From Dictyostelium discoideum (lineage: Eukaryota): a stretch of DNA of 64,000 bases. The notes beneath the pieces were generated by a model. The model was not told the DNA's origin. It ran no database searches and was given only the letters and a program-made list of their open reading frames with translations. Shown in pieces: positions 1-64,000 of the stretch. The stretch lies in assembly GCA_000004695.1 (NCBI GenBank), contig CM000150.2, positions 2,016,001 through 2,080,000 of the forward strand, written 5' to 3'. The translations under genes and the position numbers were made by a program. Each line of letters starts with the position of its first letter. Positions within the stretch are counted from its first letter, which is position 1.

Positions 1-102
1 TTATTATTATTATTTAAATGTGGGTCAACTATAATTAGTGTCTTAGTTCACTTATTTAATATTAACTTATTTTTGTGTCTTCGTTACATAAAAAAAAAAA
101 TG

Positions 103-134
<32 letters not shown>

Positions 135-924
135 AAAAAAAAAATAAAAAAAAAAAGAAAAATAAAAAAAAAAAGAAAAATAAAAAATAAAAAAAAAAAT
201 AAAAAAAATAAAAAAAAAATAAAAAAAAAAGAGGGTACCCCCCCCTAAAAAAAATAATAATTTTAATAATAATAATAATAATAATAAAAATGAAAATTAA
301 TATTTAAATAAAAAAAAGAGGGTACCCCCCTAAAAAATGTTGGAATTTAATTAAATTTATTTTTTATTTTTTTTATTTTTTAATTTTATTTTTTTTATTT
401 TTTAATTTAAAAAATGTTGATATAAAACAAAAAAATTTTTTCAAAAAAAACATTTCAAATTATTTTTAACAAATTATATTATTATACTTTAATGTATGTG
501 TACAATTTTAAAAATTTAAAATTTGTTCTATTTTTATCAATCATATCATGTATATTTATTAATTAAATCTCATATATTCTTATTCCCAGCAAATGACATC
601 AGGTGGAATCGTACAACCAGGCCAAAATCTCTCACAACGTCCAATAAACGGCCAATATGGCTGGGGACCAGCAGCAGGAAGTGCCGCAAATCCACGTGGC
701 GATCTCCGTGGTTACACTTACAATATTAGATAGTTTCGCTGTCTATTTCTGAATATTCAGAAATCTTTGTTTAATGCCAAAAATAGTAGATATCTATTAT
801 ATTTTCTCATTTTATAAATCTGATAAGATCTGTCTTAAATAAAAAAAATCAAATTTTTTTATAAATTAAAAAAAATCATTTCCGCAAATCCGCAAAAAAT
901 AGCGGGAATTAAATTATTTATTGT

Positions 925-1015
925 TTTTTAAATTGTTTTTTTTGCGTGATATGAAATGAACAGCAAATGAACAACGTGTGAGTTGTATTAGCTGATGGTA
1001 ATATTTATTTATTTT
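925..1015 (+). repeat. dispersed repeat; second inverted copy at ~46875-46965
   Basis: About 90 nt ('ttattgtttttta..gaaatgaacagcaaatgaacaacgtgtgagttgta..ctgatgg') is roughly 85% identical to the reverse complement of 46875-46965. The flanking sequences are unrelated. Confidence 0.5.
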
Positions 1016-1062
1016 TGTTTAATTAAAAAATTTTTTATAAAATAAAAAAAAAAAAAAATTTT

Positions 1063-1114
1063 AGTGAATTTTTACACTACGCATAAACAGTGTATTTTAG
1101 TGTAAAAATTCACT
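1063..1114. repeat. perfect 17-bp inverted repeat (hairpin or TIR-like) with an 18-nt spacer
   Basis: 1063-1079 'agtgaatttttacacta' is the exact reverse complement of 1098-1114 'tagtgtaaaaattcact'. It lies in non-AT-rich DNA beside the dispersed repeat at 925-1015. Confidence 0.55.
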
Positions 1115-1134
1115 GCCGTTTAGAAAGCGAAATT

Positions 1135-1584
1135 TCAAAAAAAATTCCCTACAACACACCTATCTATGGGTGGTATGACTTTTAATATGGTTACTTCAGC
1201 ATTTTCGAAATTAATATTTGAAATCATTTGATAGTAAAACGTTAGACAATTTGAATAGGTTTGATTGTTTATGATTTTCAAAACCGATGTATCAAAGTAA
1301 ACAATATCATACTCTGACGATGACAAAGCATTACATAAATCATTAGCTTCCACAGCCAATAGGTATTTTTGTAAAGTTTCAAACTGATCATTAGCAAATG
1401 GAAACTTTGAGTACATATCCTTTAGGAGAGCATTAGCTACAGTGGAATCAGTAGGTTCACCGAAAAATCCAACCTTTTGACCAATAAGGATTTCTTTTCT
1501 TTCATATGACTCTTTAATTCTATTTAAAATTGTTGTTTTTCCAGAACCAATTGGACCTGTAGTAATTTTAATCTTAGGAGGCAT
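1135..1584 (-). CDS. P-loop nucleoside/nucleotide-kinase-like protein (deoxynucleoside-kinase-like), 149 aa, possibly a truncated remnant
   Basis: A real ATG begins 'MPPKIKITTGPIGSGKTT' (Walker A). Further in there are 'GFFGEPTDS' (E-P) and 'YFDTSV' (ERS-like) motifs in the order seen in dNK/TK-type kinases. Codon usage is not typical of the host (CCT, GCT, TCG, CTA, ACG, GGG). Confidence 0.45.
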   Translation of the reverse strand: MPPKIKITTGPIGSGKTTILNRIKESYERKEILIGQKVGFFGEPTDSTVANALLKDMYSKFPFANDQFETLQKYLLAVEANDLCNALSSSEYDIVYFDTSVLKIINNQTYSNCLTFYYQMISNINFENAEVTILKVIPPIDRCVVGNFF

Positions 1585-1891
1585 TTTTTTTTTTCTTTTT
1601 TATTTATTTTTAGATATTATCTTGTTTTATTTTTTTTAAAAAAAAATAATAATTTATATCCATTTTTAAAAAAAACAAAAAAGCTTCCATGGTGTTCTTT
1701 TTTTTAAAAAAAGAATTCTATTAAAGAATAGTTATAAAAATAAAAAAAAAAAAAAAATAAGGGAAGAAAAAAAAAAAATCTTGGTTTTGATTTTCAAAAA
1801 AAAAAAAAAAAAAAAAAAAAAATTAAAAATTATAAAAAAAAAAAAAAAAAATATCTTCTTTTTTTTTAAAAAAAAAAAATAAAGAATAAAA

Positions 1892-2811
1892 ATGAACATT
1901 CATGTAAAATCAGTTTGTATTGATAATGGCATCATAATTTTTAAAAAACAAGATCAGGCATTTAATTATATGAATAGTGTCAGCTCTATTGAAAAATATT
2001 TTATATTTTCATATGAATTTGGCGATAAAGGTCAACGTGCTTTTTTAGTATCTCCAAGTATTGAAAAACTCTTCAAATGTATAATGAATACACCATTGAA
2101 TCTTCGTCATTATTATGAATTGATTCCACAATTTGAAAATTGTAATTTGTATTTAGATATTGATTTTAAGTTATCACCCGAGAAAGCAGAAGAAAATAAA
2201 AGAAACAAACAACTTTATAAAAACAATCTTATCGATAGAATTATAATCGACGAAGTAAAACCCATCCAAAGAAAACACATCCACAGGTCTCTGATGAAAT
2301 CGATAGCATTGAACCATTATTGCTCTTCTCCTATCAATACGATAAATATTCTTTACATTTACATTGGCCATTGAAAACCTTCCATTGGAAAGACAATGAA
2401 CATCTTGGAGAATGGGTAAAACAATTTGTTATTGAAAGATCCATCTATATACCAGAGCTCAACTATATCGATACGTCAGTTTATTCAAAATTCAGAAATT
2501 TTCGTCTAATGGGAAATAAAAAATTCAGTAAGAGTATTGAAACAATACTTAGAACAACATCTAAAGATAAAACCCTTGAAACCTTTGAAAAAACTATAAT
2601 AACATCATCGAATTTTCAAAAACAAAACGATACTGGTATCGATGAGAAAATCCTTTCATCTAATGGTTTCGAATCTTTAAAGAATACTGGTAGATCAACA
2701 GTTGATGTTAAGAGGAATCAACACCAACGAATTTCTTGTAATGATTTGATTTCATTGGAAGGTATGGGTCTCTCATTGGACGAATGTAATGATATTATAT
2801 TTTGTTTTTAA
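1892..2811 (+). pseudogene. archaeo-eukaryotic primase (AEP)-like gene split by a frameshift into two overlapping ORFs
   Basis: ORF 1892-2374 carries motif I 'NLYLDIDFK' (DxD). ORF 2320-2811, in a different frame, carries motif II-like 'YSLHLHWPL' (HxH) and motif III-like 'IDTSVYSKFRNFRLMGNKKFSK' (D..R..R..G..K). The frames overlap at 2239-2374, which is too short for an intron, so this is a frameshift. Confidence 0.35.
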
Positions 2812-3078
2812 TTTTTATAGAAGATTTTTTCAATTAAAATTCTATAAAAATAAAAAACAAAATAAAAAAAATAAATTTTATAAAAAAAAAAAAATGTTTG
2901 AAAATATAAAATCATTAATCTTCTCAGCAGTTTCTTTATTATTCTCTTTTTTGTATTATCATAGTGATTCAATTATATCTTTATTCACTCAAAATCTTGG
3001 TGAGGCAGTTTTGGAAACAATAGACGAAGTAATTCATAAACCCCAAACCTCATTACAACAAGAATCATTAAAATTACA

Positions 3079-3411
3079 ATGTACATGCAAACCATTATAA
3101 AACAATCGAAAAGTATCGATGAAGATTTGGTACAAGGAACTAAAAAATGGGAAGAAGTAAGAGAGAAGTATTCTTTTACTGGAAGTAGATTAGCTGCTGC
3201 CATTGGAATTGATCCATACACTTCACAACATGATTTATTTCATTTTTTATATACAATTGTTGGAATGTGCATTCATGATAAATATAATTTTGAAGATTTG
3301 TTCCAAAGAGTAGGCAGTGGCACATCATTTGCTGTTATCGAAGAATTCATGAGGGGTGATCTTTTTCCTGATATCAAAAATGGATGTAGTGAAGAATGTA
3401 AAAAAAAATGA
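3079..3411 (+). pseudogene. YqaJ/lambda-exonuclease-like nuclease, truncated N-terminal fragment
   Basis: 'QGTKKWEEVREKYSFTGSRLAAAIGIDPYTSQHDL' is about 95% identical to the N-terminus of the complete YqaJ-like ORF at 53694-54407. Nucleotide homology spans 3038-3237 only, after which the ORF diverges into unrelated sequence. Confidence 0.5.
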
Positions 3412-3849
3412 TACAATATACACAGGCCGTGTTTAAAAACTATATGAACTCTGTATGTTGGTACATAATGATGTTAATATACCAAAAAAGTTTGATGATA
3501 ATGGGCCCTCGTGCTTTTCAAATTATATCCATTCTTTGGTAGGTGGTTTCAAGGAAGAAAACTCTTGTTATTTCAACTATACGCCACGTCTCGAAAATAA
3601 TAGTAGTAAATTTCCAGATTATCCAAAAGAAAATTCTCAATAAAAATAAAAAGTTTATAATTTTTTTATTTATTTTGTTAATTTTTGTTTTTATTTTAAA
3701 TAAATAAATAATTTTAATAAATAATAATTAAAAAAAAAAAAATCATTGAAATCTAGTTGTAATTTTTATTTTATTTTATTTTTTTCTTTAAATTATTTTT
3801 CTTTAATCATTTTTATTTTGAATAATGATCTGAGACTACACGGGAAAAA

Positions 3850-4500
3850 AACCTAGTAAAATGTTAAAATATAATTAATTAAATTAAATTTTAATAAAAG
3901 TTTGTAATGCTATTTATAAATTAATAAAAATTATTAAAAAATAAGATTGATAGTTGCAAAAAAATAAAAAAAATAAAATTTATAAAAAAAAGAAACTTAT
4001 TATAAAAAAAAAATAGCATTTTTTATTAAAATTTAATTAATACTATAAAATAAGAAAATATATTAGAATTTTTAAATTTTATTAATTCGGGGTTATTTTT
4101 TTTTTTTAAAAATAATTATAATAATTATTAGAAAATAGGATATTTTATAAAAAAATAAGATTATTTATAAAAAATGTAACCTTTATTATTTTTTAATAAA
4201 ATATATTTAAAAAATAAGATAAATAATAATAAAAAAAAAATAATAAAATATATTAAAAATTGAAACATTATATAATTTTTAACATATTTTATTAAAATGT
4301 AATAAATACTAAAAAAATGAGATATTATATAAGAAGGTTATAAATTTTATTAATTATGGTTTTAATAATAAGATGTTTAAAAAATAATAATATAAATTAT
4401 AAATTGGAAAATTTTATAATATTCAACATATTTTATTAAATATAAGTAAAAAATAAGATAAAAAATAAATTTTATAAAAAAAAAAAATATATATATATTA
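3850..4500. repeat. degenerate tandem/subterminal-like AT-rich repeats
   Basis: Recurring ~100-130-bp units share 'aacatattttattaaa(a)t.taa' and 'aaaataagat(a/t)' motifs (for example 3930-3960, 4150-4230, 4265-4330, 4420-4470). Confidence 0.3.
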
Positions 4501-5479
4501 AATGAAACTTTTTATTATTTTAAAAAATATAGGAATTGAATTAATAAAAATAAGATATTATAAGAATAAATATGCGAAAACAAGAAAAATTTTATTAATT
4601 TTGAATTTGGTTTTTTTTTTATTTTTTTATTTTTTTTTTTTTTTTATCCATTTTCAAACTAAATCTGAATCGATTGTTTTTTTTTTTTTTTTTTTTTTTT
4701 TATCTGGATAAAAGTTGTTTGTATTTATTTAAAAAATTATTTGATTTTACTTTTTTTTTTTTTTTTTCATATTTTTTTTTTTTCATCATTTTTTTTTCAT
4801 TTTTTTTTCACCTTTTTTTTTACCAAAGTAAGTAAATTTTCATTATTTGTTTGAATAAAATCAGTAAACTAATTATTAAATTAGAATAAATAAAATTGAT
4901 GAAACAACTTATAAAAAAAAAAATAAAAATAATAAAAAAAAAAAAATAAAAAAAATTTAGAAAAATTAAAAAATATGTTTATTTTAAATATTCTTTATAT
5001 AGTATAATGTTTTAATTAATATCTTTTGGTATTATATGTCAACACATTTCATAGTATAAAATGAAAAAGAAAATTTATTTTCAGTTTTATTATCTTATTA
5101 CTCACAAATATAAATATGTTATAAATTAAATAAATATATAAATATATATTAATTAAAAGAAATAGATATTTAATTAAATTATATATAATTAAATAGAAAT
5201 AAAAATTAAATTGGTTATTCAAAAAATAAATAAAAAAAAATAGAATATAATAAAAAATAATTCTTTTAAGTCCTTCTATAGTATACCACTTCCTTTGCAT
5301 ATTTAAAACAAATAACCTCTTTAAAATTAAAATTCATATATTGAAATTCTTAAATTGTAATTTTAAATATTTGTTTAATGGATAACCGTAATAAATCTAT
5401 TTTCTATTAATTTTTAATTATTCTTTCAAAAAATAAAAAATTATAATTTTTTTATATTTTTTTTTTCAATTGGAAATTT

Positions 5480-5804
5480 TTTTTTTTTTGAATTGGATAA
5501 CGCAATTATTATTTGCTTCTCCTTGAGATGCTAGATCTCATTTTATTTTTTTTTTTTTTTTACAGGGTCTTTTTGATTAAAACATCTTTTTTGTCCAAAC
5601 TTTTTTCTAAATCTTTTTTTATTTTATCGTCTGGTTCGTGATTGATGTTTATGACGTATTTGAATTGTTTTTTTTTTTTTAATTGAGTTTTATCCACAAT
5701 TTCGCTTATTTTTTGTAGGCATTTGTGTTGCTTAATATTTGTGGTGTTGTTTGTGATTTTCATTTTATTTTCTTTCTATCTTTTTTATTTTACTGATTAA
5801 CTTG

Positions 5805-5862
<58 letters not shown>

Positions 5863-7300
5863 TTATAGAAAGTACTGAGTGAATTTATTGTATTTTCTGA
5901 GATGTTTAGGAAGTTCTATTGCGGGTGTTGATGATGATTTGTGACACCCCTTGTCCTGTTTTATCAATTGGTGCGTGGTGTGTTATTTTGTTTTTATATT
6001 GTTGATTTATTGAGTAAATTTTATTTGTTTTTATATTTGTTTCAGTTAGAAGTGCTGCGTCCAGCTTGTTGTTGTCTAAAACGGTGTTTATTATGCTGGC
6101 AGATTGGATGGTGTTGGATCCTTGGACGTTCCAAACACCTATTCTTATTGTGTTTTTCTTTATAGTTTTATTTGGGGTAGATTTTTATCTACCTTTTGAA
6201 GTTTCTGGTTTATTTTGTCTTCTAACTGATCTTTACTTTGTTCGTTGTGTTGTTGGTCTTGTGTGTTTGTGGGGTTTTTTGATTTATTGATTTGTTTTAG
6301 AATTTCCTTGTTGAAGTTGTCTATATCTTCATCCATTTTTGTTTTTATGCTTTTTTGTCCATATTCACCCAATTTTGGTTTGACTGGTGTTTTGTTGGTC
6401 TTGTTTGTTTTGTCTTGTTGTTTCTTTTTTGGTGTGTTTAACAATTTACTTGGTGAATCGATAATTTTCGATGGTGTACCATAGGTTGGGCTGAAACTCA
6501 TGATATGTTTTATTGGAGAGGAGAAGAACCATTGATTTGAAGGGATTGAAAGTGGGAATTCTATTTTTCTTATTGCATCAGTGTTTGGGCTGGTGAAGTC
6601 GAAGATATCATTTGCCTCTCTAAGTTTTTCTTCCGTTGTTAGTCCCTTTGTTTCGCCGTGTTGTTTTATTGGTGTATTGTATGGAGATGGTGGTTCGATA
6701 GGTTTTTCTGATTTTGTTTTAATTTCTTGATTGTTTATCGATTGTGTATTGATCTCATTCTCTATTCTTGTTAGTTCATCTACGTTTTCTAGTGATGCTT
6801 CTATTACCTTTTGAGCTGTATCATCTAGGGCCATAAATGTTTTATCATTAGATGAGGATGTGATTGGTGGGATAATGATTGTTCTTTTTCCTTGTTTTGG
6901 TATTTGTTCTGATGTAGATTGTGGTTGTTGTTCATCTGATTGTTTTTTATTTTTGTTTTCTTCTTGATTTTCTGGTAATGAGGTTTGATCTCTCCATCCT
7001 TTGTTGGAGTGTCCAATTAATGTTAGATTGTCTAGTTCAATGATAGTGTCAAATTCTTCTACGACTCTTTTCACTGTTTTGATAATTAGAGTTTCGCCTT
7101 TAATTTCTGATTTAATTAGTTTACATCCTTCATTTTCTATTACCCATTCTATTTCTGTGAGTGATTTATACCAATCAAAATCTGTATACATATTTTTTGG
7201 TCTTATAGTGGTTATAAATTGTCCTTTTAATTCTGCATCAAACATATTTACAAAATAGATTACTGTTTTCAATTGGAAATTTTTTTGCATATAATATTTT
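5480..7300 (-). mobile_element. TRE5-like non-LTR retrotransposon, internally deleted, head-to-head with tRNA-Arg
   Basis: On the minus strand there is a 376-aa ORF1 (7290-6160) followed by the start of an ORF2 AP-endonuclease ('IGVWNVQGSNTIQSASIINTVLDNNKLDAALLTETN', 6150-6040). It is then truncated, has an internal A-tract (5860-5810), and ends in a 3' module plus oligo(A) at 5550-5480. That 3' module matches the 3' end of the element at 49140-49205. Confidence 0.5.
6160..7290 (-). CDS. retrotransposon ORF1 protein (TRE5-like)
   Basis: 376-aa ORF from an ATG 21 bp from the tRNA-Arg 5' end, followed immediately by the APE-domain start of ORF2. Confidence 0.45.
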   Translation of the reverse strand: MQKNFQLKTVIYFVNMFDAELKGQFITTIRPKNMYTDFDWYKSLTEIEWVIENEGCKLIKSEIKGETLIIKTVKRVVEEFDTIIELDNLTLIGHSNKGWRDQTSLPENQEENKNKKQSDEQQPQSTSEQIPKQGKRTIIIPPITSSSNDKTFMALDDTAQKVIEASLENVDELTRIENEINTQSINNQEIKTKSEKPIEPPSPYNTPIKQHGETKGLTTEEKLREANDIFDFTSPNTDAIRKIEFPLSIPSNQWFFSSPIKHIMSFSPTYGTPSKIIDSPSKLLNTPKKKQQDKTNKTNKTPVKPKLGEYGQKSIKTKMDEDIDNFNKEILKQINKSKNPTNTQDQQHNEQSKDQLEDKINQKLQKVDKNLPQIKL

Positions 7301-7311
7301 ATATCATCAAA

Positions 7312-7385
7312 GGGACTATAGTTTAGTTGGATATAACGACCGGCTACGAACCGGTAGGTCTCAGGTTCGACCCCTGATGGTCTCG
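7312..7385 (+). tRNA. tRNA-Arg (anticodon ACG)
   Basis: Manual cloverleaf: acceptor GGGACTA/TGGTCTC with two G-U pairs, anticodon stem ACCGG/CCGGT with loop CTACGAA, T-arm TCAGG-TTCGACC-CCTGA, discriminator G. The architecture closely matches metazoan tRNA-Arg-ACG. Confidence 0.85.
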
Positions 7386-7417
7386 TATACTTTTAATATA
7401 ATCAAGATTAAGTCAAT

Positions 7418-7428
7418 GGTTCGAATCT
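7418..7428 (+). promoter_or_regulatory. external B-box (exB) downstream of the tRNA gene
   Basis: 'GGTTCGAATCT' sits 33 bp downstream of the tRNA 3' end. Dictyostelium tRNA genes commonly carry an extragenic B box 20-40 bp downstream. Confidence 0.45.
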
Positions 7429-7543
7429 CGTTTAATTCAAATCAGATTAAAATAAAATTTGATTTTGTAATAAAAAAGAAATTTTGAAAAAATAATTTTA
7501 AAGAAATAAAATTTAAAAAAATGAATTACTTTTATTATTTTTT

Positions 7544-8644
7544 TTAGTTTTCGAATCTAACCTTTTCACATTTATATGATTTATTACATAATTGATCGAA
7601 ACCACAATTAAAACTATGAGTACATTTACCATATTCACAACGGTCAGTTGTACAATCCAAATTATCGGAACAGTCTTTATTTGAATAACATGAGGAAAGA
7701 CCATCACAAGTTGGATCAGGTTTATAATGACAGCCATATTCATTATCACAAAAGTCCTGAGTACATGGATTACCATCATCACAACTAACATTGTTATGTA
7801 TACAACCCAAATCATTATCACATACATCAGCGGTACATAAATTTCCATCTGAACAATCTTTATAACTTTGGATACATTTTAGGGTTTGTTTATCACAAAC
7901 TGCATTTGTACATTTATTGGTGTTACAACCTTTTAGACATTTCTGATATTCAGTAGTGTTTTCACAATTCATCCATTCATTAACAATATTAATACAAATT
8001 CCATAATAGGGTGAATAAAAATCAGTGGTACAAGGATTATTATCGGAACAATTGACACAAAATCCACGTTCGTCACAAATCTCCTCTGGTTTACATTTGG
8101 GTGTAATTTTACATTCACCAGTCTCTTCATTGCATGATGCAATACTACAACGATCACCACTAATACATGTTGGTGTATAAATACATTGACCAGTGTTTAC
8201 ATCACACAATGCTTGTTCACATAAAGTTCTTGCATGACATCTTGGTGTAACCGTACAATTTCCACCCTGTCTTCTATTACATGTTACAGTTTCACATAAA
8301 TCTTTTGCTTGACATTTTTGTAAATGTTCACATCTTAATATTTTAAATCTATCAATTGTACATGGATCACCATCATCACATAATCCTTCTATTTCACCTA
8401 AATAATAATAAATATATATATATTTTTTTTTTATTTTTAAAAAAAATTAATTAATATTTTTTTAAAATTACAAAAATCATTTTATAAAATTATAAATAAT
8501 AAAATAATAAAATAATAAAAAAAAAAAAAAAAAAAAAATGTTGATTTTTATTATTATTTTTTTTTAATATATTGGAAATAAATATTTACAATTAACAAAT
8601 ACTAAAAATATTGTAATAAATAAAAGTAAATATTTTATTTTCAT
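7544..8644 (-). CDS. secreted cysteine-rich protein with Dictyostelium-type (CTDC/EcmA-like) Cys repeats
   Basis: Model join(8644..8590,8397..7544). Exon 1 encodes the signal peptide MKIKYLLLFITIFLVFVN plus 1 nt. It has a GTAAAT donor and a 192-nt AT-rich intron with acceptor ..tattag. The phase-1 junction rebuilds TGT (Cys). Exon 2 carries repeated 'D(G/N)NPCTxDxC' motifs and 50 or more cysteines. The ORF track shows only the 221 aa downstream of an internal start. Confidence 0.55.
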
Positions 8645-8707
8645 TTTTGTTTTTTTTTTACTTTATTTTTTTATTATTTTTTAATAAAAAAAAAAAATAT
8701 TGATTGT

Positions 8708-8740
<33 letters not shown>

Positions 8741-10039
8741 TAATAAATTAAAAATAATATATATATAAAAAATATAAATATATTTAAATATTATAAATTT
8801 TTTTATAAAATCCAATAATAATTTTAATATTATTATCAAAATTTATATATTTTAATTGTTTTTTTGATATTAGTTTTTTTTTTTTTTTTTTTTAAATTTT
8901 TTTTATTATTTTTTTTTTTTTTTATATTTATTAAATTATTATTTTATTTTAAAAAAAAAATTATTTGTTGCTTAAGTGAGTGTGTGGTTTTCCTTTTTTT
9001 ATTTATTTATTTTATATCTGCGTTATTTTCCAGTTGTGTGTATGTATGTGTGTGAATTTTTTTTAAATTTTTTGTCTGATGATAATTTTTGATTTTTTTG
9101 ATAATATCACAATATTTAAAATTTTTGTTTATTTAAATTTATTATTGGATCAAATAATAAATTAATATAATATACATAATTTTTTTGTTTTTTTTTTTTC
9201 CAAACAAATTATCAAAAAAAAAAAAAAAAAAAAAATAATATTAAAAAAAAAAAAAAAATGTTAAATACCAATAATACACTACAATAATAGAGTTTCTCTT
9301 ATATATTATTATTATTTAAAAAAATTATCATTAGTACCCGTCAAAAATGATATTAAATAAAATGCATTTTATTGACAGAGTTGGTAAAAAATTGACGATT
9401 TATCTTTGTACAATACTGTGTTAGTTTTATTTTATTTTATTTTATTTTTATTTATTTTGTTTTTTTTTTTTTTTTTTTTTTGTATAAATTTTTTTTTTTA
9501 ATATATATACTTGTGTTTAAGCTAAATAGGGGTGTTTAATATATAATGTTAAAATAACAATAATATAATCAAAAAAAAAAAAAAAAAAAAATTAGATAAT
9601 TTAATAAAAAAAAACAAAACAATTGAATGTTATTAATATTAATATTTTGTTTTTAATATGTAAATTGTTTTATCTTTCATGATGTAACAATTAAGTATAA
9701 AAATTGTTTTTGTTTTTATTTTAATTTTTTTTTCTTTTTTTTTCTTTCTTTTATTATTATAACCAATCTTTATCTACAATCAAATAATTTTTGATAAAAA
9801 ATATTTATAATTGTAATTTATTTTTTATTTATTTTTTTATTTATTTTTTAATAAAAAATAAATCCTATTTTCGATAAAAATCAACTTATCGATGAGTTAA
9901 AGAATTTAGTTAAAAATGATCTATTAGTGTAAAGTTTTTAACAAATTTGACATGATTTAATTTTAAAGATGATCATATATTTTCCATTGAATCTATTCAT
10001 TTCAAAATTATTTTATTTGTTCCCTGTTAATTGTTTTTG

Positions 10040-10083
<44 letters not shown>

Positions 10084-10276
10084 TTATTTTTTAAATTTTT
10101 ATTATTTTTAATTAATATCAATACTGGCTTATTAAAAATAATAACAACTTGAATAAAATTTTATTATTTTAGTTTAATAAATCTATTATATTTATTTTTA
10201 CAATCAAATTTTTTTTTTTTTTTTTTTTTATTATTATTATTATGTTATTATATAATTATTTTTTAAAAAATTAATA

Positions 10277-11584
10277 TTAAATTTTATTATATTTAAATAA
10301 ATATTTAACAATATCAGAATAAATTTTAATATATGCATCTGTACCCCAAGTAAAATCAATATGATTAAAGTTTATAATGTTTTTAGAAAATATTAAATTT
10401 TGTTTTAATTGAGCTATTAACCAATTATTATCTTCTTTAGTTGATAGTATCATTACCACCAGTGAAAAGAAATGTTGGTATTGTTTTTGAAAAGTTTGTA
10501 ATATTATATTTTGGTGGTGTTGATTGAGAATAATGAATGAAATTTTCATGTGATGAACCATAATCAAATTTTTGAAAACCTTTCTTAAAATTTTGAGACC
10601 AATGAATCATATTTTTTGTTGATGTTCCACCTGGTGATTGTGATAAAATTATTGGTAATCTAGTTTGATTTAAATTTGAACTGAAATCACCATCATCACC
10701 ATCATCACTGCCGAAAAGTAATCTTAATGAAGTTGTACATGCAAATGGTGTAATACTACAAACCGATGGTAATAGCAATACCCTTAGTGGTTGTATGTCC
10801 ATTGGAAATGATTTTATACCAACTAAATTAACAATTTCACCAATACTTAATTGGGAAATTAAATTTAATAATACACTTTTACAATGTGTTACTCTTGTTA
10901 CTGGTGCCAATGCAAAAAATGTGTTTATCTTTTTCGTTAATTCACTACCTTCTTTAAATCCAATGAATCCCATTGTTGTACCTTGACTATGACCAATATA
11001 ATTCACTTTATCATTTCCAGTTACATTAATAACATAATCAACTACACAAGGTAAATCGAATTCACTCATTTCATCAAATGTAAAATTCCAATATTCTACA
11101 TCATTAACATTATATTTCAAATGTTTATTACTATATCTAGTACCTCTAACATTACTAATCCAAACATCATATCCTTCATCTGCTAGAATAAATCCTAAAC
11201 TTTGATAATCATTCTCTTGAATTACCCAAGTTGTACCAATATCTTCTAAACCATGTTGTAATATAACTGATGCTTTTAACTTTTTATTATTATTTATTAT
11301 TTTTTTACCATTTGGTATACGCTGAAGTGATATCTTTATAATTTTAAAAAGTTATTATTAGTATGAATACAAAATTTAAAAAATAAATTATTAAAAATTC
11401 TTACAATATAACCATCTTTTGTAGTGGCAAAATGATTTTCTACAGGATAACCATGTTTTTGAATAAATTGTGAAATATTTAAATTAAAATCTGGATCAAA
11501 TAGTGTATTTATTTCTGATTGAACAAAATTAAATAAAGTTGATAATATTAAAAAAAAAAATAAAATTAATATTTTTTTTTTCAT
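10277..11584 (-). pseudogene. acid lipase (gastric/lysosomal lipase family) paralog with a frameshift, probable pseudogene
   Basis: Exon 1 is 11584-11405 (MKKKILILFF..TKDGYI, GTAAGA donor) and exon 2 starts at 11333 (ISLQRIP..), with the GHSQG nucleophile elbow. The reading frame shifts by -2 nt at about 10445 relative to the paralog at 12102-13414 ('GGNDTIN*'). The C-terminal part containing the catalytic His motif 'NHIDFTWG' continues only in another frame (10277-10567). Confidence 0.55.
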
Positions 11585-11895
11585 TTTTAAATTATATATA
11601 TATATATTATAATATATATATAGTTTTAAAAAAATATAAAAAAAATTATAATACAATTGTCTTATAATTTTATAAAAAAAAAAAAAAGAAAAAAAAAAAA
11701 AAAGATTACCTTTAATGTAAAAAATTATCAACTTGTAAAAATATAAATTTATAATCTATTTATTTTTTTAAAATCTATTAATAATTAATCTAATCACATT
11801 TTACTAATTATAAACATTGAATTAATCTAAAAATATTATGATATTTATAAAAATCTTTTACCCTTTTTTGAAAAAAAAAAATAAAAATAAAATTG

Positions 11896-11929
<34 letters not shown>

Positions 11930-12101
11930 TAAAAAAAAAAATAATAAAATTAAAAAAAGAATAAAAAAAACTTTTGTTTAACTTAAATCATTCTTTGAAA
12001 AAAAAAAAAAAAAAAACATTTTACAATTTGTTTAAAGACTTTATGAGATAAATCTTTAAATAAATTATTATTTAATTTTTTTTTTATTTTATTTTAAAAA
12101 A

Positions 12102-13414
12102 TTAATTATATTTTAATAAATATTTTAAAATATCAGAATAAACTTGTTTATAAGCATCATTACCCCAAACGAAATCAAGATGACTATATGAATCAATATG
12201 TTTATAATAAATTAAATTTTTTAATTGTGGAAGTAACCAATTGTAATCTTCTTTTGTTGAAATTAAATCTTTACCACCAGTGAAAATTATTGTTGGTATT
12301 TTTTTTGAAAAATTTGTAATATTATATTTGGGTGGTGTTGATTGAGAATAATGAATGAAATTTTCATATGATGAACCATAATCAAATTTTTGAAATTCAT
12401 TATTTAAATTTTGACTCCAATGGATAATATTTTTTGTTGATGTTCCACCTGGTGATTGTGATAAAATTACTGGTAATCTAGTTTCATTTAAATTTGAATT
12501 TTCACCCCACCCAGTAATGAAACCTAAGGATGTTGTACATGCAATTGGTGTAATACTACATAATGTTGGTGCTAAAAATCCTCTTAAAATCGGTGAATCC
12601 ATTAAAAATGATTTTACTCCAAAAAATTTTAAAATCAATCCAAATCTTAAATTACCTAAAAAATTAAATAATGGACTTTGACAATGTGTAACTCTTGCAA
12701 CTGGTGCCAATGCAAAAAATGTGTTTATCTTTTTCGTTAATTCACTACCATCTTTAAATCCAATGAATCCCATTGTTGTGCCTTGGCTATGACCAATATA
12801 ATTCACTTTACTATTACCAGTTACATTTATAATATAATCAACCATTGAAGGTAAATCGAATTCACCCATTTCATTAAATGTAAAATCCCAATATTCATCA
12901 TCATTTACTGTATATTCCAAATGTTTATTACTATATATAGTACCTCTAACATTACCAATCCAAACGTCATATCCTTCATCTGCTAAAATAAATCCTAAAC
13001 TTTGATACCTATTCTCTTGGAAAACCCAAGTTGTACCAATATCTTCTAAACCATGTTGTAATAAAACTGTTGGTTTTATCTTTGTATTATTATTATTATT
13101 ATTATTATTAAATATTCCTTTATTTTTATTTATACCATTTGGTATACGTTGAAGTGATATCTAATAAATATTAAAATATTAATTAATTTATAAATAAAAT
13201 AGAATTTCTATTATTAACCTCTTACAATATAACCATCTTTTGTAGTTACGAAATGATTTTCAACAGGATATCCTTGTTTTGCAATCAATTGTGAAATGTT
13301 TAATTTAAAATCTGGGTCAAATAATATATCCTCTATTGATTGAGTAACATTACAACTTATTAAAATTGTTACTAATATTATTATTATATATTCTATGGTT
13401 AATATATTTTTCAT
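12102..13414 (-). CDS. acid lipase (lysosomal/gastric lipase family, alpha/beta hydrolase), 415 aa
   Basis: Model join(13414..13226,13160..12102) with one 65-nt intron (GTAAGA..tattag). Signal peptide MKNILTIEYIIIILVTILISC, 'DGYI|ISLQRIP', 'LLQHGLEDIGTTW', GHSQGTT nucleophile elbow and C-terminal 'YSHLDFVWG' His motif. It lies in tandem with 10277-11584. Confidence 0.75.
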
Positions 13415-13734
13415 TTTATCTAAAAAAAAAAAAAAAAAAAAAAAATTTATTATAAACCAATTTTTTGGTAAAAAAAATGCTTTTAAAAAAAGAAAATCAG
13501 AGATTCATATAAAAAAAATTTATTATTATTATTAAAAATTATATTTTAAAAAAAAAAGTTTAAAACTATTCCATTTGATAGTTTTTTTAAAAAAGTTTAT
13601 AAGAGTTTTTAACCAAAATTTTATAAAATATTAAAAATTAATTAATTTTTTAACTATTAATTATTATATTTCTAAATTAATAACACAATTATTTATATAT
13701 AATCTGAAATTTTTTCCAAACAAAATTGTTAGGG

Positions 13735-13914
13735 TGTGGTTGGTGTATTGCTTTTTAAAAAAAAAAAAAAATTATTATCATTGCAAGGTTCGGAATGTTG
13801 TAAAATTAAAAAATTATTTAATTTGTTTAATTTTTTGAATTAACATAAAACGAGCAGTTTTATTTTATTAAAAATAAAATAAAAATAAAACATATAAATT
13901 TATTCAATAAAATT

Positions 13915-13964
<50 letters not shown>

Positions 13965-13996
13965 GCGCTGTTATACCCTATACCCCACACCCTTTA
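13735..13996. promoter_or_regulatory. paired GT-rich (G-box-like) and CA-rich (CAE-like) elements in the lipase promoter region
   Basis: 'gggtgtggttggtgtattgc' (13735-13754) and the inverted 'ataccctataccccacaccc' (13975-13994) flank an A-tract. They lie 320-580 bp upstream of the 13414 start codon and resemble GBF G-box/CAE elements. Confidence 0.3.
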
Positions 13997-14027
13997 TTTT
14001 TATTATTATTATTATTTATTATTAGTT

Positions 14028-14639
14028 TTATTTTGATCTTTTAAAAAGTTTTTTTAATAAAAATAAAAGAATTTCAGATTTTGGTAATGAAATTATTGAT
14101 AATTTTTGAATCTCTTTTAATATTGAATTATATTGTTCATTTTCAAAATTTTCATAATGTTTAGGTATATTAATTTCTTTAAAAATTGATTTAACAATTG
14201 AGACATCATTTTCATTATCATTTCCATAATTTTTTTTTAATTGATTTAATTGATCATTATTACAAATTGTATTTGCTTTACAAATTAACCAAGAACATTT
14301 ATTCTCTTGTATATCAGTACCAGTTTTACCAATTACTTTAGGATCACCAAAACAATCAAAATAATCATCTTGTGCTTGACCATAAATTCCTAAATTAAAA
14401 CAAATATTTTTAATTAATTCTTCTTCTTGTTCTTTTTCTTTATCTTTTTCTTCTTTACAGGTTGTATCATCTTTTTGTTTCTCATTATTATCCATAATAT
14501 CTGTCAATAAAATTGCAATTTTAATTTGTAAATAAAAAACATGGTGTGAAGATTTATTAATACAAATTTGTGAATAACTATTAAATAAATAAAAAAAAAA
14601 CACAATTGTTAATAATAAATAATTATTTAAAATACAATA

Positions 14640-14707
<68 letters not shown>

Positions 14708-15078
14708 CATACTTTTCAAATGTAAAATTTGTAAAATCACCTCTTTTTAAATGAAATGATGATGAATCTAATAATTGACCAGTTGCAGTATAAAAAATTG
14801 ATTCATGAAATAGTTCAAACAAATCAACATAATAAGATTTATTTTTAAAATATTTTTTTAAAATAAAAAATAAAAATGATTCTATTAATACTGAATCATT
14901 AATTGCAAGCATACCAACTTTATGTTCGGTTGGATTAAATGGACTTGGATGACGATACCAACATAATTCACCTCTTCTTGTTAAACCATTATCCATTATA
15001 TCATCTGTTATTAAAAAAAATGATAAAAATTCAAGACACCATCCGATTATTCTTGCTTCATGTTGGCTTGTTTCTGAA

Positions 15079-15109
<31 letters not shown>

Positions 15110-15344
15110 CAAAATTATTTTTTGCTATTAATAAAGTATTTAAAGAATAAAGAAATCCTAATCCTCTATACATTTTACCACCTGTAATTGTTGGTGAATT
15201 TAATAATTCTTTTATATAATCAATTGCATTACTTGCTAATTTCATTTTTGGAAGTTCATCGAATACATCATTTTTTAAAATTGAGTAAACTTTAATAAAT
15301 TCTTCCCTTTCATTTTCTAAATCAATTTTATAATGGGATCCCAT
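14028..15344 (-). CDS. farnesyl diphosphate synthase (trans-prenyltransferase), 393 aa
   Basis: Model join(15344..14713,14577..14028). First Asp-rich motif '[16 protein letters not shown]', second '[14 protein letters not shown]', and '[11 protein letters not shown]'. The 135-nt intron (GTATGT..tttaatag, phase 2) contains a (TA)30 microsatellite that the ORF track reads through as IYIY... Confidence 0.75.
14643..14705. repeat. (TA)n microsatellite inside the FPPS intron
   Basis: About 30 perfect TA dinucleotide repeats. Confidence 0.9.
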
Positions 15345-15643
15345 TTAGATATATTGAAAAAATTGATAAAAAAAAAAAAAAAAAATGAAAAAAAAAAAAA
15401 TAAAAAAAACTAAAGCATCGTGTGTTTGATAAAAAAAAAAAAAAAATGAAAAAAAAAAAATGAAAAAAAAAATAATAAAAAAAAAAAAATTAATGGAGTT
15501 TAATAATAATAAAACATAAATCTGGTTTTTTTTAGATAACTGAAATTGTATTAGGTTTATAATATAATGTCGATTGTATCAATAAATAAATATATTAATG
15601 CATTTAAACCAAATACACAGATGTGTATTAAATTATTATGTAG

Positions 15644-16762
<1,119 letters not shown>

Positions 16763-16767
16763 ACAAT

Positions 16768-16801
<34 letters not shown>

Positions 16802-16964
16802 TGTTGTAAAATATCTCTAATAAAATCTAAAAATAAAACATTAGTTTTTATTTAATTGGTTCATTAAAAAAAAGAAAATAATTAAGATTTTGTTATTTTT
16901 TCCAAGTTTTATTTTATGGAAATAAAATTAAAAAAAAAAATAAAAAAAAAATTAAGAATATTAT

Positions 16965-18502
<1,538 letters not shown>

Positions 18503-18539
18503 TCTTTTTTTTTTTTTTTTAAAAAAAACAGAGAAAAAG

Positions 18540-18590
<51 letters not shown>

Positions 18591-18947
18591 TTGTTTATTT
18601 TTTTATTTTTTTAATTTCAATTTTATTTTTTAAAATAAAAAAAAAATAAAAACAATTTTCTGTTTATTATTAAACGTAATATTCCGTAAATGGAATTTTT
18701 TATATTTTTTTATTTTTAAAATAAATTTCCATTCTAACTAAATAATGGTATTAGATTTTTCATTAATGATAAACATATATCCATTAAAAATAAAAAATCA
18801 AGCAAACAAAAAAAAAAAAAAATAAAAAAATAAAAAAAAATAATAATAATAATATCCAGATAACCATCAAGTAAAGTTTAAATCAATGTCGATAATTTTT
18901 TATTTTTATTTTTTTAATTTCTTTTTTTAATTTCTATTTTAATTTCT

Positions 18948-18979
<32 letters not shown>

Positions 18980-19069
18980 TTTAAATCTTAATAATAATAA
19001 ATAAATAAACTAAATTTTCGAACAAGATTTATAGTTTAAATAATAAATTTTTTTTTTTTTTTTTTTTTT

Positions 19070-19795
19070 TTAAGCTTTTATAAAATAAGTTTTTTCTCTA
19101 TAATTTGCAAATTCAATAACAATTTCATTTAAAACATCTAATAAAAATGGACAATAAATTGAATCAATACTTTTTTTCCAAATATTATTATTATCTAATT
19201 TTACTATATTTTTAACTTTTTCTTTTGTATTTTCTAATACAGTGAAATTAATGCAATTGACAATTGATTTTATACCTTTTGCAATACCCTTTTGTAAATA
19301 AGATACTGAAGAACCTGATAATTTAATACCTTGACATTTTAAAAGATGATCTCTCATTAATTTAATTTGAACAGATTCAGTACTTGGATTTTGAAAAATT
19401 GAAAATAATAATAGCTTTAAACGATTCAAATGATCCCTATAGCCAATTGTGAATGGAGAAGTATTTAAAAAACTAATATTTGAATTTATCAATGAAAAAT
19501 ACCATCCATTCTTATCTGGACTATCATAACATAAAATATTTGAAAAGAATGTTGAACTATTCCAATTCAATGGTGGTGATGGTAATTTACAAAAATTATT
19601 ACAAAATATATCGAATGCTATAATTTTACCTAATTGTTTAAATTTTTTACCACCTTTACTACCTGAAAAATATTCTTTATGATTTAATTCATTAAATCTT
19701 TTACCATTATTTCTATATTCTAAAACTATTTTTTGTAAATAAAAAATAGAAAAATTAATTAATTAAATTATTATTATTTTTTTTTGAAAATTTTG

Positions 19796-19835
<40 letters not shown>

Positions 19836-20491
19836 CTTAAAAAAAAAGATTTTTCCAATTCAGATTTTATAAAATCATTTAATGATTGATCATCTTTTGA
19901 ATGAATTAATAAATTATAGGACATTTCAGTGTATTCTAAATTTGAAAAATCTAATAATCTCATCTCTGGAATTGGATACTTTAAAATACCTTCTAAAACA
20001 TATGCGTATACATCATGTGCAATGGTCGATGATGATTTTAATAATATTTGACTTTCATTATAATTATTAATAATACTTGGATTCTCGTCGTTGGTATTGT
20101 TATTATTATTTATACAATTATTATTACAAATATTATTATTATTATTATTTACACAATTACAATTTAAATTATTTATATTATTTATATTATTATTATTATT
20201 AAATGTTATTAATAAAAATATATTTGAATTTCCAAAATCTATTTTTTCAACTGAAGAAATTGATTTCCAATCAATATTTTGAATATTTGAAAATGTGGGA
20301 ATATTATAATCTATATTTGTCGATGATGATGGTGATGATGATGCACTACTTCCATTAAAATTTCCACTTGATCTTTTATTAGTGGTTCCACTACTATTTG
20401 AACTACTACCACCAATATTTGATGAGGAACTACCTGAATCAATATTTTTATCAAATGAAATTTTATTTCTTAATTCTCTTAATGTTTTCAT
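19070..20491 (-). CDS. uncharacterised protein with an S/N-rich N-terminus, about 436 aa
   Basis: Model join(20491..19837,19725..19070) with a phase-1 intron (GTTTGT..aaatag). The conserved-looking C-terminal half reads 'EYFSGSKGGKKFKQLGKIIAFDIFCNNFCKLPSPPLNWN..GYRDHLNRLK'. The exact splice junction is ambiguous among three nearby AG sites. Confidence 0.45.
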
Positions 20492-20839
20492 TTTTTATTA
20501 TTTTTAATGATTTTTTATTCTATTGAGGTTATAATTTATTTATTTTTATATATTTATTTTATTAAAATTTGGTTCGTACCAAAAAATAATTTTTATTAAC
20601 TAAAGGTATTTTTTTAAAAAATTCTAAATAATGACTAACTTTTTTTTATATAAAAAAAAATTATTTTTACCAAAAAAAAAAAAAAAAAAAGAAAATAATA
20701 ACTTATAAATTTTATTTTTAAATTAATTTTTAAAATATTAGCTATTAATTATTAATTATTAATTATTATTATTATTATTTCTATTGCTATTATTTAATTT
20801 AATTGATAGGAAAAAAAAAATACTAATGGCAACGAATTT

Positions 20840-20882
<43 letters not shown>

Positions 20883-21024
20883 AGGAATTGAATTTAGTTA
20901 GAAATAAATTTAACTAAAAAAACACATGTATAATATTATTTAGTCGTCCAAATTATAACAATGGTAAATTAATTATTATTATTATTATTGTTATTATTTT
21001 AAAAAATTATTAATATTAAATATG

Positions 21025-21084
<60 letters not shown>

Positions 21085-21654
21085 ATAATGTTTAAAAAAA
21101 AAAAAAAAAAATAGATTTAAATAAATATTGGAGGTAAATAGATTTTTTTATTGTTAAAAATAAATAAAAATGAATATATAACAACACGAGTAATAATAAC
21201 AAAAAAAAAAAATAAAAAAAAAAAAAAAAAAAAAATAATTAAAAAAAAAAAAAAAAAAAAAAAAAATTAAAAAAAAATAAATAAAATTTAAAATAAACAT
21301 AAATAACTATCATTATAATGTAAATAGTGTTGTTTTATTCATACTTTTATCTCACTTACTAACTCTTTAAAAAAAAAAAAAAATTATTATTATTTACACA
21401 CAAAAAAAAAAACACAACACACCCACATTACTCCCAAAAAAACAAACATACTCACTATTAAGAATATACGATATAATTGTTATATGTTATCTCTATTAAT
21501 TTATTTTTATATATTAAATACAAATAAACATATTCTCAACATTAATTCAAAACAAAGAATTGTATAATATGATATTTCTTAAAAATTAAAAAAAATAAAA
21601 AAAATAATTGTGATATTCCTCTTCACTAAAATTGTTTACTATATTGATGTAAAA

Positions 21655-21889
21655 AGTGTGAGTGTGGGTGTGGTAGTGGTGGGGTAGTGGTGGGGTATTA
21701 TAAATTAAAAAGGAAAAATTGAATTATTATGATATTTTCCCAAATACTCTGCTTAAATCTATATAGTAATTTCAAATATATATTTAGAAATGTTATTTGA
21801 TTTTTTTAATATTACAAAATACATACTCACACCACCACATATTATCACATATTACCACATATTACCACACACACCCAAACGCTCACACC
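21655..21889. promoter_or_regulatory. imperfect inverted pair of GT-rich/CA-rich blocks (G-box/CAE-like, or MITE-like)
   Basis: 21655-21699 'gtgtgagtgtgggtgtggtagtggtggggtagtggtgggg' and 21822-21889 'cacaccaccacat..ccacacacacccaaacgctcacacc' are imperfect reverse complements about 120 bp apart. Confidence 0.3.
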
Positions 21890-23495
21890 ATGAATTTAAT
21901 GTTAAAATATTATTAATAATAATAATAAAATAATAATAATATTAATGACAATTTAAACAAAAAAGTTTAACAAATATAAATCTATAACTTTTATTGATTG
22001 TGGGTTATTGTTGCTATTTTTAATATCTTTTTTTTTTCTAAAAATAGAAAAAAAAAATTTTAAAATTAAGATACAACAAGGAAAACCACTTAAAATATCG
22101 AATTTCGAAAATAATTGTATATAGATAAATTGAAAATTTATTACTTATTACTATAAAACATATTAAAAAGTATTTTTTTTTTTTTTTTTTTCAAAAATTC
22201 ATTTAAACCTGTAATACAAAAAATATTTTAATTCTTAAAAATGTGCCAACATTTAAGAAATTATCAAAAAAATTGAAACTTTAATGTTATCAATTTTTAA
22301 AATATTAAAATAAAAAAAAAAAAAAAAATTTTTTACTTAAATATGTTTAGAAAAAAAAAAAAAAAAAATTTTAATAAAAAATGATTCAGATCAGATTTTA
22401 AAAACGTTATCATTTTTTTAATTAAAAAAAAAAAAAAAAAAATAATAATACTTATCAATTTTTTCTATTTAAAAGTTTTGTAATTGGAATACTGAAATGA
22501 TGTTTTACAAAAATCGAAAATGGTAATATCTTTATTTTTTTTTTTGGTTTTAAATCTTTTATCAAAAGAATAAAAAAACAAATTCCAATCTACTATAAAA
22601 ATACATACAACCCCACTACTATTTTTATATTTATTTTTTTTAAACCAAAAAAAAAAAAAAAAAATAAAGAAAAAAAATAAATTAAAAAAAGAAAAAAAAA
22701 TATGATGTAATAAAAAAAAAAAAAAATTGTTTTTACTCTTTTTGATCATTAAAATTAAAAACTAGATAAAAAAAAAGTAAAAATTAAAAAAAATAAATTA
22801 ACTTCATTGAACAACCTATATAATAATTTTACCATTTCAAGTTCATACTTTTACTTGTGGTAAACAAATAATAAAATATTGTTAAATAAATCACAATTTT
22901 ATGTAATTTTTACTTTTTTTTTTTTTTTATTTTTTAATTGACAATTTATTCAAATAATTCTTTTTTTTTTTTTTATTTTAATTTTCAACCTAAATATTCT
23001 TTTTAAAATCTATTTTATTTGTGCACCAATAGTAATATTCAAAAATACTTTGTTTTTTTTTTTTTTTTTTTTTTACTAAAATAGTATTTGTTTTAAATAC
23101 AAAAAAAAAAAAAAAAAATTTGGTTTTATTTAGTGAGTAAATGAATTTTTAAACGAGAAATGTGTTTTAACACATAATATTCGTATACGAATATGTGGTA
23201 TTGTGAGTGTGTGAATTAAAAAGTTTTTTTTTTTTTTTTTTTAGTTTTATTCAATTATTTAAATTATTATTTTTCATATTATTTTTATTATTTTTAATTA
23301 TATATATATATAATTGTTTTTTTTAAATAAATAACCGATAAAATGGGGTGGGGTGTGACCAAATTTTAAATATTATAGGAAATCTAAATTTATTTAAATG
23401 GTTGTTTTTTAAACATTAATGAAAATAATCAATACATGCGCTCATTCCACAACACTTTCCTTTTTATAAAAATAAGGGTTTGTTTAATTTTTGTG

Positions 23496-23542
<47 letters not shown>

Positions 23543-23883
23543 GTGGGAATGTATGAGTAGTAATTATTGTGGGTAACCCAATAATACTTTCTTTCATTCA
23601 AATTGTAAAATATGTTTGAAAAGAAAGAAAAAAAGTAAATAGAAATAACCATCAAATTGCATATCACACCTACCAAATTATTTTTAAAAATTGGTGGTAA
23701 ACTACATTTTTGGAAAAAGCTTAATTATTGCTTATTCTCTCATTTGGAAAAAAAAAAATTACAAAATTATTGAAATTCACATAATATATTTACTATTTTT
23801 TATGAGTTTATAATATTGAATAAAGTTGATTTGAAATTCCTTATAAATTAAAAAATTATTTTAAATTTTTTATTTTCAATAAT

Positions 23884-23923
<40 letters not shown>

Positions 23924-23945
23924 CATATTATTTCATTCCATTATA

Positions 23946-24220
23946 ATGACAATTTCAGGTAAGTTTATTTTAAATTTTATTTAAAATTATAATAATAATA
24001 ATAATTAAAAAACTAATTTTGATTAAAAAAAAAAAAAAAAAAAATTAATTATAGGTTTATTAAAGAATTTAAGTTTTAAAAATATTTCGAATAATAAAAT
24101 TCTTTTAAACAATGAATATATCTCAAATAATAGTAATAAATATGGTAAACAAGAATTAACAGAAAGATTTTTTGGTGGTGGTGGTTTTTCATATAGCCCT
24201 AAAGGATTAACCCCACATTA
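23946..24220 (+). CDS. small spliced ORF, 60 aa, hypothetical
   Basis: Model join(23946..23958,24054..24220). Exon 1 is 'ATGACAATTTCAG' with a GTAAGT donor, followed by a 95-nt AT-rich intron ending ttaattatag. The phase-1 junction is consistent and the stop is TAA. The protein is MTISGLLKNLSFKNISNNKILLNNEYISNNSNKYGKQELTERFFGGGGFSYSPKGLTPH. An 'aaacccatatta' motif lies 27 bp upstream. Confidence 0.4.
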
Positions 24221-24366
24221 AATATTAAATTAAATTTATTTAATTATCTATTTATTTATTTATTTATTTATTTTAAGATTAAAAAAATCTGTTGTAATTT
24301 TATTTAAATAAAGAAAAAAAAAAAATTTTAAAAAAATATTTATAGTTTTTTTTTTTTTTTTTGTTT

Positions 24367-24406
<40 letters not shown>

Positions 24407-24962
24407 GTGGAACTATACCCTTAACATCATAATAACAAGATTGTTGAAACTCATAAATATTATTGATTGAACATTTTTGTACATGTACTTGATCATTTTT
24501 TTGAACAGTTAAATTTAAAATATTTACAAAGTTATTTAATTTATTTAATTTTAAAATATTAAAACTATCTATTATTTAAAAATAGTTAAAAAAATAAATT
24601 TTTAGTTGTTAATAACCAATTTAATCTTTAATTTATGATTAAAATAAAAATAACTTACTAAATATAGTCATTTTTTTTTTTAAGATAAATCTAATTAATT
24701 ATTTTTTTCTTTTTTGACTAAAGAAGTGATTGGAATTTTAATTATTTTATTTTTGTTTTAAAAGTTTTTATTTTTTTTATAAAATTAAAAAAGTAATTGT
24801 ATTTTTTTTTTTTTTTTTATTTATTATTTTTTTTTTCTGTTTTTTTTTTTTTTTTTGTTTAGTATAGTATTTTTTCTTGATTTGGAATCTATTGGGTAGT
24901 TTCATTAAAATGATTTCAAAATTTTTATTTTTTTTTTTTTTCTGTTCTGGTTTTCTATTTAT

Positions 24963-24993
<31 letters not shown>

Positions 24994-25120
24994 TTTTTTT
25001 TTTTTTCGATTTTTCAATTTAAGTCTCTTCATTATCATTTTATAGTGTTTAACCTAAATTTTATTGTTTGTGCATGTCACAATTCAAGTTGTCAGCATAT
25101 TAATTAAAACATCACTATTA

Positions 25121-25292
25121 AACTCAGTGGTTGTGGTATTAATTTAGACAGTTAATATAAAAAACATAACTATAAAAAAGTTAGGTTGTTTTTTTTTATT
25201 ATTAAATAAAATTAAGCTAAAAATAAAATTTTTTAAAATAATAATAATAAAAACTGTCGTTTAAAATAACCCACACACTCGCACACACCACA
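25121..25292. promoter_or_regulatory. paired GT-rich/CA-rich elements upstream of the lipase gene at 26126
   Basis: 'cagtggttgtggtatt' (25121-25136) and 'cccacacactcgcacacaccac' (25268-25290) lie about 850-1000 bp upstream. The CA block is related to 21870-21889. Confidence 0.3.
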
Positions 25293-25386
25293 ATTTTCGA
25301 TTTTTTAACAATAACTTTTTTTGTACAGTTTCATATAAAATATATTTTAAATTTATGACACAATAATAAAACAATTATTATTATTT

Positions 25387-25419
<33 letters not shown>

Positions 25420-26125
25420 GAAATTTATTTAATCATTTAAAAAAAAAAAAATACTAAGAAAAAAAAAAAAGGAAAAAAAAAAAAAAACAAATAATTAATT
25501 TTGGTTAAAAAAATTTGATGGTTTTTTAAAAAAAAAAAAAAGTAAATTGAAATTAAAGATATTTTAAATCCTGAAAAAAAAAAAAAAAAAAAAAATAAGA
25601 TATTTTTTCATTTTTTTCATTTTTTAAACCTGGTTTCGATATTTTTCAAATAAAAGTGAAAATATCTAATTTTTTTGTGCATTTTCAGTTTTATTTATTT
25701 TGATGATGTCAACTAAAATTCAATTCCACTTATAGTACGTCATAATTATTTTCTTTTTTTTTTTTTTTTTTCATTTTAAGTATCACAATTCCATTTATTT
25801 TCTATTTTTATTTTTACGAAAAGACAATTGTTTTTCCCATTTTTATAAAACATTTTTTTTTGAATTTTTTATTCAAAAAAATCTTTTTTTTTTTTATTTT
25901 GATTTTTATGATTAAAAAAAAAAAAAAAATTAAAAAAATATTTAACCCCTTTTTTTTTTTTTTTTTTCAATTCAATTCAATTCAATTCAAAAAAAAAAAA
26001 AACTTAAAAAAAAAAACAGTAATAATAATATTAGTATCACTAATAATATATATATATATAATTAATATATATATAATTTTAAAATATTATTATTAAAAGA
26101 AAAAAAAAAAAATAATAAAAATAAA

Positions 26126-27870
26126 ATGAAATCGACATATTCTTTATTTTTAATATTATCAACAATACTTTTGTATTTTACAATCTCTACTAAATCAATT
26201 GATGTAGATATTTCAACATTCCTTGAAAATGATTTTGATGATGCATCATCCGATTTAACACGTAACATTACAGAATTAATTCAAGCAAGAGGTTACCCAG
26301 TTGAAGATCATACTGCAATTACTGCCGATGGTTATATTGTAAGTTTATTATTATTATTATTATTTTTTTTTTTTTATTTTTTTTTTTTTTATTATTATTA
26401 ACATTTTTTAAAAAAAAAAAAAAAAAAAATATATATATATAGCTTTCAATTCAACGTATTCCAGCAGGTAGATATGCATCAAATCCAAATCCAAATGGAA
26501 AGAATGGTAAACCAGCAGTTATATTACAACATGGTGTTGAAGATATTGGTACATCATGGGTAAATCAATTAAATGTTTATCAAAGTTTAGGTTTCATTTT
26601 AGCTGATGCTGGTTTTGATGTTTGGATCAATAATGTTAGAGGTACTAGATATAGTAATTCAAGTATTGATTTAGACCCATCTGAAAGACCTGTAAATATT
26701 AAAATTAATATTATTTTATATGTATTTATGTATGTATGTATGTGTGTATGCATGTACTAATTATTAATTTATTTTATTTAACTTAATTAGTTTTGGCAAT
26801 TTTCATATGATCAAATGGCAGAATTTGATTTACCATGTGTAATTGACTATGTTTTAGAAGTTACAGGTAATAGTAAAGTTGGATATGTTGGACATAGTCA
26901 AGGTACAACAATGGGATTCATCGGATTCGTTAATCAAACTGTTGCTGAAAAGATTAACCTTTTCGTTGCATTAGCACCAGTTGTTAGAGTCACTCATTGT
27001 CAAAGTCAACTTTTAAATATTTTAGCAGAATTCAATATCGATATTTTATTCGAAGTTTTAGGTGATAAAGCATTTTTAGCTGATACTCCTTTCCTTCAAA
27101 AATATTTACCAATAATTTGTAAAAATGTAAATATTTTAATTAATAATATTTTTAAAAATATAAAATACTAATAATTTTATTTTTTTTTATAATAATAATA
27201 ATAATAATAATAATAGGAACCATCAGTTTGTGAAAATTCATTAGCATTAATTATGGGATGGGATACAGCAAATATTAATGAAACTCGTTTACCAGTTTAT
27301 ATGGCAAATGAACCAGGTGGTACAAGTGTTCAAAATGTTGTTCATTGGGCACAAGCTACTAAATATGGTTATCAAAAGTTTGATTATGGTTTAATTGGTA
27401 ATCTTCAACACTATGGCCAATCAACCCCACCAAAATATGATATAACTCAATTCAATACACCTGTTATTGCATTCTCTGGTGGTCAAGATTTTTTAGCTGA
27501 TCCTGATGATGTAGCATGTAAATATTATTAATATTATTATTATTTTTTTTTAAAAAATTAAAATAGAAAATATTAATATTAATATTACTTTCTTTTTATT
27601 TTTTAGGGTTAATTCCACAATTAAAATCTTTAGTTTATTATAAAAATTTACCAACTTATTCTCATCTTGATTTTGTTTGGGGTATGTATTTTTTTTTTTT
27701 AAAAAAAAACCTATAATATATTTTAAATATTTATATAATTAATTTTTTGACTAACAAAAAAAAAATAATAAAAATAATAAAAATAATAATAATAATTTAG
27801 GTGAAACTGCATATATCGATGTATATGCTGATGTTGTTACTTATTTAACAAAATACTCTACTGTAAATTA
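26126..27870 (+). CDS. acid lipase (lysosomal/gastric lipase family), 414 aa, six exons
   Basis: Model join(26126..26338,26443..26691,26791..27126,27217..27517,27607..27681,27800..27870), all phases consistent. Signal peptide, 'TADGYI|LSIQRIP', 'ILQHGVEDIGTSW', 'GHSQGTT', 'DDVA|W|LIPQLKSL', and 'YSHLDFVWG|ETAYIDVY'. Donors are GTAAGT, GTAAAT, GTAAAT, GTAAAT and GTATGT. Confidence 0.7.
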
Positions 27871-28234
27871 AATAAAACCAATTTATTTTAAATTAAATTA
27901 AATAAAATCAATTTATTGTAATTTTTCTTTTTTTTTTTTTTTATTTTTATATTTATTTTTAAAATACAATGGTTCTTGTAATATTTTTTATTTGAATAGG
28001 AATTTATTTTTTTTTTTATTTTTATTTAAGAAAAAAGAAATAAAAAATGGTCAAAAAAATTAGATATAGGGATACAACTTATTTTTTTTATCTATTTTTT
28101 TATTTATTTTTTTAAATAATTTATAAAACAATGTCTATTGTGGTGATTGTTATTTAAATGAAGAAATTGTAAAATATAAAGTTTAATCAGCAATGGGGTT
28201 AAAAAAACACCATTTTTGATGCAGTGGCAGTCTG

Positions 28235-28266
<32 letters not shown>

Positions 28267-28404
28267 ATACAATTAAAAAACATACAAAAAATTTAAAATA
28301 TATTAAATGGGATTAAAAAAAAAAAAAAAAAAACTCAAACTGTGTTCACCTATTAATTATGCATATATTTTTTTTTTTTTCCCCCATTCAATTATATTTT
28401 ATGT

Positions 28405-28435
28405 GTGGTTATATTGGGTGGTAGTGTGTTATTTG
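28405..28435. promoter_or_regulatory. GT-rich G-box-like element upstream of the mannosidase gene
   Basis: 'gtgtggttatattgggtggtagtgtgtt', about 450 bp upstream of the ATG at 28869, shares the 'ggtggtagtg' motif with 21670. Confidence 0.25.
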
Positions 28436-28868
28436 ATTATTATTTTTATAAATTTTATATTTTTTTTAATTTGAAAAAAAAAAAAAATTAATAAAATAAT
28501 AAAAAAATAAAATAAACATCCACCAACTTTTTTTATTTTTATTCAATTATTTATTTAATAATTTTTTTTTTTTTTTTTTTCATTTCTATCTATATTTTGG
28601 AATCATATAAAAATAATTTATAATATTATTATTTATAATAATTATTAATATTAATGTTATTTTAATTTCTATCTATATATTGACATCATATAAAATAAAT
28701 TCCATTTCATTTCAATTTTTTTTATATATATCATTTAATACTCCATATATTTTATTTTTACTTTTGTTTTATTTTTATTTTTATTATTTTTTTTTTTTCA
28801 TTCTTTCTTTTTTTTTTTTAAATAAGAAATATAATAATAAAAATAGTAATAATAATAATAATAATAAA

Positions 28869-29262
28869 ATGGCATTAAAAAATAAATTTATTGTTGCAAT
28901 GTTTGCATCAATTTTTATTATTTCTTCATTAACCTTTTTATTATTTGATGGTGGTATAAATAAAAACTTTAATCAATCATTACCACCAAAGTGGAAAATA
29001 AATATTGGAAAAGATGGAAATGTGGAATATTTAAATGATAAAAAAAATGTTAATGAAAATAATGAAAATAATAATAATCATCATAACTATAATAATGCTA
29101 ATAATCACAATGCTAATAGTGATCATAATAATGCAAATAATAATAATAATCATAATAATCATAATAATAATCATAATAATCATAATAATAATCATAATAA
29201 TCATAATAATAATCATAATAATCATAATAATAATAATCATAATAATAATAATAATAATAAGA

Positions 29263-29305
<43 letters not shown>

Positions 29306-30922
29306 TCAACAACGTATTCAAAACACAGAAAATCATAATCAACAAAGTTTTAAAAAGAAAGAAAGTAGTAATATTAAAGATAATCGTCATAAATTACCAA
29401 GATTTAAAGATGAAAGTCATAATCCATTCAATAGAATTGATAAAGTTTATAAAGAAAATGAAAAACAAAATATTGAAAGATCAAGTAAAGTTAGAGAAGC
29501 AATGAAATTTAGTTGGGATAAATATAAAGAAAATGCATGGGGTCATGATGAGTTACATCCAGTTTCAAATACATGGAATGATTGGTTTGGCATGGGTTTA
29601 ACAATTGTTGATTCATTAGATACCTTATATTTAATGGGTTTAAAAAATGAATATAATGAAGGTAGAGAATGGCTTGAAAAGGAATTAAAACAAAAGAAAC
29701 CAACTGTAATTGAAATATAATTTAATATAATATATATAATTTATTAATAATTTATTAATAATTTATTTTATTTATTTATTTTAAAAAAAAGGGTTTAATG
29801 ATATCAGTTTTTGAAACTATTATTAGATTTTTAGGTCAATATTGTACAATGTATGATTTAACAGGTGATGAAATTTATAGAGAGAAAGGAAGAGAATTGG
29901 GTGATTTACTATTACATGCATTTCCAGAGGGTAAACCATTTCCACATACTTCAATTAATTTGGCCGATCATAGATCTACAACACAATCTTGGATGGGAGA
30001 ATGTGTAGTTCTTTCAGAGGTTGGTACTATCTTTTTAGAGTTTAATCATTTGTCAAAGATAACTGGTGATCCAAAGTATAAGGAATACTCTGATGGTGTA
30101 GTTGACGCATTGGCCGCTATGAAACCAACCATTAAAGGTTTGCTACCAATTTATGTCTCTATGGATGCCCAAAGATTCTGCAATAGTCGTGTCTCGGTTG
30201 GTGCAATGGGTGACTCCTACTATGAGTATCTCTTGAAAATGTGGATCTATCACGACGGTCGTGAAGAGAGATACAGTACCCTATTCCAAGAATCTGCAGA
30301 TGCAATCATTGAACATCTTTACAAAGTGTCGCCAAAGGGTGATGGGTATATCACAATTATGGACTACGACGTGCCAACCAACACACAAGAGCATCTAACT
30401 TGCTTTGCCGGCGGTATGTATGCATTGGCTGCTGTCTCAAATATTACTGGTGGTGATGTTGAAAAGGATAAACTCTATATGAAAGTTGGTGAAGAGGTAA
30501 CTAAAACTTGTACAAAGCTTTACTTAACCTCGGCCACCGGTCTAGGCCCAGAGACCGCTTACTTCAACCAAAATGGTGAAATTGAATTCTCTGGCCATTC
30601 AGCTGCCCCCCACTACATCCTTCGTCCTGAAACTGTTGAAAGTTTATTTATTCTCTATCGTCTAACTGGTGATACCATCTATCAAGACTGGGCTTGGCAA
30701 ATCTTTGAATCTATAAACTCTGTCTGTAGAACTAACAATGGCTTTGCTGGTGTTAAAGATGTCTCCAATATTCATACACAATTCGATGATAATCAACAAA
30801 GTTTCTTTATGGCTGAAACCTTAAAATATCTTTACCTAATCTTCCAACCTTCTTCAGTGATTCCTCTTAATAAATATGTTTTTAATACTGAAGCCCATCC
30901 TGTAAAAATTCAATATCAATAA
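28869..30922 (+). CDS. glycoside hydrolase family 47 alpha-1,2-mannosidase (type II membrane protein), 655 aa
   Basis: Model join(28869..29705,29792..30922) with an 86-nt phase-0 intron (GTAATT..aaaaaag). N-terminal TM 'FIVAMFASIFIISSLTFLLF', an N/H-rich (HNN)n stalk, then the GH47 catalytic domain ('SVFETIIRFLG', 'GAMGDSYYEYLLKMW', 'ETVESLFILYRLTGD', 'FFMAETLKYLYLIF'). Confidence 0.75.
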
Positions 30923-31097
30923 TATTAATAATATTAAAAATATTAATAATAACAATAATAACAAAAATAAAATAAAATTAAAATAAAATATCTGGAACCC
31001 GTTTTCACATTTTTGTGTGAGTTGCCAAAAAAAAAAAAAAAAAAAATTAAATTAAAAAAAAATAAAAATAAATTAAAAAAAAAAAAATATAAAATAA

Positions 31098-31134
<37 letters not shown>

Positions 31135-31240
31135 TTTATTTAAATTTCTCTTTGTATATATATAAATTATCACGTACCACAAGTTTTTTTTCTCTTTTTT
31201 TTTTTTTTTTGTAAATAAAATATAAATAATAAAATAATAA

Positions 31241-31809
31241 ATGGATCCATATGGAAACTATTATAATTATCCACCACCAGGAACATGTACGTAAATTATT
31301 TATAATAAAATTAAAAATAATAAATTATAAAATTTACTAATACTTTTTTTTTTAAAAAAAAATGATAATTATTAATAATAATAATAATAAAGATGTTGTA
31401 CCACCACCACCAACAACATTCATAGCACCACCACCACCAACAGTTTATACAACTATGCAACCACCAGCATATGGAATTTACCCACCACAACCACAATATA
31501 TACAACCAATTCAACCAGTTTACGGATATGGTGGCGCTCCTCCACCAAATCCAAATGCTTATTCTTATCCTGTACAAGCCCCAATCCCTGGTGCAAATGG
31601 ATATAGTAATAGAAGTATAAGTGGTGTAAGTATTCCCTTTTTTTTTTTTTATTATCTATAAAAAAAAAATAAAAAAAAGAGCCTACTATTAATAATTAAC
31701 AAATACTAATATTTTTTTTATTTTTTTTTTATTTATTTCTTTCAATCATCTTTAGCATAAATTCCAAAGTGGTTTTAGAGTTAAACGTGAACATTATCAC
31801 CAATTTTAA
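31241..31809 (+). CDS. small Pro/Tyr-rich protein, 110 aa, three exons
   Basis: Model join(31241..31286,31393..31625,31756..31809) with GTACGT and GTAAGT donors and consistent phases. Protein is MDPYGNYYNYPPPGT|YVVPPPPTTFIAPPPP..ISG|HKFQSGFRVKREHYHQF. Confidence 0.45.
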
Positions 31810-32203
31810 TATACTTTTATAAGAATAGTATAAATTTGAAACAAATATGTATAAAAAAAAAAAAAAAAAAAAAATTTTGTATTTAATAAAACATACACCA
31901 AAAACATTAATCTATTTATAATTAAAAAAAAAAAAAAAAAAAAAATCGTTTTTAATTTATTTCTATCGTTTTCTCCATACAAATAATGTATTTAAAATAT
32001 TAATTCTATACATATACAATACCATCTTATTAGTAAATATCTAAACAAAAAAAAAAAAAAATTCAAATAAAATATTAATTAATAGTATTTATTAAAAGTG
32101 ATTTAGTAAATAAAATAAAATATTTAAAAAATAAATAATAAATAATAAAAAAAAAAGGGTATAAAAAAAAAAAAAAAAAAAAACTATTAATTAATAATTT
32201 AAC

Positions 32204-32234
<31 letters not shown>

Positions 32235-32274
32235 CTATTAATTAATAATTTAACAAAAAAAAAAAAAGAAGAAA

Positions 32275-32646
32275 ATGAAATTTATTCAATTATTTTTAGC
32301 AGTTTTATTTTGTTTAGTAATTGTTTCAGCAAATCATATTAAAGATGCAACAATTGAATTAAAACAAATTGGTTCATGGATGGAGAATAATCATGCTGTA
32401 ACTCAATATTCAGCCACAATTATTAATCATAAAAATCAAGTTTTAAAATCAATTAACATTGCAACTGATTCAACATTTTGTTTAAATGATTCAACATCAT
32501 TTTGGAATATTGAAAGACTTTCAAATGGAGATCTAGTTTTACCTGTTGGTCAACCAACCATTGCTGCTCAAAGTTCCTATACATTTTACTTTATCTTAAA
32601 AGGTTCAACTCAACCATTCCTTCATGTTATGTCTGTTGTTTATTAA
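32275..32646 (+). CDS. small secreted protein, 123 aa, possibly carbohydrate-binding
   Basis: Single exon with signal peptide MKFIQLFLAVLFCLVIVSA. The mature part is an 'ATIELKQIGSWMENNHAVTQYSATIIN..SYTFYFILKG' beta-rich domain typical of small Dictyostelium secreted proteins. Confidence 0.5.
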   Translation: MKFIQLFLAVLFCLVIVSANHIKDATIELKQIGSWMENNHAVTQYSATIINHKNQVLKSINIATDSTFCLNDSTSFWNIERLSNGDLVLPVGQPTIAAQSSYTFYFILKGSTQPFLHVMSVVY

Positions 32647-32941
32647 AAAATAATAATAATTTTTAAATAAAATTTTTAACAAGGAATTCCCTTATTAAAA
32701 TTTCAAAAAAATATAATTATATTATCATAAATTTTAAACACCACGGTTAGATAGTGATTTAATTTTCTGAAGTGCAAATTGGTTTATTTTATTAATAATT
32801 TTTATTTTTTTATTTTTTTTTTTTTTTTTTTTTTTTTTTTATTTTTATTTTTTTTTTCGAACATTAGGATTCGAATTTTTTTTTTTTTTTTTTTTTTTCA
32901 TATTTTCAGTTTGTATTGAGATTAAGGTTTTATAATATAAA

Positions 32942-33046
32942 ATGTCAAAAACTCCAGCTAAACTTGTAGATTGTAGTTCAACCCTCAGCAGAGTTGGTAA
33001 CCACCTCCAAATGGGTGTTGTTGTAAGTTATCAAAATAAATAAATA

Positions 33047-33098
<52 letters not shown>

Positions 33099-34448
33099 TT
33101 AAATTTTTATTTTTATTTTTATTTTTTTTTTAAAAATGATAGGGTATGCCAAATGTTGGTAAAAGTTCATTGTTCAATTTATTATGTAAAATGTCAATTC
33201 CAGCTGAAAATTTCCCATTTTGTACTATTGATCCAAATTTATCACGTTGCGCTGTTCCAGATGAACGTTATACTTGGTTATGTGAACATTGGAAACCAAA
33301 GAGTGAAGTCCCATCTTATTTACAAATCACTGATATTGCTGGTTTAGTTAAAGGTGCTTCAACTGGTGCTGGTCTTGGTAATGCGTATGTATAAAATTAA
33401 AAAAAAAAATTAAAAAAATATCACAATAATAATACTAATACTAATAATACTAATAATACTATAAATATATATATACCACCACAATTATTAGTTTCCTTTC
33501 TCACATTCAACAAGTCGATGGTATTTACCATATGATTCGTGCCTTTGAAAATGATGAAATCATTCATGTTGAAGATTCAGTCGACCCAGTCAGAGATTTA
33601 GATATCATTTCAAAAGAATTAATTGCCAAAGATATTGAATTCACAACTAAAGCTTTAAAAACTTTACAAACCTCTTTAAAAAATGTAAGTTGTTTATTAT
33701 TATTATTATTTAAATACAAAGGTGGTGATTGTAGTGTATTAATATTTTTTTTATTTTTTTATTTTTTTTTTTTATATTTTAGAAAACAATTGATAAAGCT
33801 AAACAAGTTGAACTTGGTACTTATAATAAAGTTTTAGAATTATTAGAATCAGGTAAACATGTAAGATATGGTACTTATTCAAATGCTGAAACTGAACATG
33901 TTCGTGATTTACATTTATTGACATCAAAACCAGCAATTTATTTAATCAATCTTTCTGAAGAAGATTTCATTAGAAAGAAGAATAAATGGTTAGCAAAGAT
34001 TAAAGCATGGGTTGATGAAAATGGTGGTGGTACAATGATTCCAGTTTCAGTAAGTTTTGAAAAAGCTTTATTGGATTTATCTTCAGATGATGAAAGAAAA
34101 GCATATGAAAAAGAAAAAGGTGCAGTTAGTATTATGCCAAAAATCATTAAAACTGGTTACAGCACATTAAATCTCATCAATTTCTTTACATGTGGTAAAG
34201 ATGAAGTTAGAAGTTGGTGTTTACAAAAAGGTAACAAAGCTCCACAAGCTGCTGGTGTCATTCACACTGATTTCGAAAAAGGTTTCATTATGGCTGAAAC
34301 TATGGCTTATTCTGACTTTTTCGAATTAAAATCTGAAGCTGAATGTAAATCAAGAGGAAAATATAGAATGGAAGGTAAAAACTATGAAGTTGTTGATGGT
34401 GATATTATTTTCTTCAAATTCAACGTATCAAATAATAAGAAAAAATAA
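32942..34448 (+). CDS. Obg-like ATPase 1 (OLA1/YchF family GTPase/ATPase), 393 aa
   Basis: Model join(32942..33022,33143..33384,33492..33684,33783..34448) with GTAAGT, GTATGT (phase 2, rebuilding GCT in 'GNA|FLSHI') and GTAAGT donors. '[12 protein letters not shown]', 'FPFCTIDPN', 'DIAGLVKGA', '[12 protein letters not shown]', '[11 protein letters not shown]' and a TGS-like C-terminus. Confidence 0.8.
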
Positions 34449-34766
34449 ATAAATAAATTAAAATAAATAAAAAAATAAAAAAAAAAAAAGAATCATTTTC
34501 CAACTTTTTTTTCAAAATAAAATTAATATATATTTAATTATTTAATTTTATTTTTATTACAATTTTTAAAACAATCTCAAAATATAACCTTAATATTGAA
34601 CGCGTTTGTTGTCGAGTTTGATGGTTTCTTTTTTTTTTTTTTGATTTTTTTTTTTTTGATTTTTTTTTTTTTTTTTTTTTAGAGTTTTGTTTAATGGTTC
34701 GCTTTTTTTTTTTTTATTTTTATTATTTTTAATCACTTTTGATCAAAACTCAAAAAAAAAAAAAAA

Positions 34767-35719
34767 ATGACAACAAAAATAGTTGAAGAAGGATATTGGT
34801 TTTCAAAAATCCCTTCAAAAAGATGGGCTGAAAAATTCTTTTTATTCTACAGTCCAGTTTGGATCACCGTATTTTCATTAATCGTTGCAACTGGTGCTTA
34901 TAAAGTAATATTAATAAAAAAAAAAAAAAAAAAAAAAAATAAAATCACTTTATTTGGGAAAACTAATTTTATTTATTTATTTATTTATTTATTTACTTGG
35001 AAAAAAAGAGTTTTTATGATGTTGAATTTTTTATTTTAGGTCTTGTTGTTTCATTGCCATGTGTGATTTATCCATTATTATTCCCATGTGCAGCAGATAA
35101 AGGTAAACCAATTTTAGAGAGATATTGGGTTAAAGCAAATATTTGGATTGCATTATTTGGATTTGTTGGAAATTATTTTTGGACACATTACTTTTTCGTT
35201 TTATTACAAGCAACTTATAGATTTCCAGTTGAATTCAAATTGAATGAGGTACCAGTAATGCTTTATTTTGTAACTCATGCATATTTCATTAGTTATCATG
35301 CTGCAACTACACCAATTTTACGTCGTTATTGGACTGCATTTGGTGGTCGTGATAATCGTACCTTTTTAAAGACTGTTGGTTCAATTTTGATCGTTTGTGC
35401 TATGGCTTATTTCACTGCTTTCATGGAAGCATGGACTATTAGTTCTGTACCATACTATCATATTGAAGATCGTACTAAAATGTATACAATCGGTTCAACT
35501 TTTTACATGTTATACTTTGTAATCTCTTTCCCAATGTTTGCCCGTATTGATGAGACTGGTCCAAAACATAATGAAAAATGGAATATTTCACGTGCTGCTT
35601 TAGAAGGTTTAGGTAGTGCTATGATCGTTTTCATTTTATGTGATTTTTGGAGACTTGCAATTGGTTCATTAAATGGTGAACAAGTTGGTCAAGTTTTTAT
35701 TGGTAAAAGTGGTGTTTAA
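34767..35719 (+). CDS. cycloeucalenol cycloisomerase (plant-type sterol pathway), 282 aa
   Basis: Model join(34767..34904,35009..35719) with a 104-nt phase-0 intron (GTAATA..aaaaag). Alignable with plant CPI1: 'PSKRWAEKFFLFYSPVWIT', 'RYWVKANIWIALFGFVGNYFWTHYFF', 'FVISFPMF', 'ILCDFWRL'. Confidence 0.7.
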
Positions 35720-35722
35720 ATG

Positions 35723-35777
<55 letters not shown>

Positions 35778-36353
35778 TACTTTTATTCACTTGATGGATT
35801 AAAAAAAAAAAATAATAATAATAATTTAAATCATTTAAAGAATAATAAAATAATAAAATAAAATTTCTTTTTTTTTCCTAATTCTATCTAAAAAAAATAA
35901 TGTTTCTCTTCCCATCTTTATATTTTTCTGCTTCAACACACCCAACAAACCAACATGGTTAAAAAAAAATTAGTAAAAATTAATTATTAATTTATTAATT
36001 TATTTTAAAAAAAACATCTAACCTCTTAATGATTTAGTAAACTTTTAAATTGTTTTATTTTGTTTTCCTTTTTCTTCTTTAGAATCTTCACTAAATTCAT
36101 TAAAGAATATGGTTAAAAAAAATATATATATATATTTATATACTTTGATTAAATTTATTTATTATACTTTATATAATGACAGAAAATTATGATTTAAATT
36201 CTCAATCTTTATATAATAATTCAAATATTAATATTTTATATAATGAAAAATCAGTTGTTAATACTACTGATTTTATTCATCAATCTCATAAGCAAATACC
36301 CATAATATATCATTTTTTAGTCAACACATTTATATTAATTTATAATAAATAAA

Positions 36354-36722
36354 TTATTCTTCTTTATTTAAATATTCATCTATTAAATGTTTAATAGCCT
36401 TTGTTAAATTATTCATATAATATTTTAACTTTTTTGTTTTATTATTTGGAAATAATATTGTTTTCATAGTTTGAAATGCTATAATTTCTGGATTTAAACC
36501 AGGTTGTAAAAGTGATTTGCCAATTACTAAATCATACTCATTAATTAGTTTGTTAATAGTTGAATATGATAAATTATTGTTGGTGACCCAGGTTTCTGAA
36601 ATATATTTTTCGGTATCTATTTTAAAATTGGTCAAAATGTAAAGTTGATGGCATTTTAAATCAATTATAAACACAGACATTTCTTGATAAATTTTACCTA
36701 AATATATAATATGCTTTAACAT
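36354..36722 (-). CDS. hypothetical protein, 122 aa
   Basis: ORF with a real ATG (MLKHIIYLGKIYQEMSVFIIDLK...IDEYLNKEE). No confident family assignment. It may have an upstream exon, since an ORF 'MLTEEILSFQQQPTEINLSLMDCIKKYLF' lies at 37005-36865. Confidence 0.3.
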   Translation of the reverse strand: MLKHIIYLGKIYQEMSVFIIDLKCHQLYILTNFKIDTEKYISETWVTNNNLSYSTINKLINEYDLVIGKSLLQPGLNPEIIAFQTMKTILFPNNKTKKLKYYMNNLTKAIKHLIDEYLNKEE

Positions 36723-37379
36723 CTTATTTAAATGACGAGTGATAAAGATTTGGATTGATAAAAATTATATCAGGATTTTGAGTTTTTGTCTTTGGAATAA
36801 ATATTTTTAAAATTTTTCATAAATTGATTTAGGTGAATTTAAATCAACAATTGTTGAATTTTAATAAAAGGAATAACACATTGATATAAATAATACGCAT
36901 AAATCAGTATCTGCGTTGGTGAATAAATATTTTTTAATGCAATCCATTAATGATAAATTTATTTCAGTAGGTTGTTGTTGAAAACTTAAAATTTCTTCAG
37001 TTAACATATTAACTTTTTTTTTAGAGAATTAATTTCTTCATTTTCATTTTTTTCTCTTATGAGCTAAGTCTTCCATATTGGAAATCACAAAAAAAAAAAA
37101 ACTTATTATTTAATTAAAAAAAAAAATTAAAAAAAAAACTAATAAAAAATCAAAAAATCAAAAAAAAATTTCCTGGAAAAATAACATCGACAATTAACCG
37201 ATTTTTATTTTGTGGATACCAGTGAATTGATTTATTTTATTTTTTTTTTTTTTTTTAAAAGATATTTATATGTCCACTGAGCATAATAAAAAATTTAAAA
37301 TTGAAAGTTCCTCAAAATTAGAAGGCTATAAAAAAAAAAAATGAATGATAAATAATTAAACTAAAAATAAAATTAAAAC

Positions 37380-37415
<36 letters not shown>

Positions 37416-38000
37416 AATAGAACAGTTAAATTAGTTTTTTTATTTATTTATTTTTTTTTTTTTTTATATCATTTTGTGTATTTTTCAGTTCTCTATTTTT
37501 ATATACTAAATTCATATTAAAAAATAATAAAAAAATAAAATCATTGTCAAAAAATTCAAGTGAAAATAAAAAAAATAAAAAAAAATATTTTAAAATATCA
37601 AATTTATTTTTTTTAAAATGAAAAAAAAAATCAATTGGGAGTCAAAAAAAAAAAAAATCTTTTTTTTTATTTTATTTTTTTTTATTTTTTTTTTCATCAT
37701 TTTGTGCCAAAAAAAAAAAAAAACAATAAACACACACTAAAAACAATAAACACACACCAAAATCTTTTTTTTTTTTTTCATTTTAAAAACAAATCTAATT
37801 TCGTGGTAAAATACACATATATATAGAGAAAAAAAACAAAAAAAAATATATAAATAAAAAAATTTAAAAAAAGAAAAAAATTAAAAAATTAATTTTTCGA
37901 AAAAAAAAAGGTGAAAGAAAAAGTGTAAATAAATAAAAAAAATAAAAAAATTTATTTATATTTATATTTATATATATATATATAACAGTAATAGTATAAA

Positions 38001-38913
<913 letters not shown>

Positions 38914-39280
38914 TAAATAAATAAAAAAAAAAAATTAAAAAAATAATTTTAAAAAAAAAAAAAAAACAAAACAAATAATATTATTACACTAGAAAAAAGA
39001 AATTAATAAATTTTATTATAAATTAGGCAATTTCTTATTTTTTAATGCAATTTCTATTTGCAATATTTTAAGAAGTTTTTTCCTTAAAAATTGATTAATT
39101 CAATTAAAAAATAAGAAATCACCTAATTTTATTAACTTATAATAAAATAAATCAATTTTTTCCCGTGTATTATTTTAACTATTTTTTTTTTTTTTTATTT
39201 ATTTTTTTATTTTTTTATTTTTTTTTTATTTTTATTTTTTTTATTTTTATTTATTTATTTATTTATTATTAATAATTTAT

Positions 39281-40126
39281 TTAATTCTTTCTGTATAATT
39301 TCCAATCTTTTTTAGAAAGTTTCTTTAATTTTTGAGTATTATTAATAACTTGAACGACTTCAGATTTTTTAAGATTTTCTTCTTTAATTCTTTTATTTTC
39401 TCTGATTGCATTATGCATAAGTGTTTTATCGAGTTTAGTTTTCTCTTTGATTTCTCTTTCTTTATCTTTCATTCTCTTTAAGTCAATTCTTTGTTTTTGT
39501 TTATTTTCAAATGATTGTTTAAAACCTTTAGATTTAATAGCAGAGTTTAATTTTGATGATGGTGTTTTCCAAACTCTACCTGATACTGGTTTACCTCTAC
39601 TTGGATCAATTTCTTTGATTGTTCTTTTCATTTTATTTACAGTTGGTGTGTTGGTAGTAGTGGTAGTAGTAGTATCATTATTTTGTTCTTCTTTTGCTTT
39701 TGGTACATCTTCTTCTTTTGATGGTTTTGGAGTTGGTGCTGGTAAATCTTTTGTAATAATAACTTCATCGTCAACAATATTTTCAATTGGTTGCTTTTCT
39801 GTGATTACGATATCTTCTTTTTCTTCTGCTTGTTGTTCATTTTCAGTAGTTTTTGGTTGATCAATTGGTGCTGATGGTTGTGGTGTTTCAGTTGATTTTT
39901 TAGTTGCAGCTGGTTTCTTTGCTGAAACTTTTTTACTAACTTTTTTAACTGGTTTTTCAATTGGTTGTTCTACTTGAATTACATCAGTGTCCATTTCAAT
40001 ATTATCATCTTGGTTGGTTTCAGTATCTGGTTTAACTGATTTTCTTGGTTTTCTTATTTTTGTTGACTTTAAAAGAGTCATAAATTGAGTATCTTCAATA
40101 TTTGAGGTTCTTCTTGTTCCTGTCAT
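39281..40126 (-). CDS. Cgr1/CCDC86-like nucleolar Lys-rich protein, 281 aa
   Basis: Single exon. The C-terminus 'GRVWKTPSSKLNSAIKSKGFKQSFENKQKQRIDLKRMKDKEREIKEK..SEVVQVINNTQKLKKLSKKDWKLYRK' matches the Cgr1/CCDC86 conserved region. Confidence 0.55.
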   Translation of the reverse strand: MTGTRRTSNIEDTQFMTLLKSTKIRKPRKSVKPDTETNQDDNIEMDTDVIQVEQPIEKPVKKVSKKVSAKKPAATKKSTETPQPSAPIDQPKTTENEQQAEEKEDIVITEKQPIENIVDDEVIITKDLPAPTPKPSKEEDVPKAKEEQNNDTTTTTTTNTPTVNKMKRTIKEIDPSRGKPVSGRVWKTPSSKLNSAIKSKGFKQSFENKQKQRIDLKRMKDKEREIKEKTKLDKTLMHNAIRENKRIKEENLKKSEVVQVINNTQKLKKLSKKDWKLYRKN

Positions 40127-40698
40127 TCTTGTTATTATTATATTGATTAATCAAAATTACTTTTTATTTATATAACTTTTAAAAAAAAAAAAAAAAAAAA
40201 AACAAAAAACGAATCGGGGGAATTGAGAAAAAATAATAAAAAAAAAAATTTAAAAAAAAATAAAAATAAAAAATCGTTTTTTTCACCCTTCGTCAAAAAA
40301 AAAAAAAATAAAATTTTATTTAATTTAATTTTATTTAAATTTTTTTTTTTTTTATGATTTTTATTTTTTTTTTTAAAATTAATTTTTTTTTTTTTTTTCA
40401 ATATAAAAAATTGAACAAACAAGGAATTCCTTTATTTGTTTCATTTTTTTTTTTTCTATGTATATAAAATTTAATTTCTTTTTCTATGTTACAATTTATA
40501 CTTAGAATAATTTAAACAATAAAACAAACTCGAACTAGTCAATACATGATTTATTAATTTTTTTTTTTTTAAAAAAGAAAATTAAAAAAAAAAAAAAAAA
40601 AATAGAAACAAACCAAAAGAACAATTCAAAATAATAAAATAAAAATAAAATAAAATAAATAAATAACAATATATATACCTTTTTTTATTATAGTCACA

Positions 40699-41337
40699 AT
40701 GGATGACGATGATAATAAAAAATCTTCAAAACTTGAAGATATTACTCAAAATTTAGTAATGGATAATAAACATAATAATATTATTAGTAATAATGAATCA
40801 ATTGATAGTGGTGCAGTTTCAATTAATAAAATTGAAATTGTGTCTCCATCAAATGAATTAGAGGAACCTTTCAATTTTATCAATGATACAGAAAATATAG
40901 TTGAAGAAGAAGAGGAAGAAGAAGAAAAAGAACAAATTATCAATGTTAAAGAAAATCAACACGAAAAAGAGGAAAATGATAAAAATAATAGAATTGAAAA
41001 TGAAAAAAAAGACATTCAAAAAGAAGAGAGTCAACAAATTTTGGTTTTTGATCAATGTACAGAGTCAAGAGAGGAAGTTTATGTTGAAGAGGATGACGAT
41101 GATGAATATCATGATTTAACTACTGATAAAGAAGATAACGAATTACCATCCATAGAAGAGAATGAAGATGATCAATTAAATTCAACATTTACTATAAACA
41201 AAAAAACAATAAATAATAGTGACGATTATGATGACGATGAAGAGGAAGAGGATGATGAAGAAGAGGATGAAGAGGAAGAAGAAGAAGAGGAAGAAGATTT
41301 AGTTAGTAGTAATAAAAATAATAATAATAATAATAAC

Positions 41338-41377
<40 letters not shown>

Positions 41378-43794
41378 GCAATAATAAAAATAGTAATACC
41401 AAAAAAAGAAGCCTCTCAAATCCAACATCACCAACATTATCACCTTCTCCCACTTCTAATAATATTAGCGAAAGTAATAATATTGTTAAAAGTAATAATA
41501 GTGCTTTAAATATTAAAAAGTCAAACAATACAACGAATAAACCAAAAAATAGTGTTCATAGTAGTAGCAGCAACAATAACAGTAATAATAAAAACATAAA
41601 TAGTAGAAATTTATTAAATCATATCAATAGTGGTAATTATTCTACAGTACCAACAAACAATAATGGTGTTGTTAGTTTAACATTCGATAGCAATCCAAAT
41701 AGTAGTTATAGTATCAATAGTAGTAATTATGATGACGATGATGAACAATATTATAATGAAGTATTGGAGTTGAATATTAATAAAGTTAATAGCAACAATA
41801 GCAACAATAACAACAATAATAATAATAGTAATAATAATAGTAAAAATAAAAATACTAGCAACGGTAGTAACATCAATAACAGTGGCAACACCAAAATGGT
41901 AAAGAAAACAAGAAATACTATAAGTGGTAGTAAACATAATAGAACCAATAGTACAGCATCAATAGAAAATACAACTACAGATGAAGACTTTGGTGACTTT
42001 GAGGATGATTTAGATGAAAACTTTATCGAGGGTTCTGAGGAAGAAGAGGAGGAAGAGGATGATGATGACGATGAAGAAGAGGAAGAGGAAGAAGATGTAA
42101 CCAATGTATCAGATTCAAATGAAGAGGATCTTGGTAATTTCGAAGGTTTAGATGAAGAAAATGGTTTACTTGAGGGTAATTTCTCAAATGAGGAATTACC
42201 AAACAATACCAACGAAGAAGATGAAGAAGAAGAAGAAGATAACTTTAGTAATAAAAATAATCCTTTCCAATTCTCATTTAACAACAATAATAGTGGTAGT
42301 AATAACAGCAATAGTAATGCATTCCAAAAAACCTATAGCTTATTTGGTCAACAATCATTCTTTAATAATATTATAAATCCAGTTTCAGAATTAAATACAA
42401 ATTCATTCCTCAAACCACTTAATAATAATACTAATTTTGGTTCACCTTCAAAAGCACAAAAGAAACAACAACAACAACAACAACAACAACAGCAACAACA
42501 ACAGTTTAGTAATAACAATAACCAAACTATGCAATCCCCAATGTTTAATACTCCATTCGTTAACAGTAGTAATTTATTTAATGGTTATGATAATAATAAT
42601 AATAATAATAGTAATAATAACTTCATAAATAAATTCCCTTATGGCCAACCATTACAACAACCGCAACAATTTAATAACTTTGGATTTATTCCGAATTTAA
42701 ATGGTACACCAACTATAAATGAATTCTTAATTCAACACCAATTTTTAGGTTTATCAAATGAAAATCGACAATTTGTTATGACTTTCACAAGTTATGGCTT
42801 CTCGATGGAGCAATGTTTACATGCACTTTATAATAGTAATAATGATAGAAATATTGCTTCAAAATGGTTAATAGAATTAAAATCATTTCTTATTAATTGG
42901 CAATCACTCTCAAATAATAATAACAATAATAATAACAATAATAATAACAATATGAATATGAACATGAACATGGGTTTACCACAGCAATCTTTACAAAATA
43001 ATAATACTATCAACAATAACAACAATATCCCAAATGCTTTCTTTGATTTCCATAATAACAATAATAATAATAATAACAATAACAACATTACAAGTAATAC
43101 TTTTAACAATAACAATAATAGTAATAATAACAATAATAATAATAATGGATCACCATCAAATCAAGACTTTTTTAATCTTACAACTAGTAATAGTGGAAAA
43201 TCTATTTCAAATTCTTCATCACCAACATCATCTTCAACACCCCAACATCCATTTAGTACTGGAGTAAGAAATTCAATCTCTTCAAATAATCAAAAACAAA
43301 CAAAAGAATCAATGTCCTCAACCTCATCAAACTCATCGGCATCTAGTATTGATAAAAAACTATTATCACCATTACAAAAAACTCAAAAATTAATGAATAT
43401 CGATCAACAGCAACAATCATCACCACCATCCCTACAAGCAACACAAACAACACAACCAACAAAAGATTTAGATGAGGCTAATAGATATTATGAACTTGGT
43501 GTTTACTATCTAAAACAACATGATTATGAAAAAGCATTAACTCATTTCGACAAATCCTATGAAATTAATCCAACTAGTCAAGCTATGAATAAAATATTTG
43601 AATTAACAAATAAAATGTTTAAAAGTAAAAATAATAGCAACAATAACAATAGTAATAATAACAACAATAATACTAGTAGTAGTAGTACTAATAATAGTAA
43701 TAGTACTGAAAATCAAAATACCACAAGTTCTAATAACTCAAAACCTGATCCATTACCAAAAACTGATAAAAAATCAGGGGACTCAAATTTATTA

Positions 43795-43840
<46 letters not shown>

Positions 43841-44840
43841 TCACATGGGCGGATAAGTCAGAATCGAAAAAACCTGAACCAGGAAGTAAGGAACTATTGG
43901 CAAATCAAGCTACTGATAATTGGAATAAGAAACAACAACAACAATCAAAACTATCAAATGGTACAAATGTTTGGGGTATTGCAACAAAAACAACAACAAC
44001 AACTTCAACAACAACAATTTCTGATAATACCACAACTTCAAATAAACCAGCACTATCAATTTCAATACCATCAAATGACACTAATGAACCATTAGAATCA
44101 AAGAAGGATACAAAGTTACAAACTAAAAATAAAGTCGCAACAGCAACAGCAACAAATACTACACCAGCATCAACAATAACAGAGTCTAAAAAAGATGGTA
44201 ATGAATCATCACCAGAAGTTGATAAAGTAAATGATTCAACTCAAAGTAGTAATGGTGGTGATGAAACCGATTCAACAATAACACCATCGTCATCATCATC
44301 ATTATCATCTAAACAAGCAAGAAAGAAAACAAAACAACAACAAAAAGAAGAGAAAAGAAAAGAAAAAGAAGAAAAAGAACAACGTGAACGTGAAGAGAAA
44401 AAACAAAGAGATGAACAATTGGAATTGGAAAGATTGGAAAAGTTAAAGAAAGAAAAAGAAGATGCTGAACAACGTGAACGTGAAGAAAAAGAAAAACAAA
44501 AACAAATGGAAATCGATCGTATCGAAAGACAATTAAAAGATGAGAAGGAGAGAAAAGAACAAGAACATGAAAAGAAACAACAATTAGAATTGGAAAGACA
44601 CCAGAAAGAAGAGAAAGAAAGAAAAGATAAAGAAAAGAGAAGACAAGAAAGAGAAAGAAGAGAAGAGTCATTACGTTATCAAATTGAATTGGAAAGAAAA
44701 GAAAGAGAACAACGTGAAAAACAATTGGAAAAAGAATTAGAAAAAGAAAAAGAAAGAAAACTTCAATTAAAACAAAAAAAAGTTAAAAAACAACAAACTA
44801 ATCAAAATATTAATGATGACCATAATAATATTGGTAATAA

Positions 44841-44871
<31 letters not shown>

Positions 44872-45102
44872 GATTCACTTGATAATAATAAAAACCAACC
44901 AAATGAAGAGTATATTAAAAATCTTTCTAAAATCTTAAGTGAAAATGGTGTGGGTAATATAAATCTTGAAGATATACCAGACTTAATAAGTGATGATGAA
45001 AGTGATAATGATCTTCCACAACAAACCAATTCAAATAAACAAAAAGACTCATTAACTACCACAACCACTACAACTATAAAACACGGTAAAAATAAAAATA
45101 AA

Positions 45103-45161
<59 letters not shown>

Positions 45162-45951
45162 ATCAACAAGTGCTAAAAAAGGGACAGTTAATCGTAAAAA
45201 ACCAAGATTGAATTCAGATACAAATGGAAATACATTTACTTCAAATATTACTACGCCCTCTTTCAATAATAATAACAATAATAATAGTAATAGTAATAAT
45301 AATAGTAATAATAATGGTAATAATAGTAATAATAATGGTAATAATAATAGTAATAATAATAGTAATAATAATAACAATAATAGTAATAATAGTAGTAGTA
45401 GTAATAATAGCAATAATAATAATAATAATAATAATAACAACAATAATAGTAATAATAATATAAATGGTAATAATAGTAATAGTACTAATTCATCAACAGA
45501 TTCATTCCCTTCTAATTTAATGGGTAACCAAGATCAAACAAACTTTAGTATTCAACCAAGAAAAGCTTTACTCACAAGACATCCAGTTGGCAGTAAAAAT
45601 CGTAAAACCAATGCAATTTTATTATTTATTTGGTGGATTATTAAAATGTTTACATTACCATTACTATCAATACTGGTAAAAATATTTTTTGGTTTATCCT
45701 ATAAATATTGTAAAGCATGTGATTCCTTTCACGATATGACACCAGTTTCAGGTTTTGTTTGGGCTGAAGGTAATAGAATTTTCTTTTTAGGTCATGATCT
45801 TCAAAAGGAAGATGTAACAGATTATGTAGATTTAAAGCAACTAATTGATTTTGACTTACATCACAATAAAAGTGGTAAATCAAAGAAAAAGAAAAATAAT
45901 AATAATAGTAATAATAATAGTAATAATAGTAATAATAATAATCAACAATAA
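40699..45951 (+). CDS. large low-complexity protein, 1750 aa, with a UBA-like domain, TPR-like motif, E/K/R-rich coiled coil and C-terminal TM segment
   Basis: Single 5.25-kb ORF. UBA-like 'FSMEQCLHALYNSNNDRNIASKWLIE', TPR-like 'ANRYYELGVYYLKQHDYEKALTHFDKSYEINP', a charged coiled coil at about aa 1215-1355, and TM 'ILLFIWWIIKMFTLPLLSILVKIFFGL'. Long poly-N/Q/D/E tracts. Confidence 0.55.
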
Positions 45952-46012
45952 TAATTAGGAAATAATATAACAAAAAAGAAATAAAACATAGAATAATTTT
46001 TTTTAATTTATT

Positions 46013-46285
46013 TTATAATAATTTATTTTTTAAATTTGTTAAAATTTTTTTGGTTGTAATTGATTTTTGAATTATAATTTCATTTTGATTATTATTAAAA
46101 GATGATGAATTATTATTTGTTAACTGAATTGAATTAATAATATGACCTACCAATTGTAAATTTTTAATTTCATTAACCAAATCAATAATTTCCTTTGCAC
46201 TTTTTAAATTGGTTTTACTTAAAAGATTAAAAGTTGTAACAGAGGTAACACCAAACATTTCCAAATCATGATAAAAAAGTTTCAA
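46013..46285 (-). CDS. hypothetical ORF, 90 aa, weak support
   Basis: ORF MKLFYHDLEMFGVTSVTTFNLLSK.. with host-like codon usage. It lies beside a repeat-containing, non-AT-rich segment (46290-47417). Confidence 0.2.
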   Translation of the reverse strand: MKLFYHDLEMFGVTSVTTFNLLSKTNLKSAKEIIDLVNEIKNLQLVGHIINSIQLTNNNSSSFNNNQNEIIIQKSITTKKILTNLKNKLL

Positions 46286-47442
46286 TAATGTTTAATATTT
46301 CAGAGCAACAGGATCAAATTAAAGTATTGGAATTTAACCCATCATTTATTATTATTGGTCATTGGTATGTGTATATGTATATTATTTTAAAAAATTAATT
46401 TTAATTCTCTAAAATTTATTTTTTAAAATTTATTTTTAGTTTTGGAGATTGTTCGGGTATGATTGGTAATGGAATGTTACATTTACTATAAATTCAATTT
46501 CAAATCAATTATTTCTTCAAAAAATCATATTTTTGCTGGGACGTGGAATATACGAATCATTGGCTGAATTCTTAGTTGGTTTCAAACATTATATAATCAA
46601 CCTACCAAAGGTGGTGGTTTTTAAGTGGAGACGCTGCTTTGTTATTTAAATACATGATCTCAAGATATAATTAAAGTTTTACTAAAGTATAGAAAAAGAA
46701 AGATGTTTGATTGTTAGAAAAGCTATTACATTTTCCAAAATCAAAACATGAAGATTTAGAAATGTTAATTTTCAAATTTTCAAATTTATAATTGTTCAAG
46801 AGACTGATACACAAATTTCTCAAAGTGAATTGATTAGAAAATTTTACCACACAAAAATTCACCAAATTTACCATCCAAATTTACCACATCAGATGACACA
46901 ACTCACAGGTTGTTCATTTGTTGTTCATTTTAGTGATCACCCTAAAAAACAATAAACAGATTAAGATTCCTTAAAATAGGTTAACAAAAATAATACAAAA
47001 GCAATAAAGATGATTGAAACAAATAATGTTTAATTTATTTATTAATGTTTCAAAAGTTATTACAATAGCAGGTATGGATACTAAAATTATAAATCAATGT
47101 CATTCGAATGAATCTTGTGATGGTATCTTAGGTAAAAAAAGTTTTGAGATTGTGGTTTAATCGGTGCAATTAATGATGGAAATAATATATTATTTTCAAT
47201 TAAAGGTTTTAGTTCAAATAGTTATGGTATTGGCAAACGTAGTTTTTGATAAACCATCAACAATTTTTAAACCTGTTGGGCTAGCATTTAAATCAGCTAA
47301 TGGTACCATAGAACCTGATGAAATTTATTATGTTGGGGTTCATGGAACTGGTTTGGTATATTTTAGTCATTGATAATTTGATTTTTGTATTGGCTTTTGT
47401 GATTCAAAGCTTTTTAAGTTTTTTTTTTTTTTTTTTTTTTGA

Positions 47443-48546
47443 TATAAATAAACTATTGTAGTATACAATTAGTATGTTATTTTTATTTATTTATTTTAGG
47501 TTTTTTAGTTTTTGTGAATTTAAAATAGTATGTTATTTTAGATTAGGTAATTAATAATTAATTGGTGGTGTAATTGTTGGAATTGGTTCATTAGTGTTTA
47601 TGCTCCATTCTTTTTTAAATTTTTTGATGGTTTCGGACCATTGGGTTTCTTTTTGAGTTTTTGTGAGGTTGTTTTTAATTGAGTATTGGTTAAAGTTTGA
47701 TAAAGTTCTTGAATATTCCAATCTTATTAGCTTGTGCCATTTTGATTTTAATATATCATAATCTAGTGTTGTGTTGTTTATTTGGTTGTTCCAATTATCA
47801 ATTGATTGAGTTATATTGATGTCAAATAATGATTTGCATAACCATATCCATATTTGGTGAATAACTAATGAGATTATGTTCCAATATGCATGTGTTCTGA
47901 CTAGATCAAGATTTGTGTTTATATAATTCCAGTTGGACCTGTATTTTTTATATTGTGCGTTTTCTGCAAAATGAAAATTAATATTGATAGTTGGATCTGG
48001 TTTAAATGCTTTGTTGTTTGTTTGTGGTTTATAGATGAGTGTGTATAATTTTGTTGTTTGGTTTTTTGTTAGTGACCAGTTTTTGTTTCCATTGCAATTT
48101 TTATATATAAAATATTTTAATTTGTCGTGGTTTATGAAGTTGATTGTGTGCTGACAATTGAAAAACAAATGACCATAGGGATCATTTTTCATTTCATTGT
48201 TGCAAATGGGGCAAACTTTGTTGTGTAGATGATTAATCGGAAGACATCTAGCATGGAATCTTTGCATTGTATCACGGCCTTTTGGATCTTTTAATTTTTG
48301 AATATTGACAAAAAGTTGGTCGTATGTGTATTTCCATAATAGTTGTATTGATTGTTGGTGCGAAGTAAGAAGTAGATCTGAATATTTCTTGCCAATATAG
48401 TCTTTTGATTTGCATTGGTGATTGTTTAGTATTGTCGAGTAGATTTCTTTGAGTGTTGGTGGTAGTGGAATATTATTTGTGTTTAATGTTTGAGAGGGTT
48501 GGTTTTTTGTTAATATTGGTTGTAGGATTTGAACTTTATCTTTTAG
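47443..48546 (-). mobile_element. TRE3-like non-LTR retrotransposon, 5'-truncated copy, downstream of tRNA-Val(AAC)
   Basis: An open frame covers 48540-47551 and the ORF track reports the part from the first ATG (47551-48267, 238 aa). It is the C-terminus of an ORF2 ('..CPICNNEM..H..C' zinc-finger, 'THAYWNIISLVIHQIWIWLCK'). It is more than 95% identical to 55718-56845. The 3' UTR ends '..caatagtttatttatatc' plus an oligo(A) tail, seen as plus-strand T25 at 47418-47442. The truncated 5' end lies about 65 bp downstream of the tRNA 3' end, in the same orientation. Confidence 0.6.
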
Positions 48547-48610
48547 CTTTTTATGTTATCACATCCTGGAATCGATCATGCGATCCTTATTTCTCAAACC
48601 TAAAAATGAA

Positions 48611-48684
48611 TATTCAGAGCGGGAATCGAACCCACGACCTAATCCGTGTTAAGGATTCGTGATAACCGACTACACCATCCGAAC
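48611..48684 (-). tRNA. tRNA-Val (anticodon AAC)
   Basis: Manual fold of the minus strand: acceptor GTTCGGA/TCTGAAT with two G-U pairs, anticodon stem AATCC/GGATT with loop TTAACAC, T-arm GTGGG-TTCGATT-CCCGC, discriminator A. Confidence 0.7.
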
Positions 48685-48704
48685 TAATCGTTATTTTTTA
48701 AAAT

Positions 48705-49205
48705 CTGGACACGTGTGGTCTTCCAATAACCTCGATCTGGCATTAAACGCAAACCTTATAGAATCCTCTTTGAAGCGATCTGAAAAAAGACACAAATTTA
48801 AAAATGATAACACAACCATACTTATCAACAAAAAGCAAATAATAAACAAACTTATAAAAACTCAAGAAGCTTCATATGACAAAACAAATCGAACATTAAC
48901 AAACTAATCAGACTAAGAACCAAGAAGATGAAAAGAAACTAACACAAACAATCTCAAGAGCACTCCAATATTTCAGCAAACAATGGAACTCCCACCCACT
49001 TATACCAATTCATCAATACCACAAACACACTTTTTGATAAAAAAAAATAAAAATAAAAAATAATAATAATAAAAATAACATCAATAATAAAAAAAAAAAA
49101 AACTAAACTAAACTCACCCCCTCTTTTAGAGGTCCTGTAAAAATATTACAAATAAAATGAGATTTAGCATCTTTAGGAAAAGCAACTAATAATTGCATCC
49201 AATTC
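48705..49205 (+). mobile_element. short TRE5-like element (5' module plus 3' module and A-rich tail), head-to-head upstream of tRNA-Val(AAC)
   Basis: Non-AT-rich block starting about 21 bp upstream of the tRNA 5' end. It ends in an A-rich tract (49065-49110) plus a 3' module 'ctgtaaaaatattacaaataaaatgagatttagcatctttaggaaaagcaactaataattgcatccaattc', about 85% identical to the 3' end of the element at 5480-5550. Confidence 0.4.
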
Positions 49206-49537
49206 AAAAAGTTTTTTTTTAATAATTAAACTAGAATAAGTTTTTGGTAAATTTATTTTAGTGAATTTTTGGTAAATCAAAAATAAAATTTTTTTTAATT
49301 TTACAATTTGAATCATCTAATACTTTAAATTTCTATTTTTTTGATAAAATAATATAAACTGGAAATTTCACATCAATATGGTTTAAAATTGGGGTAAATA
49401 TAAAATAAAATAATAAACTTACATTTTCAAATATTTTTTGAGCTTCATCATTTTTAAATTCAATTACATTATAACACCAAATGATTAAAGAATTTGTATT
49501 AAAATATAAAATATATTTTAAAAATAAAAAATATTAT

Positions 49538-49780
49538 TTAGTTACCAATAACTTTTTTAAAGTATTTTGCTAATCTAACAGTTGCTTGACCACTACCAGC
49601 ACCAACATCAATTGCAAGATCTCTTTTTTCATCACAATATGAATCAATAATTGAATATAATTCATCATTGTATGTTGGTCTAAAAATTTTATAAGATTCA
49701 CTTACACTTCCAAATTTATCATCAAATTTGGTTGGTGTTGGAATTGGAACTGATGATAAAGGTGATGATGATGATTTCAT
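49538..49780 (-). CDS. SAM-dependent methyltransferase, N-terminal exon only; partial or possibly disrupted gene
   Basis: ATG at 49780, motif I 'IDVGAGSGQATVRLAKYF', GTAACT donor at 49537. Downstream (lower coordinates) I could not assemble convincing exons before reaching the TRE5-like element at 49205. Confidence 0.4.
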   Translation of the reverse strand: MKSSSSPLSSVPIPTPTKFDDKFGSVSESYKIFRPTYNDELYSIIDSYCDEKRDLAIDVGAGSGQATVRLAKYFKKVIGN

Positions 49781-50041
49781 TGTTTATTGTTTTAAATTAA
49801 TGAAAAAAAAATTATAAATAAAAAATTATAAATAGAAAATAAAAAAAAATTTAAATAAAAATTAAAAATTAAAATTAAAACATTTAGGGGTGTTTGTCTT
49901 TTTGGTGGTTTAAACAAAAAAAAAAAAATAAAAAATAAAAAAAAATAAAAATAAAAATAAAAATAAAATTACAGGGATGCTATTTAATAATTTAAAAAAA
50001 ATTAAAAATAAGTTTTTCCTTTTTTTAAAATTCAATTCCTT

Positions 50042-51379
<1,338 letters not shown>

Positions 51380-51639
51380 TTTTATTTAAAATTTAAACAA
51401 AACAAAGAGAAAAGGTCATATGACCTGTTTTTTTTTTTTTTTTTTTTTTTCTAAATTTTTTTTTTTTTTTTTTAAAAAAATAAATATCTTAATTCAAAAA
51501 AAAAATATAAAAACAATTTTTCTTTTTTTAAAAATCAGTTTTATGTTTTTATACTTTAGCAAACAAATAATACTTTGATTGTTTTAAATTATCTTTTTTT
51601 TTTTTTTTTTTTAATATTGATTAATCATAGTTTATCCTT

Positions 51640-52130
51640 TAAAATTACTTGGATCTTTTGAAAGAGTTAGTTTTAAGTCTTTTGCTTTTTATATATTCTG
51701 GGCTGGCTAGTTTGAACCATTAAGTAAGGTCGAGTATGAAAGCTTTTCAACTTTCGACGGTTCATCTCTGTACAATTGGTCGCAGACCCAAGTCCAGATG
51801 TTGTGAGATATTAGTGCGATTATGTTTCTATATGCGAAGGATTTAGATAGGTCATAGTTTACACATTTATACCCCCATTCGAAGTATTCTTTATGGAACA
51901 CACCTTGCAAACTTGGGATATGAAAAGTTACAGAACTCTAACTACCAAAAGGAGAGCCCTTTAGCTGATGTATTTAATGATGTCTATTCACTCCACACCA
52001 TCTAAGGTTTGCATTGGTTACCTTTTTGTGTAAAGAAGATGCACATTCATAAGGTTATTACGGAAAACAGCATCTATCCACTTCAATATGAACAAAATGC
52101 GAATGGTGAAGGTGATACCGATGATGATGA
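51640..52130 (-). mobile_element. fragment of a second non-LTR retrotransposon family (ORF2 C-terminus plus 3' region)
   Basis: Non-AT-rich block. The ORF 51707-51910 'FAYRNIIALISHNIWTWVCDQLY' is homologous to the 'HAYWNIISLVIHQIWIWLCKSLF' segment of the TRE3-like ORF2, at roughly 50% identity. Confidence 0.4.
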
Positions 52131-52279
52131 CGATGAGGAGATGTTACATGATGAAGAATATAATAATTTTTAATTTTTTAAAAAATTAAAAAGGGGAAAA
52201 AAAAAATAATAAAAAAAAAAAAATAAAACCTTAATTGGTTTTGTTTATGTAATAATCTTTTAAAAAATATATTCTATTA

Positions 52280-52627
52280 TTATTTTTCTTCTTCTTTTGT
52301 TGGAATATCTGTTCTTTTTCGAGAACCAGGAAAATTAAGATCCAAAATATTGACTGTAAAGAGATCTTGAATATTTTTGTCTTGAACTAAATAATCCTCA
52401 CCACTTTGGTAGTGTAATACATCTCTGAATTGAAAAAGAGGTAAGGAACCATCTTCGTTAACTTTGAGTGATTGATAAAGTATTGATGCAGTTTTATACA
52501 TTTCAAGACTTTCTACTACTTCCTTGATACATTCTGCTGTACAATCTTTCCCAAATTCAAATTCCAATAAGTTATCATATTGAAAAAGTTTTTCAGTAAA
52601 ATCTGGGTGGTGGTGGTTACGGTTCAT
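52280..52627 (-). CDS. hypothetical protein, 115 aa
   Basis: ORF with a real ATG (MNRNHHHPDFTEKLFQYDNLLEFEFGKDCTAECIKEVVESLEMYK..). Codon usage is mixed and there is no confident family. Confidence 0.3.
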   Translation of the reverse strand: MNRNHHHPDFTEKLFQYDNLLEFEFGKDCTAECIKEVVESLEMYKTASILYQSLKVNEDGSLPLFQFRDVLHYQSGEDYLVQDKNIQDLFTVNILDLNFPGSRKRTDIPTKEEEK

Positions 52628-53167
52628 TTTTTTTTTCTCTGTGTCAAAAATGAAAATTATTTGTGTGAATAAAAAATAAAAAAAAAAAAAAAAAATTTTA
52701 AAAAAAAAAAAAATAAATAAAAAAAATAATAAAATAATAACAATGACAACTTAATTTTTTGAGTGAGAAATTATAAATAAATAATAAATAAATTTGTAAA
52801 TTAAAAAAAAAAAATAATAAATAAAAAAATTATTTTTTAATTTTTACCTAATTTACACAAAAACATTAATGTTTTTCTCACCATTTTATCTTTGTATAAA
52901 TTTTTTTTATTTTTTTATTTTATTATATTATACTTCATATAAATAACTATCTCCAAATGAAATTTTTATTAAAAATTAATTTATTGATCTTTTTTTTTTG
53001 TGAATTCCTGTAACTCACATCACTATGTTGGTATTATCGATGACAATTCTATAACTCCAAACATGCAATGGTTTAACGATATTATGTTCATTAGAAGAAA
53101 CGCCAATGGTGCCTGGCCTAGAGTTAATTCTTTTAATTGAAACGGGGTATACTTTGTTTTCGGGAAT

Positions 53168-53746
53168 ATGGCTCCTCATGGATTGACCTTGCTGTATATA
53201 GGTAAAGCATCCCATCAAGATGGGATGGGTTTGTACCACAGAGGTTACTCAGATATAGTTGGTCGCCCAAGGTTTTGGGGGACTCCAAATGCAAGACCAC
53301 TAGAAATGGCAAATGCCCAAATTTTAATGTATTATAGAGGTTTTGATGGTCCAGTTGCTGGTCATGCTGAGTGGTTCCTTTCAGTATTTGGGTGCCCAGA
53401 AAATAGTTTCAACGAGGGTGGTTTAAAGGAATCTCAATTTTGTTATGGTGCAGGTCAATGGAATTTTTTCCATGCAACTGCTCCCGCAGTTAATGTTTGC
53501 CAATATATTATAAATCAAGATCCATCCCCTGGTCTTTTTTTTAGATATCCAAACTATCCATCTGCTCCAAGTATTATAAGAAGAATTGTTGATTGTGAAA
53601 CTGAACGATTACTCGCTGAAGGTCTTTCACTTCAAGTTCCTGGTCTTCAAAATCAAGTGTTAAATCTTCAAAATCAAGTGGAAAATCTTCAAAATGCAAA
53701 CCAACTATTTGCAAACCCCAAACTTCATTACAACAAGAATCATTAA
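53168..53746 (+). CDS. GC-richer ORF of unknown function, 192 aa, next to the YqaJ-like gene; weak support
   Basis: ORF MAPHGLTLLYIGKASHQDGMGLYHRGYSDIVGRPRFWGTPNARPLEMANAQILMYYRGFDGPVAGHAEWF... ending in a Q/N-rich coiled-coil-like tail. Non-host codon usage (GGG, CGC, CCC, CTG). A 39-codon open segment upstream (53021-53137) is separated by one stop codon. Confidence 0.3.
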   Translation: MAPHGLTLLYIGKASHQDGMGLYHRGYSDIVGRPRFWGTPNARPLEMANAQILMYYRGFDGPVAGHAEWFLSVFGCPENSFNEGGLKESQFCYGAGQWNFFHATAPAVNVCQYIINQDPSPGLFFRYPNYPSAPSIIRRIVDCETERLLAEGLSLQVPGLQNQVLNLQNQVENLQNANQLFANPKLHYNKNH

Positions 53747-54407
53747 AATTACAATGTACATGCAAACCATTATAAAACAATCGAAAAGTATCGATGAAGA
53801 TTTGGTACAAGGAACTAAAAAATGGGAAGAAGCAAGAGAGAAGTATTCTTTAACTGGAAGTAGATTAGCTGCTGCAATTGGAATTGATCCATACACTTCA
53901 CAACATGATTTAAAATTAATATTAGCGAAAAAGAAAACCCCATTCTTTAGTGACTACTGTAAAAAGGCAATGGAACATGGTAAACACCAAGAACCAATAG
54001 CAAGAGAATTTTATTTTAATGAATTGGAGACTTCAATTATCGAAAAGGGTATCTTTCCATTGCCAGGCGACAAAAGAATTGGATGTTCTCCTGATGGGGT
54101 AATTTACACAACAGTACCTGGTAAAGATGGAGTTTTACAGCGTGAAGGAGTTATTGAAATAAAATGTCCACTATCTACCACGAACTTCAGTGGCCTAAAG
54201 AATGGTAGAAAACCTGATGCCTTAGCTAATGCTCAGAAAATACCTCTAGATTACATTCCACAAATATTTGCAAACATGGCATGTACTGGGGCACAATGGT
54301 GTGATTATATATGTTGGGTTCCAGGTGAGGTATACTTTTGTAGAAGGGTATTCTTTGATACAAATGTATTCGTTAGCAAAATTATTTATAGATACACCTT
54401 TAAATGA
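53694..54407 (+). CDS. YqaJ/lambda-exonuclease-like PD-(D/E)XK nuclease, complete; about 216 aa if started at the second Met (53754)
   Basis: 'WEEAREKYSLTGSRLAAAIGIDPYTSQHDL', 'HGKHQEPIAREFY', 'GCSPDGVIY', 'GVIEIKCP' and 'IPLDYIPQIFANMACTGAQWCDYICW' match the YqaJ viral-recombination nuclease domain in order and spacing. Non-host codon usage. Confidence 0.6.
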   Translation: MQTNYLQTPNFITTRIIKITMYMQTIIKQSKSIDEDLVQGTKKWEEAREKYSLTGSRLAAAIGIDPYTSQHDLKLILAKKKTPFFSDYCKKAMEHGKHQEPIAREFYFNELETSIIEKGIFPLPGDKRIGCSPDGVIYTTVPGKDGVLQREGVIEIKCPLSTTNFSGLKNGRKPDALANAQKIPLDYIPQIFANMACTGAQWCDYICWVPGEVYFCRRVFFDTNVFVSKIIYRYTFK

Positions 54408-54544
54408 AATACCTTAAAGAATGAAAAAACATTAATAATAAATACATTACTCTTACAGAAACTTAAAGTTTTAAATCCACACCTAAATATTCATGTACGA
54501 ACTAAATTATCATATAGAAAAAAAGTTATAAAAAAAAATAATAA

Positions 54545-55560
54545 AAAATTTCGTTGATTGGTGGGGTGTTAATGTTGTTTTTTGGTGGTTGATTGTTTTT
54601 GTTAATATTTAGGGTTTGTGAGAGCATTTTTTATAGTTGTTGCCATATCAGAATTTTTTGCATGTTGAATTTTGTGTTTAGTGACACTACGTGTTGCAGC
54701 TTTGATATATCTTGTGATACCAGATGGTTGTTCGATCTTTTGGTCTACAATGTTGTGTGTGTGATCAATTAGATGATATGTTATAATGTAGCTTTTAAAC
54801 GCAACAGCATATGAGTATGTGACAGTAAATGATTCAATTGATGTACAACTGGTGAATTTGGTGAGGTTGTTTATAATTGCATCATTTGCAAGTTTGGGTG
54901 AGTACGTTTGAATGAATGTTTTAATGATTGCATAATCATTTGATGATATTTCGAATCTATAGTTGAGTTTGTCGATATTTAGTGCAAGTTGGTTTTGAAG
55001 GTTGATTATTGAAGTTAATTTATCAACGTTGCAATTTACGAAGGCAGTTGCACTAATTATTTTAAATGCTGATGGCGACAGTATATCTTCGAAGAGTTTG
55101 TGAATGTTTTTGTGAATTTGTTGGATTCTTGTGTCATCTTTAGAGGCTAATTCTTCACGGATGTATGGTTGATTAAAGTAACACTTAATGTTGATGGTGT
55201 TATTGTTTTTTTCTAAGAAGGAGAGTGGTCTTGTGATTGATGGAGGTGCAATGATATCTAATTGATTATCAAGTCCTTTGTTAAGTGAGAATTTGTTTGT
55301 TGGGGTTTGTTTTTTAGGTGTGCCGATTTTTGCACTTTTGTTTTTTGTTGTTCAGGTTGTGGAGGTATTATTTGTATTGGTTGTGTCGTTATCTGTATGA
55401 TTTGACTGTAATTCAGTTGAGTGATCATCAGCCATTGTTGAAAAGTATATAGGACGATAGCCCTTGCTTTACTGAGCAAAAATAGGGTAAAATTAAGAGG
55501 AATGAATGTGGTGAAGACATAGCAGTGATTTATTTTTATATGAATAAATTCTTGTTTATT
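54545..55560 (-). mobile_element. TRE3-like element, 5' portion (5' UTR plus ORF1 start), in tandem downstream of the TRE3 copy at 55608-57235
   Basis: Minus-strand 5' UTR, then ATG at 55440 ('MADDHSTELQSNHTDN..'), and a GT-rich (plus) or CA-rich (minus) ORF1 with frameshifts, truncated at about 54545. Confidence 0.4.
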
Positions 55561-55607
55561 TCTTTGCTTCGTTACTTTTTAAAAATTAATTGGTTTAAAT
55601 ATTAATT

Positions 55608-57235
55608 TGATATAAAAAAACTATTGTAGTATACAATTAGTATGTTTTTTTATTTATTTATTTTAGGTTTTTTAGTTTTTGTTAATTTAAAATGGTATGT
55701 TATTTTAGATTAGGTAATTAATAATTAATTGGTGGTGTAATTGTTGGAATTGGTTCATTTGTGTTTATGCTCCATTCTTTTTTAAATTTTTTGATGGTTT
55801 CGGACCATTGGGTTTCTTTTTGAGTTTTTGTGAGGTTGTTTTTAATTGAGTATTGGTTAAAGTTTGATAATGTTCTTGAATATTCCAATCTTATTAGCTT
55901 GTGCCATTTTGATTTTAATATATCATAATCTAGTGTTGTGTTGTTTATTTGGTTGTTCCAATTGTCAATTGATTGAGTTATATTGATGTCAAATAATGAT
56001 TTGCATAACCAGATCCATATTTGGTGAATAACTAATGAGATTATGTTCCAATATGCATGTGTTCTGACTAGATCAAGATTTGTGTTTATATAATTCCAGT
56101 TGGACCTGTATTTTTTATATTGTGCGTTTTCTGCAAAATGAAAATTAATATTGATAGTTGGATCTGGTTTAAATACTTTGTTGTTTGTTTGTGGTTTATA
56201 AATGTGTGTGTATAATTTTGTTGTTTGGTTTTTTGTTAGTGACCAGTTTTTGTTTCCATTGCAATTTTTATATATAAAATATTTTAATTTGTCGTGGTTT
56301 ATGAAGTTGATTGTGTGCTGACAATTGAAAAACAAATGACCATAGGGATCATTATTCATTTCATTGTTGCAAATGGGGCAAACTTTGTTGTGTAGATGAT
56401 TAATCGGAAGACATCTAGCATGGAATCTTTGCATTGTATCACGGCCTTTTGGATCTTTTAATTTTTGAATTTTGACAAAAAGTTGGTCGTATGTGTATTT
56501 CCATAATAGTTGTATTGATTGTTGGTGCGAAGTAAGAAGTAGATCTGAATATTTCTTGCCAATATAGTCTTTTGATTTACATTGGTGATTGTTGAGTATT
56601 GTCGAGTAGATTTCTTTGAGTGTTGGTGGTAGTGGAATATTATTTGTGGTTAATGTTTGAGAGGTTTGATTTTTTATTAATATTGGTTGTAGGATTTGAA
56701 CTTTATCTTTTAGATGTCCAATTTGAGTTGCATAGTTTTCCCATTCTTTTTTGATTTTTATAAGGTATGGAGAAGAGATTGATTTGTTGATGATTTGATC
56801 CATCCAACTTATCATGTATATTGAATTATTTGCAGATTTATGCATTTGTAAAAAACTGTATTTTTACAAATGCATAAATCTGTTGTATATCCAAATCTTT
56901 TGAGCAACTTGTCGTAATTGTATATTCCACATACCCCAACCACCTTCTTTTAATGGTTTTAATGATCTATCATAACACATCAAAGGTATTTTTGCACGTG
57001 AATGGATGGTTGATGTGTTATTTTCAATGGAATTGATATTGAGAGTTGGTGATTCAGAATTTGCGGGAGAATTCATAAACCATGAGATTAATTTATTAAT
57101 TTGAATTTCTTCATCTTTTGTAAATTCTTCAAGGTATGATAAATATGTTATTGGTGATAGTGAGTAGGTGTTTATGATGGTTGTTTTTGTTTTTAATGTT
57201 GTGCCACTAGTTTTCCATAGTACTATTATATATTA
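55608..57235 (-). mobile_element. TRE3-like non-LTR retrotransposon, 5'-truncated copy, downstream of tRNA-Val(UAC)
   Basis: ORF2 C-terminal 375-aa ORF (55718-56845), near-identical to 47551-48267 including the CCHC finger. It shares the 3' terminus 'gatataaa..aactattgtagtatacaattagtatg', with no long A-tail. The 5' end lies about 30-40 bp from the tRNA 3' end. Confidence 0.6.
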
Positions 57236-57264
57236 AAATTTATTTAACAATTCCAAAAAAAATA

Positions 57265-57338
57265 TGATCCGACCGAGGATCGAACTCGAGACCTGTTGCG
57301 TGTAAAGCAACCGTGATAACCGACTACACCATCCGACC
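57265..57338 (-). tRNA. tRNA-Val (anticodon UAC); one acceptor-stem mismatch
   Basis: Minus strand GGTCGGATGGTGTAGTCGGTTATCACGGTTGCTTTACACGCAACAGGTCTCGAGTTCGATCCTCGGTCGGATCA. Anticodon stem GTTGC/GCAAC with loop TTTACAC. The D-arm and 5' half are identical to tRNA-Val(AAC). There is a G5:G68 mispair in the acceptor stem. Confidence 0.6.
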
Positions 57339-57655
57339 TTATGAACTAATAATTTTCGATGGTTTGCCAGATTCGCAAATATAAGGTCGTAAGTTCGATT
57401 CTAGGTACTGACCATTAAAAAAATAAATGCCTTTGTTACCTATTTTAAACCTTAATACTTTTGAGGTACAATTAATTATGAAAGAATTATAAGGGAATAC
57501 ACCATCCAACCATTTGAAATTTTTTTTTTAAAAAAAAAACTTTATCAGCTATCAAATGCATTTGATTTTTTTAATTTTTAATATCCTAGAAGTTCAATTT
57601 GTTTTTAAATTTTATAAATATCATACCTCTCATAATAATAATAATAATAATAATA

Positions 57656-57716
<61 letters not shown>

Positions 57717-57844
57717 TTCGATTAGACAAACTCTTTCTGAAACTTAAAAGTGAAAAATAAATATTTCTACGACCATTTTTAATATTTACAAAATTTTATA
57801 AAAGAATTTTTTTTTTTTTTTTTTTATTTTTTATTTTTATTTCC

Positions 57845-58808
57845 TTAATATCTAAACCTCTTTTTAAAATTATCCATTGCCTCTTTATCAGTAGCTTTAT
57901 CTTCATTCCTTTGTTTTTTATTATTTGCATCTATTAAAAAAAAAAAAAATAAAAAAAAAGAATTAAAATTAATAACATAAAAAAAAATAATAATAATAAT
58001 AAACTTACATCTATTATGATATTGATAGTTTTGATTAAAATTTTGAGGAGTTAATAATTTTTCATAATTTCTAGGTTGTTTATCTAATGCATCTTTTGCT
58101 TTTTCAGTTTCTACAATATTCTTATACTTATAAACATCAGGTAATTGTACTTCAGCAATACCTGCGACCCAATTTGTTTTTTCCTCAACTTTACCTTTTT
58201 GACTTTTTAAATGTTCTGGTGTTTCAAATAAATTAATATCATTTTTATTTTCATCTTTGTCATTTGATTTATCTTTATCACTATCTAAATTATTATTATT
58301 ATTATTGTCATTTGATTTATCTTTATCACTATCTAAATTATTTTTTAAAATTTGTTGTTTTTTTAATTCCAATTGTTCATTTACATATTTTTCTCTAAAT
58401 AAATAAATAAATAATAATAAAAAATGAAAAAGAGATATTAATAAAATAGTTAACCATTTGTTTTTTTTTTTTTTAGAAAAAACTTACAAATATATATTAA
58501 CTTCTTGTTTATCTTGATGAACAGTAAAAGAATCATCCAATTTATTTTCTAATTCTCTAAAAGCTTGTTTAACATGTGGACCTTCAGCAAGTACACCAAC
58601 ATTTACACCTTTACCTTTTTCCCTTAATTTTTGTTTTTCTTTTGTTAACTCTAATAAATCTTTTAAATTATCTTCATTTTCTTGATTATCTTTTTCTTTA
58701 TTATTATTATCATCAATATCATCATTTGATTTAATTGATTTTCTTATATTTCTATTTTTTATTGGTTTTTTAAAATTTAATGGTATAATTGGTACTAATT
58801 TATCATTT

Positions 58809-58887
<79 letters not shown>

Positions 58888-59041
58888 CATTATTATTATT
58901 TTTAATGATATTATCTTTATTTTCTTGTTTAATATTATTATCTTTTTCTTTAATATTTTCTACATCTTGTTTACTAATTTCATTTTTTTCTTCATTTTCT
59001 TTAATATTATCTGTTTCTTCTTTTTTAGTTCTTTCACTCAT
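57845..59041 (-). CDS. Lys/Glu-rich nuclear protein, about 341 aa, possibly of the Hep59/C9orf78 (Tls1) family
   Basis: Model join(59041..58488,58394..58009,57930..57845) with GTAAGT donors and phases 2 and 1 consistent. It ends '..DKATDKEAMDNFKKRFRY'. The family assignment is tentative. Confidence 0.4.
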
Positions 59042-59251
59042 TTTTTTATTTTTTTATTTTTAGATTTGTTTTTTTATTATTTTTTACAATATGAAATGAA
59101 AAAAAAAAAAAAAAAAAGTCAGAACACTTACAAAAATCTGTTTTTTTTATTTTTTTTATTTTTTTTTTTTTTTATTTTTTTTTTTTTTTTTCATTCGTTA
59201 AATTACAATAATACCTTTTTTATTATTTTTTTTTTTTTAAAATATTTAATA

Positions 59252-60868
59252 ATGAATTATTTAAATAAAATTAATAAAATTAATAATAAATTATTTTATA
59301 GTACAACAAGTAGTAGTAATGGAATTAAAAATGTTGTAATTAATAATAAAGATTATTTAAAAAGTTTAAAAACAAATGAAATTTGGGAATTAATAGTTGG
59401 TATTGAAGTGCATGCACAAACCAAAACTAAAGAGAAATTATTTTCAAATAGTTTAAATATTGGATCAATGGAAGGATTTAAAGCAAATTCACGTGTAAGT
59501 TTTGTAGATGCAGCATTTCCAGGTGCATTACCAGTATTAAATGATAAATGTGTTGAACAAGCCATTAAAACTGGATTATCAATTGGTGGAACCATTAATA
59601 GATATAGTTTTTTCGATCGTAAACATTACTTTTATCAAGATTTACCACAAGGTTATCAAATCACTCAATTAACCGAACCAATAGTTAAAGGTGGATCGAT
59701 CGAATTGGAATTAAGTGATGGTAGACAACACCAAATTCGTATATCACATATACAATTGGAACAAGATAGTGGTAAATCAATTCACGATTTACATCCAACC
59801 AAATCATTGGTTGATTTAAATCGTGCTGGTATCGGGTTAATGGAGATTGTATCACATGCAGATTTCACATCGAGTGAACAAGTTGGTTGTTATATTCAAA
59901 AACTTCAACATTTACTTAAACATATTGGTAGTTCAGATGCAAATATGCAATTTGGTGAAATGCGTTGCGATGTAAATATATCAGTTCATAAACCAAATAC
60001 TGAATTTGGTACACGTGTTGAATTAAAAAATATGATATCTGCTAAAGCAATAGTTTCAAGTATCGATTCTGAAGCAATTCGTCAAATTGACCTATTAGAA
60101 AATCAAAATAAAATTCAACGTGAAACTCGTGGTTTTAATCAAGAAACTGGTGAAACCTATCATTTACGTACAAAAGAAGATGAAGTCGATTATAGATTTT
60201 TCCCTGACCCTGATTTACCACCATTAATCATCTCTAGTGAAAGAATTGAAACAATTAAACAACAATTGGGTGAACTACCACAAGATATGAAAAAAAGATT
60301 AATCAAACAATATTCATTAACAAATTATGATGCAGAATTATTAATTCAAGATCAATCAATTGCAAAATTTTTTGAAAATTCAATTATATTTAATCAAAAT
60401 CATAATCAAAAACAAAGAGATATTAAAAAAATTTTAAACTTTTTATTACGTGATATTTTCTCTTGGTTAAATTCAAATAATATTCAAGATTTTAATTCAA
60501 TTATAAATGAAAATCAATTAAGTATTGAAAAGTTTACACAATTGTTAGATTTAATTGAACAAGGTTATATCTCAAGCAATATTGGTAAAACTATTCTTTT
60601 TCAAATTTTAAATGGTTCTGATAATAGATCACCAAAAGATTTAATAGATTCTCAAGGTTTATCTCAAATCTCTGATGATTCATTATTGGATCAATTGGTT
60701 CAACAATTGGTTGAAAATCATCCAAATGAAGTAACTGAATATCATCAAGGTAAACAAAGAGTTTATAAATTCTTTATGGGTGAAATTATGAAAAAAACTA
60801 AAGGTAGATCAAATCCTGAAATTGTTAATAATTTATTAAAAAAATATTTAGATTTAAAAAAAAAATAA
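59252..60868 (+). CDS. gatB: glutamyl-tRNA(Gln) amidotransferase subunit B (GatB/PET112, mitochondrial), 538 aa
   Basis: Single exon from the ATG at 59252. The upstream part of the track ORF is antisense of the neighbouring gene. 'WELIVGIEVHAQTKTKEKLFS', 'GYQITQLTEPIVKGGSIEL', 'QIRISHIQLEQDSGKS', 'DLNRAGIGLMEIVS' and a C-terminal GatB/YqeY domain. Confidence 0.8.
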   Translation: MNYLNKINKINNKLFYSTTSSSNGIKNVVINNKDYLKSLKTNEIWELIVGIEVHAQTKTKEKLFSNSLNIGSMEGFKANSRVSFVDAAFPGALPVLNDKCVEQAIKTGLSIGGTINRYSFFDRKHYFYQDLPQGYQITQLTEPIVKGGSIELELSDGRQHQIRISHIQLEQDSGKSIHDLHPTKSLVDLNRAGIGLMEIVSHADFTSSEQVGCYIQKLQHLLKHIGSSDANMQFGEMRCDVNISVHKPNTEFGTRVELKNMISAKAIVSSIDSEAIRQIDLLENQNKIQRETRGFNQETGETYHLRTKEDEVDYRFFPDPDLPPLIISSERIETIKQQLGELPQDMKKRLIKQYSLTNYDAELLIQDQSIAKFFENSIIFNQNHNQKQRDIKKILNFLLRDIFSWLNSNNIQDFNSIINENQLSIEKFTQLLDLIEQGYISSNIGKTILFQILNGSDNRSPKDLIDSQGLSQISDDSLLDQLVQQLVENHPNEVTEYHQGKQRVYKFFMGEIMKKTKGRSNPEIVNNLLKKYLDLKKK

Positions 60869-61108
60869 TAATAATAATAAAAAAATTATTATTATTATTA
60901 TTATTATTTTAAAAAAATTAAAATTTATTTAATTATTCTTTTTATTTTATTTTTTTTCAATAATATACATTTTTTTTTATATTAATTTAATTATTATTAT
61001 TATTTTTATTATTATAATTATTATTATTTAACATATACATTTTATTTTTTTTTGATTTTGTTTTTTTTTTTTTTTTTTTTTTTGTTTTTTTGATTTTTTT
61101 TTTTTAAT

Positions 61109-61611
61109 TTATCTTGATTTATGATTTGCTTTATCAAATTCAATTGAAATACTTGAAGAAATATCAGAAGCATCCATTCTAAAACCTTGTAAAAATTCTA
61201 AAGCAAACATTGAGGATTGAGTATCAATGAAATCACAAAAACACATTGGTAATTTTCCTTCTTTATTGATTAAACGAATTCCAACAAAACCTCTCATAAA
61301 TCTAAATAATATTGATAATTCTCTCTCTGTTACATCTTTTGGTAAATTTGATACAAATAATGTTGAACAAGGCATACCTGTTGTTGAAATTGATGATTGA
61401 GGTGGTAATGCTGAACCACCATGATAATGTGATGATGATAATGATGTTGATGATGGTGGTAAGTGATAATTTGATGAAGAAAGTGGTATTGAACTTGTAG
61501 GTATTAAATATGATGATGAAGATGAAGATGGTGTTGATCTCTATTTTCATTTTTTTTAAAAAATATAAAAAAATAAAAAATTATTATTATTTATTAATTA
61601 TTTTATTATTT

Positions 61612-61651
<40 letters not shown>

Positions 61652-62228
61652 TACATACATAGCTATCATGATATCTATCACTTGAAGAGTACAAAGATGA
61701 GGATGATGAGGATGATGATGATCTTGGATAATAATCTTCAGAACGAATTCTTTTTCTATCTTGATAATAATGTGAAGGTAATGGTGAAGATGATAATGGT
61801 GAAGATGATGATGATGAATATGGTGGTGAAGATGATGATGATTTAGATGTTCTATCTTTATAATCTATTGATTTTAAATCATCTTCATCATCCATTTCTT
61901 TTCGTCTATTACTACTACTACTACTATTATTATAATCTTTGCTATAACCTCTATCTCTACCTCTATCTCCACCATTACTATGACTATGATGATGTCTACT
62001 ACTACCACTACTACTATTATAGCTATCATTATGATGATAACTACTACTACTACTACTACTATTATTATAACTATAGCTATCCCTATTATCTCTAATTCTA
62101 TGATCATCATAGATATCTTTATTTCTGTCCTTTTGTTTTTTTATTATTAAAATTATTATTTTTTAAAATAATTGATTATTATCATCATAAAATTATTTTT
62201 AAAATTATTGATAAAATATATTAATACC

Positions 62229-62265
<37 letters not shown>

Positions 62266-62444
62266 GTTATTCTCCTTTTATCTGCAATCTATCATAATCT
62301 TATTATTTACTTTATCATAATCTATTATTAATGGTTTATCAGAAGAATCAAACTTATATCCAGTAAATTTGATCATTGCCATTGTTGCAAACTCTCTATC
62401 TTTAAATTCTACAAAAGCAAAATGAGGTTTCTATAAGAGAGAAG

Positions 62445-62479
<35 letters not shown>

Positions 62480-62704
62480 TATTAATAAAAATTAAGAAGA
62501 TGGAAATAAAAATATGTTTAAAATAATATTAATATTATTTAAAAAAAAAAAATAAAAAAAAAATAAAAATAAATAAATTACTCTTCTCATCATTAAATAA
62601 CCAGGTAAACTTTTAAATAAATTTTCAAAAGCGTCGTATGATACACGTTGTGGGATATCTTTTACAAATAAAACCCTTGATGGAGGTGCTTTATTTAAAT
62701 CCAT
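61109..62704 (-). CDS. RBPMS/couch-potato-like RNA-binding protein with two RRMs, 381 aa
   Basis: Model join(62704..62582,62430..62311,62129..61659,61540..61109), all phase 0, with GTAATT, GTAAAT and GTATGT donors. RRM1 is 'RVLFVKDIPQRVSYDAFENLFKSLPGY..|KPHFAFVEFKDREFATMAMIKFTGYKFD'. A Ser/Tyr-rich linker follows. RRM2 is 'STLFVSNLPKDVTERELSILFRFMRGF..MCFCDF..ISIEFDKANHK'. Confidence 0.6.
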
Positions 62705-62708
62705 TGTT

Positions 62709-62740
<32 letters not shown>

Positions 62741-63024
62741 TATTTGTTTTTTTTTTTTTTTCTTTTAATTTTAATTTTAATTTTTTATAAATGAAGTAAA
62801 AAAAAAAAAAAAAATTAAAAATAACAAAATTAAAAAAATTAAAAAAAAAAAAAAAAAAATCTTTTTTTAATTTTTTTTTTTTATTTTTATTTTTTAATTT
62901 TTATTTTTTTTTACATTTTTCATTCCGGACTGGAAAAACGTCTTTTTATTTTTTTTTTTTTAATATTTCAAAAAACACCTTTAGTGTGTGTGATTTACCA
63001 ACTAATCAAATAAAAAAAATAAAA

Positions 63025-64000
63025 ATGAGTGTAAATAAAATTATAGATTTTAGTAATAAATTTAGAAAAGAATTTCCATATGAAGAACTTGGTAAAATTA
63101 ATTGGTTCCCAGGTCATATGGTAAAGAATAGGAGATTATTAGTTGATACATTAAAATTTATAGATATCGTAATGGAAGTTCGTGATTCTCGAGCACCAAT
63201 TTCAACCGAGAATCCAATGTTATCAGAACTTTTAAAAGAATCTTCAAAAAAGAAAACTACAAAATTTATAGTTTTAAATAAAAATGATTTATCAAATAAA
63301 CATTTACAATCAAAAATTAAACAATATTTTGAAAAACAACAACCTCAACTACTACCACTACCACAACAACAATCACAACAACAATCACAACAACAATCAC
63401 AACAACAACCTCAACAACAATTTGTTGAATTTACACAATCAATTTTAACAGAATCACCACAAGCATTATCAATAAAATTAAATAAAGCAAATCCAAAACA
63501 CCCATTTCAATTAGTAAAGAAAGCAGTTGAAATTCATCATAAATTAAATCCACCAAAGTATAAAAACTATTTAACAACTCAATTAATGAGACCATTGAAT
63601 GTTTTAATTTGTGGTTTACCAAATGTTGGTAAATCAAGTTTTATCAATTCAGTTAGAAATGCTTCGAAAATTGGTAATTCAAAATCCGCAAAAGTCGGTG
63701 CACTACCCGGTGTAACTAGACATATTAGTGGTTTCGTCGCTTGTGAAGATCCACCAATTTTCATCGTTGACACTCCTGGTATTATGATACCTGGTAATTT
63801 AGATTCAAATGAAACTACACTCACTCTTGCATTATTAGGTTGTATCACTGAGAAAATAGTACCAATAATTTCATTATCTGATTTTTTATTATTTAAATTA
63901 AATTCAATTTCAAATTTTAATTATTTAAAATTAATTGAAAATGAAAATACAAAAGAAGAAGAAAAACAAGAAGAAAAACAAAATAATAATAATAATAATA
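63025..64000 (+). CDS. mitochondrial ribosome-associated GTPase 1 (MTG1/YlqF/RbgA family, circularly permuted GTPase), 3' end beyond the window
   Basis: ATG at 63025. 'INWFPGHMVKNRRLLVDTLKFIDIVMEVRDSRAP' (G4 and G5 first), 'LNKNDL', then 'ICGLPNVGKSSFINS' (G1) and 'DTPGIM' (G3). It runs open to the window end. Confidence 0.7.
   Translation, partial: MSVNKIIDFSNKFRKEFPYEELGKINWFPGHMVKNRRLLVDTLKFIDIVMEVRDSRAPISTENPMLSELLKESSKKKTTKFIVLNKNDLSNKHLQSKIKQYFEKQQPQLLPLPQQQSQQQSQQQSQQQPQQQFVEFTQSILTESPQALSIKLNKANPKHPFQLVKKAVEIHHKLNPPKYKNYLTTQLMRPLNVLICGLPNVGKSSFINSVRNASKIGNSKSAKVGALPGVTRHISGFVACEDPPIFIVDTPGIMIPGNLDSNETTLTLALLGCITEKIVPIISLSDFLLFKLNSISNFNYLKLIENENTKEEEKQEEKQNNNNNN

Follow-up and report, generated by a model that had tools for sequence, protein, structure and literature searches.

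The window and its three damaged genes

Near the left end of a 64,000-nt stretch of Dictyostelium discoideum DNA (here called the window), three damaged open reading frames resembling a primase, a nucleoside kinase and an exonuclease lie close together, which raises the question of whether they came from a virus, a plasmid, a new transposon family or the host itself. A check of the window ORFs placed an archaeo-eukaryotic-primase-like (AEP), frameshifted gene at 1892-2811, a dNK-family kinase at 1135-1584 on the minus strand and a YqaJ exonuclease N-terminus at 3079-3237, as the preliminary description had reported. By exact look-up, ORF 1892-2374 was DDB_G0269072 of D. discoideum AX4 chromosome 1 (4.92-Mb contig). 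Taken alone, the window ORFs gave weak domain calls: E=0.033 for the AEP ORF against AEP_C962R; E=0.0056, under the profile cut-off, for the dNK ORF against PF01712; and 23.4 bits (gathering cut-off 22; E=7.9e-5) for the YqaJ ORF against PF09588, where residues 23-56 covered just profile positions 1-33 of 150. The calls are nevertheless firm, because near-identical intact copies exist elsewhere. The intact 263-aa dNK protein (loci L001/L002) scored 45.2 bits against PF01712 (E=1.2e-11), and the intact YqaJ protein scored 128 bits against PF09588 (E=4.4e-37) and matched the exonuclease 3syy (8.7e-13) and Mimivirus R354 (4e-5). The 90%-identity cluster of DDB_G0269072 contained 14 members, intact 398-aa proteins among them; in the match between the intact AEP and human PrimPol (5l2x/7jk1; E=1.5e-12), AEP motifs I-III were aligned, and the LYLDIDF, SLHLHW and IDTSVYSKFRNFRL segments of the AEP fell on the PrimPol motifs. 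These results indicated that all three gene assignments were correct.

The lesions could be mapped against the intact copies. A 1-nt deletion at 2256/2257 caused the AEP frameshift, and about 272 nt were absent between 2797 and 2820, so that the AEP loses about 97 C-terminal residues. The dNK fragment kept the P-loop and about residues 1-156 of 263; it carried a 36-nt in-frame deletion at 1279/1280 and was cut at about 1153-1156, and the C-terminal third, including the QRGR region, was missing. The YqaJ gene was reduced to its first ~53 codons, and its homology ended exactly at 3237. One frameshift, three deletions and truncations were thus located across the three genes, in agreement with their earlier description as all degraded, and every gene of this first island is non-functional. 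The accompanying statement that codon usage was not host-like proved overstated: GC3 was 0.22 in the element and 0.14 in the host ORFs of the window, but the RSCU correlation was r=0.95.

Layout of the relic islands

The positions of the features are collected in Table 1. Window 1156-3836 was found to be a four-piece mosaic of an element of ~40.4 kb, with 93-99% identity in three of the four pieces and one piece inverted relative to the element. The DNA identity to loci L001/L002 was 93% for 1156-2797 and 99% for 2820-3237 (L002 11180-11597). The piece at 3234-3697 matched L009 4460-4914, and two of its frames matched the L009 126-aa ORF by tblastn; its source is a far part of the viral genome, inverted with respect to the AEP. 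In other copies, the counterpart of 3698-3836 is flanked on one side by the dNK 3' end and on the other by a 460-aa gene of unknown function. The relic was also present in a second D. discoideum strain at 99.5% identity, which bears on its age.

A second relic island of the same element was observed at 51880-54549. The small cysteine-containing protein encoded there had its tblastn relatives in ORFs L008 5104-5496 and L006 1160-1495. The N-terminal fragment next to it was 38% identical to L001 2623-4098 (tblastn), and a Pfam scan of its 399/487-aa family gave no matches. ORF 53694-54407 spanned the entire YqaJ domain (PF09588, 130 bits, profile 1-150 of 150), and the frame was lost near 54407.

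Table 1. Features of the two relic islands and the adjoining insertion (window coordinates)
Position	Strand	Feature	Closest match
1..1156	.	Non-viral, right-hand part of ~1.6-kb insertion with 153-nt imperfect terminal inverted repeats	
1153..1584	-	Viral deoxynucleoside-kinase-like gene fragment	tblastn 82% to intact 263-aa protein
1585..1891	.	Intergenic dNK/AEP, divergent genes; conserved with intact element	Inside 1156-2797 alignment, 93% to L001/L002
1892..2797	+	PrimPol-type archaeo-eukaryotic primase pseudogene (DDB_G0269072)	Exact match XP_646915
2820..3237	+	AEP-YqaJ spacer, 68-aa upstream ORF or exon (2894-3100) and YqaJ start	
3234..3697	+	126-aa cysteine-containing small-protein gene, split over several frames	96.8% to composite 43104-42637
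3698..3836	.	Short spacer-like piece	76-79% to L010 7266-7409, L008 288-171, L005 6093-6210
51880..52104	+	Fragment, 151/152-aa gene family	tblastn 62% to ORFs L001 1334-1702, L010 1117-1596
52283..52651	-	Small cysteine-containing protein family member, 115 aa	tblastn 56-58%; blastn 75-79%
52973..53728	+	N-terminal part, 399/487-aa protein family of unknown function	tblastn 54% over 251 aa to L008 3478-4896
53713..54549	+	Nearly full-length YqaJ exonuclease gene	96.5% to L001 11396-12247

A separate insertion at the left edge

The preliminary description had bounded the island by a dispersed repeat, a 17-bp perfect hairpin and a degenerate tandem array. The hairpin (arms 1063-1079 and 1098-1114) and the dispersed repeat (932-997 versus 46953-46887 at 82%) were both confirmed. 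At 3850-4500, Tandem Repeats Finder gave just short low-complexity arrays, which are expected because the DNA there is AT-rich and intergenic, and the case for a degenerate array is weak. A role of the three as element boundaries was not supported: viral homology covers 1156-3836, and what bounds it on the left is a terminal inverted repeat belonging to a separate small insertion. The right repeat of this insertion spans about 994-1146, with the hairpin inside it. At the orthologous locus L014, the two arms (5654-5806 and 7115-7267) were 87% complementary, and dNK residues 154-166 resumed directly left of the left arm. The ~1.6-kb inverted-repeat insertion therefore split the viral dNK gene. 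The insertion also contains the dispersed repeat and a multi-copy ORF at 593-733 (DDB_G0269070), identical copies of which were found under four accessions.

The parent element

The ~40.4-kb element was intact and multi-copy in D. cf. discoideum, where two copies were 99.6% identical over 23 kb, and both D. dimigraforme and D. discoideum strain GCA_054859385.1 had related copies. Wild Dictyostelium assemblies carry near-identical intact proviruses in several copies. No single continuous read-through gave the 40.4-kb unit, which was put together as a composite from overlapping copies 97-99% identical to one another. The order dNK(-), AEP(+), YqaJ(+) was observed at intact loci, and one gene order was common to several copies across the ~40.4-kb span. 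A 14-bp palindrome, CTCTTATATAAGAG, occurred once per unit, recurred about 40.4 kb apart on the composite and was located at the head-to-tail junction in L001. It was also kept in a second family whose proteins are just 26-45% identical, and a permuted copy in another strain closed the circle across the same junction. Two apparent edges of the element were rejected: one supposed host-virus junction adjoins a duplicated element fragment, and another presumed host flank proved viral. No published description of this element was found in the literature.

These copies bear on whether the window holds decayed host genes, namely those for a nucleoside kinase, an exonuclease and a cellular PrimPol. 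In UniRef, Q55EV5 bears the name "DNA-directed primase/polymerase protein", human PrimPol is the best solved relative, and codon usage is broadly host-like. However, the genes are multi-copy rather than single-copy, with at least seven near-identical AEP copies in one assembly, always beside the same viral neighbours. The helicase, a 463-aa repeat-containing protein and the capsid protein of the element had close relatives restricted to Dictyostelium among 5.8 billion proteins, and the window copy joins pieces that are not adjacent in the viral genome. A host origin is already contradicted by these data and is hardly credible.

Viral hallmark genes and the origin of the element

In the intact ~40-kb element, dNK, AEP and YqaJ are adjacent and are accompanied by a major capsid protein, an A32 ATPase, VLTF3 and a D5-type helicase. 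The family profile of the 414-aa capsid protein matched solved capsids (8rbs, 9.6e-25; PBCV-1, 4e-21 to 7e-11) as well as the iridovirus, faustovirus and ASFV p72 capsid proteins; Pfam Capsid_N was detected in 21/40 members and Capsid_NCLDV in 9/40. In a Foldseek search with the AlphaFold model (pLDDT 85.6, pTM 0.84), the top matches were all Nucleocytoviricota capsid proteins (E about 1e-24 to 1e-15, TM about 0.7-0.79), the best being the EhV-201, PBCV-1 and iridovirus capsids. Profile and predicted fold together allow us to assign with confidence an NCLDV-type double-jelly-roll major capsid protein to the element. Its nearest non-dictyostelid relatives were metagenome proteins with about 20-28% identity. 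Pox_A32 scored 29.6 bits (cut-off 22.8) and Pox_VLTF3 25.4 bits (cut-off 25), and the helicase matched DUF5906/VapE (6.5e-13) and PHROG primase-helicase families (1e-14). As judged from sequence, the replication and recombination module consists of a stand-alone PrimPol-type primase-polymerase, a D5/DUF5906 superfamily-3 helicase, the YqaJ exonuclease and the deoxynucleoside kinase. Two neighbouring proteins, a small one with three HUH-like motifs and a candidate RuvC-like resolvase, were recognised by motif only, with no Pfam, PHROG or significant PDB sequence matches. Pfam-level scans, in which the element proteins are very divergent, detected no DNA or RNA polymerase.

The preliminary description had also considered a plasmid fragment or a new transposon family. 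The block would then be a non-viral mobile element with replication genes by chance, either a piece of a Dictyostelium nuclear plasmid or a DNA transposon of a new family. The copy number, the repeat-rich surroundings and the lack of a recognised integrase among the element genes fit such an origin. However, the unit around the three genes also encodes a confidently assigned capsid protein and an ATPase for packaging. Neither a transposase nor a reverse transcriptase was found inside the unit, and the genes for reverse transcriptase and integrase nearby are parts of separate retrotransposon insertions. This origin is very improbable; the other proposal, an endogenised large-DNA-virus-like fragment, was supported by the capsid module that the three genes accompany.

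A virus of another kind deserves more weight, namely a polinton-like or other small double-jelly-roll virus that shares the capsid module and lies outside the mriyavirus/Nucleocytoviricota branch. A 2026 preprint placed viruses of 15-45 kb that have NCLDV-like capsid modules along a continuum, noted mriyavirus core genes in some of them, and reported that some polintons and polinton-like viruses have AEP primase-helicases in place of the polymerase. Polintons/Mavericks and polinton-like viruses are, like the element, integrated (15-40 kb, a range that overlaps its size of about 40 kb) and encode an A32-like ATPase and a capsid of the double-jelly-roll type. No named relatives of the element were detected in IMG/VR scans. 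In contrast, the VLTF3 and D5-type helicase of the element are of Nucleocytoviricota type and above Pfam cut-offs, and the best capsid matches by profile and fold were all Nucleocytoviricota, ahead of virophage and adomavirus. Precomputed Pfam tables and scans of the element genes revealed no protein-primed polymerase B, retroviral-type integrase or adenovirus-type protease. We regard this alternative as unlikely, although appreciably more probable than the others.

Giant-virus insertions are known from other amoebae and algae, and the unit might be merely part of a large insertion of a true giant virus (>100 kb). PrimPol, YqaJ, dNK, A32, VLTF3 and the D5 helicase also occur in giant viruses, and no true host-virus junction of the element was located. 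The endogenous giant-virus elements of Acanthamoeba and green algae likewise place decayed viral hallmark genes in chromosomes, interrupted by host transposons. However, they usually measure tens to hundreds of kb and derive from polymerase-encoding viruses, whereas the unit here is about 40 kb, repeated and self-closing. The palindrome spacing of about 40.4 kb with its head-to-tail junction, the gene order common to several copies over that span and the permuted circle all argue against a larger genome, and neither DNA polymerase B nor RNA polymerase nor a capping enzyme was seen among the element genes. A giant-virus source is accordingly improbable.

Collectively, window 1156-3836 is very probably a dead, rearranged remnant of an endogenous dsDNA virus, with a second remnant at 51880-54549, whose parent of ~40.4 kb had a Nucleocytoviricota-type capsid and packaging module.

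Proposed replication and decay

By analogy with mriyaviruses, the virus probably relies on the host polymerase and replicates in the nucleus. Priming would fall to PrimPol and unwinding of the viral DNA to the helicase, and the protein with HUH-like motifs may nick DNA and start rolling-circle replication. Intermediates of recombination or replication would be processed by the exonuclease, the kinase would supply dNTP pools, and icosahedral capsids would take up the genomes. A circular or concatemeric replicating form is probable, because the chromosomal copies are arranged head to tail or permuted around the conserved palindrome. In AX4, the inserted copy was then broken by the 1.6-kb insertion into the dNK gene, followed by deletions, an inversion and a frameshift. 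These results suggest a native virus, present now or until recently, in the model amoeba D. discoideum: a DNA virus of ~40,000 bases and small relative of giant viruses, of which wild Dictyostelium relatives carry several nearly intact chromosomal copies.

Comparison with known systems

The AEP shares with human PrimPol (5l2x, 7jk1) the DxD/E motif (LYLDIDF here, LYFDLEF in human) and the SxH motif (SLHLHW here, SRHLIF in human), with hD..VY..RNFRL also aligned, and the intact copies bear a C-terminal Cys/His cluster. Unlike human PrimPol, the AEP here is viral and multi-copy, the similarity is limited to about 200 residues, and the C-terminus is missing from the frameshifted window copy. In the comparison with Mimivirus R354 and the lambda-type/YqaJ exonucleases (5yeu, 3syy), the intact YqaJ protein has a full-length PF09588 domain, whereas the first island retains ~33 profile positions, all before the catalytic core.

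As a whole, the element resembles the mriyaviruses (Yaravirus group) by size and gene set and may be a member. The Mriyaviricetes include Yaravirus brasiliensis and the Pleurochrysis sp. endemic viruses, or "NCLDV-like dwarf viruses" (Yutin et al. 2024, PMC11253617). Three differences were noted. The primase of the element is of the PrimPol type and a protein in its own right, with a Cys/His-rich segment at its C-terminus; it does not form the N-terminal domain of the helicase. The element has genes for a YqaJ exonuclease and a dNK, whereas PMC11253617 names YqaJ only once and thymidine kinase never. The copies are integrated, multi-copy and chromosomal, whereas the 2026 preprint describes mriyaviruses as without integration genes. 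The similarities are the following: a genome of 35-45 kb (PMC11253617) compared with about 40.4 kb here; an NCLDV-type double-jelly-roll capsid, A32 ATPase, VLTF3 and an SF3 helicase with primase association; the lack of DNA and RNA polymerase, none having been detected in the element; and a small protein with three HUH-like motifs adjoining a candidate RuvC-like resolvase, recognised here from motifs. Yaravirus, an isolated member, likewise infects an amoebozoan, Acanthamoeba.

Virus-Like Genes in the Window

The window is extremely AT-rich and carries three tRNA genes besides the host genes in the table. The three virus-like ORFs of the preliminary description, resembling an archaeo-eukaryotic primase (AEP), a deoxynucleoside kinase (dNK) and a YqaJ/lambda-type exonuclease, were recovered where it had placed them. 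An exact look-up identified the ORF at 1892-2374 as D. discoideum AX4 DDB_G0269072 (XP_646915), which is labeled 'DNA-directed primase/polymerase protein' in UniRef (Q55EV5). Its 90%-identity cluster comprised 14 members from other Dictyostelium assemblies, including intact 398-aa and neighboring 317-aa proteins. In both loci retrieved, the gene order was dNK (-), AEP (+), YqaJ (+) with intact frames, and the DNA identity to these loci was 93% for window 1156-2797 and 99% for 2820-3237.

Profile searches with the three translated ORFs gave marginal matches for the window fragments alone, whereas the intact counterparts yielded firm dNK, YqaJ and PrimPol-type AEP assignments. The AEP ORF of the window matched AEP_C962R with an E-value of 0.033, and the intact 398-aa protein matched human PrimPol with an E-value of 1.5e-12, aligned over residues 16-179 and 186-224. 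AEP motifs I (DxD/E), II (SxH) and III (hD...) were present in order in the intact copy; the aligned motifs of AEP and human PrimPol were LYLDIDF/LYFDLEF, SLHLHW/SRHLIF and IDTSVYSKFRNFRL/VDLGVYTRNRNFRL. Window 1892-2811 keeps all three motifs, divided by a frameshift. Judged by these sequence features, the protein is a predicted member of the PrimPol-like branch of the AEP superfamily. A structure model built from a shallow alignment reached a pLDDT of 32 and was set aside. By eye, a Cys/His segment (HYTKHCKISQRIH...YDCTDEEC), sought as a UL52-type zinc finger, was found at the C-terminus of the intact copies; in the window it has been lost with the deletion at 2797/2820.

The intact 263-aa dNK scored 45.2 bits against PF01712 (gathering cut-off 27, E = 1.2e-11, profile 3-165/203, P-loop included), which fits a putative deoxynucleoside kinase of this family. 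The window fragment alone scored 16.9 bits, under the cut-off (E = 0.0056), and the dNK had no sequence match in PDB. The intact YqaJ copy matched PF09588 with 128 bits over profile 1-150/150; it also matched the structure of a lambda-type exonuclease and R354 of Mimivirus. It can be assigned to the YqaJ/lambda-type exonucleases, with a full-length domain including the catalytic core. The first of the two relics in the window (island 1, 1156-3836) has a YqaJ ORF with 23.4 bits (cut-off 22) over profile 1-33/150 only, which makes it a fragment without the catalytic core. The second relic (island 2, 51880-54549) has a YqaJ ORF at 53694-54407 with 130 bits over profile 1-150/150. As for the non-host-like codon usage that had been proposed, GC3 of the element was indeed slightly higher than that of host ORFs (0.22 vs. 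0.14), but with an RSCU correlation of 0.95 the proposal is weak.

Anatomy of the AX4 Relics

That all three ORFs are degraded proved right, and base-level alignment with the intact loci listed the lesions. In the dNK, 36 nt have been lost in frame, and the gene breaks off after about residue 156 of 263. The AEP lacks a single nucleotide at 2256/2257, and about 272 nt are gone at 2797/2820, with loss of the AEP C-terminus. The YqaJ gene ends exactly at 3237. Island 1 consists of four mosaic pieces (see the table), and additional relic pieces were found beyond the left margin of the window.

The left edge of island 1 was examined with L014, the orthologous relic locus of strain GCA_054883475.1, where 10.8 kb align at 99.5% identity. 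A 153-nt inverted repeat has one arm at window 994-1146 and the second arm about 1.3 kb leftward, beyond the window. The dNK residues 154-166 pick up again directly past this second arm, indicating that an inverted-repeat insertion of about 1.6 kb split the dNK gene. The left edge is thus the repeat of the insertion and not the virus's own end. The 17-bp hairpin and the dispersed repeat, which had been taken as element boundaries, are real, but both are part of this separate insertion, as is the multi-copy ORF DDB_G0269070 (593-733). The 'tandem array' described at 3850-4500 is merely AT-rich low complexity. A window-wide repeat search returned low-complexity noise only, and blastn without the low-complexity filter was likewise uninformative.

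Between island 1 and island 2 lie host genes and retrotransposons over about 48 kb. Island 2 contains three accessory-gene fragments and the nearly full-length YqaJ (130 bits). Over its first 200 bp (53713-53912), the YqaJ segment shares 98% identity with window 3038-3237. We also observed a family of small viral proteins of about 110-220 aa with a common cysteine-containing motif, such as 'GCSEECKKK' and 'GCTGECKEK', and without Pfam match. Elsewhere in the window, two minus-strand ORFs without Pfam match were noted: 6160-7290, which adjoins tRNA-Arg (7312-7385), and 55718-56845, near tRNA-Val (57265-57338). The former is DDB_G0269076, whose family has many AX4 members. By position, both are candidates for tRNA-targeting TRE retrotransposons, of which this picture is expected. 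In summary, the AX4 fragment is a dead, non-functional relic, which matters chiefly as a marker of virus history.

Features of the window and of the parent element. L-numbers are loci with element copies or relatives in other Dictyostelium assemblies.
Feature	Location	Position	Remark
Actin, host gene	Window	15686-16759	
GH47 mannosidase, host gene	Window	29798-30919	
GatB, host gene	Window	59096-60865	
dNK 5' part, spacer and AEP	Island 1	1156-2797	
Spacer and YqaJ 5' part	Island 1	2820-3237	
126-aa cysteine-containing small-protein gene	Island 1	3234-3697	Frameshifted; inverted; from ~31 kb away in viral genome
Spacer-like piece	Island 1	3698-3836	
Insertion	Window	1-1156	~1.6 kb; 153-nt imperfect terminal inverted repeats, 17-bp hairpin in each
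Insertion	L014	5654-7267	As above
Small cysteine-motif proteins	Window	3079-3411, 52280-52627	
Small cysteine-motif proteins	L009	4491-4871, 5060-5449, 95-745	
Small cysteine-motif protein	L001	6795-7265	
Palindrome CTCTTATATAAGAG	L001	6250	
Palindrome CTCTTATATAAGAG	L009	917	
Palindrome CTCTTATATAAGAG	L008	2495	
Palindrome CTCTTATATAAGAG	L010	4971	
Palindrome CTCTTATATAAGAG	L011	15868	
GRF zinc-ribbon protein	Element array		
DUF5906/VapE superfamily-3 helicase, D5 primase-helicase type	Element array		DUF5906 6.5e-13; VapE-like 1.5e-4; PHROG primase-helicase families 1e-14
A32-like packaging ATPase	Element array		Pox_A32 29.6 bits (cut-off 22.8)
VLTF3-like factor	Element array		Pox_VLTF3 25.4 bits (cut-off 25)
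463-aa protein	Element array		Tandem internal repeats; no Pfam match
Several small membrane proteins	Element array		
414-aa capsid protein	Element array		C-terminus resembled capsid-protein motif

Gene Content and Capsid of the Parent Element

In D. cf. discoideum (GCA_054859205.1), the AEP gene served as the starting point from which the parent element was traced through overlapping loci. A long gene array was common to these loci, and two copies were 99.6% identical over 23 kb. In a word-indexed search of 5.8 billion proteins, the helicase, the 463-aa repeat protein and the capsid protein had Dictyostelium matches only. The close relatives of the 414-aa protein were restricted to Dictyostelium, including a remnant on AX4 chromosome 2 (DDB_G0277467). 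Its distant capsid relatives were found by an exhaustive HMMER scan alone, which returned 40 relatives of about 400-430 aa, including a divergent D. cf. discoideum paralog on a 58-kb contig, one Acytostelium protein and metagenome proteins.

When compared with solved structures, the family profile matched 8rbs (9.6e-25), followed by PBCV-1, iridovirus (SGIV), faustovirus and ASFV p72, and Pfam Capsid_N and Capsid_NCLDV matched many members of the family. The AlphaFold model (pLDDT 85.6, pTM 0.84) had EhV-201, PBCV-1 and SGIV as its top Foldseek hits, with E-values of 5e-23 to 1e-20, and in the viral and PDB libraries its best structural matches were exclusively Nucleocytoviricota capsid proteins. 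These results argue strongly that the 414-aa protein is an NCLDV-type double-jelly-roll major capsid protein. Collectively, the profile, Pfam, model and Foldseek results indicated that the parent element is a virus with a giant-virus-type capsid module. The suggestion that the fragment is an endogenized virus was thereby supported, as the same three genes lie inside an array with this module. The A32-like ATPase, the VLTF3 and the D5-type primase-helicase of the array likewise fit a Nucleocytoviricota-type virus. DDB_G0277467, a 314-aa hypothetical protein of AX4 encoded outside the window, matches part of the viral capsid protein at 95% identity, showing that AX4 carries capsid-gene relics elsewhere.

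No family B DNA polymerase or other polymerase was detected among the ORFs of the ~40-kb composite by Pfam-level scans, which have limited sensitivity for very divergent proteins. To our knowledge, family B DNA polymerase is universal in Nucleocytoviricota outside the mriyaviruses, the Yaravirus group of small, polymerase-less relatives of giant viruses. Two single-protein scans of IMG/VR returned no relatives. Read by eye, the 232-aa and 192-aa proteins suggested GIY-YIG, a reading that was dropped because it had no profile support in Pfam or PHROG. In addition, a metagenome contig of mriyavirus-like size (L012; ENA ERZ2485795 NODE_934, 36,420 bp) encodes a distant capsid relative (24% identical) and a 1680-aa protein related to the 804-aa protein of the element; it could be a free-living relative.

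Palindrome and Form of the Genome

Each unit contains one copy of a 14-bp palindrome, CTCTTATATAAGAG, and on the composite two such copies are about 40.4 kb apart; it is not present in the window. Several small cysteine-motif paralogs were grouped near it, and the gene segments flanking it varied in order and orientation among copies. In L001, what lies left of the palindrome is the distal end of the array known from L009, indicating that the units in L001 are joined head to tail. A circularly permuted order (helicase C-terminal part, capsid region, palindrome, dNK-AEP-YqaJ, GRF gene) was seen in the D. discoideum strain GCA_054859385.1, and this copy is broken after the GRF gene by an LTR retrotransposon. 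L011 (D. cf. discoideum contig JBTAPH010000006.1, 57,978 bp) represents a second and divergent family of viruses of this kind, with an identity of 30% for the capsid, 44% for VLTF3 and 37-38% for the HUH-like protein; the gene order around the capsid gene is locally the same. The palindrome is kept in this family, the proteins of which are only 26-45% identical, which argues that it is functional. Taken together, the palindrome spacing, the head-to-tail joint, the permutation and the conservation suggested a circular or concatemeric replicating form.

Two host-virus junctions that we had read at L009 below position 913 and at the left edge of L002 were withdrawn, since the sequence taken as the L009 flank is itself viral and the L002 edge adjoins a duplicated piece of the element. 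The reading of the palindrome as the element terminus was withdrawn with them. No integrase was recognized in the element. A 150-aa Phage_integrase fragment lies near the second family. It was not counted as the element's integrase, since the DIRS retrotransposons of Dictyostelium encode recombinases of this type.

Proposed Replication Cycle

Two small proteins were considered as replication enzymes. In a 187-aa protein, SNFxLTINT, GGRVHSHTxI and YIxKD are kept between two families that are about 38% identical. It had no Pfam or PHROG match, and its sole PDB match was a non-significant one to a histone (E = 0.099). A 190-aa protein, which begins MIIIGIDPGIVNFAY, had S. pombe 1kcf as its sole PDB match (E = 0.18) and no match in Pfam or PHROG. 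As hypotheses from sequence, we propose the former as a candidate HUH endonuclease and the latter as a candidate RuvC-like Holliday-junction resolvase of the poxvirus A22 type.

The homologies, gene order, copy number and AX4 lesions are demonstrated, and the cycle that follows is inferred. Since no polymerases were detected, both replication and transcription of the virus should take place in the nucleus with host enzymes. Replication would be started by the PrimPol and the DNA unwound by the SF3 helicase, and the candidate HUH enzyme might nick the DNA for rolling-circle replication, as proposed for mriyaviruses. Processing of recombination or concatemer intermediates would fall to the YqaJ exonuclease and the possible RuvC-like protein, dNTP supply would be raised by the kinase, and the A32 ATPase would pack the DNA into capsids. 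The AX4 copy is incapable of all these steps.

Novelty and Significance

Full-text literature searches turned up no account of a dictyostelid element of this type, and in the searched literature D. discoideum appeared only as a 'potential' giant-virus host. In algae, small giant-virus relatives have already been found as endogenous elements; the kind itself is therefore known, and what is new here is the host, an experimentally important dictyostelid. The interest rests on the intact, nearly identical proviruses of wild strains, which were reached through the AX4 relic. Intact capsid-encoding copies up to 99.6% identical in wild Dictyostelium chromosomes point to a recent or still active virus. 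We regard it as possible, though rather doubtful, that wild Dictyostelium harbors an active, chromosomally integrating small giant-virus relative of about 40 kb, the first native virus of social amoebae, which lacks a recognizable integrase and may enter, leave or rearrange via CTCTTATATAAGAG, perhaps cut by the HUH-like endonuclease, and of which AX4 keeps dead relics only. If active, it would offer a tractable host-virus pair for the replication and integration of small giant-virus relatives. D. discoideum is a major model organism, and we know of no natural virus in use for it. The annotation of Q55EV5 (DDB_G0269072) and of the hypothetical protein DDB_G0277467 should be corrected to viral relics rather than host genes.

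Comparison with Known Systems

No reverse transcriptase, transposase or tyrosine recombinase was found within window 1156-3836 or the 40-kb unit, and, judged by domain content, the element did not belong to the known Dictyostelium transposon families (TRE, DIRS, Skipper, DGLT, Tdd, DDT, thug). The rve and RT matches nearby are separate LTR-retrotransposon insertions. Membership in the Polinton/Maverick group failed on the defining genes: Pfam tables and scans revealed no protein-primed polymerase B, retroviral-type integrase or adenovirus-type protease among the element genes.

The closest described group is the mriyaviruses, which include Yaravirus from Acanthamoeba and the endemic or 'dwarf' viruses of Pleurochrysis; their genomes of 35-45 kb encode a capsid of the NCLDV type, A32, VLTF3, a helicase, RuvC and an HUH endonuclease, proposed for rolling-circle replication, and no polymerases (PMC11253617). 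The same paper is silent on Dictyostelium and on integration (PMC11253617). The mriyavirus-specific core genes include Mriya48. The element resembles this group in its size (~40.4 kb), its conserved Nucleocytoviricota-type genes and the absence of a detected polymerase, and its genome thereby fits the definition of Mriyaviricetes, which calls for 35-45 kb and no genes for DNA or RNA polymerases. Unlike mriyaviruses, it has a stand-alone PrimPol as well as YqaJ and dNK genes, and it is chromosomal and multi-copy. A 2026 preprint describes neighboring small-virus groups with similar capsid modules. We therefore filed the element as mriyavirus-like rather than as a proven mriyavirus; on its gene content, it is probably a small virus related to Nucleocytoviricota.

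Follow-up and report, generated by a model that had tools for sequence, protein, structure and literature searches.

Our study revealed that a gene at positions 1892–2811 of a 64 000 nt stretch of Dictyostelium discoideum DNA (referred to throughout as the window) is probably a defunct copy of a PrimPol gene once carried by a virus, a reading to which we assign a probability of roughly 0.8. Judged from its sequence, the feature is a pseudogene, and alignment with intact copies shows two apparently inactivating lesions, namely the loss of one G and a 272 bp deletion that took away the zinc finger. Homology searches further show that the surrounding region, from about 1153 to 3697, corresponds to a decayed fragment of a conserved module of dNK (− strand), PrimPol (+ strand) and YqaJ (+ strand) genes. 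The features of this region, and of a second cluster in the window, are as follows (handles beginning with L denote the loci that were compared).

1153–1584, − strand: relic of a dNK-like gene (ORF 1135–1584; tblastn and blastn)
1585–1891, no strand: spacer between the divergently oriented dNK (−) and PrimPol (+) genes, covered by the 92.7 % blastn block shared with L001, L002 and L004 and conserved in intact element copies
1892–2256, + strand: 5′ segment of the PrimPol pseudogene, residues 1–122 in the frame of the ATG at 1892, with AEP motif I inside
2256–2257, + strand: frameshift site, one G absent (DNA alignment with two intact copies)
2257–2797, + strand: 3′ segment of the PrimPol pseudogene in the −1 frame, residues 123–302, with motifs II and III inside
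2798–2819, + strand: AT-rich 22 nt filler in the PrimPol pseudogene (end of the blastn block; protein and DNA alignments)
2820–3237, + strand: last PrimPol codons and downstream sequence, a 68 aa membrane-like ORF (2894–3100) and the start of the YqaJ ORF, 98.6 % to L001 11180–11595
3234–3697, + strand: frameshifted relic of a small 126 aa Cys-motif gene of the element, 96.8 % to L006 4460–4927 (tblastn in two frames)
51880–54549, no strand: second relic cluster of the same element family (blastn, tblastn and ORFs)
51880–52092, + strand: fragment of the 186 aa family, second cluster (tblastn)
52289–52651, − strand: 116 aa Cys-motif gene, second cluster (tblastn)
52973–53716, + strand: GIY-like secreted-protein gene, second cluster (tblastn)
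53715–54518, + strand: nearly complete YqaJ gene, second cluster (ORF 53694–54407; tblastn, 91.6 % identity)

The PrimPol-like gene occupies two overlapping frames, an upstream ORF of 160 aa (1892–2374) and a downstream frame that is open from 2239 to 2811 and supplies the stop codon used by this copy (2809–2811). Motif I (DxD; LYLDIDF, 2147–2167) lies in the upstream ORF, while motif II (SxH; YSLHLHW, 2347–2367) and motif III (IDTSVYSKFRNFRLMGNKK, 2467–2523, which includes YIDTSVY) lie downstream, so that the three motifs follow one another in the expected order yet are divided between the frames, much as an earlier note on this DNA had described. The spacing given in that note needs correction: motifs I and II are separated by ~65 aa and not by 45 aa, and motifs II and III by ~38 aa. 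The frame-repaired protein comprises 306 aa rather than the 320 aa proposed, and it is truncated, because full-length members of the family have 398 aa. Within the window, tblastn detected no further copy of PrimPol.

Assignment to the AEP superfamily, first made from the motifs, was borne out by searches against proteins of known structure. The joined 306 aa protein matched human PrimPol (PDB 5L2X/7JK1) with an E-value of 2.2e-11 in a single alignment that crosses the frame junction, and human PrimPol was the sole PDB match for the N-terminal part alone (E=6.6e-8) and for the C-terminal part alone (E=0.009). The intact homologue P0001 matched the same protein at E=1.5e-12. An AlphaFold model of P0001, and not of the window copy, reached a pLDDT of 82.3, and Foldseek placed human PrimPol first (E about 2e-15, TM-score on the target 0.70–0.75), followed by HSV UL52, MPXV E5/VACV D5 and ASFV PrimPol; a fold search of BFVD also matched NCLDV primases. 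This order of matches agrees with the compact, herpes-pox or PrimPol-like viral flavour suggested previously. The Pfam family AEP_C962R scored 16.2 bits on the window protein, below its cut-off of 23, and the family assignment therefore rests on the PDB sequence and fold matches; a PHROGs search with the primase returned nothing useful. In an alignment of 47 family sequences, K152, S154, H156, D194, R205 and K211 were invariant and D89, C336, H343, C363 and C368 nearly so, and the window motif residues fall in the D89, S154, H156 and D194 columns. Like the PrimPol clade, the window gene carries motifs I (DxD), II (SxH) and III (hD..Y..R.FR) and a PrimPol-typical N-terminal region (F..Q..AF / G.GQR.FLV), although its frame is broken and the UL52-type C-H-C-C zinc finger (HCKISQRIH...CTDEEC) that closes the intact copies is gone. 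In contrast to D5, C962R and F1055L, the intact 398 aa family is short and stands alone, with no helicase fusion. By sequence and by the predicted fold of its homologue, these comparisons show the window gene to be a PrimPol-clade AEP, with a similarity far above chance.

The neighbouring relics are each incomplete. The dNK relic retains approximately the N-terminal 145 of 263 residues, with 82–83 % identity to the intact 263 aa dNK over 137 aa (tblastn), and homology ends at about 1153–1156; the intact protein matches Pfam dNK at E=2.5e-11. The blastn block running from here through the PrimPol gene equates window 1156–2797 with L001 9222–10907 at 92.7 %. On the other side, the YqaJ ORF with its ATG at 3079 keeps its first ~53 codons (66 aa were aligned from 3040) before homology breaks at 3237, and the fragment matches Pfam YqaJ at E=7.9e-5, compared with 4e-37 for the intact nuclease of the element. 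Bases 3038–3237 are also duplicated at 53713–53912 with 98 % identity. In the second cluster, the 186 aa-family fragment, the 116 aa Cys-motif gene and the GIY-like gene showed tblastn identities of 54–61 %. The element carries an array, roughly 1 kb long, of 11 bp inverted iteron-like repeats, a candidate origin; this repeat does not occur in the window.

Intact counterparts of the window gene were found in wild Dictyostelium cf. discoideum. P0001, of 398 aa, is 97 % identical to the window gene, and intact copies at this level of identity sit beside dNK and YqaJ in a repeated unit linked to capsid, A32 ATPase and VLTF3 genes. At least eight gene models of the family are present in one D. cf. 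discoideum assembly, and two loci (L001 and L002) share 99.7 % identity across 14.9 kb. Together these data show that, in this organism, the dNK–PrimPol–YqaJ module belongs to a multi-copy unit with genes of predicted viral type. The unit is about 38.8 kb in length, as stitched from three loci on two contigs, and this composite of different copies closes on itself at about 39 kb with no run-on into further viral genes. Arrangements differ between copies (L001 and L002 versus L004), and L003 is a deletion derivative; the rve and RT genes seen at L005 and L023 are those of neighbouring LTR retrotransposons and not of the element. Diverged syntenic versions were recovered from D. dimigraforme, from Acytostelium subglobosum and from one sequencing run (ERR13950607, a Logan contig). 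In Acytostelium and the Logan contig the dNK–PrimPol–YqaJ order recurs together with the capsid, ATPase and VLTF3 genes, and identities across this distant synteny are 37 % over 415 aa for the capsid protein, 52 % for the ATPase and 41 % for VLTF3. Literature searches found no published description of the element, of DDB_G0269072 or of DDB_G0277467.

Besides a capsid-like protein and a packaging ATPase of A32 type, the unit encodes a VLTF3-like protein, an SF3 helicase of the D5/VapE type, a zinc-ribbon protein with a GRF match and a fibre-like repeat protein, and the support for these identifications varies. A further protein, of ~232 aa in Dictyostelium and 194 aa in Acytostelium, is a penton candidate. 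Pfam Pox_A32 scored 27.7 bits in D. cf. discoideum and 39.1 bits in Acytostelium against a gathering cut-off of 22.8, and the helicase matched DUF5906 (E=3.2e-15) and a VapE-like domain (E=5e-5) and has no recognisable AEP motifs. The Pox_VLTF3 match was marginal, its 25.0 bits (E=1.7e-5) being equal to the cut-off of 25, and the Logan homologue scored 20.1 bits. For the 414 aa capsid-like protein, Pfam Capsid_N gave 23.6–23.9 bits (E about 4e-5), just under the cut-off of 24, and the top two hits of a PDB profile search were NCLDV major capsid proteins (E 0.077 and 0.31, over a C-terminal motif). Pfam found no match on the Acytostelium capsid homologue, an AlphaFold model of the capsid candidate built from only three close sequences had an unusably low pLDDT of 36, and a scan of IMG/VR with the capsid protein, which detects close relatives only, found none. 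A 190 aa RuvC-like protein, which starts IIGIDPGIVNFAY, had no Pfam match and a weak best PDB match to the S. pombe resolvase Ydc2 (1KCF, E=0.18). A 187 aa HUH-like protein carries FHLTINTN, RVHSHTLIE and DYIKK, all kept in its Acytostelium homologue (43 % identity); its only family match was a weak one to Gemini_AL1 (E=0.048), and it had no match among PDB sequences. Pfam scans of the ORFs on the composite ~39 kb map found no DNA polymerase (protein-primed PolB included), RNA polymerase, integrase (neither rve nor tyrosine recombinase) or protease.

Whether the gene is truly broken was examined at the DNA level. A single G is missing after base 2256, the intact copies reading GAC GAA GTG AAA ACC where the window reads GAC GAA GT- AAA ACC. 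An error in the AX4 reference, with the gene intact in the organism, would usually be of this single-base size, and the remaining reading frame is clean. However, an independent D. discoideum assembly (GCA_054883475.1, locus L023), which is 99.54 % identical to the window over 7.8 kb, has exactly the same GAAGTAAAACCC sequence and the same deletion, and the change is therefore no sequencing error, an option that the earlier note had entertained. Furthermore, the lost base is a G adjoining an A run and does not come from inside a homopolymer, both neighbouring genes are truncated, and 272 bp of coding sequence are also absent: L001 10908–11179, which encode residues about 303–393 with the zinc finger, are replaced by 22 nt in the window. 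We regard a reference error as next to negligible. Joining of the two frames into a functional primase without its zinc finger, either by programmed −1 frameshifting or by removal of a tiny intron, is likewise highly improbable. The downstream frame does lie at −1 relative to the upstream one, and the overlap, formerly thought to have no splice signals, does contain one GT..AG interval of 32 nt (2255–2286) whose removal restores the frame and which a gene caller used in another assembly (P0019). No slippery X XXY YYZ heptamer occurs in the 2236–2374 overlap, however, and homologues have a single continuous reading frame, both of which argue against the programmed frameshift raised earlier; the intact homologues also translate the 11 codons that the supposed intron would excise. 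The interval is 59 % A+T, whereas the introns described in the Dictyostelium genome paper are reportedly much longer than 32 nt and near 90 % A+T. Moreover, any joined product would still be without the zinc finger, whose residues hardly vary among family members. The pseudogene, one of three explanations originally offered, is thus favoured by the 1 nt deletion, the independent assembly, the lack of a slippery site and the second, zinc-finger deletion. Over 302 codons the window and an intact copy differ by 9 synonymous and 9 non-synonymous changes, a count that does not show long neutral decay.

The origin of the pseudogene was then weighed between virus and host. Its descent by duplication and decay from the host's own cellular PrimPol, with no virus involved, would be compatible with the existence of such a gene in dictyostelids, since Tieghemostelium lacteum encodes a PrimPol of 436 aa (DLAC_05493; Pfam Herpes_UL52) among ordinary host neighbours. 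The window gene is 25–33 % identical to cellular PrimPols of several eukaryotes. The viral PrimPol is in turn 22–30 % identical to its own viral orthologues, making the two groups about equally distant from it, so that the gene may ultimately have passed either from host to virus or from virus to host. However, the T. lacteum gene is merely 28 % identical, whereas the 97 %-identical intact copies lie in the repeated unit with dNK, YqaJ and the linked capsid, A32 ATPase and VLTF3 genes, a multi-copy virus-like carrier and not a single host locus, and the same gene order recurs with viral genes in Acytostelium and the Logan contig. We therefore consider a host origin very unlikely, and a dead virus-borne gene remains the preferred reading. 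The idea that the 'Dictyostelium PrimPol orthologue' of the literature is this viral relic was also considered, and was dropped in view of the distinct PrimPol that T. lacteum carries among ordinary host genes.

The predicted gene set of the element best fits a mriyavirus-like endogenous virus, that is, one of the small Nucleocytoviricota, as judged by gene content and not phylogeny. This label was chosen because gene set and size agree with the published description of mriyaviruses (PMC11253617), whose signature is VLTF3, RuvC-like and HUH-like proteins and an SF3 helicase with no DNA or RNA polymerase, VLTF3 being a late transcription factor diagnostic of Nucleocytoviricota (PMC11253617). 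Similar to the Mriyaviricetes (Yaravirus and the Pleurochrysis endemic viruses), one characterised member of which has an amoebozoan host, the element is ~39 kb with an apparently circular or permuted map. It shares with them an A32 ATPase, VLTF3, a nuclease of the PDDEXK fold and an SF3 helicase whose N-terminus is not of AEP type, and its putative NCLDV-type capsid-like, RuvC-like and HUH-like proteins would be further points in common; no DNA polymerase, RNA polymerase or integrase was detected. It differs in that its nuclease is a bona fide YqaJ, to which the mriyavirus PDDEXK nuclease is not orthologous (PMC11253617), and in having a separate, apparently active PrimPol that includes a zinc finger; the primase domain of most mriyaviruses is described as degraded or replaced (PMC11253617). 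It also has the dNK kinase and the GRF protein, and is integrated and multi-copy in host chromosomes.

The element could instead be real and yet belong to the polinton-like viruses or Mavericks, or be one piece of a far larger giant virus that has integrated, an alternative that we judge unlikely while giving it appreciable weight. Polintons and polinton-like viruses are likewise capsid-encoding DNA elements that lie integrated in multiple copies in protists and carry an A32-type ATPase, some polinton-like viruses use primase–SF3 helicase replication modules, and polintons have been reported in other dictyostelids, Dictyostelium fasciculatum and Polysphondylium pallidum (PMC3671162, PMC4642659). 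A continuum that runs from 15 kb polinton-like viruses up to mriyaviruses, and whose groups carry VLTF3 and HUH sporadically, has also been described (bioRxiv 10.64898/2026.06.19.733378), and PrimPol-like genes occur in 16 giant-virus contigs of IMG/VR. However, the ~39 kb map lacks a detected protein-primed PolB, retroviral-type integrase, tyrosine recombinase or adenoviral-type protease, and the element contains VLTF3 and exceeds typical polintons in size. The self-closure of the stitched map at about 39 kb argues against a larger parent, and VLTF3, RuvC-like, HUH-like and SF3 proteins without DNA or RNA polymerase reproduce the mriyavirus signature.

If the mriyavirus-like reading holds, the unit would represent a viral DNA genome of ~39 kb with a circular or circularly permuted layout. 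Such a virus would be related to the small Nucleocytoviricota and would replicate in the nucleus without a polymerase of its own. In the live virus, the stand-alone 398 aa PrimPol, with its AEP domain and zinc finger, may prime or re-prime synthesis for host DNA polymerases and would work alongside the SF3 helicase, while the HUH-like protein may nick an origin. In laboratory D. discoideum the insertion would have decayed through the point deletion, the internal deletion and rearrangement, and the window gene would consequently do nothing. We propose tentatively, at somewhat less than even odds, that dictyostelids are infected by an undescribed family of ~39 kb mriyavirus-like viruses, perhaps active to this day, which integrate into their hosts and of which the pseudogene is a fossil. 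D. discoideum is a major model amoeba and, to our knowledge, has no known virus, so such a family would give this model system its first associated virus lineage. The host range of the small relatives of giant viruses would then also take in the social amoebae, and the combination of a seemingly functional PrimPol, an HUH protein and an SF3 helicase in one virus would bear on how polymerase-less viruses replicate. Copies that are 99.7 % identical over 15 kb, a gene set for virion and replication and distant syntenic relatives make the question of a Dictyostelium virus directly testable.

Taken alone, the window feature is an ordinary pseudogene, and its value lies in the parent element to which it leads. 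It does, however, affect current annotation. The annotated AX4 gene DDB_G0269072 (UniProt Q55EV5) is exactly the 160 aa ORF at 1892–2374, and the database presents it as a small intact hypothetical protein with the automatic name 'DNA-directed primase/polymerase protein'. Past the deletion, its final 38 residues result from reading on out of frame, whereas the portion with motifs II and III carries no annotation. The entry is therefore a mis-modelled protein, and re-annotation of DDB_G0269072 is warranted.

Three-frame translation bore out the division of the primase motifs between two reading frames, motif I lying in the frame of ATG 1892 and both motif II and motif III in a frame set one base back and open from 2239 to 2811.

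2147-2167, + strand, motif I (LYLDIDF), frame of ATG 1892
2347-2367, + strand, motif II (YSLHLHW), frame one base back
2467-2523, + strand, motif III (IDTSVYSKFRNFRLMGNKK), frame of motif II

The spacing from motif I to motif II is about 65 residues, and not the 45 claimed in the earlier note, while that from II to III is about 38 against a claimed 35. The window is extremely AT-rich, with gene content typical of Dictyostelium (actin, poly-N/Q proteins), and DDB_G0269072 of D. discoideum AX4, the product of which is automatically named 'DNA-directed primase/polymerase protein' in UniProt, matches the first ORF (1892-2374, 160 aa) exactly.

The gene is an AEP primase of the PrimPol type, and the AEP relationship proposed from the motifs was confirmed at the sequence level and, for an intact homologue, at the fold level. 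Human PrimPol (5L2X/7JK1) was the sole PDB match of the joined 306-aa protein (E=2.2e-11), in a single alignment spanning the frame junction, and each part searched alone also matched only PrimPol in the PDB (E=6.6e-8 and 0.009). Pfam AEP_C962R reached only 16 bits on the window protein, which is under threshold, and a PHROGs search of the primase gave nothing useful. An AlphaFold model of P0001, an intact homologue from D. cf. discoideum, was built from a 47-sequence alignment (pLDDT 82.3). Foldseek placed human PrimPol closest to this model (E ~2e-15, TM 0.70-0.75), followed by HSV UL52, MPXV E5/VACV D5 and ASFV PrimPol; among viral models its neighbours were pithovirus, ASFV and mimivirid primases. 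K152, S154, H156, D194, R205 and K211 were invariant in the 47-sequence family alignment, and D89 and the zinc-finger residues C336, H343, C363 and C368 were almost invariant.

A protein search found intact homologues, those of D. cf. discoideum being 398 aa long (P0001, 97% identical) and those of D. dimigraforme ~395 aa. DNA alignment revealed that one G is missing after base 2256, the intact copies reading GAC GAA GTG AAA ACC CAT CTA and the window GAC GAA GT- AAA ACC CAT CCA. The earlier note had offered a pseudogene, a sequencing error or a programmed frameshift as explanations. An error in the AX4 sequence was rejected, because an independent D. discoideum assembly (L023, GCA_054883475.1; 99.54% identity with window 1-7833) shows an identical sequence at this position, the independence being of assembly and not necessarily of strain. 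Programmed frameshifting was not borne out either, as the frame overlap lacks an X XXY YYZ slippery heptamer; nor does it have a long homopolymer. Splice signals, said to be absent from the overlap, do exist as GT..AG intervals, of which only two restore an open frame, with lengths of 32 nt (2255-2286, 59% A+T) and 20 nt. Dictyostelium introns are far longer and more AT-rich than the 32-nt interval. This interval would remove 11 codons that are translated in the intact copies, and its use as an 'intron' in P0019, the automated gene model of L023, hides the frameshift. A second lesion replaced 272 bp (10908-11179 of the intact D. cf. discoideum locus L001) with a 22-nt filler (window 2798-2819), taking out residues ~303-393, including the UL52-type zinc finger. 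Nine synonymous and nine non-synonymous changes separate the window copy from an intact one over the 302 codons that can be compared. Judged by its sequence, with the lost G and the zinc-finger deletion, the gene is a pseudogene, and the window copy is unable to make a PrimPol.

This answer, which supports the earlier interpretation, makes the feature itself ordinary; its interest comes from its context, which is probably an undescribed giant-virus-related endogenous virus of social amoebae. The intact PrimPol gene of D. cf. discoideum lies within a repeated unit. A single contig carries two of its copies, separated by 580 kb, which share 99.7% identity across 14.9 kb, and the assembly holds at least eight family gene models. 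An outward walk that used the helicase and capsid proteins, with loci joined by blastn, produced an element map that closes on itself at ~38.8 kb. Its order is capsid-like protein, 129-aa and 773-aa proteins, several small Cys-motif and GIY-like secreted proteins, dNK(-), PrimPol(+), YqaJ(+), 566-aa and 443-aa proteins, a 232-aa beta-rich protein, GRF zinc ribbon, SF3 helicase, coiled-coil protein, A32 ATPase, membrane protein, HUH-like 187-aa protein, Gly-rich membrane protein, RuvC-like 190-aa protein, fibre-like repeat protein, a ~1-kb iteron array and VLTF3.

Family evidence for element proteins
dNK kinase: Pfam E=2.5e-11
YqaJ nuclease: Pfam E=4.4e-37
SF3 helicase: DUF5906 E=3.2e-15, with a VapE-like domain
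GRF zinc ribbon: Pfam E=3.8e-10
A32 packaging ATPase: Pox_A32 27.7 bits, cut-off 22.8
VLTF3: Pox_VLTF3 25.0 bits, cut-off 25 (marginal)
Capsid-like protein: Capsid_N 23.9 bits, E=3.5e-5, cut-off 24 (marginal)

The two best PDB matches of a three-lineage profile of the capsid candidate were NCLDV major capsid proteins; these matches were weak (E 0.077 and 0.31) and concerned the C-terminal jelly-roll motif, and the predicted structure of the candidate was unusable (pLDDT 36 only). The RuvC-like protein matched Ydc2 resolvase best in the PDB, again weakly (E=0.18), and the HUH-like protein conserves FHLTINTN, HSH and YIKK motifs, with a weak match to Gemini_AL1. Pfam scans of the ORFs on the element map detected neither a DNA or RNA polymerase nor an integrase or protease, and no AEP motifs were seen by eye in the N-terminal 330 residues of the SF3 helicase.

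The iteron array (L006 15346-16414, also L005 14132-14581, both D. cf. discoideum loci) is non-coding, with the element's 164-aa gene on one side and its 476-aa gene on the other; ~88 copies of an 11-bp unit, TCACTATAGCA, are arranged as direct and inverted units in 45-bp super-repeats. It may be a replication origin or a packaging signal, and the repeat is absent from the window. In one element protein family a signal-peptide-like N-terminus precedes a GIY...YIG-like motif (e.g. PGIYVIFSI...LVYIGKS), and a second comprises small proteins with a common C-x-x-E-C-K-x-K motif. Neither had a Pfam match, and one or both occur at each of these locations:

L002 (D. cf. discoideum) 7752-8450
L005 690-1724 and 3475-4881
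L006 3707-4033
window 52973-53716

Automated models P0016, P0186 and P0019 (L004, the L005/L006 region and L023), which come from new Dictyostelium assemblies, are chimeric or forced, through a 676-aa PrimPol-YqaJ fusion, a 390-aa fusion of capsid N-terminus and coiled-coil protein, and the 32-nt 'intron', and protein clusters built on such models mix unrelated families.

An exhaustive HMMER search returned 356 relatives of the element PrimPol, and the nearest outside the family keep the dNK(-)/PrimPol(+)/YqaJ(+) arrangement. A 12.6-kb contig from run ERR13950607 carries it together with VLTF3 at 41% identity. A 25.9-kb contig of Acytostelium subglobosum has the same module along with HUH-like, RuvC-like and further element proteins, a capsid protein at 37% identity across 415 aa (E=1e-87) and an A32 ATPase at 52% identity (Pfam 39.1 bits). 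On these comparisons the module is old and virus-linked. In Tieghemostelium lacteum, DLAC_05493 (L026 10001-11311) encodes a 436-aa PrimPol (Pfam Herpes_UL52) that is only 28% identical and is flanked by ordinary host genes (PRMT, G-patch, CLU); it therefore appears to be the cellular PrimPol of dictyostelids, a different gene from the virus-borne family.

In gene set and size, the element agrees with the published description of the Mriyaviricetes, which are 35-45 kb, often circular or terminally redundant, and encode a capsid protein, ATPase, VLTF3, RuvC, PDDEXK nuclease, SF3 or SF2 helicase and HUH endonuclease; neither DNA nor RNA polymerases are present, replication is probably nuclear, and one member infects Acanthamoeba (PMC11253617). 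Membership is our hypothesis from gene content rather than trees, the capsid and VLTF3 scores being marginal. A continuum running from polinton-like viruses to mriyaviruses, the latter without integration genes, is set out in a 2026 preprint (bioRxiv 10.64898/2026.06.19.733378), and endogenous dsDNA viruses were surveyed in a 2026 paper that records mriyavirus-like regions from algae and makes no mention of amoebozoans. Polintons are known in other dictyostelids (PMC3671162, PMC4642659). Our literature search found no paper on the element, DDB_G0269072 or DDB_G0277467. In a live element, the 398-aa PrimPol would prime or re-prime for host polymerases, acting together with the SF3 helicase; YqaJ, the RuvC-like protein and dNK may serve recombination, concatemer resolution and nucleotide supply, and the HUH-like protein and iteron array suggest an origin-nicking step.

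The surroundings of the pseudogene are likewise decayed.

1156-2797, block 92.7% identical to the intact locus
2820-3237, block 98.6% identical to the intact locus
3234-3697, frameshifted relic of the element's 126-aa Cys-motif gene
51880-54549, second relic cluster, with a nearly complete YqaJ gene

Only about the first 145 of 263 residues of the divergently transcribed dNK-like kinase are left, and the downstream YqaJ nuclease ends abruptly at 3237, ~53 codons after ATG 3079 (66 aa aligned from 3040). The start of the YqaJ gene (3038-3237, 200 bp) is repeated ~50 kb away at 53713-53912 with 98% identity. This is exactly the piece that the two relic clusters share, which suggests a rearrangement or two partial insertions. 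DDB_G0277467 (P0185), a 314-aa protein annotated on the 8.48-Mb AX4 chromosome, shares 85% identity with 37% of the element capsid-like protein, and further relics therefore exist elsewhere in AX4, outside the window.

A 52-nt hairpin (1063-1114) lies within 1004-1156, directly beside the dNK truncation point, and an inverted, 90% identical copy of 1004-1156 occurs ~1.3 kb upstream in the wider locus (L023 2654-2808); these may be small-transposon ends or the scar of a rearrangement that truncated the kinase gene. The window also holds tRNA-Arg (7312-7385) and tRNA-Val genes (48611-48684 and 57265-57338). Near-identical ORFs at 47551-48267 and 55718-56845 (MQRFHARCLPINHL...), 340-420 bp from the tRNA-Val genes, resemble fragments of Dictyostelium tRNA-targeted retrotransposons.

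Follow-up and report, generated by a model that had tools for sequence, protein, structure and literature searches.

The segment at positions 51850-54549 of the window (the entire 64,000-nucleotide stretch of Dictyostelium discoideum DNA that was analysed) is very probably, with a likelihood that we put at about 80%, a decayed fragment of an endogenous double-stranded DNA virus. The virus would belong to a dictyostelid-specific lineage that has a Nucleocytoviricota-type capsid-like gene and on many occasions has become integrated in Dictyostelium genomes. The fragment contains a YqaJ-type nuclease gene, which is best read as a chimeric, truncated and frameshifted remnant that has presumably lost its function. 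The gene is multi-copy and lies in a conserved block of virus-type genes, in agreement with the proposal of a first-pass annotation, made from the sequence alone, that it marks a viral or mobile element. For comparison, fuller copies of the element were taken from D. cf. discoideum and D. dimigraforme.

The YqaJ domain and its nearest relatives

An open reading frame (ORF) of 237 amino acids (53694-54407, plus strand) contains an intact YqaJ/lambda-exonuclease (PD-(D/E)XK) domain at 53820-54296, with the blocks SPDG...EIKCP. In a Pfam profile search, residues 43-201 of the ORF aligned with positions 1-150 of the 150 in PF09588 (E = 9.2e-38; 130.3 bits versus a cut-off of 22). The first-pass annotation had described a full YqaJ domain with an "EIKCP" block and proposed exactly this search; the domain assignment is borne out, and a missing profile match, which it had named as grounds for doubt, is not what was found. 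The catalytic Asp...Glu-x-Lys motif of the YqaJ/lambda-exonuclease family is present. The "SPDG" and "EIKCP" blocks align with the same blocks of a solved exonuclease (PDB 3syy, of the lambda exonuclease/LHK-Exo type), as does a "YIPQ...MACTG..WCD" block further downstream. Of the solved structures, this bacterial enzyme matches best (E = 7e-13); Mimivirus R354 (PDB 5yeu), in which the equivalent blocks are "SPDG" and "EIKFP", matches with E = 1e-5. Exact database look-up of the YqaJ ORF and four neighbouring ORFs returned no record.

Outside Dictyostelium, the nearest YqaJ sequences (28-36% identity) are phage proteins rather than giant-virus proteins, and are encoded in phage-like contigs (L004-L006) with an ERF recombinase gene immediately upstream. 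Together with the bacterial structural homologue, these matches would fit a YqaJ gene that came directly from a bacteriophage or bacterium, by horizontal transfer or as contamination, and later multiplied in the host. We consider this origin highly improbable, because in several species the gene lies on chromosomal contigs that are AT-rich, with host genes on both sides, and its immediate surroundings are always the same block of eukaryotic-virus-type genes, in which neither ERF nor any phage gene occurs. Moreover, many Nucleocytoviricota are known to encode a YqaJ-like recombinase (PMC3493329, PMC11253617), and published work gives the giant-virus YqaJ genes themselves a phage ancestry (PMC3493329), so that a phage-like YqaJ sequence is no argument against a viral vector.

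The first-pass annotation had also pointed to a possible SSAP partner near the YqaJ gene. None (RecT-, ERF-, Redbeta- or Rad52-like) was found by Pfam around either of the two islands of element sequence in the window or in the related loci L001, L003, L007, L008, L009 and L011, in which a very divergent SSAP might be among the orphan ORFs; ERF partners occur only in the phage contigs. In this respect the Dictyostelium loci, with their eukaryotic virus-like context, differ from the lambda exonuclease and LHK-Exo systems, whose exonucleases are paired with RecT, ERF or Redbeta annealing proteins encoded by an adjacent gene.

Lesions in the YqaJ gene

The first-pass annotation called the gene complete, which does not hold for either end. 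Of the YqaJ gene that the element carries, only the 3' ~85% is present (53713-54549, plus strand), without its own start and N-terminal extension; the nucleotide identities of this segment are 92.5% to L002 10145-10987, 88% to L003 10145-10994 and 88% to L011 10384-11233. The native start and N-terminus of the family (MFENIKSLIF...) are replaced at 53712/53713, and the first codons of the 53694-54407 ORF belong to the upstream gene, translated in a different frame. The native terminus is present at 2893, in the other island of the window. At the 3' end, alignment with L002 and L003 reveals disabling lesions at 54366-54414 (plus strand): 14 bp are missing after 54366, and 1 bp near 54414. Between the two deletions the frame is shifted for 47 nt, a stretch that contains the TGA that ends the ORF (54405-54407), and the C-terminal tail (54414 to ~54540), which is conserved in P0003, P0005, P0011 and L009, is therefore left untranslated. 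The intact full-length relatives are P0011 and L009 7641-8450, by comparison with which the window copy is not intact.

The upstream ORF and the deletion junction

The sequence immediately upstream is also a pseudogene (52957-53712, plus strand; 88% nucleotide identity to L003 4111-5178), and represents the 5' half of a Dictyostelium-only secreted-protein gene, here termed family X. It opens with a signal peptide at 52957, and its lesions are a frameshift in the T-run at 52990-52999, an in-frame TGA at 53138-53140 and the truncation at 53712. At full length, the family X proteins (P0031-P0046) have 300-454 amino acids, with a signal peptide and coiled-coil, Gly-rich and Cys-rich regions. An exhaustive HMM search with the family X N-domain gave nine real matches, all of them Dictyostelium-type, and therefore no function is transferable. 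The AlphaFold2 model of the family was unusable (mean pLDDT of 39). An assignment as a GIY-YIG nuclease, considered for the string "GVYFVF...LLYIGKA", was rejected, as the reconstructed 243-aa sequence has no Pfam match even at E<=1.

The 192-aa ORF that the first-pass annotation placed before YqaJ (53168-53746) does exist, and it has no Pfam match, but it is simply the longest open piece of the family X pseudogene. Nor is it a partner gene of YqaJ: it belongs to half of another element gene, which was juxtaposed with YqaJ by a deletion. Positions 52014-53716 of the window are collinear with L003 3403-5178, and positions 53713-54545 with L003 10145-10994; the intervening L003 5178-10145 is absent, and ~5 kb has therefore been deleted. 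A three-way junction alignment places the point where collinearity breaks (53711-53716) in an AAAC microhomology. In the order of events that we propose, microhomology-mediated loss of ~5 kb from the window copy would have followed integration, and would have joined YqaJ to the 5' half of family X; the frameshifts and stops would have accumulated after the fusion.

Element remnants and their surroundings in the window

Further pieces of the element lie to the left of the family X pseudogene in the same island (island 2). The left-most recognisable one (51850-52107, plus strand) is a remnant of a 152-aa ORF family, detected by tblastn with L003 ORF 2972-3559 (58% identity over 91 aa; E = 1.5e-24). 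An open 115-aa element ORF at 52280-52627 (minus strand) has 92% amino acid identity to L003 3678-4025 (minus strand) and no Pfam match; its region has 88% nucleotide identity to L011 16380-16938.

Island 1 (1135-3643) is a second remnant of the same element, with 95-97% nucleotide identity to L002 8176-10337. Queries from L001, L007 and L008 in tblastn helped to resolve its contents: a dNK-like gene on the minus strand (1135-1584), then a PrimPol-like primase with a frameshift (1892-2811), next the 5' part of YqaJ, which still has the true N-terminus (2893-3237), and last, at 3238-3643, pieces of a family of small proteins of 126 aa. The stretch 3079-3408 has a Pfam YqaJ match (E = 8e-5). The duplication of 53713-53912 at 3038-3237, which had been noticed in the first pass, was reproduced (98% over 200 bp; E = 5e-96). 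The idea that the two islands are reciprocal products of one excision is not supported, since they overlap by these 200 bp and island 1 is without the missing half of family X.

On the right, the element is bounded by a retroelement-like remnant that lies outside it (54550-57100, minus strand), recognised from its ORFs and a tRNA. The remnant is downstream of tRNA-Val(TAC) (57265-57338), and its 375-aa ORF (55718-56845, minus strand) has a Cys/His motif and only weak zinc-finger Pfam matches. The TRE elements of Dictyostelium are tRNA-targeted, and by analogy the remnant may be a retrotransposon.

The "non-host codon usage" ascribed to the two first-pass ORFs is correct to the extent that their GC3 values (0.22-0.26) exceed those of most host ORFs in the window (0.03-0.16). 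The signal is weak, however, as host actin (0.20) and GH47 mannosidase (0.30) in the window overlap this range, and codon usage was therefore set aside as decisive proof of foreign origin.

Copies in Dictyostelium genomes

The window's own genome contains at least four YqaJ copies on three contigs (ACTFIT_004053, ACTFIT_000984, ACTFIT_008165 and the window locus), and several copies per genome, spread over different contigs, also occur in strains of D. discoideum, in D. cf. discoideum and in D. dimigraforme. The flanks of the window copy have no similarity to those of L002, L003 and L011. A conserved single-copy host gene, the outcome that the first-pass annotation regarded as fatal to its proposal, is excluded by the copy number and the differing flanks. 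Most copies carry lesions that differ from one another: L003 has an in-frame TAG, for instance, and L002 has lost 7 bp. L001 (D. cf. discoideum) and L009 (a contig with 35% GC that came from an unrelated sequencing run) are fully open and densely packed.

Between YqaJ copies, dN/dS is 0.09-0.22, with dS up to 0.43; the copies therefore diverged while YqaJ was functional and under purifying selection, as is expected for separate integrations from a replicating population. Low dN/dS among copies would also fit selection in the host, and the nuclease domain of the window copy is itself undamaged.

A working, domesticated host gene, either with a secreted N-terminus fused to YqaJ (390 aa) or as a stand-alone 237-aa nuclease, would account for the low dN/dS and for the intact nuclease domain and catalytic motif, and the public annotation GCA_054883475.1 does have a 390-aa YqaJ-containing gene model over window positions 53063-54407. 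That model, however, requires introns to skip a TGA and frame changes, and a DNA exonuclease fused to a signal peptide is biologically implausible. The loss of the family's own start and conserved C-terminal tail, the different ways in which other copies are disabled and the unlike flanks of L002, L003 and L011 also argue against a host gene, which we judge to be very unlikely. The 237-aa ORF and the 390-aa chimera are probably accidental reading frames over a pseudogene rather than a working nuclease gene, and where public annotations list this locus and its paralogues as protein-coding genes, the chimera included, these entries are probably pseudogene artefacts.

Gene content of fuller copies

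In the fuller copies, YqaJ follows a PrimPol-like primase and a deoxynucleoside kinase (dNK), and a D5-type helicase lies in the same block. Three divergent lineages (L001, L009 and L002/L011) combine the dNK, primase and YqaJ genes; island 1 of the window shares the L002/L011 arrangement, and L003 keeps the primase and YqaJ. A VLTF3-like gene is located upstream of YqaJ in L001 and L009, 4-5 kb away, and two conserved downstream ORFs are common to L001, L003 and L009. The AEP primase of L009 matches human PrimPol (E = 1.8e-8), and L003 17321-18463 contains the D5-type helicase domain DUF5906 (E = 5.8e-11; 43.5 bits versus a cut-off of 27.6). The primase and the D5-type superfamily-3 helicase are both present as separate genes, and not in the fused D5 arrangement.

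Pox_VLTF3 is the sole family match, seen in five of six members of the VLTF3-like family, with a best E of 1.7e-5 and all scores below the 25-bit cut-off. The AlphaFold2 model of the VLTF3-like protein is poor (pLDDT of 45), and its top Foldseek match in BFVD, Medusavirus VLTF-3, is not significant (E = 0.19) and is suggestive only. Beside the VLTF3-like gene, L008 9491-10735 (minus strand) encodes a 414-aa capsid-like protein, which matches the NCLDV Capsid_N family just under its cut-off (E = 4.2e-5; 23.6 bits versus 24), and whose C-terminus weakly matches the capsid variant MCPv3 of PBCV-1 (E = 0.47). L007 and L011 are overlapping pieces (1607 bp, 100%) of one D. dimigraforme chromosome contig, and the capsid-like, VLTF3-like and YqaJ genes therefore lie within ~20 kb of each other on that contig.

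Both virus hallmark calls, for the capsid and for VLTF3, fall just below the curated Pfam thresholds. Pfam scans of ~45 further ORFs of the related loci gave mostly no match, and most ORFs are orphans. A profile search of the PDB with a 168-aa conserved protein found nothing; that this protein could be a penton is an idea only. Relatives of the VLTF3-like and capsid-like proteins were not found in IMG/VR, nor were relatives of the VLTF3-like and 168-aa families in JGI metagenomes. No A32-type packaging ATPase, B-family DNA polymerase, protease or integrase was found in ~100 kb of related, partial loci.

The element is multi-copy, dispersed and near repeats (a DIRS-like element and tRNA-associated retroelements), and its gene order varies between copies. 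These properties could also be those of a large DNA transposon carrying YqaJ, either non-viral or of the Polinton/Maverick type, rather than of a relative of the Nucleocytoviricota, and Polintons too have capsid-like genes. We nevertheless regard a transposon as unlikely. By Pfam, L001, L003, L007, L008, L009 and L011 contain no protein-primed B-family polymerase or rve integrase, which separates the element from Polinton/Maverick, and no transposase or adenain-type protease; in addition, both borderline hallmark matches are to NCLDV-specific families (Capsid_N and Pox_VLTF3). The Phage_integrase and RVT match in L007 belongs to the neighbouring DIRS-like retroelement. We infer instead that the element derives from a virus related to the Nucleocytoviricota.

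In the ancestral virus, YqaJ would most likely have been a 5'-to-3' double-strand-DNA exonuclease, to judge from the family, for which lambda Exo, LHK-Exo and the giant-virus YqaJ-like recombinase NCVOG1192 are the models. Its products, 3' single-stranded tails, would have served recombination-dependent replication or genome maturation, and it would have acted together with the neighbouring PrimPol-like primase, D5-type helicase and deoxynucleoside kinase. A neighbouring GRF zinc-ribbon protein is a candidate partner that might bind single-strand DNA.

Comparison with known systems

The Dictyostelium YqaJ proteins share the Pfam family and catalytic motif of the Nucleocytoviricota YqaJ-like recombinase (NCVOG1192, which includes Mimivirus R354). 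As in those viruses, the gene is carried by a eukaryotic DNA virus-like element that also encodes a VLTF3-like factor and replication proteins, and no SSAP gene is obvious beside it (PMC3493329; PMC11253617; bioRxiv 10.64898/2026.08.29.747986). The differences are that the similarity to R354 is modest, and lower than that to bacterial and phage members, that the C-terminal tail conserved among the Dictyostelium proteins is lineage-specific, and that one lineage (lineage A) has a hydrophobic N-terminal extension; the window copy, in addition, is a pseudogene.

Endogenous giant-virus-like elements of protists (Acanthamoeba, algae and others) resemble the Dictyostelium element in being dispersed, partly decayed blocks of virus genes in the chromosome, with a somewhat shifted composition and independent lesions in each copy. 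The Dictyostelium blocks are unlike them in being small (roughly 3-35 kb), and in these blocks polymerase B, A32 ATPase and RNA polymerase genes were not seen. A small gene set with capsid-like, VLTF3-like and PD-(D/E)XK/YqaJ nuclease genes is also a feature of the mriyaviruses/Yaravirus and the nucleus-dependent "Ariadnavirales", in which much of the replication and transcription machinery is likewise missing (PMC11253617; bioRxiv 10.64898/2026.08.29.747986); this likeness is one of gene set alone. In place of the HUH-helicase of mriyaviruses, a PrimPol-like primase and a separate D5-type helicase are found in the Dictyostelium element.

Implications

The window fragment is in itself ordinary, whereas the virus lineage behind it appears to be undescribed; in the literature searched, we found no published description of such a lineage, or of a DNA virus or viral insertions in dictyostelids. 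Dictyostelium discoideum is a major model for host-pathogen biology, and to our knowledge no virus has been reported for it, nor do we know of any exogenous Dictyostelium virus. We suggest, tentatively and with slightly less than even confidence, that the remnants come from an undescribed lineage of capsid-encoding double-stranded DNA viruses of dictyostelids, small giant-virus relatives with a PrimPol/D5-helicase/YqaJ replication-recombination module, which may have been active recently or may be active still. If so, the Dictyostelium model system would have its first known DNA virus. On our main reading, the remnants record repeated invasion of the Dictyostelium lineage by a DNA virus that encodes a capsid, and there are relatives whose genes are intact. 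The gene set, the diagnostic sequences and the candidate intact copies provide a starting point towards a natural virus of a genetically tractable amoeba, which would permit study of how a viral YqaJ nuclease is used without a recognisable annealing partner.

The YqaJ open reading frame and its lesions

The ORF at 53694-54407 encodes a protein of 237 aa, and the YqaJ domain with its 'EIKCP' motif that the first-pass annotation placed here is borne out by a match to Pfam YqaJ (PF09588; E=9.2e-38 over the complete profile). Among solved structures, the protein is similar to 3syy, an enzyme of the lambda-exonuclease type (E=7e-13), and to Mimivirus R354 (E=1e-5); its catalytic 'SPDG' and 'EIKCP' blocks align with both. 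The 200-bp duplication of 53713-53912 at 3038-3237, likewise reported earlier, is found at 98% identity (E=5e-96). The GC content is 36% at this locus, versus 13-25% across most of the AT-rich window. The argument from non-host codon usage is soft, because the host actin gene and a GH47 gene in the window have a similar GC3. A neighbouring 445-aa host protein has an exact match on contig JBTAPE010000039.1 of D. discoideum assembly GCA_054883475.1, to which the window corresponds in reverse orientation. Its database relatives come nearly all from Dictyostelium: strains of D. discoideum (AX4 among them), D. cf. discoideum and D. dimigraforme each have several copies in the genome, many of them fragmentary.

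The gene had been considered complete, but lacks both its own start and its conserved tail. Lesions were mapped by DNA alignment of the window copy with two fuller copies, at loci L002 and L003 (the latter from D. cf. discoideum). Homology starts abruptly at 53713, and the ATG at 53694 and first six codons of the ORF derive from the upstream gene, in a different frame. At the other end there is a 14-bp deletion after 54366 and a 1-bp deletion near 54414, which together amount to 15 bp, so that the reading frame is restored beyond them. The TGA that ends the ORF sits in the shifted 47 nt between the two deletions, and the conserved C-terminal tail is therefore lost. Fuller copies of this lineage have the N-terminus 'MFENIKSLIFSAVSLLF...' and the C-terminus '...FIDTPLNEIPLKNEKTLIINTLLLQKLKVLNPNLNILVRTK'; within the window, this type of N-terminus occurs only in the other island, at 2893. 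Other copies are damaged in different ways: L003 has an in-frame TAG, and L002 has lost 7 bp. We consider the window copy most likely non-functional.

The upstream ORF and the deletion junction

The adjacent 192-aa ORF described earlier is present (53168-53746) and has no match in a Pfam scan, but is one half of another gene. Its frame extends upstream past a TGA at 53138 to about 53015; at 52957 there is a signal-peptide start (MKFLLKINLLIFFF), which a frameshift in a T-run sets apart from the ORF. The gene belongs to a Dictyostelium-only family of secreted proteins, here called family X. Members (300-454 aa; DDB_G0275481 in AX4) combine a signal peptide and a conserved N-domain ('GFDGPVAGHAEWWFLSVFGCP') with coiled-coil repeats of NLQNQV type, segments rich in Gly or in Cys/Pro, and a coiled coil at the C-terminus. 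The window copy ends after 'NLQNANQLF', approximately halfway along the protein. When 1.84 billion representative proteins were searched exhaustively with a profile, only nine real members emerged, all of the same type; the structure model (pLDDT 39) is unusable. Paralogues, each with a signal peptide and a more distinct 'GIYVVF...LAYIGKS' motif, are located at L003 7710-8345 and, in D. dimigraforme, at L007 19335-20711/L011 57-1433. The element seems to carry several secreted or surface-protein genes from one orphan family.

Window positions 52014-53716 align to L003 3403-5178, and 53713-54545 to L003 10145-10994. This split alignment implies that about 5 kb of L003 is absent from the window, comprising the rest of the family X gene, a small ORF, a family X paralogue, the primase gene and the YqaJ start. 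The two pieces join in an 'AAAC' common to both parents, a pattern typical of microhomology-mediated deletion. In the public annotation, a 390-aa chimeric 'gene' is modelled over 53063-54407, and is regarded here as an artefact. Decayed copies (this one, and those behind database proteins P0002-P0010 and P0013) are annotated as protein-coding through invented short introns, such as a 47-nt 'intron' after '...LKLQ'; one AX4 copy is listed as 'exonuclease, phage-type/RecB, C-terminal domain-containing protein'.

A shared gene block in related loci

Virus-derived sequence in the window is confined to two islands. The other island (1135-3643) matches L002 8176-10337 at 95-97% identity. It contains a deoxynucleoside-kinase-like (dNK-like) gene, which is on the minus strand, a PrimPol-like primase with a frameshift and a YqaJ 5' end with the true N-terminus, followed by pieces of a 126-aa protein family that is multi-copy and has a 'GCSEECKKK' motif. 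Both islands are decayed pieces of one virus-like element.

The order kinase (minus strand)-primase-YqaJ recurs in divergent, fully open form in L001, on the 58-kb D. cf. discoideum contig JBTAPH010000006.1 (YqaJ 50% identical to that of the window), and in L009, a 12.6-kb Logan contig (1-12635; 35% GC; run ERR13950607). Both have a VLTF3-like gene upstream of the block and two conserved ORFs downstream. The 14.6 kb of L001 that was read (1-14587) is dense with intact ORFs that have no introns (VLTF3-like, dNK, PrimPol-like, YqaJ and several orphans) and ends against a DIRS-like retroelement; L001 may be a near-complete virus genome that integrated recently. In L009, GC is uniform (33-37%) and every ORF is open, in the same order: VLTF3-like, dNK, PrimPol-like, YqaJ, GRF zinc ribbon, and conserved proteins of 169 and 260 aa. 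The source of this contig may be an exogenous virus or a different dictyostelid.

L007 and L011 share 1607 identical overlapping bases, which places capsid-like, VLTF3-like and YqaJ genes within about 20 kb on one D. dimigraforme chromosome contig. The two loci (JBTAPM010000037.1:1278388-1318894) hold about 35 kb of the element, with fibre-like repeat ORFs, VLTF3-like and capsid-like genes, three tandem 126-aa genes, family X paralogues and the kinase-primase-YqaJ block. Compared with L003, their genes are in permuted order, and the difference between L003 and L011 resembles circular permutation or rearrangement.

Assignment of virus-type genes

The earlier proposal that YqaJ marks a viral or mobile element is supported by its multiple copies and by its position, in fuller copies, within a conserved block of virus-type genes; the capsid and VLTF3 matches each fall just under threshold. 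For five of six VLTF3-like members, Pox_VLTF3 is the sole Pfam family matched (best E=1.7e-5, below threshold), and a poor structure model has Medusavirus VLTF-3 as its best viral-library match, which is not significant. The 414-aa capsid-like protein, which adjoins the VLTF3-like gene in L007 and the related locus L008, scores 23.6 bits against the NCLDV major-capsid N-terminal family, for which the cut-off is 24, and shows a weak C-terminal match to a PBCV-1 capsid variant. The primase matches human PrimPol (E=2e-8), and L003 carries a GRF zinc-ribbon protein and a D5-type helicase domain, whose match to DUF5906 (E=6e-11) exceeds the Pfam threshold. Neither a packaging ATPase nor a DNA polymerase was found in the partial elements scanned, and no relative turned up in IMG/VR with the VLTF3-like and capsid-like proteins or in JGI metagenomes with the VLTF3-like and 168-aa families.

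Orphan proteins at L001 3200-4303 and 10901-11956, L008 2779-4209 and L009 11501-12514 have an H-x3-H ... C-x2-C pattern that, by eye, resembles the N-terminal zinc-binding domain found in integrases; a catalytic integrase domain was not detected in them.

Putative neighbouring retroelements

tRNA-targeted retrotransposons occur in Dictyostelium. Each of the window's three tRNA genes (Arg-ACG, Val-AAC and Val-TAC) adjoins a higher-GC3 ORF lacking a Pfam domain (6160-7385, 47551-48684 and 55718-57338), as expected for such elements. The sequence at 54550-57100, for which a database look-up gave no name, looks like a tRNA-associated non-LTR retroelement beside tRNA-Val.

Origin of the copies and ancestral role

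For the YqaJ domain, comparison of the window copy with L002 or L003 gives dN/dS values of 0.09-0.22, with dS up to 0.43, so most of the divergence arose while the protein was under selection. This does not fit an origin of the copies by duplication of dead sequence, but fits a replicating virus population that integrated on separate occasions, with the copies then decaying recently and independently.

Judging from its family, the ancestral viral YqaJ would have been a 5'-3' exonuclease, making single-stranded tails for recombination-dependent replication or genome processing. A YqaJ-like recombinase is a recognised gene in many Nucleocytoviricota, although its exact role is still uncertain (PMC3493329, PMC11253617). 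In the nearest non-Dictyostelium relatives, on phage contigs, an ERF lies immediately upstream of YqaJ, whereas no annealing-protein (SSAP) partner is detectable at any Dictyostelium locus. From general knowledge of GRF fingers, the neighbouring GRF zinc ribbon might speculatively serve as an ssDNA-binding partner.

Protist genomes are already known to contain endogenous pieces of large DNA viruses, and giant viruses to encode YqaJ; the new aspect seems to be the host and lineage. Full-text searches of open-access papers and preprints turned up no account of either a DNA virus or an endogenous viral element in Dictyostelium. Taken alone, the fragment is ordinary; its interest is that it points towards a virus of a model amoeba that is apparently undescribed.
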